Assembly (NCBI GenBank): GCA_047495785.1
Contig: JBLDXI010000018.1
Span: forward strand, 579,464 to 643,463
From: Lepidodermella squamata
Lineage: Eukaryota; Animalia; Gastrotricha
Direction: 5' to 3'
DNA length: 64,000 bases
Shown here: positions 1 to 64,000 of the stretch, piece after piece
Numbering within the stretch: the stretch's first letter is position 1
Layout of the letters: every line of letters starts with the position of its first letter
Program-made: the position numbers and the translations under genes
The notes under the pieces: generated by a model
What the model was told of the DNA's origin: nothing
The model's input: only the letters and a program-made list of their open reading frames with translations
Databases searched by the model: none

Positions 1-113
1 GCGCGATCCAACGGCGCCGTACTACACTTGGCTGAACACGGAGCCGTACGGCAGTAACGAAGCACTGCCGGATGGAATCGACGGACCGAAAATCTTTAAC
101 GGTTCTAGTACAT
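1..113 (+). CDS. Exon (partial): central part of CTLD #1
   Basis: Frame 2 is open (RDPTAPYYTWLNTEPYGSNEALPDGIDGPKIFNGSST). It ends T|GTAAGT at 114, phase 1, splitting a Cys codon. Confidence 0.72.
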
Positions 114-3100
114 GTAAGTTGCTTGTTGCAAGAAACTGTGCCTCAAGGAATATCATTTTTGCAGGCGGCGCAATGGCACCGGATGGCTCGCTCTACGCCG
201 TATCTTGCGCGACTTATGTGTCAGCTCTGTGTGAGCGTCCTTCGGGTGAGTTTTCTTCATGCTCACATCTTTATCTTTACTACTTGGGATGAACATTCTA
301 CATCCTTATGCAGTGGTTCTCAAGTAATTTCCCCACAGATGCACCAGTGTGCACGAAAGTTCTAATAATTCTAAAATTAAAAACTTCAGCCTCAGGGAAT
401 ATTCTATCGCTAAACACAGAGAAATGAAATCCCCTCCGATCTGAGACCGCCAATGACATTCACATAATGAGATTATTAAATACGATGGAATTCAGGCTTG
501 CTAATGATGATTTCGGTGTAAGAATTTCCGATTCCACCACGGCCTGCATCATATATCTCACACATGGTACATTAAATTAGCTTTTTTTGTTATTTCATCA
601 TGACGTGGAAATTATTTAAATGAATTGGCGAAGACAGACAAGTTTTTCGACATCACTTTGTAAATGTTTGAAAATATGGCGATATAAACTTTTATTTGCG
701 CCAATAATGTCAAAGGCAGTTTTGAAAAGCACATGCTCGTTCTCAAACTTGAGTCGTAGAAATTACCTAACGGCTGATTTTGTGAGGACAAGTTCAGGTG
801 GATCGAGGTAGAATTCGCGATTTACTAGTTCATTCCTGGCAGAGGTTGGAATTTGACAAATTTGTTTCACGAACTGGGTGTAAAATGAGGAAACTTTATT
901 CTTTTTTGTCTGGCCCCAGAGGCCACTGGCATAAGTGTAGTTGCCGATGACGTAGGAGTTGTGTAAAATATTAAATGTTCTCGGTGGAAGATAAGTAGTA
1001 AAATTCTCTATCATGTTCGGGATAAGTGCGGTTATACGTTTTGTATTCGCATTGATAAACTCCGCCATTTTGTCGAAATTCAAATTATGCGTGAAATAAA
1101 CGCCTAGGTATTTAAATTCTTTTACTCGTTCTATAGATTTACCGTTGAGGGTAAATTTGAGGTTGATATTTTCGGAAAAACGTTTCTCAAAATCATCATT
1201 TTGGTTTTCTCAACGTTAATTTTAAGGGAGTTGTCGTCACAGTAGGAAGCTAGTTCATCGAGTAACTTTTGTAAGTTTTCGGGGTTTTCGGCCATCAGGA
1301 CCAGGTCATCTGCGTATAGAATAGCGAGGATGACGTATTGGCCAAAAGTTAAGCCGGGGATCAGATTCATCAAAAAAGGTATCAGGTCGTTTATGATAAT
1401 GGAAAAGTTAATTTCTTAGTCGTTTTCAAGGAGGCTTGAAAATGTCGATGGAAACGACAAAGAGGCGAGAGCGACAATAGTGGTAACACAGCTCTTACGA
1501 CTTCGGCCATAACGTCATTTGGGGTGATTTGGGTCATTGGGGCCATTCGGACTCATGTTCATGTAAGCAGAAGAATTAGCATTACTCAAAAACTACCCGG
1601 CCAATGGCTATGAAAATTTGCAGCGAGTTAGGTGGAAAGACGACCCACACCTTTCATGACCTGAGAGTAAGTGGTTAGGAAGAAACGGGCTTACTTTTCA
1701 TGTGTAAGTTTAATTTAGTTTATCCACTGTTCTGCGTTGAATTATCAGGACCCGAAAGGAATTTTGCGAGACTTACGCCCAATTTTTCCCATGAACATTT
1801 AAAACGCCCCGATCCGACTCATACACTAGAAAAAATTAACCCCTGATCAGGGGTCAGCTGTTTAAACCATTTTGCTGATCAGGACGAAAAAGGGACAACC
1901 CCTGATAATCAACTGTCGCCAGCTGATAATCCATGTCATTTCAGGCTGATCAGCATGACTTTGCTGATCAGGGGTCAAAAGTGTGCATTCGCTAATTAAC
2001 CAAGCGTGCATATGCAAATTAGGCTGCATGTTCAATTCAGGCTTGCGTCGGAAGGTCCATATTTTCAAAAAATAGTATTGTTTCACACGCGAACTCTATT
2101 ACTTTACCTGTTAACTTAGCTATAGTCCTTCTCTCTCTAACAAGTGGCTCTACCAAGTGCCCTCATGAGACCCTGCCATGTTTAGGTAGTTGCCGAGTCC
2201 GGTGGCATAACACCGATGGCATGGATGGTACCAGGGTGGGCGGATCTTGATCAACCGGCTATTCAAAAAAATAATATACAAATAAAAATGAAAAAGGCTG
2301 CCATTTTTCTAAAAAAATCGAAATTTTACTAAATTTGCTGATCAGCAGCTGATCAGGGGCGCTACAGGTGATTATTATCAGCAAATATTGGAAGCAAAAT
2401 GACCCCTGATCAGGGTGAGCTGATTAGGGTTCATTTCAATATAACCCCTGATCAGGGTGCATATTACCCCCTGATCAGCTATAGTAATGACTAGGAGCTA
2501 TGACCCCTGATCAGCCCCCTGATCAGGGGTTATTTTTTTCAAGTGTACTTTCGTCTAAGCGCCAACAAGCCTAGCGTCATACTTTCGTCCTTTCGAAAAC
2601 TGGGAAAACGAATGCCCTGCCCTGCATGGTGGGGGTACGCTCACACGTCTACAACCGCTTCTGCCGGGGCACACCTCAGCGGCGATCGAGTTTCAAATCC
2701 TCGAGCCCAGTAGACATACGCGAGGGTAGTTTAGGGGTGAATCCAAATGCCACTTCTAATTTCGGACTACGCCTAAGTACGGGTCCCTAATTTCGGACAT
2801 ATCAAGGCAAGCTTCAACCCAGTCAAATTTGGTGTCGTTCAAAAGCCAACGATGAGCTGATGACGAATATCATTGTTTAGGTTTGTTTATCTGAGTTTCA
2901 CTCATTCATGTCACCTTGAAACTCACACAAATACGCCTATATTATACTTTTTCGGCAAAACTATCGATATTCGTCATCAATCATCAACTCATGGAGGGCT
3001 TTCGAACGACACCAAATTTGACTAGGTTGAAGTTTACCTGAGGTTGAACAAAGGAGATGAAATTGTTGAGCCTTTTATTATTTACAATGAACGACTGGAA

Positions 3101-6100
3101 GAAGTTAGTAGCTTCACATATTTAGGTAGTATAATTACCTCAGATGGAGCTTCAAAAAGCGACATCAGGGCCAGAATAGAGAAAAGCTGCAAAGCTTTCG
3201 GTGCCTTGAAAAAATATATTTTTGGAAATAAATCTATTCCTATTAGCGTAAAAATGAAGTGTCTTCGAGGTACAGTAGAACCGGTTGCGAAATTTGGGGG
3301 TGAAAATTGGACGATGACCAGTGAGGATGAACGGCGACTGAACGTTTGTCAGATGCGATGCCTACGTAGCATTTGCGGTGTCACTCTGAGAGACAGAGTT
3401 AGGAATGATTATATTAGAGAGAAATGTGAAACTCAAAAATTATCTTCGATAGTAGCAAGACATCAACTTAGGTGGTACGGCCATGTTGCTCGCATGGACC
3501 CCGAACGGCTAACCCACCGAGTACGGTATTGGAACGTGCCGGAGGGTTGGAAACGGCCTAGAGGCAGACCTAAGCTAAGGTGGCTCGACTGTATTAAGAA
3601 AAATTTGGGGCGGGTGGGAATTCAAAATTTAGAGGATGCAGATGATCTAGCGAAGGACAGAAATGAGTGGAGGCTGAAAATTCATAGTCTGGGGTGATGA
3701 ATATGATTCTTCTCGAGGGTTTTTGCATATTTTGTATTACTGATGAAAAATGATTTCGGGTTGACTAGGATCGGTCCCCTAGACTGGTCCTCCTCCGACA
3801 CGCGCTCTGCTTGCCAGGTCACCACCGTGACCTGTCCGGCAGGGTGTGTACACCGGAGTGATTCAGCACAACTGTCTGAATTTGAGCACTGTCCGAAATT
3901 AGAGCGGTTCACTCTAATATGCTGGATTGATAAGCCGCGTAAGCCGGTCAACATGCCGATCGAAGTGGGAATTTCTAATTCTACTATCCAAAATTAGCTA
4001 GGAATTTGCGGCGGTTAAAACACAGTTGGTTAAACCGCATTTTGAAATGACCGGTTAAAACTCGGCTAAAACCGGCTAGTTAAAACCGCGGTTATAACTT
4101 ATCACCGTACACCACATTGGTTGTGCGATATTGTTATAACGATATCTTGGATGCATCCCAAGCCCAATCGTGGCCCGTGCATTTAGTTTTGTTCATGAAA
4201 TAGCAATACCAACAGCTCTCTCGTTATTTTATCATTTCCTACGTCATCAATTCGCTTGGGATTTCAGTCACGATTCAAAACAAGAGCTAACCGACGTGTT
4301 TTCGTTACAGCAACTTGCGACCCACCCTGCCAAAATGGTGGTTCGTGTTTCGACACAAACGTCTGCACGTGCACCGTCCTCTACACAGGCTCGACGTGCG
4401 AAAAAGGTAATTCGGCGAACTTCACTATCATGTTTACATCGTACTTATCACTTGCACAAAATGCAATACGAATATAGATAAGTGGTTTGTCGCATCAGGC
4501 GGTCCGAAGCCTTACATCGAGGCTATACGAGCATGTCAGGCCGAAGGTGGCCAACCTGCGACCTACCAAGACGAAGTGGGTGATGTAGGCGGACAGCAAA
4601 GTTTCTGGTATGCAGCTGCAGGATCCTTCATTTTCGGTGACGGCCAATTACTGGACTGGGGCCTGAAGCCGGTGAGCTGGTTCCCCGGCGAACCGAAAAA
4701 TGACGGAGCGTGTAAGTTGCCCACCAGGGATCGCAAATTCTCGCTAATAACGAATTTTTACGCGACCGCATGTGCATCGCCTTGTTTGTAGGGTACGAAT
4801 AATTGTTACAGGGTGCTCCAAAAGTCCTTGTAGGTCGGTACGTTAATAACACTATTTAATTCTTTAGAAAATTCAAGATTCCTCTAATAAGATTGTAAAC
4901 GCCCCCAAATAGTAATTCGACCATGCGGAAAAGGAAAAAATATATTTGGGTTGATAAAACCCATTGGTACCTCTCGACGTAACGATCAAACCAGCCTTCC
5001 AAGCTTCGAAAGCCTTTCCACCCTAATTAGCCCGAAAACATAGGGAAATTGTACATTTGATCGATTATTTTGAATTCTATTCATTGCAGAACTATATGGG
5101 CTGCAATTATTTACCAAATTGCGAAAAATGACTAGTCCAACGTTACGCAATCGAGCGTAATAGACTTGACGCCACCTTCGAACGATTGCGCAATGTTCAA
5201 CAGTCATACGCACCGTTATCCTTTGAAAGCCTGGGGTGTCCGTATTTTTAGTCAAAATTACATGTCAAAATGATCGCGGAATAGTAAGGAATCCAAATCT
5301 ATGCCAACTATAACTCTATTCACTACAACCATGATGCAATACAAGCATTTGTTACCTACAAGGACTTTTGGAGCACCCGGTATATGAATAAATTAACTCG
5401 TAGCGTAGCCGATTGCATTGAGTTGCAGCGGGACCTGGACAAAATCATCGAATGGTTTGGAGAAAACGGTCCATCCGTGAATTCAAAGAAGTGTGTCGTG
5501 CTTTGGCTTGGCAGCAGAGATCTCTCCTTTAAATTCAGGATAAAAGGTGTCGAACTAAATGTTGTTGAATCTGTGAAGGATCTTGGCATTATTGTGGACA
5601 AGGATTTGAATTTTTCTGAGCATTGTGAAGCACTCGCATTAACCCTTTCACGGCAGAATTTTTTCAGCCAAGCAAAAAATCGAATTTTTGAATTTTCAGG
5701 CAAATGAAGAAAATAGTCGGAAAATCGACAACAGAATGTCAAACTAGGCACTTGGCGCACCAGGTTCTAATTTCGCTGAAAATTTTAATCACCCTAGTTT
5801 TTTTTAATATAGATTCATCCGGATGAATTCATAGGATTCGTCGGCCAGGTTACCGTTTTGCCATGTTTGCATAAAAAGTCATAAAAACGGAATAGGTAGT
5901 TCATGTGACCCTGCCGGACACGGCTGTCAAGTCAGATCTGAGAGAAAAGGTTTTTGAGATGTCGATTTCTTCGATTGAAAAAATATAAAAAACACACATC
6001 GGTTTGAAATTTTGAAATTCGTCGCTTTCCTAGAAGCAAATATAATAATAATAGTTTTATTTAGCCTCTCCTAGACTGCACGTCATTATACCGTTTCCAG

Positions 6101-9100
6101 TTTTGAAGAGGGCGAAGGCAGGCAAAGATTGAAAATTAATCCTTACCCACCCCCACAGTTGAAGATTCTGCTTTTCCCGAAAAATTCATAATTATCAATC
6201 GAGTTAACAATCATGCGCCATTCATCTTTTTCAATCTTTGTAAATTGTAAATTGTAATTGTAAATCAGGAATAATTTTAGTTTCAAATTTATTTTCGCCC
6301 AGTTTTTTCTTATCACCTTTTTTCTTAGTAACCTTATCCTTTTTGTCTTTCTTAATGTTAGATTTCTTTTTCCGGCGTATTTCCTTAGTGAGTCCTACTT
6401 TAATCAAACTCCTAGAAGCAACGGAATAATGAAATTCGAGTTCCAGATTCTTGTAGGCAAAAGTAGTACGGTATGAAAGGAGAGCCAAAAATTCGACAAA
6501 TTACCCGAGCTGCAATGCAAACATGCAAAGTCAAAATTCCGAAATCGTCCTTGTGGCCATGAAAGGGTTAAAGTGCCATCGTATGAACGGCCTAATCTGT
6601 AAATTTAGTTCCAAATCCCTTCGCCTCCAGGCTTATAAGACCTACACAATGTCAAGACTCGACTACTGCCCTTCTGTGTAGTCGCCATATCTGCTCAAGG
6701 ATATTCATGCATTAGAATCTGTACAAGCCCATTTCACAAAAAGATTATCATACCGCAGCTCATACTACTCGACAATTGAAGGTGCCTCATATGAAGAAAG
6801 ACTTCGGAAATTAGGAATTTTATCCTTAGAGATGCGTCGTTTTCCGCGCGATCTAGCTCTCTGCCATAAGCTTTATCTGAATATGGTGGACGAACAATTT
6901 TCTCGTTTCTTCACTATATCGAAAAACGGTCGCTTGCCAAATCATGCGGTTGTCATGGAAAAGTTCAGAAAAATGAACTATCAATACTCATTTGTGCGAC
7001 GTGTGCGTGCGGCGTGGAATTCTGTACCCTCTGAGGTCGTAAATAGCTCTCATTTTAATTTCTTGAAATATACTAGAAGCAATGCCTGCGAACTAGAACA
7101 ATATACTATATCGGTGGTGAGGCGCCTCGACCCTTTTTAATTGCTAAACGTCGCAAGACAAATTGCAACAATAAATCAGTGTATCAGTGTATGTCTTGAC
7201 CATTTGTGTTTTGAATTCAGGCTTGGCGCTGCGCATCGATTCAGCATCAAATTACGGCTATAACGACGTTGACTGTACGACATTTACACTGCTGGATATC
7301 TACTGCGAAGATCCAAGCTCGGTATTTCTGTGCAATTATATATAAACAACCTGATCAACTTGTGCTATCAGGGCGGGGTGACGTTGCTTAGCAGTGGCAC
7401 GGCCAAGTCGTGGACGGATGCAGACACGCTGTGTAAAGCTGCGTCCAAAATCCTTCCTATCGCCGCGGATGCGACGTCCATGTCGACTCTCGCAGCCACG
7501 TACCTATCTGCTGGTAACATTTTTTTAAACGCAAAGATGCGAGAATACCTGATTCACGACTATCTAATTGGCGACACGATCCCGGCTAGAAACCCAGATA
7601 CTACTAACCAGTGTAAGTTTCAGTTAAATATAAAACATTCCTTTTCATGAACCCCTAAACAATACGTGCGTTAAATTGTAGCCTCGATTCGCAGTGTCAC
7701 AGTCTAACTAATTTTTCGGAGGGGTCAGGTGGTCGCTGACGATCGAAATACTGGAAAGGTTCCAGCTTGTTAAGCATACTTTAATGTATACTACACCACC
7801 TGTTGATCGCCTGACTCTTTGCATTAGCGTCCCAAAAATGATAAAGTGCTAGGAAGTTGTTATTTCACAGGCTGGTGGCACCTGTGTTTGCTGAGGCGCC
7901 AGATTGTTACTAAAAATAAAGATCGTTAAAGTGGATAAAATTTATCGTAACTGAAATGTTGAGCTCGATAAGTAATTTAGATGGGGTCATAAAACCGATA
8001 AGTAATTTAGACGCTGCTGTCGTAAACCTGATAAGTAATTTAGATTGAGTCGTAAATCTGATAAGTTGTAAAATTTATCATTTTGAAATTTATCAAATTT
8101 AGCGGGAATAGGGTTGAAAACAGGAAAATTATGTCGACATGGGCCGCAAGGCCTAGTGAATTCGGCGAGGTGAAACCGAGCCATTTTCTGAGGCCCAGCC
8201 GAGGAAAATTCGAAGTCATGACCGAGGCGCAGCCGAGGTTGACAGATTTGAAGTATTCATCCGGAACGTCTTAGTCACACTCGAAATCTTGATGAATCTT
8301 CGCTGTAAATTTTTTAATTGACATTATTATTAATATTCTTGCAGATCCCTAAGCGCAGCTTCTTTCCTATTTTTCTTATTCTGAGAACGCTTAGCCTGAG
8401 TCATTTGTTTAGGTAGTGTTTAGTCCGGGAAATTGATGTTGCATCGACCAACAATTTTGCAATTGAATGAAGAAACAAATAATCTTCGAAATGCGCAAGC
8501 AGCATCAGGTGTTGTTTTTCAACCTGATGTTACCCTACAAACATAATTTTGGCGACAATTGTTGGTGAATTTGGTAAATACTGCAACTTCACCTGATACT
8601 CAGCAAACATTTTAAATCGTCAAACGATCCACATCTGGTGTGGTATACGAATTGTTATGCATCCTCGCTCTCTGCTTTTCTGGCTTAAATCGCTGTATAC
8701 ATATGTAAGTAGCTCGCAGAGGCAGGAATTGACAATGATAAGAACAAGCAGGGCAAAATTGACTCGGTATCAGAATATAAACTAATTTTGATTTTAATTA
8801 TTTTGTTATGTATTTAGTATTCATGTTCTGGATTTTAATAATGAGATTGATTTTTCCGGCATCTAAATTGTAGGAAGTTTCTAAATAAATTGTCACTACC
8901 TTTGTTAGTAAAGGAGGGTGGCTCACCATCATTGCCTGGTCGCCGTCGACGGAATGATCGAAATTTGCACGGAATCACATCGTTTTTCTCTGCACCAGGC
9001 AAAGCCTAGAAGGCTGAAATTCAGATGAAAAAAGCCTACACAGTTTCGAGATATTAAGGTGGATTTTAATTACCTGGGGATTTTTTAGGCGAAATTCCTT

Positions 9101-9802
9101 CTTTAAAGTTGAATTAGAAATCCCCTGCCGTTTCTGCGGGGCTCATAATCTAAGTGTGTGCAATCAGAGGAGTTTATCTCACTACTAGCTTTTTTCTTCG
9201 AAATTCCAAGGAGTAATGATTACGCAACACTGCTATACAGTGTGCAAACAATAGATTTTTCAATATTGATTTTCTCGACATCGAAGCCGAATTGCACGAC
9301 GGGGTATGTTCCATTATGACCGTCAAAAGCTGCCAGATTGTTTCATCTTTTTCCAAGAATTTATGGATATGCTTTTCGTTCAAATTTACAATGGCCGATC
9401 CACGGTACAAAGTTCATAATTAAATTTTAATGCGAAGTGTGTGAGTGTCCGATCTGTAACATTATTGTCTAGCTATGGTTGGTTGGCTCGAGCTTTTGGT
9501 TTTCAAAAATTGTCACCGCCGAAAATGAGTAAACACGGATCTAGAGAGGTGTTAATACATTTGTTTACAAAAAAGTTCACGAGTCAACTCATTCGGTCTA
9601 GCAGGAGTTGGTCCGGTATTTAGAGGGTTAATAATCATAATCATAATCTGCTGCTTTCTGTAGCATGAAGGAGTGGCCGGTCATTTACAGTCATTTACTT
9701 TGCATTTGTTTTAAAGGTATGGACTCAATAGGAATGATTATGGAATGCAATCGCACTCTACCAATCGTATGCGTTCGCCTGCCAGGCCTCGAGGAACTCT
9801 AA
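1..9802 (+). CDS. Spliced gene, 5'-partial (begins upstream of window): C-type lectin-like/EGF multidomain protein (CTLD-EGF-CTLD-CTLD). Exons <1-113, 165-245, 4311-4406, 4478-4711, 7221-7321, 7372-7612, 9717-9802
   Basis: All six introns are GT..AG with matching phases (1,1,1,1,0,1). The joined exons give one stop-free frame: ...YYTWLNTEPY...SSTCGAMAPDGSLYAVSCATYVSALCERPS-ATCDPPCQNGGSCFDTNVCTCTVLYTGSTCEK-DKWFVASGGPKPYIEAIRACQAEGG...WFPGEPKNDGACLALRIDSASNYGYNDVDCTTFTLLDIYCEDPSS-GGVT...KSWTDADTLC...NQCMDSIGMIMECNRTLPIVCVRLPGLEEL*. Manual model, no transcript evidence. Confidence 0.8.
165..245 (+). CDS. Exon: C-terminal part of CTLD #1
   Basis: Acceptor TTTTTGCAG (164), 51-nt intron upstream; (C)GAMAPDGSLYAVSCATYVSALCERPS with the C-x7-C-E end typical of CTLDs; donor G|GTGAGT at 246. 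Confidence 0.78.
600..1410 (-). mobile_element. Degraded, 5'-truncated non-LTR retrotransposon (LINE ORF2, RT C-terminal half)
   Basis: Minus-strand peptides FSIIINDL, ILYADDLVL (RT catalytic YADD), SLKINVEKTKMMI, EFKYLGVYF, YASGLWG; frameshifted between ORFs 1131-1373 and 763-1083. May extend to ~255. Confidence 0.9.
1824..2545. mobile_element. Non-autonomous DNA transposon/MITE (722 bp) with CACT termini (CMC/CACTA-like), TA target duplication
   Basis: 30-bp TIRs, 28/30 identical (CACTAGAAAAAATTAACCCCTGATCAGGGG vs CACTTGAAAAAAATAACCCCTGATCAGGGG); TA at 1822-23 and 2546-47; about ten subterminal CTGATCAG palindromes. Superfamily assignment is tentative. Confidence 0.88.
2803..3041. mobile_element. 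Foldback/MITE-like element (~240 bp) with ~70-bp imperfect inverted arms
   Basis: Left arm CTTCAACCCAGTCAAATTTGGTGTCGTTCAAAAGCC...TGATGACGAATATC pairs with right arm GATATTCGTCATCA...GGCTTTCGAACGACACCAAATTTGACTAGGTTGAAG. No clear TSD. Confidence 0.7.
3044..3710 (+). mobile_element. 5'-truncated RTE-clade LINE, ORF2 C-terminus (217 aa open frame)
   Basis: LEEVSSFTYLGS, IRARIEK..AFGAL, ENWT, MRCLRSICGVTLRDRVRN, LRWYGHVARM and RPRGRPKLRWLD are hallmark RTE post-RT motifs; very short 3' UTR. Confidence 0.93.
4311..4406 (+). CDS. Exon: EGF-like domain
   Basis: Branch-like CTAAC then TTTTCGTTACAG acceptor; TCDPPCQNGGSCFDTNVCTCTVLYTGSTCEK has the six-Cys EGF pattern; symmetric phase 1-1 exon; donor G|GTAATT at 4407. 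Confidence 0.92.
4478..4711 (+). CDS. Exon: N-terminal/central part of CTLD #2
   Basis: In frame after a 71-nt intron: KPYIEAIRACQAEGG...SFW...WFPGEPKNDGA (canonical CTLD W-x-P-G-E-P motif); donor T|GTAAGT at 4712. Confidence 0.88.
4809..5380. mobile_element. Tc1/mariner-type MITE (572 bp), TA TSD
   Basis: 27-bp TIRs, 26/27 identical (CAGGGTGCTCCAAAAGTCCTTGTAGGT at 4809-4835; inverse at 5354-5380), TA at 4807-08 and 5381-82; no transposase ORF. Confidence 0.9.
5386..5642 (+). mobile_element. CR1-like LINE fragment, 5' piece (RT C-terminal region)
   Basis: DCIELQRDLDKIIEW..NSKKCVVL..VKDLGIIVDKDLNFSEHC, typical of the CR1/L2 group; interrupted at TTAA. Confidence 0.9.
5643..6567. mobile_element. 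piggyBac-type non-autonomous element (925 bp) inserted in the CR1
   Basis: TTAA TSDs at 5639-42 and 6568-71; termini CCCTTTCACGGC / GCCATGAAAGGG (11/12); removal restores the CR1 frame (A-L-K-C-H-R). Confidence 0.9.
6572..7192 (+). mobile_element. CR1-like LINE fragment, 3' piece and tail
   Basis: AYKTYTMSRLDYCPSV*SPYLLKDIHALESVQAHFTKR..YEERLRKLGILSLEMRR..DL..FVRRVRAAWNSVP; one TAG at 6679 in place of the conserved W; ends with AATAAA and (TCAGTGTA)2. Confidence 0.9.
7221..7321 (+). CDS. Exon: C-terminal part of CTLD #2
   Basis: Acceptor TTTTGAATTCAG; (C)LALRIDSASNYGYNDVDCTTFTLLDIYCEDPSS has YND at the WND position and terminal YCE; donor GTATTT at 7322. Confidence 0.88.
7372..7612 (+). CDS. 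Exon: N-terminal/central part of divergent CTLD #3
   Basis: After a 50-nt phase-0 intron; KSWTDADTLCKAASKILP matches the CTLD helix-1 motif (sW.dA...C); donor T|GTAAGT at 7613. Confidence 0.8.
7967..8068. repeat. Short minisatellite, 4 units of 30-33 bp (core GATAAGTAATTTAGA)
   Basis: Cores at 7967, 7997, 8030 and 8060; probably internal to an unclassified MITE. Confidence 0.65.
9717..9802 (+). CDS. Probable terminal exon: end of CTLD #3 and stop
   Basis: Pyrimidine-rich acceptor TTTGCATTTGTTTTAAAG; completes the split Cys codon (T|GT); CMDSIGMIMECNRTLPIVC gives the C-x7-C ending; TAA at 9800-9802; AATAAA ~190 nt downstream. Alternative acceptors (7870, 9888) give no CTLD-like peptide. Confidence 0.6.
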
Positions 9803-9991
9803 ATGAAGCTTTCCGCTCCTTTGTCAGGCTGCTATGTTGACATCATATAGCTCCTTTGCTAAATGACGCTTAAACTTTTTTATATTAGGCGGCGTGTGGC
9901 TTTGCCTAACGGCACAAAACAAGTGACGTGTTACACTTAAACTATGATAGCTAACGACACACTACGACATGGATTTAAGCTCTGCGCAAAT

Positions 9992-10002
9992 AATAAAATA
10001 AA
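9992..10002 (+). terminator. Candidate polyadenylation signal (two overlapping AATAAA)
   Basis: AATAAAATAAA downstream of the predicted stop codon. Confidence 0.45.
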
Positions 10003-10128
10003 TTTATGGTTTAGAATTACCAAAAACTATGCATGCAGGATTGCATTCGTATTGCAGGAAAAGAGAATGCGCGGTCACGTGGCATGACTAGCTAGATCTG
10101 AGGCAGTACTTTTCCTCCTTTTCGAAAC

Positions 10129-13100
10129 TTGGCGCACATTTCGGATGACCGATATTTCGCTGCCAGCCAAAACGGCTGAAATCGCAGTTTTGGACCCTTG
10201 TGCGTATCACCACGATGCAGAAACGTGCTCCACCGCGGAAAATCAGCCATATTCTGGCATCATTCGATAGTGGCAGCATTGCCAAACACGTTTGCAGCCG
10301 ATTGGCGCACATATCGGATGACCGATATTTCGCTGCCAGCCAAAACGGCTGAAATGGCCGTTTTAGACCATTGTGCGTATCACCACGATGCAGAATCGTG
10401 CTCCACCGCGGTAAATCAGACATATTCTGGCATCATTCGATAGTGGCAGCATTGCCAAACACGTTTGCAGCCGATTGGCGCACATATCGGATGACCGATA
10501 TTTCGCTGCCAGCCAAAACGGCTGAAATCGCAGTTTTGGACCCTTGTGCGTATCACCACGATGCAGAATCGTGCTCCACCGCGGTAAATCAGCCATATTC
10601 TGGCATCATTCGAGAGTGGCAGCATTGCCAAACACGTTTGCAGCCGATTGGCGCACATATCGGATGACCGATATTTCGCTGCCAGCCAAAACGGCTGATA
10701 TCGCAGTTTTGGACACTTGTGCGTATCACCAAGATGCAGAATCGTGCTCCACCGCGGTAAATCAGCCATATTCTGGCATCATTCGATAGTGGCAGCATTG
10801 CCAAACACGTTTGCAGCCGATTGGCGCACATATCGGATGACCGATATTTCGCTGCCAGCCAAAACGGCTGATATCGCAGTTTTGGACCCTTGTGCGTATC
10901 ACCACGATGCAGAATCGTGCTCCACCGCGGTAAATCAGCCATATTCTGGCATCATTCGAGAGTGGCAGCGTTGCCAAACACGTTTGCAGCCGATTGGCGC
11001 ACATATCGGATGACCGATATTTCGCTGCCAGCCAAAACGGCTGAAATGGCCGTTTTAGACCATTGTGCGTATCACCACGATGCAGAATCGTGCTCCACCG
11101 CGGTAAATCAGACATATTCTGGCATCATTCGATAGTGGCAGCATTGCCAAACACGTTTGCAGCCGATTGGCGCACATATCGGATGACCGATATTTCGCTG
11201 CCAGCCAAAACGGCTGAAATCGCAGTTTTGGACCCTTGTGCGTATCACCACGATGCAGAATCGTGCTCCACCGCGGTAAATCAGCCATATTCTGGCATCA
11301 TTCGAGAGTGGCAGCATTGCCAAACACGTTTGCAGCCGATTGGCGCACATATCGGATGACCGATATTTCGCTGCCAGCCAAAACGGCTGATATCGCAGTT
11401 TTGGACACTTGTGCGTATCACCAAGATGCAGAATCGTGCTCCACCGCGGTAAATCAGCCATATTCTGGCATCATTCGATAGTGGCAGCATTGCCAAACAC
11501 GTTTGCAGCCGATTGGCGCACATATCGGATGACCGATATTTCGCTGCCAGCCAAAACGGCTGATATCGCAGTTTTGGACCCTTGTGCGTATCACCACGAT
11601 GCAGAATCGTGCTCCACCGCGGTAAATCAGCCATATTCTGGCATCATTCGAGAGTGGCAGCATTGCCAAACACGTTTGCAGCCGATTGGCGCACATATCG
11701 GATGACCGATATTTCGCTGCCAGCCAAAACGGCTGAAATCGCAGTTTTGGACCCTTGTGCGTATCACCACGATGCAGAAACGTGCTCCACCGCGGTAAAT
11801 CAGCCATATTCTGGCATCATTCGATAGTGGCAGCATTGCCAAACACGTTTGCAGCCGATTGGCGCACATATCGGATGACCGATATTTCGCTGCCAGCCAA
11901 AACGGCTGAAATGGCCGTTTTAGACCATTGTGCGTATCACCACGATGCAGAATCGTGCTCCACCGCGGTAAATCAGACATATTCTGGCATCATTCGATAG
12001 TGGCAGCATTGCCAAACACGTTTGCAGCCGATTGGCGCACATATCGGATGACCGATATTTCGCTGCCAGCCAAAACGGCTGAAATCGCAGTTTTGGACCC
12101 TTGTGCGTATCACCTCGATGCAGAAACGTGCTCCACCGCGGTAAATCAGCCATATTCTGGCATCATTCGATAGTGGCAGCATTGCCAAACACGTTTGCAG
12201 CCGATTGGCGCACATATCGGATGACCGATATTTCGCTGCCAGCCAAAACGGCTGATATCGCAGTTTTGGACACTTGTGCGTATCACCAAGATGCAGAATC
12301 GTGCTCCACCGCGGTAAATCAGCCATATTCTGGCATCATTCGATAGTGGCAGCATTGCCAAACACGTTTGCAGCCGATTGGCGCACATATCGGATGACCG
12401 ATATTTCGCTGCCAGCCAAAACGGCTGATATCGCAGTTTTGGACCCTTGTGCGTATCACCACGATGCAGAATCGTGCTCCACCGCGGTAAATCAGCCATA
12501 TTCTGGCATCATTCGAGAGTGGCAGCATTGCCAAACACGTTTGCAGCCGATTGGCGCACATATCGGATGACCGATATTTCGCTGCCAGCCAAAACGGCTG
12601 AAATCGCAGTTTTGGACCCTTGTGCGTATCACCACGATGCAGAAACGTGCTCCACCGCGGTAAATCAGCCATATTCTGGCATCATTCGATAGTGGCAGCA
12701 TTGCCAAACACGTTTGCAGCCGATTGGCGCACATATCGGATGACCGATATTTCGCTGCCAGCCAAAACGGCTGAAATGGCCGTTTTAGACCATTGTGCGT
12801 ATCACCACGATGCAGAATCGTGCTCCACCGCGGTAAATCAGACATATTCTGGCATCATTCGATAGTGGCAGCATTGCCAAACACGTTTGCAGCCGATTGG
12901 CGCACATATCGGATGACCGATATTTCGCTGCCAGCCAAAACGGCTGAAATCGCAGTTTTGGACCCTTGTGCGTATCACCACGATGCAGAAACGTGCTCCA
13001 CCGCGGTAAATCAGCCATATTCTGGCATCATTCGATAGTGGCAGCATTGCCAAACACGTTTGCAGCCGATTGGCGCACATATCGGATGACCGATATTTCG

Positions 13101-16100
13101 CTGCCAGCCAAAACGGCTGATATCGCAGTTTTGGACCCTTGTGCGTATCACCACGATGCAGAATCGTGCTCCACCGCGGTAAATCAGCCATATTCTGGCA
13201 TCATTCGAGAGTGGCAGCATTGCCAAACACGTTTGCAGCCGATTGGCGCACATATCGGATGACCGATATTTCGCTGCCAGCCAAAACGGCTGAAATCGCA
13301 GTTTTCGACCCTTGTGCGTATCACCACGATGCAGAATCGTGCTCCACCGCGGTAAATCAGACATATTCTGGCATCATTCGATAGTGGCAGCATTGCCAAA
13401 CACGTTTGCAGCCGATTGGCGCACATTTCGGATGACCGATATTTCGCTGCCAGCCAAAACGGCTGAAATCGCAGTTTTGGACCATTGTGCGTATCAGCAC
13501 GATGCAGAATCGTGCTCCACCGCGGTAAATCAGACATATTCTGGCATCATTCGATAGTGGCAGCATTGCCAAACACGTTTGCAGCCGATTGGCGCACATA
13601 TCGGATGACCGATATTTCGCTGCCAGCCAAAACGGCTGAAATCGCAGTTTTGGACCCTTGTGCGTATCACCACGATGCAGAAACGTGCTCCACCGCGGTA
13701 AATCAGCCATATTCTGGCATCATTCGATAGTGGCAGCATTGCCAAACACGTTTGCAGCCGATTGGCGCACATATCGGATGACCGATATTTCGCTGCCAGC
13801 CAAAACGGCTGATATCGCAGTTTTGGACACTTGTGCGTATCACCAAGATGCAGAATCGTGCTCCACCGCGGTAAATCAGCCATATTCTGGCATCATTCGA
13901 TAGTGGCAGCATTGCCAAACACGTTTGCAGCCGATTGGCGCACATATCGGATGACCGATTTTTCGCTGCCAGCCAAAACGGCTGATATCGCAGTTTTGGA
14001 CCCTTGTGCGTATCACCACGATGCAGAATCGTGCTCCACCGCGGTAAATCAGCCATATTCTGGCATCATTCGAGAGTGGCAGCATTGCCAAACACGTTTG
14101 CAGCCGATTGGCGCACATATCGGATGACCGATATTTCGCTGCCAGCCAAAACGGCTGAAATCGCAGTTTTCGACCCTTGTGCGTATCACCACGATGCAGA
14201 ATCGTGCTCCACCGCGGTAAATCAGACATATTCTGGCATCATTCGATAGTGGCAGCATTGCCAAACACGTTTGCAGCCGATTGGCGCACATTTCGGATGA
14301 CCGATATTTCGCTGCCAGCCAAAACGGCTGAAATCGCAGTTTTGGACCATTGTGCGTATCACCATGATGCAGAATCGTGCTCCACCGCGGTAAATCAGCC
14401 ATATTCTGGCATCATTCGAGAGTGGCAGCGTTGCCAAACACGTTTGCAGCCGATTGGCGCACATTTCGGATGACCGATATTTCGCTGCCAGCCAAAACGG
14501 CTGATATCGCAGTTTTCGACCCTTGTGCGTATCACCACGATGCAGAATCGTGCTCCACCGCGGTAAATCAGCCATATTCTGGCATCATTCGATAGTGGCA
14601 GCATTGCCAAACACGTTTGCAGCCGATTGGCGCACATATCGGATGACCGATATTTCGCTGCCAGCCAAAACGGCTGAAATCGCAGTTTTGGACCATTGTG
14701 CGTATCACCATGATGCAGAATCGTGCTCCACCGCGGTAAATCAGACATATTCTGGCATCATTCGATAGTGGCAGCATTGCCAAACACGTTTGCAGCCGAT
14801 TGGCGCACATTTCGGATGACCGATATTTCGCTGCCAGCCAAAACGGCTGATATCGCAGTTTTCGACCCTTGTGCGTATCACCACGATGCAGAATCGTGCT
14901 CCACCGCGGTAAATCAGCCATATTCTGGCATCATTCGATAGTGGCAGCATTGCCAAACACGTTTGCAGCCGATTGGCGCACATATCGGATGACCGATATT
15001 TCGCTGCCAGCCAAAACGGCTGATATCGCAGTTTTGGACCCTTGTGCGTATCACCACGATGCAGAATCGTGCTCCACCGCGGTAAATCAGCCATATTCTG
15101 GCATCATTCGATAGTGGCAGCATTGCTAAACACGTTTGCAGCCGATTGGCGCACATTTCGGATGACCGATATTTCGCTGCCAGCCAAAACGGCTGAAATC
15201 GCAGTTTTCGACCCTTGTGCGTATCACCACGATGCAGAATCGTGCTCCACCGCGGTAAATCAGCCATATTCTGGCATCATTCGAGAGTGGCAGCGTTGCC
15301 AAACACGTTTGCAGCCGATTGGCGCACATATCGGATGACCGATATTTCGCTGCCAGCCAAAACGCCTGAAATCGCAGTTTTGGACCCTTGTGCGTATCAC
15401 CATGATGCAGAATCGTGCTCCACCGCGGTAAATCAGCCATATTCTGGCATCATTCGATAGTGGCAGCATTGCCAAACACGTTTGCAGCCGATTGGCGCAC
15501 ATATCGGATGACCGATATTTCGCTGCCAGCCAAAACGGCTGAAATGGCCGTTTTAGACCATTGTGCGTATCACCACGATGCAGAATCGTGCTCCACCGCG
15601 GTAAATCAGACATATTCTGGCATCATTCGATAGTGGCAGCATTGCCAAACACGTTTGCAGCCGATTGGCGCACATATCGGATGACCGATATTTCGCTGCC
15701 AGCCAAAACGGCTGAAATCGCAGTTTTCGACCCTTGTGCGTATCACCACGATGCAGAATCGTGCTCCACCGCGGTAAATCAGCCATATTCTGGCATCATT
15801 CGAGAGTGGCAGCATTGCCAAACACGTTTGCAGCCGATTGGCGCACATATCGGATGACCGATATTTCGCTGCCAGCCAAAACGCCTGAAATCGCAGTTTT
15901 GGACCCTTGTGCGTATCACCACGATGCAGAAACGTGCTCCACCGCGGTAAATCAGCCATATTCTGGCATCATTCGATAGTGGCAGCATTGCCAAACACGT
16001 TTGCAGCCGATTGGCGCACATATCGGATGACCGATATTTCGCTGCCAGCCAAAACGGCTGAAATGGCCGTTTTAGACCATTGTGCGTATCACCACGATGC

Positions 16101-19100
16101 AGAATCGTGCTCCACCGCGGTAAATCAGACATATTCTGGCATCATTCGATAGTGGCAGCATTGCCAAACACGTTTGCAGCCGATTGGCGCACATTTCGGA
16201 TGACCGATATTTCGCTGCCAGCCAAAACGGCTGAAATCGCAGTTTTGGACCATTGTGCGTATCACCATGATGCAGAATCGTGCTCCACCGCGGTAAATCA
16301 GCCATATTCTGGCATCATTCGAGAGTGGCAGCGTTGCCAAACACGTTTGCAGCCGATTGGCGCACATTTCGGATGACCGATATTTCGCTGCCAGCCAAAA
16401 CGGCTGATATCGCAGTTTTGGACCCTTGTGCGTGTCACCACGATGCAGAATCGTGCTCCACCGCGGTAAATCAGCCATATTCTGGCATCATTCGAGAGTG
16501 GCAGCATTGCCAAACACGTTTGCAGCCGATTGGCGCACATATCGGATGACCGATATTTCGCTGCCAGCCAAAACGGCTGATATCGCAGTTTTCGACCCTT
16601 GTGCGTATCACCACGATGCAGAATCGTGCTCCACCGCGGTAAATCAGCCATATTCTGGCATCATTCGAGAGTGGCAGCGTTGCCAAACACGTTTGCAGCC
16701 GATTGGCGCACATTTCGGATGACCGATATTTCGCTGCCAGCCCAAACGCCTGAAATCGCAGTTTTGGACCCTTGTGCGTATCACCACGATGCAGAATCGT
16801 GCTCCACCGCGGTAAATCAGACATATTCTGGCATCATTCGATAGTGGCAGCATTGCCAAACACGTTTGCAGCCGATTGGCGCACATTTCGGATGACCGAT
16901 ATTTCGCTGCCAGCCAAAACGGCTGATATCGCAGTTTTGGACCCTTGTGCGTATCACCACGATGCAGAATCGTGCTCCACCGCGGTAAATCAGACATATT
17001 CTGGCATCATTCAATAGTGGCAGCATTGCCAAACACGTTTGCAGCCGATTGGCGCACATTTCGGATGACCGATATTTCGCTGCCAGCCAAAACGGCTGAT
17101 ATCGCAGTTTTGGACCCTTGTGCGTATCACCACGATGCAGAATCGTGCTCCACCGCGGTAAATCAGCCATATTCTGGCATCATTCGAGAGTGGCAGCGTT
17201 GCCAAACACGTTTGCAGCCGATTGGCGCACATATCGGATGACCGATATTTCGCTGCCAGCCAAAACGCCTGAAATCGCAGTTTTGGACCCTTGTGCGTAT
17301 CACCATGATGCAGAATCGTGCTCCACCGCGGTAAATCAGCCATATTCTGGCATCATTCGATAGTGGCAGCATTGCCAAACACGTTTGCAGCCGATTGGCG
17401 CACATATCGGATGACCGATATTTCGCTGCCAGCCAAAACGGCTGAAATGGCCGTTTTAGACCATTGTGCGTATCACCACGATGCAGAATCGTGCTCCACC
17501 GCGGTAAATCAGACATATTCTGGCATCATTCGATAGTGGCAGCATTGCCAAACACGTTTGCAGCCGATTGGCGCACATATCGGATGACCGATATTTCGCT
17601 GCCAGCCAAAACGGCTGAAATCGCAGTTTTCGACCCTTGTGCGTATCACCACGATGCAGAATCGTGCTCCACCGCGGTAAATCAGCCATATTCTGGCATC
17701 ATTCGAGAGTGGCAGCATTGCCAAACACGTTTGCAGCCGATTGGCGCACATATCGGATGACCGATATTTCGCTGCCAGCCAAAACGCCTGAAATCGCAGT
17801 TTTGGACCCTTGTGCGTATCACCACGATGCAGAAACGTGCTCCACCGCGGTAAATCAGCCATATTCTGGCATCATTCGATAGTGGCAGCATTGCCAAACA
17901 CGTTTGCAGCCGATTGGCGCACATATCGGATGACCGATATTTCGCTGCCAGCCAAAACGGCTGAAATGGCCGTTTTAGACCATTGTGCGTATCACCACGA
18001 TGCAGAATCGTGCTCCACCGCGGTAAATCAGACATATTCTGGCATCATTCGATAGTGGCAGCATTGCCAAACACGTTTGCAGCCGATTGGCGCACATTTC
18101 GGATGACCGATATTTCGCTGCCAGCCAAAACGGCTGAAATCGCAGTTTTGGACCATTGTGCGTATCACCATGATGCAGAATCGTGCTCCACCGCGGTAAA
18201 TCAGCCATATTCTGGCATCATTCGAGAGTGGCAGCGTTGCCAAACACGTTTGCAGCCGATTGGCGCACATTTCGGATGACCGATATTTCGCTGCCAGCCA
18301 AAACGGCTGATATCGCAGTTTTGGACCCTTGTGCGTGTCACCACGATGCAGAATCGTGCTCCACCGCGGTAAATCAGCCATATTCTGGCATCATTCGAGA
18401 GTGGCAGCATTGCCAAACACGTTTGCAGCCGATTGGCGCACATATCGGATGACCGATATTTCGCTGCCAGCCAAAACGGCTGATATCGCAGTTTTGGACC
18501 CTTGTGCGTATCACCACGATGCAGAATCGTGCTCCACCGCGGTAAATCAGCCATATTCTGGCATCATTCGAGAGTGGCAGCGTTGCCAAACACGTTTGCA
18601 GCCGATTGGCGCACATTTCGGATGACCGATATTTCGCTGCCAGCCCAAACGCCTGAAATCGCAGTTTTGGACCCTTGTGCGTATCACCACGATGCAGAAT
18701 CGTGCTCCACCGCGGTAAATCAGACATATTCTGGCATCATTCGATAGTGGCAGCATTGCCAAACACGTTTGCAGCCGATTGGCGCACATTTCGGATGACC
18801 GATATTTCGCTGCCAGCCAAAACGGCTGATATCGCAGTTTTGGACCCTTGTGCGTATCACCACGATGCAGAATCGTGCTCCACCGCGGTAAATCAGACAT
18901 ATTCTGGCATCATTCGATAGTGGCAGCATTGCCAAACACGTTTGCAGCCGATTGGCGCACATTTCGGATGACCGATATTTCGCTGCCAGCCAAAACGGCT
19001 GATATCGCAGTTTTGGACCCTTGTGCGTATCACCACGATGCAGAATCGTGCTCCACCGCGGTAAATCAGCCATATTCTGGCATCATTCGAGAGTGGCAGC

Positions 19101-22100
19101 GTTGCCAAACACGTTTGCAGCCGATTGGCGCACATATCGGATGACCGATATTTCGCTGCCAGCCAAAACGGCTGATATCGCAGTTTTGGACCCTTGTGCG
19201 TATCACCACGATGCAGAATCGTGCTCCACCGCGGTAAATCAGCCATATTCTGGCATCATTCGATAGTGGCAGCATTGCCAAACACGTTTGCAGCCGATTG
19301 GCGCACATTTCGGATGACCGATATTTCGCTGCCAGCCAAAACGGCTGATATCGCAGTTTTCGACCCTTGTGCGTATCACCACGATGCAGAATCGTGCTCC
19401 ACCGCGGTAAATCAGCCATATTCTGGCATCATTCGAGAGTGGCAGCATTGCCAAACACGTTTGCAGCCGATTGGCGCACATATCGGATGACCGATATTTC
19501 GCTGCCAGCCAAAACGGCTGAAATCGCAGTTTTCGACCCTTGTGCGTATCACCACGATGCAGAATCGTGCTCCACCGCGGTAAATCAGCCATATTCTGGC
19601 ATCATTCGAGAGTGGCAGCATTGCCAAACACGTTTGCAGCCGATTGGCGCACATTTCGGATGACCGATATTTCGCTGCCAGCCAAAACGGCTGAAATCGC
19701 AGTTTTGGACCCTTGTGCGTATCACCACGATGCAGAATCGTGCTCCACCGCGGTAAATCAGACATATTCTGGCATCATTCGATAGTGGCAGCATTGCCAA
19801 ACACGTTTGCAGCCGATTGGCGCACATTTCGGATGACCGATATTTCGCTGCCAGCCAAAACGGCTGATATCGCAGTTTTGGACCCTTGTGCGTATCACCA
19901 CGATGCAGAATCGTGCTCCACCGCGGTAAATCAGCCATATTCTGGCATCATTCGAGAGTGGCAGCGTTGCCAAACACGTTTGCAGCCGATTGGCGCACAT
20001 ATCGGATGACCGATATTTCGCTGCCAGCCAAAACGGCTGATATCGCAGTTTTGGACCCTTGTGCGTATCACCACGATGCAGAATCGTGCTCCACCGCGGT
20101 AAATCAGCCATATTCTGGCATCATTCGATAGTGGCAGCATTGCCAAACACGTTTGCAGCCGATTGGCGCACATTTCGGATGACCGATATTTCGCTGCCAG
20201 CCAAAACGGCTGATATCGCAGTTTTCGACCCTTGTGCGTATCACCACGATGCAGAATCGTGCTCCACCGCGGTAAATCAGCCATATTCTGGCATCATTCG
20301 AGAGTGGCAGCATTGCCAAACACGTTTGCAGCCGATTGGCGCACATATCGGATGACCGATATTTCGCTGCCAGCCAAAACGGCTGAAATCGCAGTTTTCG
20401 ACCCTTGTGCGTATCACCACGATGCAGAATCGTGCTCCACCGCGGTAAATCAGCCATATTCTGGCATCATTCGAGAGTGGCAGCATTGCCAAACACGTTT
20501 GCAGCCGATTGGCGCACATTTCGGATGACCGATATTTCGCTGCCAGCCAAAACGGCTGATATCGCAGTTTTCGACCCTTGTGCGTATCACCACGATGCAG
20601 AATCGTGCTCCACCGCGGTAAATCAGCCATATTCTGGCATCATTCGATAGTGGCAGCATTGCCAAACACGTTTGCAGCCGATTGGCGCACATATCGGATG
20701 ACCGATATTTCGCTGCCAGCCAAAACGGCTGATATCGCAGTTTTGGACCCTTGTGCGTATCACCACGATGCAGAATCGTGCTCCACCGCGGTAAATCAGC
20801 CATATTCTGGCATCATTCGATAGTGGCAGCATTGCTAAACACGTTTGCAGCCGATTGGCGCACATTTCGGATGACCGATATTTCGCTGCCAGCCAAAACG
20901 GCTGAAATCGCAGTTTTCGACCCTTGTGCGTATCACCACGATGCAGAATCGTGCTCCACCGCGGTAAATCAGCCATATTCTGGCATCATTCGAGAGTGGC
21001 AGCGTTGCCAAACACGTTTGCAGCCGATTGGCGCACATATCGGATGACCGATATTTCGCTGCCAGCCAAAACGCCTGAAATCGCAGTTTTGGACCCTTGT
21101 GCGTATCACCATGATGCAGAATCGTGCTCCACCGCGGTAAATCAGCCATATTCTGGCATCATTCGATAGTGGCAGCATTGCCAAACACGTTTGCAGCCGA
21201 TTGGCGCACATATCGGATGACCGATATTTCGCTGCCAGCCAAAACGGCTGAAATGGCCGTTTTAGACCATTGTGCGTATCACCACGATGCAGAATCGTGC
21301 TCCACCGCGGTAAATCAGACATATTCTGGCATCATTCGATAGTGGCAGCATTGCCAAACACGTTTGCAGCCGATTGGCGCACATATCGGATGACCGATAT
21401 TTCGCTGCCAGCCAAAACGGCTGAAATCGCCGTTTTAGACCATTGTGCGTATCACCACGATGCAGAATCGTGCTCCACCGCGGTAAATCAGCCATATTCT
21501 GGCATCATTCGAGAGTGGCAGCATTGCCAAACACGTTTGCAGCCGATTGGCGCACATATTGGATGACCGATATTTCGCTGCCAGCCAAAACGGCTGAAAT
21601 CGCAGTTTTCGACCCTTGTGCGTATCACCACGATGCAGAATCGTGCTCCACCGCGGTAAATCAGCCATATTCTGGCATCATTCGAGAGTGGCAGCATTGC
21701 CAAACACGTTTGCAGCCGATTGGCGCACATATCGGATGACCGATATTTCGCTGCCAGCCAAAACGCCTGAAATCGCAGTTTTGGACCCTTGTGCGTATCA
21801 CCACGATGCAGAAACGTGCTCCACCGCGGTAAATCAGCCATATTCTGGCATCATTCGATAGTGGCAGCATTGCCAAACACGTTTGCAGCCGATTGGCGCA
21901 CATATCGGATGACCGATATTTCGCTGCCAGCCAAAACGGCTGAAATGGCCGTTTTAGACCATTGTGCGTATCACCACGATGCAGAATCGTGCTCCACCGC
22001 GGTAAATCAGACATATTCTGGCATCATTCGATAGTGGCAGCATTGCCAAACACGTTTGCAGCCGATTGGCGCACATTTCGGATGACCGATATTTCGCTGC

Positions 22101-25100
22101 CAGCCAAAACGGCTGAAATCGCAGTTTTGGACCATTGTGCGTATCACCATGATGCAGAATCGTGCTCCACCGCGGTAAATCAGCCATATTCTGGCATCAT
22201 TCGAGAGTGGCAGCGTTGCCAAACACGTTTGCAGCCGATTGGCGCACATTTCGGATGACCGATATTTCGCTGCCAGCCAAAACGGCTGATATCGCAGTTT
22301 TGGACCCTTGTGCGTGTCACCACGATGCAGAATCGTGCTCCACCGCGGTAAATCAGCCATATTCTGGCATCATTCGAGAGTGGCAGCATTGCCAAACACG
22401 TTTGCAGCCGATTGGCGCACATATCGGATGACCGATATTTCGCTGCCAGCCAAAACGGCTGATATCGCAGTTTTGGACCCTTGTGCGTATCACCACGATG
22501 CAGAATCGTGCTCCACCGCGGTAAATCAGCCATATTCTGGCATCATTCGAGAGTGGCAGCGTTGCCAAACACGTTTGCAGCCGATTGGCGCACATTTCGG
22601 ATGACCGATATTTCGCTGCCAGCCCAAACGCCTGAAATCGCAGTTTTGGACCCTTGTGCGTATCACCACGATGCAGAATCGTGCTCCACCGCGGTAAATC
22701 AGACATATTCTGGCATCATTCGATAGTGGCAGCATTGCCAAACACGTTTGCAGCCGATTGGCGCACATTTCGGATGACCGATATTTCGCTGCCAGCCAAA
22801 ACGGCTGATATCGCAGTTTTGGACCCTTGTGCGTATCACCACGATGCAGAATCGTGCTCCACCGCGGTAAATCAGACATATTCTGGCATCATTCGATAGT
22901 GGCAGCATTGCCAAACACGTTTGCAGCCGATTGGCGCACATTTCGGATGACCGATATTTCGCTGCCAGCCAAAACGGCTGATATCGCAGTTTTGGACCCT
23001 TGTGCGTATCACCACGATGCAGAATCGTGCTCCACCGCGGTAAATCAGCCATATTCTGGCATCATTCGAGAGTGGCAGCGTTGCCAAACACGTTTGCAGC
23101 CGATTGGCGCACATATCGGATGACCGATATTTCGCTGCCAGCCAAAACGGCTGATATCGCAGTTTTGGACCCTTGTGCGTATCACCACGATGCAGAATCG
23201 TGCTCCACCGCGGTAAATCAGCCATATTCTGGCATCATTCGATAGTGGCAGCATTGCCAAACACGTTTGCAGCCGATTGGCGCACATTTCGGATGACCGA
23301 TATTTCGCTGCCAGCCAAAACGGCTGATATCGCAGTTTTCGACCCTTGTGCGTATCACCACGATGCAGAATCGTGCTCCACCGCGGTAAATCAGCCATAT
23401 TCTGGCATCATTCGAGAGTGGCAGCATTGCCAAACACGTTTGCAGCCGATTGGCGCACATATCGGATGACCGATATTTCGCTGCCAGCCAAAACGCCTGA
23501 AATCGCAGTTTTGGACCCTTGTGCGTATCACCACGATGCAGAAACGTGCTCCACCGCGGTAAATCAGCCATATTCTGGCATCATTCGATAGTGGCAGCAT
23601 TGCCAAACACGTTTGCAGCCGATTGGCGCACATATCGGATGACCGATATTTCGCTGCCAGCCAAAACGGCTGAAATGGCCGTTTTAGACCATTGTGCGTA
23701 TCACCACGATGCAGAATCGTGCTCCACCGCGGTAAATCAGCCATATTCTGGCATCATTCGAGAGTGGCAGCGTTGCCAAACACGTTTGCAGCCGATTGGC
23801 GCACATTTCGGATGACCGATATTTCGCTGCCAGCCCAAACGCCTGAAATCGCAGTTTTGGACCCTTGTGCGTATCACCACGATGCAGAATCGTGCTCCAC
23901 CGCGGTAAATCAGACATATTCTGGCATCATTCGATAGTGGCAGCATTGCCAAACACGTTTGCAGCCGATTGGCGCACATTTCGGATGACCGATATTTCGC
24001 TGCCAGCCAAAACGGCTGATATCGCAGTTTTGGACCCTTGTGCGTATCACCACGATGCAGAATCGTGCTCCACCGCGGTAAATCAGACATATTCTGGCAT
24101 CATTCGATAGTGGCAGCATTGCCAAACACGTTTGCAGCCGATTGGCGCACATTTCGGATGACCGATATTTCGCTGCCAGCCAAAACGGCTGATATCGCAG
24201 TTTTGGACCCTTGTGCGTATCACCACGATGCAGAATCGTGCTCCACCGCGGTAAATCAGACATATTCTGGCATCATTCGATAGTGGCAGCATTGCCAAAC
24301 ACGTTTGCAGCCGATTGGCGCACATTTCGGATGACCGATATTTCGCTGCCAGCCAAAACGGCTGATATCGCAGTTTTGGACCCTTGTGCGTATCACCACG
24401 ATGCAGAATCGTGCTCCACCGCGGTAAATCAGCCATATTCTGGCATCATTCGAGAGTGGCAGCGTTGCCAAACACGTTTGCAGCCGATTGGCGCACATAT
24501 CGGATGACCGATATTTCGCTGCCAGCCAAAACGGCTGATATCGCAGTTTTGGACCCTTGTGCGTATCACCACGATGCAGAATCGTGCTCCACCGCGGTAA
24601 ATCAGCCATATTCTGGCATCATTCGATAGTGGCAGCATTGCCAAACACGTTTGCAGCCGATTGGCGCACATATCGGATGACCGATATTTCGCTGCCAGCC
24701 AAAACGCCTGAAATCGCAGTTTTGGACCCTTGTGCGTATCACCACGATGCAGAAACGTGCTCCACCGCGGTAAATCAGCCATATTCTGGCATCATTCGAT
24801 AGTGGCAGCATTGCCAAACACGTTTGCAGCCGATTGGCGCACATATCGGATGACCGATATTTCGCTGCCAGCCAAAACGGCTGAAATGGCCGTTTTAGAC
24901 CATTGTGCGTATCACCACGATGCAGAATCGTGCTCCACCGCGGTAAATCAGCCATATTCTGGCATCATTCGAGAGTGGCAGCGTTGCCAAACACGTTTGC
25001 AGCCGATTGGCGCACATTTCGGATGACCGATATTTCGCTGCCAGCCCAAACGCCTGAAATCGCAGTTTTGGACCCTTGTGCGTATCACCACGATGCAGAA

Positions 25101-28100
25101 TCGTGCTCCACCGCGGTAAATCAGACATATTCTGGCATCATTCGATAGTGGCAGCATTGCCAAACACGTTTGCAGCCGATTGGCGCACATTTCGGATGAC
25201 CGATATTTCGCTGCCAGCCAAAACGGCTGATATCGCAGTTTTGGACCCTTGTGCGTATCACCACGATGCAGAATCGTGCTCCACCGCGGTAAATCAGACA
25301 TATTCTGGCATCATTCGATAGTGGCAGCATTGCCAAACACGTTTGCAGCCGATTGGCGCACATTTCGGATGACCGATATTTCGCTGCCAGCCAAAACGGC
25401 TGATATCGCAGTTTTGGACCCTTGTGCGTATCACCACGATGCAGAATCGTGCTCCACCGCGGTAAATCAGACATATTCTGGCATCATTCGATAGTGGCAG
25501 CATTGCCAAACACGTTTGCAGCCGATTGGCGCACATTTCGGATGACCGATATTTCGCTGCCAGCCAAAACGGCTGATATCGCAGTTTTGGACCCTTGTGC
25601 GTATCACCACGATGCAGAATCGTGCTCCACCGCGGTAAATCAGCCATATTCTGGCATCATTCGAGAGTGGCAGCGTTGCCAAACACGTTTGCAGCCGATT
25701 GGCGCACATATCGGATGACCGATATTTCGCTGCCAGCCAAAACGGCTGATATCGCAGTTTTGGACCCTTGTGCGTATCACCACGATGCAGAATCGTGCTC
25801 CACCGCGGTAAATCAGCCATATTCTGGCATCATTCGATAGTGGCAGCATTGCCAAACACGTTTGCAGCCGATTGGCGCACATTTCGGATGACCGATATTT
25901 CGCTGCCAGCCAAAACGGCTGATATCGCAGTTTTCGACCCTTGTGCGTATCACCACGATGCAGAATCGTGCTCCACCGCGGTAAATCAGCCATATTCTGG
26001 CATCATTCGAGAGTGGCAGCATTGCCAAACACGTTTGCAGCCGATTGGCGCACATATCGGATGACCGATATTTCGCTGCCAGCCAAAACGCCTGAAATCG
26101 CAGTTTTGGACCCTTGTGCGTATCACCACGATGCAGAAACGTGCTCCACCGCGGTAAATCAGCCATATTCTGGCATCATTCGATAGTGGCAGCATTGCCA
26201 AACACGTTTGCAGCCGATTGGCGCACATATCGGATGACCGATATTTCGCTGCCAGCCAAAACGGCTGAAATGGCCGTTTTAGACCATTGTGCGTATCACC
26301 ACGATGCAGAATCGTGCTCCACCGCGGTAAATCAGCCATATTCTGGCATCATTCGAGAGTGGCAGCGTTGCCAAACACGTTTGCAGCCGATTGGCGCACA
26401 TTTCGGATGACCGATATTTCGCTGCCAGCCCAAACGCCTGAAATCGCAGTTTTGGACCCTTGTGCGTATCACCACGATGCAGAATCGTGCTCCACCGCGG
26501 TAAATCAGACATATTCTGGCATCATTCGATAGTGGCAGCATTGCCAAACACGTTTGCAGCCGATTGGCGCACATTTCGGATGACCGATATTTCGCTGCCA
26601 GCCAAAACGGCTGATATCGCAGTTTTGGACCCTTGTGCGTATCACCACGATGCAGAATCGTGCTCCACCGCGGTAAATCAGACATATTCTGGCATCATTC
26701 GATAGTGGCAGCATTGCCAAACACGTTTGCAGCCGATTGGCGCACATTTCGGATGACCGATATTTCGCTGCCAGCCAAAACGGCTGATATCGCAGTTTTG
26801 GACCCTTGTGCGTATCACCACGATGCAGAATCGTGCTCCACCGCGGTAAATCAGCCATATTCTGGCATCATTCGAGAGTGGCAGCGTTGCCAAACACGTT
26901 TGCAGCCGATTGGCGCACATATCGGATGACCGATATTTCGCTGCCAGCCAAAACGGCTGATATCGCAGTTTTGGACCCTTGTGCGTATCACCACGATGCA
27001 GAATCGTGCTCCACCGCGGTAAATCAGCCATATTCTGGCATCATTCGATAGTGGCAGCATTGCCAAACACGTTTGCAGCCGATTGGCGCACATTTCGGAT
27101 GACCGATATTTCGCTGCCAGCCAAAACGGCTGATATCGCAGTTTTCGACCCTTGTGCGTATCACCACGATGCAGAATCGTGCTCCACCGCGGTAAATCAG
27201 CCATATTCTGGCATCATTCGAGAGTGGCAGCATTGCCAAACACGTTTGCAGCCGATTGGCGCACATATCGGATGACCGATATTTCGCTGCCAGCCAAAAC
27301 GCCTGAAATCGCAGTTTTGGACCCTTGTGCGTATCACCACGATGCAGAAACGTGCTCCACCGCGGTAAATCAGCCATATTCTGGCATCATTCGATAGTGG
27401 CAGCATTGCCAAACACGTTTGCAGCCGATTGGCGCACATATCGGATGACCGATATTTCGCTGCCAGCCAAAACGGCTGAAATGGCCGTTTTAGACCATTG
27501 TGCGTATCACCACGATGCAGAATCGTGCTCCACCGCGGTAAATCAGACATATTCTGGCATCATTCGATAGTGGCAGCATTGCCAAACACGTTTGCAGCCG
27601 ATTGGCGCACATTTCGGATGACCGATATTTCGCTGCCAGCCAAAACGGCTGAAATCGCAGTTTTGGACCATTGTGCGTATCACCATGATGCAGAATCGTG
27701 CTCCACCGCGGTAAATCAGCCATATTCTGGCATCATTCGAGAGTGGCAGCGTTGCCAAACACGTTTGCAGCCGATTGGCGCACATTTCGGATGACCGATA
27801 TTTCGCTGCCAGCCAAAACGGCTGATATCGCAGTTTTGGACCCTTGTGCGTGTCACCACGATGCAGAATCGTGCTCCACCGCGGTAAATCAGCCATATTC
27901 TGGCATCATTCGAGAGTGGCAGCATTGCCAAACACGTTTGCAGCCGATTGGCGCACATATCGGATGACCGATATTTCGCTGCCAGCCAAAACGGCTGATA
28001 TCGCAGTTTTGGACCCTTGTGCGTATCACCACGATGCAGAATCGTGCTCCACCGCGGTAAATCAGCCATATTCTGGCATCATTCGAGAGTGGCAGCGTTG

Positions 28101-31100
28101 CCAAACACGTTTGCAGCCGATTGGCGCACATTTCGGATGACCGATATTTCGCTGCCAGCCCAAACGCCTGAAATCGCAGTTTTGGACCCTTGTGCGTATC
28201 ACCACGATGCAGAATCGTGCTCCACCGCGGTAAATCAGACATATTCTGGCATCATTCGATAGTGGCAGCATTGCCAAACACGTTTGCAGCCGATTGGCGC
28301 ACATATCGGATGACCGATATTTCGCTGCCAGCAAAAACGGCTGAAATCGCAGTTTTCGACCCTTGTGCGTATCACCACGATGCAGAATCGTGCTCCACCG
28401 CGGTAAATCAGACATATTCTGGCATCATTCGATAGTGGCAGCATTGCCAAACACGTTTGCAGCCGATTGGCGCACATTTCGGATGACCGATATTTCGCTG
28501 CCAGCCAAAACGGCTGATATCGCAGTTTTGGACCCTTGTGCGTATCACCACGATGCAGAATCGTGCTCCACCGCGGTAAATCAGCCATATTCTGGCATCA
28601 TTCGAGAGTGGCAGCGTTGCCAAACACGTTTGCAGCCGATTGGCGCACATATCGGATGACCGATATTTCGCTGCCAGCCAAAACGGCTGATATCGCAGTT
28701 TTGGACCCTTGTGCGTATCACCACGATGCAGAATCGTGCTCCACCGCGGTAAATCAGCCATATTCTGGCATCATTCGATAGTGGCAGCATTGCCAAACAC
28801 GTTTGCAGCCGATTGGCGCACATTTCGGATGACCGATATTTCGCTGCCAGCCAAAACGGCTGATATCGCAGTTTTCGACCCTTGTGCGTATCACCACGAT
28901 GCAGAATCGTGCTCCACCGCGGTAAATCAGCCATATTCTGGCATCATTCGATAGTGGCAGCATTGCCAAACACGTTTGCAGCCGATTGGCGCACATATCG
29001 GATGACCGATATTTCGCTGCCAGCCAAAACGGCTGATATCGCAGTTTTGGACCCTTGTGCGTATCACCACGATGCAGAATCGTGCTCCACCGCGGTAAAT
29101 CAGCCATATTCTGGCATCATTCGAGAGTGGCAGCATTGCCAAACACGTTTGCAGCCGATTGGCGCACATATCGGATGACCGATATTTCGCTGCCAGCCAA
29201 AACGGCTGAAATCGCAGTTTTCGACCCTTGTGCGTATCACCACGATGCAGAATCGTGCTCCACCGCGGTAAATCAGCCATATTCTGGCATCATTCGATAG
29301 TGGCAGCATTGCCAAACACGTTTGCAGCCGATTGGCGCACATTTCGGATGACCGATATTTCGCTGCCAGCCAAAACGGCTGAAATCGCAGTTTTGGACCA
29401 TTGTGCGTATCACCATGATGCAGAATCGTGCTCCACCGCGGTAAATCAGCCATATTCTGGCATCATTCGAGAGTGGCAGCGTTGCCAAACACGTTTGCAG
29501 CCGATTGGCGCACATTTCGGATGACCGATATTTCGCTGCCAGCCAAAACGGCTGATATCGCAGTTTTCGACCCTTGTGCGTATCACCACGATGCAGAATC
29601 GTGCTCCACCGCGGTAAATCAGCCATATTCTGGCATCATTCGATAGTGGCAGCATTGCCAAACACGTTTGCAGCCGATTGGCGCACATATCGGATGACCG
29701 ATATTTCGCTGCCAGCCAAAACGGCTGATATCGCAGTTTTGGACCCTTGTGCGTATCACCACGATGCAGAATCGTGCTCCACCGCGGTAAATCAGCCATA
29801 TTCTGGCATCATTCGAGAGTGGCAGCATTGCCAAACACGTTTGCAGCCGATTGGCGCACATATCGGATGACCGATATTTCGCTGCCAGCCAAAACGGCTG
29901 AAATCGCAGTTTTGGACCATTGTGCGTATCACCATGATGCAGAATCGTGCTCCACCGCGGTAAATCAGCCATATTCTGGCATCATTCGAGAGTGGCAGCG
30001 TTGCCAAACACGTTTGCAGCCGATTGGCGCACATTTCGGATGACCGATATTTCGCTGCCAGCCAAAACGGCTGATATCGCAGTTTTGGACCCTTGTGCGT
30101 ATCACCACGATGCAGAATCGTGCTCCACCGCGGTAAATCAGCCATATTCTGGCATCATTCGATAGTGGCAGCATTGCCAAACACGTTTGCAGCCGATTGG
30201 CGCACATTTCGGATGACCGATATTTCGCTGCCAGCCAAAACGGCTGATATCGCAGTTTTCGACCCTTGTGCGTATCACCACGATGCAGAATCGTGCTCCA
30301 CCGCGGTAAATCAGCCATATTCTGGCATCATTCGATAGTGGCAGCATTGCCAAACACGTTTGCAGCCGATTGGCGCACATATCGGATGACCGATATTTCG
30401 CTGCCAGCCAAAACGGCTGATATCGCAGTTTTGGACCCTTGTGCGTATCACCACGATGCAGAATCGTGCTCCACCGCGGTAAATCAGCCATATTCTGGCA
30501 TCATTCGAGAGTGGCAGCATTGCCAAACACGTTTGCAGCCGATTGGCGCACATATCGGATGACCGATATTTCGCTGCCAGCCAAAACGGCTGAAATCGCA
30601 GTTTTCGACCCTTGTGCGTATCACCACGATGCAGAATCGTGCTCCACCGCGGTAAATCAGACATATTCTGGCATCATTCGATAGTGGCAGCATTGCCAAA
30701 CACGTTTGCAGCCGATTGGCGCACATTTCGGATGACCGATATTTCGCTGCCAGCCAAAACGGCTGATATCGCAGTTTTGGACCCTTGTGCGTATCACCAC
30801 GATGCAGAATCGTGCTCCACCGCGGTAAATCAGCCATATTCTGGCATCATTCGATAGTGGCAGCATTGCCAAACACGTTTGCAGCCGATTGGCGCACATA
30901 TCGGATGACCGATATTTCGCTGCCAGCCAAAACGGCTGATATCGCAGTTTCGGACCCTTGTGCGTATCACCACGATGCAGAATCGTGCTCCACCGCGGTA
31001 AATCAGACATATTCTGGCATCATTCGATAGTGGCAGCATTGCCAAACACGTTTGCAGCCGATTGGCGCACATTTCGGATGACCGATATTTCGCTGCCAGC

Positions 31101-34100
31101 CAAAACGGCTGATATCGCAGTTTTGGACCCTTGTGCGTATCACCACGATGCAGAATCGTGCTCCACCGCGGTAAATCAGCCATATTCTGGCATCATTCGA
31201 GAGTGGCAGCGTTGCCAAACACGTTTGCAGCCGATTGGCGCACATTTCGGATGACCGATATTTCGCTGCCAGCCAAAACGGCTGATATCGCAGTTTTGGA
31301 CCCTTGTGCGTATCACCACGATGCAGAATCGTGCTCCACCGCGGTAAATCAGCCATATTCTGGCATCATTCGATAGTGGCAGCATTGCCAAACACGTTTG
31401 CAGCCGATTGGCGCACATATCGGATGACCGATATTTCGCTGCCAGCCAAAACGGCTGATATCGCAGTTTCGGACCCTTGTGCGTATCACCACGATGCAGA
31501 ATCGTGCTCCACCGCGGTAAATCAGCCATATTCTGGCATCATTCGATAGTGGCAGCATTGCCAAACACGTTTGCAGCCGATTGGCGCACATATCGGATGA
31601 CCGATATTTCGCTGCCAGCCAAAACGGCTGATATCGCAGTTTTGGACCCTTGTGCGTATCACCACGATGCAGAATCGTGCTCCACCGCGGTAAATCAGCC
31701 ATATTCTGGCATCATTCGAAAGTGGCAGCGTTGCCAAACACGTTTGCAGCCGATTGGCGCACATTTCGGATGACCGATATTTCGCTGCCAGCCAAAACGG
31801 CTGATATCGCAGTTTTGGACCCTTGTGCGTATCACCACGATGCAGAATCGTGCTCCACCGCGGTAAATCAGCCATATTCTGGCATCATTCGATAGTGGCA
31901 GCATTGCCAAACACGTTTGCAGCCGATTGGCGCACATTTCGGATGACCGATATTTCGCTGCCAGCCAAAACGGCTGAAATCGCAGTTTTGGACCATTGTG
32001 CGTATCACCATGATGCAGAATCGTGCTCCACCGCGGTAAATCAGCCATATTCTGGCATCATTCGAGAGTGGCAGCGTTGCCAAACACGTTTGCAGCCGAT
32101 TGGCGCACATTTCGGATGACCGATATTTCGCTGCCAGCCAAAACGGCTGATATCGCAGTTTTCGACCCTTGTGCGTATCACCACGATGCAGAATCGTGCT
32201 CCACCGCGGTAAATCAGCCATATTCTGGCATCATTCGATAGTGGCAGCATTGCCAAACACGTTTGCAGCCGATTGGCGCACATATCGGATGACCGATATT
32301 TCGCTGCCAGCCAAAACGGCTGATATCGCAGTTTTGGACCCTTGTGCGTATCACCACGATGCAGAATCGTGCTCCACCGCGGTAAATCAGCCATATTCTG
32401 GCATCATTCGAGAGTGGCAGCATTGCCAAACACGTTTGCAGCCGATTGGCGCACATATCGGATGACCGATATTTCGCTGCCAGCCAAAACGGCTGAAATC
32501 GCAGTTTTGGACCATTGTGCGTATCACCATGATGCAGAATCGTGCTCCACCGCGGTAAATCAGCCATATTCTGGCATCATTCGAGAGTGGCAGCGTTGCC
32601 AAACACGTTTGCAGCCGATTGGCGCACATTTCGGATGACCGATATTTCGCTGCCAGCCAAAACGGCTGATATCGCAGTTTTGGACCCTTGTGCGTATCAC
32701 CACGATGCAGAATCGTGCTCCACCGCGGTAAATCAGCCATATTCTGGCATCATTCGATAGTGGCAGCATTGCCAAACACGTTTGCAGCCGATTGGCGCAC
32801 ATTTCGGATGACCGATATTTCGCTGCCAGCCAAAACGGCTGATATCGCAGTTTTCGACCCTTGTGCGTATCACCACGATGCAGAATCGTGCTCCACCGCG
32901 GTAAATCAGCCATATTCTGGCATCATTCGATAGTGGCAGCATTGCCAAACACGTTTGCAGCCGATTGGCGCACATATCGGATGACCGATATTTCGCTGCC
33001 AGCCAAAACGGCTGATATCGCAGTTTTGGACCCTTGTGCGTATCACCACGATGCAGAATCGTGCTCCACCGCGGTAAATCAGCCATATTCTGGCATCATT
33101 CGAGAGTGGCAGCATTGCCAAACACGTTTGCAGCCGATTGGCGCACATATCGGATGACCGATATTTCGCTGCCAGCCAAAACGGCTGAAATCGCAGTTTT
33201 CGACCCTTGTGCGTATCACCACGATGCAGAATCGTGCTCCACCGCGGTAAATCAGACATATTCTGGCATCATTCGATAGTGGCAGCATTGCCAAACACGT
33301 TTGCAGCCGATTGGCGCACATTTCGGATGACCGATATTTCGCTGCCAGCCAAAACGGCTGATATCGCAGTTTTGGACCCTTGTGCGTATCACCACGATGC
33401 AGAATCGTGCTCCACCGCGGTAAATCAGCCATATTCTGGCATCATTCGATAGTGGCAGCATTGCCAAACACGTTTGCAGCCGATTGGCGCACATATCGGA
33501 TGACCGATATTTCGCTGCCAGCCAAAACGGCTGATATCGCAGTTTCGGACCCTTGTGCGTATCACCACGATGCAGAATCGTGCTCCACCGCGGTAAATCA
33601 GACATATTCTGGCATCATTCGATAGTGGCAGCATTGCCAAACACGTTTGCAGCCGATTGGCGCACATTTCGGATGACCGATATTTCGCTGCCAGCCAAAA
33701 CGGCTGATATCGCAGTTTTGGACCCTTGTGCGTATCACCACGATGCAGAATCGTGCTCCACCGCGGTAAATCAGCCATATTCTGGCATCATTCGAGAGTG
33801 GCAGCGTTGCCAAACACGTTTGCAGCCGATTGGCGCACATTTCGGATGACCGATATTTCGCTGCCAGCCAAAACGGCTGATATCGCAGTTTTGGACCCTT
33901 GTGCGTATCACCACGATGCAGAATCGTGCTCCACCGCGGTAAATCAGCCATATTCTGGCATCATTCGATAGTGGCAGCATTGCCAAACACGTTTGCAGCC
34001 GATTGGCGCACATATCGGATGACCGATATTTCGCTGCCAGCCAAAACGGCTGATATCGCAGTTTCGGACCCTTGTGCGTATCACCACGATGCAGAATCGT

Positions 34101-37100
34101 GCTCCACCGCGGTAAATCAGCCATATTCTGGCATCATTCGATAGTGGCAGCATTGCCAAACACGTTTGCAGCCGATTGGCGCACATATCGGATGACCGAT
34201 ATTTCGCTGCCAGCCAAAACGGCTGATATCGCAGTTTTGGACCCTTGTGCGTATCACCACGATGCAGAATCGTGCTCCACCGCGGTAAATCAGCCATATT
34301 CTGGCATCATTCGAAAGTGGCAGCGTTGCCAAACACGTTTGCAGCCGATTGGCGCACATTTCGGATGACCGATATTTCGCTGCCAGCCAAAACGGCTGAT
34401 ATCGCAGTTTTGGACCCTTGTGCGTATCACCACGATGCAGAATCGTGCTCCACCGCGGTAAATCAGACATACTCTGGCATCATTCGATAGTGGCAGCATT
34501 GCCAAACACGTTTGCAGCCGATTGGCGCACATTTCGGATGACCGATATTTCGCTGCCAGCCAAAACGGCTGAAATCGCAGTTTTGGACCCTTGTGCGTAG
34601 CACCACGATGCAGAATCGTGCTCCACCGCGGTAAGTCAGCCATATTCTGGCATCATTCGAGAGTGGCAGCATTGCCAAACACGTTTGCAGCCGATTGGCG
34701 CACATATCGGATGACCGATATTTCGCTGCCAGCCAAAACGGCTGAAATCGCAGTTTTCGACCCTTGTGCGTATCACCACGATGCAGAATCGTGCTCCACC
34801 GCGGTAAATCAGCCATATTCTGGCATCATTCGATAGTGGCAGCATTGCCAAACACGTTTGCAGCCGATTGGCGCACATTTCGGATGACCGATATTTCGCT
34901 GCCAGCCAAAACGGCTGATATCGCAGTTTTGGACCCTTGTGCGTATCACCACGATGCAGAATCGTGCTCCACCGCGGTAAATCAGCCATATTCTGGCATC
35001 ATTCGATAGTGGCAGCATTGCCAAACACGTTTGCAGCCGATTGGCGCACATTTCGGATGACCGATATTTCGCTGCCAGCCAAAACGGCTGAAATCGCAGT
35101 TTTGGACCATTGTGCGTATCACCATGATGCAGAATCGTGCTCCACCGCGGTAAATCAGCCATATTCTGGCATCATTCGAGAGTGGCAGCGTTGCCAAACA
35201 CGTTTGCAGCCGATTGGCGCACATTTCGGATGACCGATATTTCGCTGCCAGCCAAAACGGCTGATATCGCAGTTTTGGACCCTTGTGCGTATCACCACGA
35301 TGCAGAATCGTGCTCCACCGCGGTAAATCAGACATACTCTGGCATCATTCGATAGTGGCAGCATTGCCAAACACGTTTGCAGCCGATTGGCGCACATTTC
35401 GGATGACCGATATTTCGCTGCCAGCCAAAACGGCTGAAATCGCAGTTTTGGACCCTTGTGCGTAGCACCACGATGCAGAATCGTGCTCCACCGCGGTAAG
35501 TCAGCCATATTCTGGCATCATTCGAGAGTGGCAGCATTGCCAAACACGTTTGCAGCCGATTGGCGCACATATCGGATGACCGATATTTCGCTGCCAGCCA
35601 AAACGGCTGAAATCGCAGTTTTCGACCCTTGTGCGTATCACCACGATGCAGAATCGTGCTCCACCGCGGTAAATCAGCCATATTCTGGCATCATTCGATA
35701 GTGGCAGCATTGCCAAACACGTTTGCATCCGATTGGCGCAGATTTCGGATGACCGATATTTCGCTGCCAGCCAAAACGGCTGAAATCGCAGTTTTGGACC
35801 CTTGTGCGTATCACCACGATGCAGAATCGTGCTCCACCGCGGTAAATCAGCCATATTCTGGCATCATTCGAGAGTGGCAGCATTGCCAAACACGTTTGCA
35901 GCCGATTGGCGCACATATCGGATGACCGATATTTCGCTGCCAGCCAAAACGGCTGAAATCGCAGTTTTCGACCCTTGTGCGTATCACCACGATGCAGAAT
36001 CGTGCTCCACCGCGGTAAATCAGCCATATTCTGGCATCATTCGATAGTGGCAGCATTGCCAAACACGTTTGCAGCCGATTGGCGCACATTTCGGATGACC
36101 GATATTTCGCTGCCAGCCAAAACGGCTGAAATCGCAGTTTTCGACCCTTGTGCGTATCACCACGATGCAGAATCGTGCTCCACCGCGGTAAATCAGACAT
36201 ATTCTGGCATCATTCGAGAGTGGCAGCGTTGCCAAACACGTTTGCAGCCGATTGGCGCACATATCGGATGACCGATATTTCGCTGCCAGCCAAAACGGCT
36301 GATATCGCAGTTTTGGACCCTTGTGCGTATCACCACGATGCAGAATCGTGCTCCACCGCGGTAAATCAGCCATATTCTGGCATCATTCGATAGTGGCAGC
36401 ATTGCCAAACACGTTTGCAGCCGATTGGCGCACATTTCGGATGACCGATATTTCGCTGCCAGCCAAAACGGCTGATATCGCAGTTTTCGACCCTTGTGCG
36501 TATCACCACGATGCAGAATCGTGCTCCACCGCGGTAAATCAGCCATATTCTGGCATCATTCGAGAGTGGCAGCATTGCCAAACACGTTTGCAGCCGATTG
36601 GCGCACATATCGGATGACCGATATTTCGCTGCCAGCCAAAACGGCTGAAATCGCAGTTTTCGACCCTTGTGCGTATCACCACGATGCAGAATCGTGCTCC
36701 ACCGCGGTAAATCAGCCATATTCTGGCATCATTCGAGAGTGGCAGCATTGCCAAACACGTTTGCAGCCGATTGGCGCACATTTCGGATGACCGATATTTC
36801 GCTGCCAGCCAAAACGGCTGATATCGCAGTTTTCGACCCTTGTGCGTATCACCACGATGCAGAATCGTGCTCCACCGCGGTAAATCAGCCATATTCTGGC
36901 ATCATTCGATAGTGGCAGCATTGCCAAACACGTTTGCAGCCGATTGGCGCACATATCGGATGACCGATATTTCGCTGCCAGCCAAAACGGCTGATATCGC
37001 AGTTTTGGACCCTTGTGCGTATCACCACGATGCAGAATCGTGCTCCACCGCGGTAAATCAGCCATATTCTGGCATCATTCGATAGTGGCAGCATTGCTAA

Positions 37101-40100
37101 ACACGTTTGCAGCCGATTGGCGCACATTTCGGATGACCGATATTTCGCTGCCAGCCAAAACGGCTGAAATCGCAGTTTTCGACCCTTGTGCGTATCACCA
37201 CGATGCAGAATCGTGCTCCACCGCGGTAAATCAGCCATATTCTGGCATCATTCGAGAGTGGCAGCGTTGCCAAACACGTTTGCAGCCGATTGGCGCACAT
37301 ATCGGATGACCGATATTTCGCTGCCAGCCAAAACGCCTGAAATCGCAGTTTTGGACCCTTGTGCGTATCACCATGATGCAGAATCGTGCTCCACCGCGGT
37401 AAATCAGCCATATTCTGGCATCATTCGATAGTGGCAGCATTGCCAAACACGTTTGCAGCCGATTGGCGCACATATCGGATGACCGATATTTCGCTGCCAG
37501 CCAAAACGGCTGAAATGGCCGTTTTAGACCATTGTGCGTATCACCACGATGCAGAATCGTGCTCCACCGCGGTAAATCAGACATATTCTGGCATCATTCG
37601 ATAGTGGCAGCATTGCCAAACACGTTTGCAGCCGATTGGCGCACATATCGGATGACCGATATTTCGCTGCCAGCCAAAACGGCTGAAATCGCCGTTTTAG
37701 ACCATTGTGCGTATCACCACGATGCAGAATCGTGCTCCACCGCGGTAAATCAGCCATATTCTGGCATCATTCGAGAGTGGCAGCATTGCCAAACACGTTT
37801 GCAGCCGATTGGCGCACATATCGGATGACCGATATTTCGCTGCCAGCCAAAACGGCTGAAATCGCAGTTTTCGACCCTTGTGCGTATCACCACGATGCAG
37901 AATCGTGCTCCACCGCGGTAAATCAGCCATATTCTGGCATCATTCGAGAGTGGCAGCATTGCCAAACACGTTTGCAGCCGATTGGCGCACATATCGGATG
38001 ACCGATATTTCGCTGCCAGCCAAAACGCCTGAAATCGCAGTTTTGGACCCTTGTGCGTATCACCACGATGCAGAAACGTGCTCCACCGCGGTAAATCAGC
38101 CATATTCTGGCATCATTCGATAGTGGCAGCATTGCCAAACACGTTTGCAGCCGATTGGCGCACATATCGGATGACCGATATTTCGCTGCCAGCCAAAACG
38201 GCTGAAATGGCCGTTTTAGACCATTGTGCGTATCACCACGATGCAGAATCGTGCTCCACCGCGGTAAATCAGACATATTCTGGCATCATTCGATAGTGGC
38301 AGCATTGCCAAACACGTTTGCAGCCGATTGGCGCACATTTCGGATGACCGATATTTCGCTGCCAGCCAAAACGGCTGAAATCGCAGTTTTGGACCATTGT
38401 GCGTATCACCATGATGCAGAATCGTGCTCCACCGCGGTAAATCAGCCATATTCTGGCATCATTCGAGAGTGGCAGCGTTGCCAAACACGTTTGCAGCCGA
38501 TTGGCGCACATTTCGGATGACCGATATTTCGCTGCCAGCCAAAACGGCTGATATCGCAGTTTTGGACCCTTGTGCGTGTCACCACGATGCAGAATCGTGC
38601 TCCACCGCGGTAAATCAGCCATATTCTGGCATCATTCGAGAGTGGCAGCATTGCCAAACACGTTTGCAGCCGATTGGCGCACATATCGGATGACCGATAT
38701 TTCGCTGCCAGCCAAAACGGCTGATATCGCAGTTTTGGACCCTTGTGCGTATCACCACGATGCAGAATCGTGCTCCACCGCGGTAAATCAGCCATATTCT
38801 GGCATCATTCGAGAGTGGCAGCGTTGCCAAACACGTTTGCAGCCGATTGGCGCACATTTCGGATGACCGATATTTCGCTGCCAGCCCAAACGCCTGAAAT
38901 CGCAGTTTTGGACCCTTGTGCGTATCACCACGATGCAGAATCGTGCTCCACCGCGGTAAATCAGACATATTCTGGCATCATTCGATAGTGGCAGCATTGC
39001 CAAACACGTTTGCAGCCGATTGGCGCACATTTCGGATGACCGATATTTCGCTGCCAGCCAAAACGGCTGATATCGCAGTTTTGGACCCTTGTGCGTATCA
39101 CCACGATGCAGAATCGTGCTCCACCGCGGTAAATCAGACATATTCTGGCATCATTCGATAGTGGCAGCATTGCCAAACACGTTTGCAGCCGATTGGCGCA
39201 CATTTCGGATGACCGATATTTCGCTGCCAGCCAAAACGGCTGATATCGCAGTTTTGGACCCTTGTGCGTATCACCACGATGCAGAATCGTGCTCCACCGC
39301 GGTAAATCAGCCATATTCTGGCATCATTCGAGAGTGGCAGCGTTGCCAAACACGTTTGCAGCCGATTGGCGCACATATCGGATGACCGATATTTCGCTGC
39401 CAGCCAAAACGGCTGATATCGCAGTTTTGGACCCTTGTGCGTATCACCACGATGCAGAATCGTGCTCCACCGCGGTAAATCAGCCATATTCTGGCATCAT
39501 TCGATAGTGGCAGCATTGCCAAACACGTTTGCAGCCGATTGGCGCACATTTCGGATGACCGATATTTCGCTGCCAGCCAAAACGGCTGATATCGCAGTTT
39601 TCGACCCTTGTGCGTATCACCACGATGCAGAATCGTGCTCCACCGCGGTAAATCAGCCATATTCTGGCATCATTCGAGAGTGGCAGCATTGCCAAACACG
39701 TTTGCAGCCGATTGGCGCACATATCGGATGACCGATATTTCGCTGCCAGCCAAAACGCCTGAAATCGCAGTTTTGGACCCTTGTGCGTATCACCACGATG
39801 CAGAAACGTGCTCCACCGCGGTAAATCAGCCATATTCTGGCATCATTCGATAGTGGCAGCATTGCCAAACACGTTTGCAGCCGATTGGCGCACATTTCGG
39901 ATGACCGATATTTCGCTGCCAGCCAAAACGGCTGAAATCGCAGTTTTGGACCATTGTGCGTATCACCATGATGCAGAATCGTGCTCCACCGCGGTAAATC
40001 AGCCATATTCTGGCATCATTCGAGAGTGGCAGCGTTGCCAAACACGTTTGCAGCCGATTGGCGCACATTTCGGATGACCGATATTTCGCTGCCAGCCAAA

Positions 40101-43100
40101 ACGGCTGATATCGCAGTTTTGGACCCTTGTGCGTGTCACCACGATGCAGAATCGTGCTCCACCGCGGTAAATCAGCCATATTCTGGCATCATTCGAGAGT
40201 GGCAGCATTGCCAAACACGTTTGCAGCCGATTGGCGCACATATCGGATGACCGATATTTCGCTGCCAGCCAAAACGGCTGATATCGCAGTTTTGGACCCT
40301 TGTGCGTATCACCACGATGCAGAATCGTGCTCCACCGCGGTAAATCAGCCATATTCTGGCATCATTCGAGAGTGGCAGCGTTGCCAAACACGTTTGCAGC
40401 CGATTGGCGCACATTTCGGATGACCGATATTTCGCTGCCAGCCCAAACGCCTGAAATCGCAGTTTTGGACCCTTGTGCGTATCACCACGATGCAGAATCG
40501 TGCTCCACCGCGGTAAATCAGACATATTCTGGCATCATTCGATAGTGGCAGCATTGCCAAACACGTTTGCAGCCGATTGGCGCACATATCGGATGACCGA
40601 TATTTCGCTGCCAGCAAAAACGGCTGAAATCGCAGTTTTCGACCCTTGTGCGTATCACCACGATGCAGAATCGTGCTCCACCGCGGTAAATCAGACATAT
40701 TCTGGCATCATTCGATAGTGGCAGCATTGCCAAACACGTTTGCAGCCGATTGGCGCACATTTCGGATGACCGATATTTCGCTGCCAGCCAAAACGGCTGA
40801 TATCGCAGTTTTGGACCCTTGTGCGTATCACCACGATGCAGAATCGTGCTCCACCGCGGTAAATCAGCCATATTCTGGCATCATTCGAGAGTGGCAGCGT
40901 TGCCAAACACGTTTGCAGCCGATTGGCGCACATATCGGATGACCGATATTTCGCTGCCAGCCAAAACGGCTGATATCGCAGTTTTGGACCCTTGTGCGTA
41001 TCACCACGATGCAGAATCGTGCTCCACCGCGGTAAATCAGCCATATTCTGGCATCATTCGATAGTGGCAGCATTGCCAAACACGTTTGCAGCCGATTGGC
41101 GCACATTTCGGATGACCGATATTTCGCTGCCAGCCAAAACGGCTGATATCGCAGTTTTCGACCCTTGTGCGTATCACCACGATGCAGAAACGTGCTCCAC
41201 CGCGGTAAATCAGCCATATTCTGGCATCATTCGATAGTGGCAGCATTGCCAAACACGTTTGCAGCCGATTGGCGCACATTTCGGATGACCGATATTTCGC
41301 TGCCAGCCAAAACGGCTGAAATCGCAGTTTTGGACCATTGTGCGTATCACCATGATGCAGAATCGTGCTCCACCGCGGTAAATCAGCCATATTCTGGCAT
41401 CATTCGAGAGTGGCAGCGTTGCCAAACACGTTTGCAGCCGATTGGCGCACATTTCGGATGACCGATATTTCGCTGCCAGCCAAAACGGCTGATATCGCAG
41501 TTTTGGACCCTTGTGCGTGTCACCACGATGCAGAATCGTGCTCCACCGCGGTAAATCAGCCATATTCTGGCATCATTCGAGAGTGGCAGCATTGCCAAAC
41601 ACGTTTGCAGCCGATTGGCGCACATATCGGATGACCGATATTTCGCTGCCAGCCAAAACGGCTGATATCGCAGTTTTGGACCCTTGTGCGTATCACCACG
41701 ATGCAGAATCGTGCTCCACCGCGGTAAATCAGCCATATTCTGGCATCATTCGAGAGTGGCAGCGTTGCCAAACACGTTTGCAGCCGATTGGCGCACATTT
41801 CGGATGACCGATATTTCGCTGCCAGCCCAAACGCCTGAAATCGCAGTTTTGGACCCTTGTGCGTATCACCACGATGCAGAATCGTGCTCCACCGCGGTAA
41901 ATCAGACATATTCTGGCATCATTCGATAGTGGCAGCATTGCCAAACACGTTTGCAGCCGATTGGCGCACATATCGGATGACCGATATTTCGCTGCCAGCA
42001 AAAACGGCTGAAATCGCAGTTTTCGACCCTTGTGCGTATCACCACGATGCAGAATCGTGCTCCACCGCGGTAAATCAGACATATTCTGGCATCATTCGAT
42101 AGTGGCAGCATTGCCAAACACGTTTGCAGCCGATTGGCGCACATTTCGGATGACCGATATTTCGCTGCCAGCCAAAACGGCTGATATCGCAGTTTTGGAC
42201 CCTTGTGCGTATCACCACGATGCAGAATCGTGCTCCACCGCGGTAAATCAGCCATATTCTGGCATCATTCGAGAGTGGCAGCGTTGCCAAACACGTTTGC
42301 AGCCGATTGGCGCACATATCGGATGACCGATATTTCGCTGCCAGCCAAAACGGCTGATATCGCAGTTTTGGACCCTTGTGCGTATCACCACGATGCAGAA
42401 TCGTGCTCCACCGCGGTAAATCAGCCATATTCTGGCATCATTCGATAGTGGCAGCATTGCCAAACACGTTTGCAGCCGATTGGCGCACATTTCGGATGAC
42501 CGATATTTCGCTGCCAGCCAAAACGGCTGATATCGCAGTTTTCGACCCTTGTGCGTATCACCACGATGCAGAATCGTGCTCCACCGCGGTAAATCAGCCA
42601 TATTCTGGCATCATTCGATAGTGGCAGCATTGCCAAACACGTTTGCAGCCGATTGGCGCACATATCGGATGACCGATATTTCGCTGCCAGCCAAAACGGC
42701 TGATATCGCAGTTTTGGACCCTTGTGCGTATCACCACGATGCAGAATCGTGCTCCACCGCGGTAAATCAGCCATATTCTGGCATCATTCGAGAGTGGCAG
42801 CATTGCCAAACACGTTTGCAGCCGATTGGCGCACAGATCGGATGACCGATATTTCGCTGCCAGCCAAAACGGCTGAAATCGCAGTTTTCGACCCTTGTGC
42901 GTATCACCACGATGCAGAATCGTGCTCCACCGCGGTAAATCAGCCATATTCTGGCATCATTCGATAGTGGCAGCATTGCCAAACACGTTTGCAGCCGATT
43001 GGCGCACATTTCGGATGACCGATATTTCGCTGCCAGCCAAAACGGCTGAAATCGCAGTTTTGGACCATTGTGCGTATCACCATGATGCAGAATCGTGCTC

Positions 43101-46100
43101 CACCGCGGTAAATCAGCCATATTCTGGCATCATTCGAGAGTGGCAGCGTTGCCAAACACGTTTGCAGCCGATTGGCGCACATTTCGGATGACCGATATTT
43201 CGCTGCCAGCCAAAACGGCTGATATCGCAGTTTTCGACCCTTGTGCGTATCACCACGATGCAGAATCGTGCTCCACCGCGGTAAATCAGCCATATTCTGG
43301 CATCATTCGATAGTGGCAGCATTGCCAAACACGTTTGCAGCCGATTGGCGCACATATCGGATGACCGATATTTCGCTGCCAGCCAAAACGGCTGATATCG
43401 CAGTTTTGGACCCTTGTGCGTATCACCACGATGCAGAATCGTGCTCCACCGCGGTAAATCAGCCATATTCTGGCATCATTCGAGAGTGGCAGCATTGCCA
43501 AACACGTTTGCAGCCGATTGGCGCACATATCGGATGACCGATATTTCGCTGCCAGCCAAAACGGCTGAAATCGCAGTTTTGGACCATTGTGCGTATCACC
43601 ATGATGCAGAATCGTGCTCCACCGCGGTAAATCAGCCATATTCTGGCATCATTCGAGAGTGGCAGCGTTGCCAAACACGTTTGCAGCCGATTGGCGCACA
43701 TTTCGGATGACCGATATTTCGCTGCCAGCCAAAACGGCTGATATCGCAGTTTTGGACCCTTGTGCGTATCACCACGATGCAGAATCGTGCTCCACCGCGG
43801 TAAATCAGCCATATTCTGGCATCATTCGATAGTGGCAGCATTGCCAAACACGTTTGCAGCCGATTGGCGCACATTTCGGATGACCGATATTTCGCTGCCA
43901 GCCAAAACGGCTGATATCGCAGTTTTCGACCCTTGTGCGTATCACCACGATGCAGAATCGTGCTCCACCGCGGTAAATCAGCCATATTCTGGCATCATTC
44001 GATAGTGGCAGCATTGCCAAACACGTTTGCAGCCGATTGGCGCACATATCGGATGACCGATATTTCGCTGCCAGCCAAAACGGCTGATATCGCAGTTTTG
44101 GACCCTTGTGCGTATCACCACGATGCAGAATCGTGCTCCACCGCGGTAAATCAGCCATATTCTGGCATCATTCGAGAGTGGCAGCATTGCCAAACACGTT
44201 TGCAGCCGATTGGCGCACATATCGGATGACCGATATTTCGCTGCCAGCCAAAACGGCTGAAATCGCAGTTTTCGACCCTTGTGCGTATCACCACGATGCA
44301 GAATCGTGCTCCACCGCGGTAAATCAGACATATTCTGGCATCATTCGATAGTGGCAGCATTGCCAAACACGTTTGCAGCCGATTGGCGCACATTTCGGAT
44401 GACCGATATTTCGCTGCCAGCCAAAACGGCTGATATCGCAGTTTTGGACCCTTGTGCGTATCACCACGATGCAGAATCGTGCTCCACCGCGGTAAATCAG
44501 CCATATTCTGGCATCATTCGATAGTGGCAGCATTGCCAAACACGTTTGCAGCCGATTGGCGCACATATCGGATGACCGATATTTCGCTGCCAGCCAAAAC
44601 GGCTGATATCGCAGTTTCGGACCCTTGTGCGTATCACCACGATGCAGAATCGTGCTCCACCGCGGTAAATCAGACATATTCTGGCATCATTCGATAGTGG
44701 CAGCATTGCCAAACACGTTTGCAGCCGATTGGCGCACATTTCGGATGACCGATATTTCGCTGCCAGCCAAAACGGCTGATATCGCAGTTTTGGACCCTTG
44801 TGCGTATCACCACGATGCAGAATCGTGCTCCACCGCGGTAAATCAGCCATATTCTGGCATCATTCGAGAGTGGCAGCGTTGCCAAACACGTTTGCAGCCG
44901 ATTGGCGCACATTTCGGATGACCGATATTTCGCTGCCAGCCAAAACGGCTGATATCGCAGTTTTGGACCCTTGTGCGTATCACCACGATGCAGAATCGTG
45001 CTCCACCGCGGTAAATCAGCCATATTCTGGCATCATTCGATAGTGGCAGCATTGCCAAACACGTTTGCAGCCGATTGGCGCACATATCGGATGACCGATA
45101 TTTCGCTGCCAGCCAAAACGGCTGATATCGCAGTTTCGGACCCTTGTGCGTATCACCACGATGCAGAATCGTGCTCCACCGCGGTAAATCAGCCATATTC
45201 TGGCATCATTCGATAGTGGCAGCATTGCCAAACACGTTTGCAGCCGATTGGCGCACATATCGGATGACCGATATTTCGCTGCCAGCCAAAACGGCTGATA
45301 TCGCAGTTTTGGACCCTTGTGCGTATCACCACGATGCAGAATCGTGCTCCACCGCGGTAAATCAGCCATATTCTGGCATCATTCGAAAGTGGCAGCGTTG
45401 CCAAACACGTTTGCAGCCGATTGGCGCACATTTCGGATGACCGATATTTCGCTGCCAGCCAAAACGGCTGATATCGCAGTTTTGGACCCTTGTGCGTATC
45501 ACCACGATGCAGAATCGTGCTCCACCGCGGTAAATCAGACATACTCTGGCATCATTCGATAGTGGCAGCATTGCCAAACACGTTTGCAGCCGATTGGCGC
45601 ACATTTCGGATGACCGATATTTCGCTGCCAGCCAAAACGGCTGAAATCGCAGTTTTGGACCCTTGTGCGTAGCACCACGATGCAGAATCGTGCTCCACCG
45701 CGGTAAGTCAGCCATATTCTGGCATCATTCGAGAGTGGCAGCATTGCCAAACACGTTTGCAGCCGATTGGCGCACATATCGGATGACCGATATTTCGCTG
45801 CCAGCCAAAACGGCTGAAATCGCAGTTTTCGACCCTTGTGCGTATCACCACGATGCAGAATCGTGCTCCACCGCGGTAAATCAGCCATATTCTGGCATCA
45901 TTCGATAGTGGCAGCATTGCCAAACACGTTTGCAGCCGATTGGCGCACATTTCGGATGACCGATATTTCGCTGCCAGCCAAAACGGCTGAAATCGCAGTT
46001 TTCGACCCTTGTGCGTATCACCACGATGCAGAATCGTGCTCCACCGCGGTAAATCAGACATATTCTGGCATCATTCGATAGTGGCAGCATTGCCAAACAC

Positions 46101-49100
46101 GTTTGCAGCCGATTGGCGCACATTTCGGATGACCGATATTTCGCTGCCAGCCAAAACGGCTGAAATCGCAGTTTTGGACCATTGTGCGTATCACCATGAT
46201 GCAGAATCGTGCTCCACCGCGGTAAATCAGCCATATTCTGGCATCATTCGAGAGTGGCAGCGTTGCCAAACACGTTTGCAGCCGATTGGCGCACATTTCG
46301 GATGACCGATATTTCGCTGCCAGCCAAAACGGCTGATATCGCAGTTTTGGACCCTTGTGCGTATCACCACGATGCAGAATCGTGCTCCACCGCGGTAAAT
46401 CAGACATACTCTGGCATCATTCGATAGTGGCAGCATTGCCAAACACGTTTGCAGCCGATTGGCGCACATTTCGGATGACCGATATTTCGCTGCCAGCCAA
46501 AACGGCTGAAATCGCAGTTTTGGACCCTTGTGCGTAGCACCACGATGCAGAATCGTGCTCCACCGCGGTAAGTCAGCCATATTCTGGCATCATTCGAGAG
46601 TGGCAGCATTGCCAAACACGTTTGCAGCCGATTGGCGCACATATCGGATGACCGATATTTCGCTGCCAGCCAAAACGGCTGAAATCGCAGTTTTCGACCC
46701 TTGTGCGTATCACCACGATGCAGAATCGTGCTCCACCGCGGTAAATCAGCCATATTCTGGCATCATTCGATAGTGGCAGCATTGCCAAACACGTTTGCAT
46801 CCGATTGGCGCAGATTTCGGATGACCGATATTTCGCTGCCAGCCAAAACGGCTGAAATCGCAGTTTTGGACCATTGTGCGTATCACCATGATGCAGAATC
46901 GTGCTCCACCGCGGTAAATCAGCCATATTCTGGCATCATTCGAGAGTGGCAGCGTTGCCAAACACGTTTGCAGCCGATTGGCGCACATTTCGGATGACCG
47001 ATATTTCGCTGCCAGCCAAAACGGCTGAAATCGCAGTTTTCGACCCTTGTGCGTATCACCACGATGCAGAATCGTGCTCCACCGCGGTAAATCAGCCATA
47101 TTCTGGCATCATTCGATAGTGGCAGCATTGCCAAACACGTTTGCAGCCGATTGGCGCACATTTCGGATGACCGATATTTCGCTGCCAGCCAAAACGGCTG
47201 AAATCGCAGTTTTCGACCCTTGTGCGTATCACCACGATGCAGAATCGTGCTCCACCGCGGTAAATCAGACATATTCTGGCATCATTCGATAGTGGCAGCA
47301 TTGCCAAACACGTTTGCAGCCGATTGGCGCACATTTCGGATGACCGATATTTCGCTGCCAGCCAAAACGGCTGAAATCGCAGTTTTGGACCATTGTGCGT
47401 ATCACCATGATGCAGAATCGTGCTCCACCGCGGTAAATCAGCCATATTCTGGCATCATTCGAGAGTGGCAGCGTTGCCAAACACGTTTGCAGCCGATTGG
47501 CGCACATTTCGGATGACCGATATTTCGCTGCCAGCCAAAACGGCTGATATCGCAGTTTTGGACCCTTGTGCGTATCACCACGATGCAGAATCGTGCTCCA
47601 CCGCGGTAAATCAGCCATATTCTGGCATCATTCGAGAGTGGCAGCGTTGCCAAACACGTTTGCAGCCGATTGGCGCACATTTCGGATGACCGATATTTCG
47701 CTGCCAGCCAAAACGGCTGAAATCGCAGTTTTCGACCCTTGTGCGTATCACCACGATGCAGAATCGTGCTCCACCGCGGTAAATCAGACATACTCTGGCA
47801 TCATTCGATAGTGGCAGCATTGCCAAACACGTTTGCAGCCGATTGGCGCACATTTCGGATGACCGATATTTCGCTGCCAGCCAAAACGGCTGAAATCGCA
47901 GTTTTGGACCCTTGTGCGTAGCACCACGATGCAGAATCGTGCTCCACCGCGGTAAGTCAGCCATATTCTGGCATCATTCGAGAGTGGCAGCATTGCCAAA
48001 CACGTTTGCAGCCGATTGGCGCACATATCGGATGACCGATATTTCGCTGCCAGCCAAAACGGCTGAAATCGCAGTTTTCGACCCTTGTGCGTATCACCAC
48101 GATGCAGAATCGTGCTCCACCGCGGTAAATCAGCCATATTCTGGCATCATTCGATAGTGGCAGCATTGCCAAACACGTTTGCAGCCGATTGGCGCACATT
48201 TCGGATGACCGATATTTCGCTGCCAGCCAAAACGGCTGAAATCGCAGTTTTCGACCCTTGTGCGTATCACCACGATGCAGAATCGTGCTCCACCGCGGTA
48301 AATCAGACATATTCTGGCATCATTCGATAGTGGCAGCATTGCCAAACACGTTTGCAGCCGATTGGCGCACATTTCGGATGACCGATATTTCGCTGCCAGC
48401 CAAAACGGCTGAAATCGCAGTTTTGGACCATTGTGCGTATCACCATGATGCAGAATCGTGCTCCACCGCGGTAAATCAGCCATATTCTGGCATCATTCGA
48501 GAGTGGCAGCGTTGCCAAACACGTTTGCAGCCGATTGGCGCACATTTCGGATGACCGATATTTCGCTGCCAGCCAAAACGGCTGAAATCGCAGTTTTGGA
48601 CCATTGTGCGTATCACCATGATGCAGAATCGTGCTCCACCGCGGTAAATCAGCCATATTCTGGCATCATTCGAGAGTGGCAGCGTTGCCAAACACGTTTG
48701 CAGCCGATTGGCGCACATATCGGATGACCGATATTTCGCTGCCAGCCAAAACGGCTGATATCGCAGTTTCGGACCCTTGTGCGTATCACCACGATGCAGA
48801 ATCGTGCTCCACCGCGGTAAATCAGACATATTCTGGCATCATTCGATAGTGGCAGCATTGCCAAACACGTTTGCAGCCGATTGGCGCACATTTCGGATGA
48901 CCGATATTTCGCTGCCAGCCAAAACGGCTGATATCGCAGTTTTGGACCCTTGTGCGTATCACCACGATGCAGAATCGTGCTCCACCGCGGTAAATCAGCC
49001 ATATTCTGGCATCATTCGAGAGTGGCAGCGTTGCCAAACACGTTTGCAGCCGATTGGCGCACATTTCGGATGACCGATATTTCGCTGCCAGCCAAAACGG

Positions 49101-52100
49101 CTGATATCGCAGTTTTGGACCCTTGTGCGTATCACCACGATGCAGAATCGTGCTCCACCGCGGTAAATCAGCCATATTCTGGCATCATTCGATAGTGGCA
49201 GCATTGCCAAACACGTTTGCAGCCGATTGGCGCACATATCGGATGACCGATATTTCGCTGCCAGCCAAAACGGCTGATATCGCAGTTTCGGACCCTTGTG
49301 CGTATCACCACGATGCAGAATCGTGCTCCACCGCGGTAAATCAGCCATATTCTGGCATCATTCGATAGTGGCAGCATTGCCAAACACGTTTGCAGCCGAT
49401 TGGCGCACATATCGGATGACCGATATTTCGCTGCCAGCCAAAACGGCTGATATCGCAGTTTTGGACCCTTGTGCGTATCACCACGATGCAGAATCGTGCT
49501 CCACCGCGGTAAATCAGCCATATTCTGGCATCATTCGAAAGTGGCAGCGTTGCCAAACACGTTTGCAGCCGATTGGCGCACATTTCGGATGACCGATATT
49601 TCGCTGCCAGCCAAAACGGCTGATATCGCAGTTTTGGACCCTTGTGCGTATCACCACGATGCAGAATCGTGCTCCACCGCGGTAAATCAGACATACTCTG
49701 GCATCATTCGATAGTGGCAGCATTGCCAAACACGTTTGCAGCCGATTGGCGCACATTTCGGATGACCGATATTTCGCTGCCAGCCAAAACGGCTGAAATC
49801 GCAGTTTTGGACCCTTGTGCGTAGCACCACGATGCAGAATCGTGCTCCACCGCGGTAAGTCAGCCATATTCTGGCATCATTCGAGAGTGGCAGCATTGCC
49901 AAACACGTTTGCAGCCGATTGGCGCACATATCGGATGACCGATATTTCGCTGCCAGCCAAAACGGCTGAAATCGCAGTTTTCGACCCTTGTGCGTATCAC
50001 CACGATGCAGAATCGTGCTCCACCGCGGTAAATCAGCCATATTCTGGCATCATTCGATAGTGGCAGCATTGCCAAACACGTTTGCAGCCGATTGGCGCAC
50101 ATTTCGGATGACCGATATTTCGCTGCCAGCCAAAACGGCTGAAATCGCAGTTTTCGACCCTTGTGCGTATCACCACGATGCAGAATCGTGCTCCACCGCG
50201 GTAAATCAGACATATTCTGGCATCATTCGATAGTGGCAGCATTGCCAAACACGTTTGCAGCCGATTGGCGCACATTTCGGATGACCGATATTTCGCTGCC
50301 AGCCAAAACGGCTGAAATCGCAGTTTTGGACCATTGTGCGTATCACCACGATGCAGAATCGTGCTCCACCGCGGTAAATCAGCCATATTCTGGCATCATT
50401 CGATAGTGGCAGCATTGCCAAACACGTTTGCAGCCGATTGGCGCACATTTCGGATGACCGATATTTCGCTGCCAGCCAAAACGGCTGAAATCGCAGTTTT
50501 CGACCCTTGTGCGTATCACCACGATGCAGAATCGTGCTCCACCGCGGTAAATCAGACATATTCTGGCATCATTCGATAGTGGCAGCATTGCCAAACACGT
50601 TTGCAGCCGATTGGCGCACATTTCGGATGACCGATATTTCGCTGCCAGCCAAAACGGCTGAAATCGCAGTTTTGGACCATTGTGCGTATCACCATGATGC
50701 AGAATCGTGCTCCACCGCGGTAAATCAGCCATATTCTGGCATCATTCGAGAGTGGCAGCGTTGCCAAACACGTTTGCAGCCGATTGGCGCACATTTCGGA
50801 TGACCGATATTTCGCTGCCAGCCAAAACGGCTGATATCGCAGTTTTGGACCCTTGTGCGTATCACCACGATGCAGAATCGTGCTCCACCGCGGTAAATCA
50901 GCCATATTCTGGCATCATTCGAGAGTGGCAGCGTTGCCAAACACGTTTGCAGCCGATTGGCGCACATTTCGGATGACCGATATTTCGCTGCCAGCCAAAA
51001 CGGCTGAAATCGCAGTTTTCGACCCTTGTGCGTATCACCACGATGCAGAATCGTGCTCCACCGCGGTAAATCAGACATACTCTGGCATCATTCGATAGTG
51101 GCAGCATTGCCAAACACGTTTGCAGCCGATTGGCGCACATTTCGGATGACCGATATTTCGCTGCCAGCCAAAACGGCTGAAATCGCAGTTTTGGACCCTT
51201 GTGCGTAGCACCACGATGCAGAATCGTGCTCCACCGCGGTAAGTCAGCCATATTCTGGCATCATTCGAGAGTGGCAGCATTGCCAAACACGTTTGCAGCC
51301 GATTGGCGCACATATCGGATGACCGATATTTCGCTGCCAGCCAAAACGGCTGAAATCGCAGTTTTCGACCCTTGTGCGTATCACCACGATGCAGAATCGT
51401 GCTCCACCGCGGTAAATCAGCCATATTCTGGCATCATTCGATAGTGGCAGCATTGCCAAACACGTTTGCAGCCGATTGGCGCACATTTCGGATGACCGAT
51501 ATTTCGCTGCCAGCCAAAACGGCTGAAATCGCAGTTTTCGACCCTTGTGCGTATCACCACGATGCAGAATCGTGCTCCACCGCGGTAAATCAGACATATT
51601 CTGGCATCATTCGATAGTGGCAGCATTGCCAAACACGTTTGCAGCCGATTGGCGCACATTTCGGATGACCGATATTTCGCTGCCAGCCAAAACGGCTGAA
51701 ATCGCAGTTTTGGACCATTGTGCGTATCACCATGATGCAGAATCGTGCTCCACCGCGGTAAATCAGCCATATTCTGGCATCATTCGAGAGTGGCAGCGTT
51801 GCCAAACACGTTTGCAGCCGATTGGCGCACATTTCGGATGACCGATATTTCGCTGCCAGCCAAAACGGCTGATATCGCAGTTTTGGACCCTTGTGCGTAT
51901 CACCACGATGCAGAATCGTGCTCCACCGCGGTAAATCAGCCATATTCTGGCATCATTCGAGAGTGGCAGCGTTGCCAAACACGTTTGCAGCCGATTGGCG
52001 CACATTTCGGATGACCGATATTTCGCTGCCAGCCAAAACGGCTGAAATCGCAGTTTTGGACCATTGTGCGTATCACCATGATGCAGAATCGTGCTCCACC

Positions 52101-53750
52101 GCGGTAAATCAGCCATATTCTGGCATCATTCGAGAGTGGCAGCGTTGCCAAACACGTTTGCAGCTGATTGGCGCACATTTCGGATGACCGATATTTCGCT
52201 GCCAGCCAAAACGGCTGAAATCGCAGTTTTCGACCCTTGTGCGTATCACCACGATGCAGAATCGTGCTCCACCGCGGTAAATCAGACATATTCTGGCATC
52301 ATTCGATAGTGGCAGCATTGCCAAACACGTTTGCAGCCGATTGGCGCACATATCGGATGACCGATATATCGCTGCCAGCCAAAACGGCTGATATCGCAGT
52401 TTTGGACCATTGTGCGTATCACCATGATGCAGAATCGTGCTCCACCGCGGTAAATCAGACATATTCTGGCATCATTCGAGAGTGGCAGCGTTGCCAAACA
52501 CGTTTGCAGCCGATTGGCGCACATTTCGGATGACCGATATTTCGCTGCCAGCCAAAACGGCTGAAATCGCAGTTTTGGACCATTGTGCGTATCACCATGA
52601 TGCAGAATCGTGCTCCACCGCGGTAAATCAGCCATATTCTGGCATCATTCGAGAGTGGCAGCGTTGCCAAACACGTTTGCAGCCGATTGGCGCACATTTC
52701 GGATGACCGATATTTCGCTGCCAGCCAAAACGGCTGAAATCGCAGTTTTGGACCATTGTGCGTATCACCATGATGCAGAATCGTGCTCCACCGCGGTAAA
52801 TCAGCCATATTCTGGCATCATTCGAGAGTGGCAGCGTTGCCAAACACGTTTGCAGCCGATTGGCGCACATTTCGGATGACCGATATTTCGCTGCCAGCCA
52901 AAACGGCTGATATCGCAGTTTTGGACCCTTGTGCGTATCACCACGATGCAGAATCGTGCTCCACCGCGGTAAATCAGCCATATTCTGGCATCATTCGAGA
53001 GTGGCAGCGTTGCCAAACACGTTTGCAGCCGATTGGCGCACATTTCGGATGACCGATATTTCGCTGCCAGCCAAAACGGCTGATATCGCAGTTTTGGACC
53101 CTTGTGCGTATCACCACGATGCAGAATCGTGCTCCACCGCGGTAAATCAGCCATATTCTGGCATCATTCGATAGTGGCAGCATTGCCAAACACGTTTGCA
53201 GCCGATTGGCGCACATATCGGATGACCGATATATCGCTGCCAGCCAAAACGGCTGATATCGCAGTTTTGGACCCTTGTGCGTATCACCACGATGCAGAAT
53301 CGTGCTCCACCGCGGTAAATCAGACATACTCTGGCATCATTCGATAGTGGCAGCATTGCCAAACACGTTTGCAGCCGATTGGCGCACATTTCGGATGACC
53401 GATATTTCGCTGCCAGCCAAAACGGCTGAAATCGCAGTTTTGGACCCTTGTGCGTAGCACCACGATGCAGAATCGTGCTCCACCGCGGTAAGTCAGCCAT
53501 ATTCTGGCATCATTCGAGAGTGGCAGCATTGCCAAACACGTTTGCAGCCGATTGGCGCACATATCGGATGACCGATATTTCGCTGCCAGCCAAAACGGCT
53601 GAAATCGCAGTTTTCGACCCTTGTGCGTATCACCACGATGCAGAATCGTGCTCCACCGCGGTAAATCAGCCATATTCTGGCATCATTCGATAGTGGCAGC
53701 ATTGCCAAACACGTTTGCAGCCGATTGGCGCAGATTTCGGATGACCGATA
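10129..53750 (+). repeat. 173-bp tandem satellite, subfamily A (~252 monomers, head-to-tail)
   Basis: Consensus TTGGCGCACATWTCGGATGACCGATATTTCGCTGCCAGCCAAAACGGCTGAWATCGCAGTTTTGGACCCTTGTGCGTATCACCACGATGCAGAATCGTGCTCCACCGCGGTAAATCAGCCATATTCTGGCATCATTCGATAGTGGCAGCATTGCCAAACACGTTTGCAGCCGA. ORF starts recur at exact 173 spacing (10198 to 53621 = 251 x 173). Confidence 0.99.
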
Positions 53751-56700
53751 TTTCGCTGCCAGCCAAAACGGCTGAAATCGCCGATTTGGACCCTCGTGCG
53801 TATCACCACGATGCAGAATCGTGCTCCACCGCGGTAAATCAGCCATATTCAGGCATCATTCGATAGTGGCAGCGTTGCCAAACACGTTTGCAGCCGATTG
53901 GCGCTCATTTCGGATGACCGATATTTCGTAGCCAGCCAAAACGGCTCAAATCGCCGATTTGGACCCTTGTGCGTATCACCACGATGCAGAATCGTGCTCC
54001 ACCGCGGTAAATCAGCCATATTCAGGCATCATTCGATAGTGGCAGCGTTGCCAAACACGTTTGCAGCCGATTGGCGCTCATTTCGGATGACCGATATTTA
54101 GTAGCCAGCCAAAACGGCTGAAATCGCCGATTTGCACCCTCGTGCGTATCACCACGATGCAGAATCGTGCTCCACCGCGGTAAATCAGCCATATTCAGGC
54201 ATCATTCGATAGTGGCAGCGTTGCCAAACACGTTTGCAGCCGATTGGCGCTCATTTCGGATGACCGATATTTCGTAGCCAGCCAAAACGGCTCAAATCGC
54301 CGATTTGGACCCTTGTGCGTATCACCACGATGCAGAATCGTGCTCCACCGCGGTAAATCAGCCATATTCAGGCATCATTCGATAGTGGCAGCGTTGCCAA
54401 ACACGTTTGCAGCCGATTGGCGCTCATTTCGGATGACCGATATTTAGTAGCCAGCCAAAACGGCTGAAATCGCCGATTTGGACCCTTGTGCGCATCACCA
54501 CGATGCAGAATCGTGCTCCACCGCGGTAAATCAGCCATATTCAGGCATCATTCGATAGTGGCAGCGTTGCCAAACACGTTTGCAGCCGATTGGCGCTCAT
54601 TTCGGGTGACCGATATTTCGCAGCCAGCCAAAACGGCTGAAATCGCCGTTTTGGAGCCTTGTGCGTATCACCACGATGCAGAATCGAGCTCCACCGCGGT
54701 AAATCAGCCATATTCAGGCATCATTCGATAGTGGCAGCGTTGCCAAACACGTTTGCAGCCGATTGGCGCACATTTCGGATGACCGATATTTCGTAGCCAG
54801 CCAGAACGGCTGAAATCGCCGATTTGCACCCTCGTGCGTATCACCACGATGCAGAATCGTGCTCCACCGCGGTAAATCAGCCATATTCAGGCGTCATTCG
54901 ATAGTGGCAGCGTTGGCAAACACGTTTGCAGCCGATTGGCGCACATTTCGGATGACCGATATTTCGTAGCCAGCCAAAACGGCTGAAATCGCCGATTTGG
55001 ACCCTCGTGCGTATCACCACGATGCAGAATCGTGATCCACCGCGGTAAATCAGCCATATTCAGGCATCATTCGATAGTGGCAGCGTTGCCAAAAACGTTT
55101 GCAGCCGATTGGCGCACATTTCGGATGACCGATATTTCGTAGCCAGCCAAAACGGCTGAAATCGCCGATTTGCACCCTCGTGCGTATCACCACGATGCAG
55201 AATCGTGCTCCACCGCGGTAAATCAGCCATATTCAGGCATCATTCGATAGTGGCAGCGTTGCCAAAAACGTTTGCAGCCGATTGGCGCACATTTCGGATG
55301 ACCGATATTTCGTAGCCAGCCAAAACGGCTGAAATCGCCGATTTGCACCCTCGTGCGTATCACCACGATGCAGAATCGTGCTCCACCGCGGTAAATCAGC
55401 CATATTCAGGCGTCATTCGATAGTGGCAGCGTTGCCAAACACGTTTGCAGCCGATTGGCGCACATTTCCGATGACCGATATTTCGTAGCCAGCCAAAACG
55501 GCTGAAATCGCCGATTTGGACCCTCGTGCGTATCACCACGATGCAGAATCGTGCTCCACCGCGGTAAATCAGCCATATTCAGGCATCATTCGATAGTGGC
55601 AGCGTTGCCAAACACGTTTGCAGCCGATTGGCGCTCATTTCGGATGACCGATATTTCGTAGCCAGCCAAAACGGCTCAAATCGCCGATTTGGACCCTTGT
55701 GCGTATCACCACGATGCAGAATCGTGCTCCACCGCGGTAAATCAGCCATATTCAGGCATCATTCGATAGTGGCAGCGTTGCCAAACACGTTTGCAGCCGA
55801 TTGGCGCTCATTTCGGATGACCGATATTTCGTAGCCAGCCAAAACGGCTCAAATCGCCGATTTGGACCCTTGTGCGTATCACCACGATGCAGAATCGTGC
55901 TCCACCGCGGTAAATCAGCCATATTCAGGCATCATTCGATAGTGGCAGCGTTGCCAAACACGTTTGCAGCCGATTGGCGCTCATTTCGGATGACCGATAT
56001 TTCGTAGCCAGCCAAAACGACTGAAATCGCCGATTTGGACCGTCGTGCGTAACACCACGATGCAGAATCGTGCTCCACCGCGGTAAATCAGCCATATTCA
56101 GGCATCATTCGATAGTGGCAGCGTTGCCAAACACGTTTGCAGCCGATTGGCGCTCATTTCGGATGACCGATATTTCGTAGCCAGCCAAAACGGCTGAAAT
56201 CGCCGATTTGGACCCTTGTGCGTATCACCACGATGCAGAATCGTGCTCCACCGCGGTAAATCAGCCATATTCAGGCATCATTCGATAGTGGCAGCGTTGC
56301 CAAACACGTTTGCAGCCGATTGGCGCTCATTTCGGATGACCGATATTTAGTAGCCAGCCAAAACGGCTGAAATCGCCGATTTGGACCCTTGTGCGCATCA
56401 CCACGATGCAGAATCGTGCTCCACCGCGGTAAATCAGCCATATTCAGGCATCATTCGATAGTGGCAGCGTTGCCAAACACGTTTGCAGCCGATTGGCGCT
56501 CATTTCGGATGACCGATATTTAGTAGCCAGCCAAAACGGCTGAAATCGCCGATTTGCACCCTCGTGCGTATCACCACGATGCAGAATCGTGCTCCACCGC
56601 GGTAAATCAGCCATATTCAGGCATCATTCGATAGTGGCAGCGTTGCCAAACACGTTTGCAGCCGATTGGCGCTCATTTCGGATGACCGATATTTCGTAGC

Positions 56701-59700
56701 CAGCCAAAACGGCTCAAATCGCCGATTTGGACCCTTGTGCGTATCACCACGATGCAGAATCGTGCTCCACCGCGGTAAATCAGCCATATTCAGGCATCAT
56801 TCGATAGTGGCAGCGTTGCCAAACACGTTTGCAGCCGATTGGCGCTCATTTCGGATGACCGATATTTAGTAGCCAGCCAAAACGGCTGAAATCGCCGATT
56901 TGGACCCTTGTGCGCATCACCACGATGCAGAATCGTGCTCCACCGCGGTAAATCAGACATATTCTGGCATCATTCGATAGTGGCAGCATTGCCAAACACG
57001 TTTGCAGCCGATTGGCGCTCATTTCGGATGACCGATATTTAGTAGCCAGCCAAAACGGCTGAAATCGCCGATTTGGACCCTTGTGCGCATCACCACGATG
57101 CAGAATCGTGCTCCACCGCGGTAAATCAGCCATATTCAGGCATCATTCGATAGTGGCAGCGTTGCCAAACACGTTTGCAGCCGATTGGCGCTCATTTCGG
57201 ATGACCGATATTTAGTAGCCAGCCAAAACGGCTGAAATCGCCGATTTGCACCCTCGTGCGTATCACCACGATGCAGAATCGTGCTCCACCGCGGTAAATC
57301 AGCCATATTCAGGCATCATTCGATAGTGGCAGCGTTGCCAAACACGTTTGCAGCCGATTGGCGCTCATTTCGGATGACCGATATTTCGTAGCCAGCCAAA
57401 ACGGCTCAAATCGCCGATTTGGACCCTTGTGCGTATCACCACGATGCAGAATCGTGCTCCACCGCGGTAAATCAGCCATATTCAGGCATCATTCGATAGT
57501 GGCAGCGTTGCCAAACACGTTTGCAGCCGATTGGCGCTCATTTCGGATGACCGATATTTCGCTGCCAGCCAAAACGGCTGAAATCGCCGATTTGGACCCT
57601 CGTGCGTATCACCACGATGCAGAATCGTGCTCCACCGCGGTAAATCAGCCATATTCAGGCATCATTCGATAGTGGCAGCGTTGCCAAACACGTTTGCAGC
57701 CGATTGGCGCTCATTTCGGATGACCGATATTTCGTAGCCAGCCAAAACGGCTCAAATCGCCGATTTGGACCCTTGTGCGTATCACCACGATGCAGAATCG
57801 TGCTCCACCGCGGTAAATCAGCCATATTCAGGCATCATTCGATAGTGGCAGCGTTGCCAAACACGTTTGCAGCCGATTGGCGCTCATTTCGGATGACCGA
57901 TATTTAGTAGCCAGCCAAAACGGCTGAAATCGCCGATTTGCACCCTCGTGCGTATCACCACGATGCAGAATCGTGCTCCACCGCGGTAAATCAGCCATAT
58001 TCAGGCATCATTCGATAGTGGCAGCGTTGCCAAACACGTTTGCAGCCGATTGGCGCTCATTTCGGATGACCGATATTTCGTAGCCAGCCAAAACGGCTCA
58101 AATCGCCGATTTGGACCCTTGTGCGCATCACCACGATGCAGAATCGTGCTCCACCGCGGTAAATCAGCCATATTCAGGCATCATTCCATAGTGGCAGCGT
58201 TGCCAAACACGTTTGCAGCCGATTGGCGCTCATTTCGGGTGACCGATATTTCGCAGCCAGCCAAAACGGCTGAAATCGCCGTTTTGGAGCCTTGTGCGTA
58301 TCACCACGATGCAGAATCGAGCTCCACCGCGGTAAATCAGCCATATTCAGGCATCATTCGATAGTGGCAGCGTTGCCAAACACGTTTGCAGCCGATTGGC
58401 GCACATTTCGGATGACCGATATTTCGTAGCCAGCCAGAACGGCTGAAATCGCCGATTTGCACCCTCGTGCGTATCACCACGATGCAGAATCGTGCTCCAC
58501 CGCGGTAAATCAGCCATATTCAGGCGTCATTCGATAGTGGCAGCGTTGGCAAACACGTTTGCAGCCGATTGGCGCACATTTCGGATGACCGATATTTCGT
58601 AGCCAGCCAAAACGGCTGAAATCGCCGATTTGGACCCTCGTGCGTATCACCACGATGCAGAATCGTGCTCCACCGCGGTAAATCAGCCATATTCAGGCAT
58701 CATTCGATAGTGGCAGCGTTGCCAAAAACGTTTGCAGCCGATTGGCGCACATTTCGGATGACCGATATTTCGTAGCCAGCCAAAACGGCTGAAATCGCCG
58801 ATTTGCACCCTCGTGCGTATCACCACGATGCAGAATCGTGCTCCACCGCGGTAAATCAGCCATATTCAGGCATCATTCGATAGTGGCAGCGTTGCCAAAA
58901 ACGTTTGCAGCCGATTGGCGCACATTTCGGATGACCGATATTTCGTAGCCAGCCAAAACGGCTGAAATCGCCGATTTGCACCCTCGTGCGTATCACCACG
59001 ATGCAGAATCGTGCTCCACCGCGGTAAATCAGCCATATTCAGGCGTCATTCGATAGTGGCAGCGTTGCCAAACACGTTTGCAGCCGATTGGCGCTCATTT
59101 CGGATGACCGATATTTCGTAGCCAGCCAAAACGGCTCAAATCGCCGATTTGGACCCTTGTGCGTATCACCACGATGCAGAATCGTGCTCCACCGCGGTAA
59201 ATCAGCCATATTCAGGCATCATTCGATAGTGGCAGCGTTGCCAAACACGTTTGCAGCCGATTGGCGCTCATTTCGGATGACCGATATTTCGTAGCCAGCC
59301 AAAACGGCTCAAATCGCCGATTTGGACCCTTGTGCGTATCACCACGATGCAGAATCGTGCTCCACCGCGGTAAATCAGCCATATTCAGGCATCATTCGAT
59401 AGTGGCAGCGTTGCCAAACACGTTTGCAGCCGATTGGCGCTCATTTCGGATGACCGATATTTCGTAGCCAAGCCAAAACGACTGAAATCGCCGATTTGGA
59501 CCGTCGTGCGTAACACCACGATGCAGAATCGTGCTCCACCGCGGTAAATCAGCCATATTCAGGCATCATTCGATAGTGGCAGCGTTGCCAAACACGTTTG
59601 CAGCCGATTGGCGCTCATTTCGGATGACCGATATTTCGTAGCCAGCCAAAACGGCTGAAATCGCCGATTTGGACCCTTGTGCGTATCACCACGATGCAGA
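53751..59700 (+). repeat. 173-bp satellite, subfamily B (~34 monomers)
   Basis: Diagnostic changes relative to A: GCTGCC>GTAGCC, CGCAGTTTT>CGCCGATTT, ATTCTGG>ATTCAGG, frequent GCGCACA>GCGCTCA, GCGTTG nearly fixed. Confidence 0.97.
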
Positions 59701-62700
59701 ATCGTGGTGATGCGCACAAGGGTCCAAATCGGCGATTTCAGCCGTTTTGGCTGGCTACTAAATATCGGTCATCCGAAATGAGCGCCAATCGGCTGCAAAC
59801 GTGTTTGGCAATGCTGCCACTATCGAATGATGCCAGAATATGTCTGATTTACCGCGGTGGAGCACGATTCTGCATCGTGGTGATGCGCACAAGGGTCCAA
59901 ATCGGCGATTTCAGCCGTTTTGGCTGGCTACTAAATATCGGTCATCCGAAATGAGCGCCAATCGGCTGCAAACGTGTTTGGCAACGCTGCCACTATCGAA
60001 TGATGCCTGAATATGGCTGATTTACCGCGGTGGAGCACGATTCTGCATCGTGGTGATACGCACAAGGGTCCAAATCGGCGATTTGAGCCGTTTTGGCTGG
60101 CTACGAAATATCGGTCATCCGAAATGAGCGCCAATCGGCTGCAAACGTGTTTGGCAACGCTGCCACTATCGAATGATGCCTGAATATGGCTGATTTACCG
60201 CGGTGGAGCACGATTCTGCATCGTGGTGATACGCACGAGGGTGCAAATCGGCGATTTCAGCCGTTTTGGCTGGCTACTAAATATCGGTCATCCGAAATGA
60301 GCGCCAATCGGCTGCAAACGTGTTTGGCAACGCTGCCACTATCGAATGATGCCTGAATATGGCTGATTTACCGCGGTGGAGCACGATTCTGCATCGTGGT
60401 GATGCGCACAAGGGTCCAAATCGGCGATTTCAGCCGTTTTGGCTGGCTACTAAATATCGGTCATCCGAAATGAGCGCCAATCGGCTGCAAACGTGTTTGG
60501 CAACGCTGCCACTATCGAATGATGCCTGAATATGGCTGATTTACCGCGGTGGAGCACGATTCTGCATCGTGGTGATACGCACAAGGGTCCAAATCGGCGA
60601 TTTCAGCCGTTTTGGCTGGCTACGAAATATCGGTCATCCGAAATGAGCGCCAATCGGCTGCAAACGTGTTTGGCAACGCTGCCACTATCGAATGATGCCT
60701 GAATATGGCTGATTTACCGCGGTGGAGCACGATTCTGCATCGTGGTGTTACGCACGACGGTCCAAATCGGCGATTTCAGTCGTTTTGGCTGGCTACGAAA
60801 TATCGGTCATCCGAAATGAGCGCCAATCGGCTGCAAACGTGTTTGGCAACGCTGCCACTATCGAATGATGCCTGAATATGGCTGATTTACCACGGTGGAG
60901 CACGATTCTGCATCGTGGTGATACGCACAAGGGTCCAAATCGGCGATTTGAGCCGTTTTGGCTGGCTACGAAATATCGGTCATCCGAAATGAGCGCCAAT
61001 CGGCTGCAAACGTGTTTGGCAACGCTGCCACTATCGAATGATGCCTGAATATGGCTGATTTACCGCGGTGGAGCACGATTCTGCATCGTGGTGATACGCA
61101 CAAGGGTCCAAATCGGCGATTTGAGCCGTTTTGGCTGGCTACGAAATATCGGTCATCCGAAATGAGCGCCAATCGGCTGCAAACGTGTTTGGCAACGCTG
61201 CCACTATCGAATGATGCCTGAATATGGCTGATTTACCGCGGTGGAGCACGATTCTGCATCGTGGTGATACGCACGAGGGTCCAAATCGGCGATTTCAGCC
61301 GTTTTGGCTGGCTACGAAATATCGGTCATCGGAAATGTGCGCCAATCGGCTGCAAACGTGTTTGGCAACGCTGCCACTATCGAATGACGCCTGAATATGG
61401 CTGATTTACCGCGGTGGAGCACGATTCTGCATCGTGGTGATACGCACGAGGGTGCAAATCGGCGATTTCAGCCGTTTTGGCTGGCTACGAAATATCGGTC
61501 ATCCGAAATGTGCGCCAATCGGCTGCAAACGTTTTTGGCAACGCTGCCACTATCGAATGATGCCTGAATATGGCTGATTTACCGCGGTGGAGCACGATTC
61601 TGCATCGTGGTGATACGCACGAGGGTGCAAATCGGCGATTTCAGCCGTTTTGGCTGGCTACGAAATATCGGTCATCCGAAATGTGCGCCAATCGGCTGCA
61701 AACGTTTTTGGCAACGCTGCCACTATCGAATGATGCCTGAATATGGCTGATTTACCGCGGTGGATCACGATTCTGCATCGTGGTGATACGCACGAGGGTC
61801 CAAATCGGCGATTTCAGCCGTTTTGGCTGGCTACGAAATATCGGTCATCCGAAATGTGCGCCAATCGGCTGCAAACGTGTTTGCCAACGCTGCCACTATC
61901 GAATGACGCCTGAATATGGCTGATTTACCGCGGTGGAGCACGATTCTGCATCGTGGTGATACGCACGAGGGTGCAAATCGGCGATTTCAGCCGTTCTGGC
62001 TGGCTACGAAATATCGGTCATCCGAAATGTGCGCCAATCGGCTGCAAACGTGTTTGGCAACGCTGCCACTATCGAATGATGCCTGAATATGGCTGATTTA
62101 CCGCGGTGGAGCTCGATTCTGCATCGTGGTGATACGCACAAGGCTCCAAAACGGCGATTTCAGCCGTTTTGGCTGGCTGCGAAATATCGGTCACCCGAAA
62201 TGAGCGCCAATCGGCTGCAAACGTGTTTGGCAACGCTGCCACTATCGAATGATGCCTGAATATGGCTGATTTACCGCGGTGGAGCACGATTCTGCATCGT
62301 GGTGATGCGCACAAGGGTCCAAATCGGCGATTTCAGCCGTTTTGGCTGGCTACTAAATATCGGTCATCCGAAATGAGCGCCAATCGGCTGCAAACGTGTT
62401 TGGCAACGCTGCCACTATCGAATGATGCCTGAATATGGCTGATTTACCGCGGTGGAGCACGATTCTGCATCGTGGTGATACGCACAAGGGTCCAAATCGG
62501 CGATTTGAGCCGTTTTGGCTGGCTACGAAATATCGGTCATCCGAAATGAGCGCCAATCGGCTGCAAACGTGTTTGGCAACGCTGCCACTATCGAATGATG
62601 CCTGAATATGGCTGATTTACCGCGGTGGAGCACGATTCTGCATCGTGGTGATACGCACGAGGGTGCAAATCGGCGATTTCAGCCGTTTTGGCTGGCTACT

Positions 62701-63990
62701 AAATATCGGTCATCCGAAATGAGCGCCAATCGGCTGCAAACGTGTTTGGCAACGCTGCCACTATCGAATGATGCCTGAATATGGCTGATTTACCGCGGTG
62801 GAGCACGATTCTGCATCGTGGTGATACGCACAAGGGTCCAAATCGGCGATTTGAGCCGTTTTGGCTGGCTACGAAATATCGGTCATCCGAAATGAGCGCC
62901 AATCGGCTGCAAACGTGTTTGGCAACGCTGCCACTATCGAATGATGCCTGAATATGGCTGATTTACCGCGGTGGAGCACGATTCTGCATCGTGGTGATAC
63001 GCACGAGGGTCCAAATCGGCGATTTCAGCCGTTTTGGCTGGCAGCGAAATATCGGTCATCCGAAATCTGCGCCAATCGGCTGCAAACGTGTTTGGCAATG
63101 CTGCCACTATCGAATGATGCCAGAATATGGCTGATTTACCGCGGTGGAGCACGATTCTGCATCGTGGTGATACGCACAAGGGTCGAAAACTGCGATTTCA
63201 GCCGTTTTGGCTGGCAGCGAAATATCGGTCATCCGATATGTGCGCCAATCGGCTGCAAACGTGTTTGGCAATGCTGCCACTCTCGAATGATGCCAGAATA
63301 TGGCTGACTTACCGCGGTGGAGCACGATTCTGCATCGTGGTGCTACGCACAAGGGTCCAAAACTGCGATTTCAGCCGTTTTGGCTGGCAGCGAAATATCG
63401 GTCATCCGAAATGTGCGCCAATCGGCTGCAAACGTGTTTGGCAATGCTGCCACTATCGAATGATGCCAGAGTATGTCTGATTTACCGCGGTGGAGCACGA
63501 TTCTGCATCGTGGTGATACGCACAAGGGTCCAAAACTGCGATATCAGCCGTTTTGGCTGGCAGCGATATATCGGTCATCCGATATGTGCGCCAATCGGCT
63601 GCAAACGTGTTTGGCAATGCTGCCACTATCGAATGATGCCAGAATATGGCTGATTTACCGCGGTGGAGCACGATTCTGCATCGTGGTGATACGCACAAGG
63701 GTCCAAAACTGCGATATCAGCCGTTTTGGCTGGCAGCGAAATATCGGTCATCCGAAATGTGCGCCAATCGGCTGCAAACGTGTTTGGCAACGCTGCCACT
63801 CTCGAATGATGCCAGAATATGGCTGATTTACCGCGGTGGAGCACGATTCTGCATCGTGGTGATACGCACAAGGGTCCAAAACTGCGATATCAGCCGTTTT
63901 GGCTGGCAGCGAAATATCGGTCATCCGAAATGTGCGCCAATCGGCTGCAAACGTGTTTGGCAACGCTGCCACTCTCGAATGATGCAGAAT
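59701..63990 (-). repeat. Inverted block of the 173-bp satellite (~25 monomers), reverse complement of ~52,815-57,099
   Basis: Variant-for-variant mirror with coordinate sum 116,800 (e.g. ORF 53621-53866+ vs 62934-63179-; 56666-56869+ vs 59931-60134-), including the B-to-A boundary. Confidence 0.97.
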
Positions 63991-64000
63991 GCGTGCTCCA

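What the first reader, a model, noticed from the sequence alone, without database searches (positions are those of the whole stretch)
59680..59720. Array inversion breakpoint sits exactly on the monomer's own hairpin (CACGAT-GCAGA-ATCGTG)
Seen: the forward array reads ...ATCACCACGAT GCAGA ATCGTG and, instead of CTCC, continues GTGATGCGCACAAGGG, the reverse strand. The 6-bp inverted repeat present in every monomer is the junction microhomology, with no bases added or lost. Inference: a 3' end in this hairpin re-primed on the opposite strand (fold-back or template switch), so the satellite carries built-in inversion sites every 173 bp. Established alternative: phi29 multiple displacement amplification makes the same kind of product (inversion at short microhomology, with an intervening gap of a few kb).
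Basis: partly seen in the sequence, partly recalled or inferred. Interest (0 to 1): 0.8.

Follow-up and report, generated by a model that had tools for sequence, protein, structure and literature searches.

The report
Amplification fold-back artefact at contig end
The strand flip in this 173-bp satellite is real in the assembled sequence, but it is almost certainly a fold-back chimera made during whole-genome amplification and left at the tip of a contig, not a natural inversion site.

Summary
A forward 173-bp array (10129-59706) flips strand at the monomer's 6-bp stem / 5-nt loop hairpin (59690-59706), with a 6-nt overlap and no bases added or lost.

What follows is not an old inverted array. 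59701-63985 is the reverse complement of 52815-57099 with 1 mismatch in 4285 nt; every other register has at least 118. The two copies are separated by a 2.6-kb spacer.

The window end is the end of contig C18, so the inverted arm is the contig's last 4.3 kb. A second strand switch lies 15 nt before the tip.

The assembly shows this defect repeatedly:
- 8 of 21 sampled contig starts carry the same kind of near-identical inverted duplication, mostly in sequence unrelated to this satellite.
- 11 of 21 start with an untrimmed PacBio barcoded adapter (bcAd1003), whose barcode occurs 190 times in the assembly.

Size, contig count and GC fit the published Lepidodermella squamata assembly, made by phi29 amplification of one animal plus HiFi reads. 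A 6-nt overlap and a 2.6-kb distance are typical of phi29 inverted chimeras.

Genome-wide there is no second junction at this hairpin. One other strand switch exists, at C11 ~41.3 kb, on a different palindrome.

Verdict: artefact, low interest.

The parts
10129..59706 (+). Forward 173-bp satellite array: 287 monomers, one of them 174 nt. A sub-family shift begins near 53.7 kb.
52815..57099 (+). Source arm: the genuine forward stretch that is copied, reverse-complemented, at the contig tip.
   Evidence: 1 mismatch in 4285 nt (55908 against 60892). All other in-phase registers have at least 118 mismatches.
57100..59700 (+). Spacer of 2601 nt (15 monomers) between the two arms. It is ordinary forward array that continues from the source arm.
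59690..59706 (+). Junction hairpin CACGAT-GCAGA-ATCGTG. The overlap shared by both segments is ATCGTG (59701-59706), which is the reverse complement of CACGAT at 57094-57099.
   Evidence: Genome-wide pattern search finds this junction only.
59701..63985 (-). Inverted arm: the chimeric fold-back copy of 52815-57099, forming the last 4.3 kb of contig C18.
63981..64000 (+). Second strand switch and contig tip. The reverse array ends in ...GAATGATGC and continues AGAAT(G)CGTGCTCCA, which is the forward hairpin half plus flank with one extra G. The overlap is GATGC, or the imperfect inverted repeat GATGC(C)AGAAT between monomer positions 3-12 and 40-50.

Best explanation
The junction is an inverted chimera made in the test tube during phi29 multiple displacement amplification. 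It was captured in a HiFi read that the assembler used to extend the tip of contig C18 inside a satellite it could not finish.

Proposed course (inferred):
- A growing strand copying the forward array was displaced when its 3' end read ...ATCGTG.
- That end annealed to the complementary CACGAT 15 monomers back, on a displaced copy or on its own strand.
- It was then extended, copying 4.3 kb of the array backwards.
- Near the molecule's end a second switch of the same kind occurred at another inverted repeat of the monomer.

The hairpin is the breakpoint because an inverted switch needs a reverse-complementary pair on one strand, and the monomer offers only five such pairs of 6 nt or more.

Shown: the structure, its place at the contig tip, its recurrence at other tips, and the adapters. 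Inferred: that the polymerase was phi29, and that the genome is the published Lepidodermella squamata assembly.
For: 1. The arm is a near-exact inverted copy (4284 of 4285 nt) of a specific stretch 2.6 kb upstream. Other registers differ at 118 or more sites. The event is therefore extremely recent or not biological.
2. The window is C18:579464-643463 and the contig is 643463 nt long, so the arm is the contig's last 4.3 kb, less than one read length. A second switch lies 15 nt from the tip.
3. Of 21 contig 5' ends sampled, 8 carry inverted duplications of 99.6-100% identity. Arms are 2.2 to over 4.3 kb and spacers are 69, 110, 123, 166, 250, 342, 1217 and 2574 nt. Seven are not in a tandem repeat; C9 is in a different, 178-bp one. 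C17 is a triple zigzag. Five interior stretches (46 kb) have none.
4. Eleven of 21 tips begin with all or part of ACACATCTCGTGAGAGT. The 16-mer occurs 190 times in the assembly against about 0.06 expected. All eight minus-strand hits in C1-C21 lie exactly at contig 3' ends. It is the barcode plus T overhang of PacBio adapter bcAd1003. Contig tips are therefore raw read ends.
5. Roberts et al. 2024 (PMC11660948) used REPLI-g amplification of one Lepidodermella squamata, half a shared Sequel II cell and hifiasm 0.15.2, with no adapter trimming described. They report 122 Mb, 157 contigs, N50 3.9 Mb and 43% GC. Here there are 121.23 Mb in 151 contigs of similar sizes.
6. A review of phi29 chimeras (PMC9984789) says that inverted chimeras are the commonest kind. 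Overlaps are mostly 5-8 nt, distances are usually under 10 kb, and the hotspots are reverse-complementary pairs on one strand. Here the overlap is 6 nt and the distance 2.6 kb.
7. No second junction at this hairpin exists in the assembly.
Against: - I could not see raw reads. The one run that holds the sequence (X11) is kept only as short assembled contigs and is probably the source data.
  - A contig of depth 9.3 lies on 59707-59718 without a loose end. I could not see whether it crosses 59706/59707.
- The C18 3' tip does not end in the adapter.
- The organism's name is coded, so the link to the amplified library rests on matching statistics.
- A strand switch at C11 ~41.3 kb sits on another palindrome of the monomer, and its arms are not mirror copies. 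This satellite may therefore also have genuine strand switches.
Confidence: 0.85

Rival explanations
1. A real, very recent inverted duplication in the animal's genome. A replication fork or a broken end switched template between the hairpin of one monomer and the hairpin 15 monomers away. The assembler then stopped because the two identical arms tangle the graph.
For: - Microhomology-mediated fold-back is a known process in cells.
- Identical arms would indeed break an assembly.
- A low-depth contig covers 59707-59718.
- Another strand switch, at a palindrome and without mirrored arms, exists at C11 ~41.3 kb.
Against: - The arm is only 4.3 kb long, ends at the contig tip, and has a second switch 15 nt before the end.
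- The same architecture sits at 8 of 21 sampled contig tips, seven of them outside any tandem repeat, beside library adapters.
- This hairpin carries no other junction among about 830 monomers.
Confidence: 0.07
2. An in-vitro artefact that is not specific to phi29. Examples are fold-back synthesis or ligation during end repair in SMRTbell library preparation, or a misjoin by the assembler.
For: - Ligation-based long-read libraries are also reported to make inverted-repeat chimeras (PMC13141652; abstract only).
- Adapters embedded inside contigs (C11:3958, C9:6216, C13:1117) show that the assembler stitched raw read ends.
Against: - A 6-nt overlap made of a reverse-complementary pair points to annealing and priming, not blunt ligation.
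- No adapter sits at the junction.
- The spacer sizes match the distances reported for phi29 chimeras.
- The best-matching project used phi29 amplification.
Confidence: 0.06
3. An old inversion breakpoint between two satellite arrays of opposite orientation, as seen in many centromeric satellites.
For: Strand switches between arrays are common in satellites. GC skew flips cleanly at the junction.
Against: The reverse arm is 99.98% identical, monomer by monomer, to one specific stretch 2.6 kb away. Monomers of the array otherwise differ at many sites (at least 118 mismatches in any other register).
Confidence: 0.01

Closest known systems
Inverted chimeras of phi29 multiple displacement amplification (Lasken and Stockwell 2007 mechanism, as reviewed in PMC9984789); 'palindromic reads' in long-read data after whole-genome amplification (Pacasus preprint 10.1101/173872; PMC13265396)
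   Same: - Two adjacent segments lie on opposite strands of one locus.
- The overlap is 6 nt (5-8 is typical) and is formed by a reverse-complementary pair on one strand.
- The distance is 2.6 kb (under 10 kb is typical).
- More than one switch occurs in one molecule.
- The defect recurs at unrelated loci of the same data set.
   Different: This one survived into a published-grade contig, at its tip, instead of being filtered as a read. It lies in a tandem repeat, so the partner site could be any of many monomers.
PacBio read with a missed or missing SMRTbell adapter (perfect palindromic read)
   Same: An inverted duplicate at a read end. Adapters were not trimmed in this assembly.
   Different: Those reads are palindromes without a spacer, centred on the molecule's end or on an adapter. 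Here there is a 2.6-kb spacer, a 6-nt overlap and no adapter at the junction.
Fold-back inversions and palindrome formation at short inverted repeats in living cells (from my own knowledge, not checked here: the Tetrahymena rDNA palindrome; template switching at nearby inverted repeats in yeasts)
   Same: A short inverted repeat acts as the switch point and produces an inverted duplication with a spacer.
   Different: Those produce chromosome-scale arms present in every cell. Here the arm is one read-sized piece at a contig tip, in an assembly full of such tips.

Membership tests
phi29 MDA inverted chimera | The DNA was amplified by multiple displacement amplification | tested here: inconclusive
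   Organism names are coded. Size, contig number, GC, contig sizes, the HiFi barcoded adapter and the year of the run fit the REPLI-g/HiFi assembly of Lepidodermella squamata. Identity is not proven.
phi29 MDA inverted chimera | Adjacent segments map to opposite strands of the same locus, usually under 10 kb apart | tested here: met
   59701-63985 is the reverse complement of 52815-57099. The distance is 2601 nt.
phi29 MDA inverted chimera | Short overlap (mostly 5-8 nt) formed by a reverse-complementary pair on one strand | tested here: met
   ATCGTG at 59701-59706 pairs with CACGAT at 57094-57099, a 6-nt overlap. The second junction uses GATGC.
phi29 MDA inverted chimera | The same kind of junction recurs at unrelated loci of the same data set | tested here: met
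   8 of 21 sampled contig 5' tips have it, against 0 of 5 interior stretches.
phi29 MDA inverted chimera | Junction absent from unamplified DNA, or supported by only one or a few molecules | not testable with these tools
   Only assembled contigs of one run, probably the source, could be laid. No bridging contig was shown. Depth is 9.3 at 59707-59718 against 10^4-10^5 summed depth beside it.
Natural strand switch between old satellite arrays | The arms are independent arrays, diverged like other monomers | tested here: not met
   1 mismatch in 4285 nt in one register, at least 118 in all others.
Missed-adapter palindromic PacBio read | Palindrome without a spacer, centred on the molecule end or an adapter | tested here: not met
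   The spacer is 2601 nt. No adapter 16-mer occurs anywhere in the window.
Germline fold-back inverted duplication | Arms and flanks supported beyond one read length on both sides | tested here: not met
   The contig ends 4.3 kb after the junction, 15 nt after a second switch.

The most novel reading that the evidence does not exclude
The short palindromes of this satellite's monomer could be genuine template-switch hotspots in the animal. Candidates are CACGAT-N5-ATCGTG, and in the C11 sub-family GCAAAC-NN-GTTTGC. On this reading the C18 junction, or at least the C11 ~41.3 kb head-to-head junction whose roughly 40-kb arms are not mirror copies, records a real fold-back or inversion event. That would make the monomer's own hairpins the places where arrays flip strand.
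Probability: 0.08. Interest if true: 0.5.

Novelty: not a real feature. Interest (0 to 1): 0.08.

Why it matters
As biology it does not matter: the junction says nothing reliable about how this satellite evolves.

As quality control it does matter. This assembly carries untrimmed PacBio adapters (190 copies of the barcode) and fold-back chimeras at roughly a third of the contig tips sampled. The best-matching paper reports that no chimeric contigs were detected.

Any palindrome, inverted duplication or strand switch within about 10 kb of a contig end, or beside an embedded adapter, should be treated as suspect in this genome. That applies to other findings of this scan on the same genome.

Tried and rejected
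- Spacer-less mirror symmetry about 59698 breaks down after about 230 nt. The true register is 2.6 kb away.
- A DNA search of the own genome with 1 kb of array failed because there were too many candidates. I used exact patterns instead.
- Read evidence is inconclusive.
  - Only one run (X11) holds the sequence, as short contigs of 66 nt or less. None of the listed pieces bridges 59706/59707.
  - Three contigs leave at 59706 with the normal forward continuation.
  - The other runs (X1, X2, X7) laid nothing.
I did not try to read those places by other means.
- I tested whether the C11 strand switch is a giant palindrome.
  - Two variants, one unique in the assembly (C11:41567) and one unique within the first 10 kb of C11 (C11:6871), have no mirrored partner.
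  - The positions of 172-nt monomers on the two arms do not mirror each other.
  - So it is not a simple fold-back, and its nature stays open.
- The hairpin as a stable structure: the normal monomer's 6-bp stem folds no better than shuffled sequence in context (z = -0.9). Only the chimeric junction makes a long stem. There is no sign of a cruciform-prone site.
Full report
**1. What is in the sequence**

The window holds 10 kb of ordinary sequence (GC about 0.41), then a very regular 173-bp satellite on the + strand (10129-59706, 287 monomers, one of them 174 nt). The same satellite then runs on the - strand to 63985.

At the switch the text reads ...ATCAC CACGAT GCAGA ATCGTG GTGAT GCGCAC.... 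The forward monomer fits up to 59706 and the reverse one fits from 59701. The two segments therefore share ATCGTG, and nothing is added or lost. The exact 17-nt stem-loop is in 234 of 287 forward monomers.

**2. The reverse arm is a copy, not an old array**

I compared each reverse monomer with every forward monomer. The 24 reverse monomers equal forward monomers 247-270, in order.

Base by base, the reverse complement of 59701-63985 equals 52815-57099 with one mismatch in 4285 nt (55908 against 60892, CCGCGG against CCGTGG). Every other in-phase register has 118 or more mismatches.

The structure is therefore source arm, then a 2601-nt spacer (15 monomers), then an inverted copy. The 3' end ...ATCGTG (59701-59706) did not pair within its own hairpin. 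It paired with CACGAT at 57094-57099.

**3. Where it sits**

The window is G000:C18:579464-643463, and contig C18 is 643463 nt long. The inverted arm is therefore the last 4.3 kb of a contig.

The last 15 nt are not reverse array. After ...GAATGATGC the text continues AGAAT(G)CGTGCTCCA, which is the forward hairpin half and its flank with one extra G. This is a second strand switch. It uses the imperfect inverted repeat between monomer positions 3-12 and 40-50.

**4. Is the hairpin a general inversion site?**

- Hairpin-specific junction patterns, with up to 2 mismatches, find this one place and no reverse-to-forward counterpart in 121 Mb.
- Anchor-pair patterns catch any switch between monomers, wherever in the monomer it falls. 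With the first anchor they again find only this junction.
- With a second anchor, kept in all three arrays examined (C18, C15, C11), they also find:
  - a head-to-head junction at C11 ~41.3 kb;
  - two dispersed head-to-head pairs of diverged monomer-like sequence (C4:2162638, C64:918571).
- The assembly holds about 830 monomers, in C18, C15:3864-13800 and C11:1 to about 80 kb.
- The C11 junction lies on another palindrome, GCAAAC-NN-GTTTGC. Its arms are not mirror copies.

'A built-in inversion site every 173 bp' is therefore not supported. What the three junctions share is only that each uses an inverted repeat of the monomer. The monomer has five such pairs of 6 nt or more.

**5. The assembly has this defect in many places**

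I fetched the first 10 kb of 21 contigs.

- Adapters at the tips:
  - Eleven contigs begin with all or part of ACACATCTCGTGAGAGT.
  - The 16-mer occurs 190 times in the assembly against about 0.06 expected.
  - All eight minus-strand hits in C1-C21 lie exactly at contig 3' ends, and many further copies are internal.
  - It is the barcode plus T overhang of PacBio adapter bcAd1003 (also listed as barcode 3).
  - Contig tips are therefore untrimmed read ends.
- Fold-backs at the tips:
  - Eight of the 21 tips carry inverted duplications of 99.6-100% identity. Arms run from 2.2 to over 4.3 kb.
  - Spacers are 69 (C20), 110 (C10), 123 (C7), 166 (C9), 250 (C8), 342 (C17), 1217 (C4) and 2574 nt (C3).
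  - Five of them start right after the adapter or within 40 nt of the tip.
  - C17 is a forward-reverse-forward zigzag, and C9 lies in a different, 178-bp tandem repeat.
  - For C3, C4 and C8 the arms run off the fetched 10 kb, so I cannot show that they reach the tip.
- Control: five interior stretches (46 kb) have nothing of the kind. This is a small control.

With a 4285-nt arm, a 2601-nt spacer and a second switch, the C18 tip is one more member of this class.

**6. Which process**

The statistics fit the assembly of Roberts et al. 2024 (PMC11660948):

| | Paper | This genome |
|---|---|---|
| Size | 122 Mb | 121.23 Mb |
| Contigs | 157 | 151 |
| N50 / contig sizes | N50 3.9 Mb | contigs of matching sizes |
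| GC | 43% | 0.39-0.44 in the non-satellite part of the window |

- The paper used one Lepidodermella squamata lysed and amplified with the REPLI-g single-cell kit. Sequencing was on half of a shared Sequel II cell, hence a barcode.
- HiFi reads were extracted and assembled with hifiasm 0.15.2, and no trimming is described (this genome).
- The paper reports that Alvis found no chimeric contig in this assembly. Its read filter looked only for read ends mapping to different contigs, which cannot see fold-backs.

A review of phi29 chimeras (PMC9984789) states the following:
- Inverted chimeras are the commonest kind.
- They form when a displaced 3' end anneals to a displaced strand.
- Overlaps are mostly 5-8 nt and distances are usually under 10 kb.
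- The hotspots are reverse-complementary pairs on one strand.

The C18 junction has a 6-nt overlap and a 2.6-kb distance. The spacers at the other tips fall in the same range.

**7. Reads**

Only run X11 (2024, kept as assembled contigs, probably the source data) holds the stretch.

- Summed word depth is 10^4 to 2 x 10^5 on both arms but 9.3 at 59707-59718.
- Three contigs leave at 59706 with the normal forward continuation CTCCACCGCGG...
- No listed piece bridges the junction, and no piece is longer than 66 nt.

This neither proves nor excludes a few supporting reads. In amplified DNA, several reads of one chimeric product would not be independent anyway.

**8. Verdict**

The priming idea is right in kind, but the event is best explained as a phi29 inverted chimera left at a contig tip (0.85).

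Rivals:
- a real recent inverted duplication (0.07);
- another in-vitro artefact (0.06);
- an old array inversion (0.01, refuted by the arm identity).

The only open thread of biological interest is the C11 head-to-head junction.

Noticed in passing
G000 genome-wide; e.g. C2:1-16, C7:1-16, C2:2937636-2937651, C11:3958-3973, C9:6216-6231, C13:1117-1132: The PacBio bcAd1003 barcode (ACACATCTCGTGAGAG, followed by T) occurs 190 times in the assembly. It sits at many contig starts and ends and at more than 100 internal places, almost all on the + strand. The adapters were never trimmed.
   Followed up: partly
L013 (C7) 17-8682; L016 (C10) 18-6251; L025 (C20) 18-8470; L022 (C17) 4-10000; L015 (C9) 18-4537; L014 (C8) 1301-10000; L010 (C4) 2975-10000; L009 (C3) 2650-10000: Near-identical inverted duplications (99.6-100%) at 8 of 21 sampled contig 5' tips, with spacers of 69-2574 nt. 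C17 is a forward-reverse-forward zigzag. These are probably amplification chimeras.
   Followed up: partly
G000:C11:41113-41646 (junction near 41293-41302): Head-to-head strand switch of a sub-family of the same satellite. About 41 kb of reverse array meets at least 38 kb of forward array. The join is at a second monomer palindrome, GCAAAC-GT-GTTTGC. The arms are not mirror copies, so whether it is real or a chimeric join is undecided.
   Followed up: partly
G000:C4:2162638-2163063 and G000:C64:918571-919042: Two dispersed loci with a diverged monomer-like sequence in head-to-head pairs about 400 nt apart. They could be the inverted ends of a mobile element related to the satellite.
   Followed up: no
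L017 (C11:1-10000), adapter at 3958-3974: Contig C11 starts inside the satellite. An adapter copy is embedded in the array. The 22 monomers before it all match the C18 consensus at the same 96.45% over 169 nt, and those after it vary (94.1-96.5%).
   Followed up: partly
L019 (C13:1-1200): The contig starts in (CCCTAA)n telomere repeat, with an adapter copy embedded at 1117. The telomere motif is therefore TTAGGG.
   Followed up: no
window 53779-59706: Sub-family shift within the array. The last 35 or so monomers differ from the main consensus at 8-10 sites (for example CGCCGATTTGG instead of CGCAGTTTTGG). Earlier parts show repeating runs of monomer variants, which looks like higher-order structure.
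   Followed up: partly
L003-L004 (C15:3864-13800): A small interior array of the same satellite with units of 172/173 and 155/156 nt, 3.9 kb from the contig start.
   Followed up: no
L011 (C5:1-60): A 31-kb contig that begins with the adapter, followed by what looks like small-subunit rRNA sequence. It is probably an rDNA unit.
   Followed up: no
window 7966-8066: A short 30-bp tandem repeat (3.3 copies) in the unique flank, 2 kb before the array.
   Followed up: no
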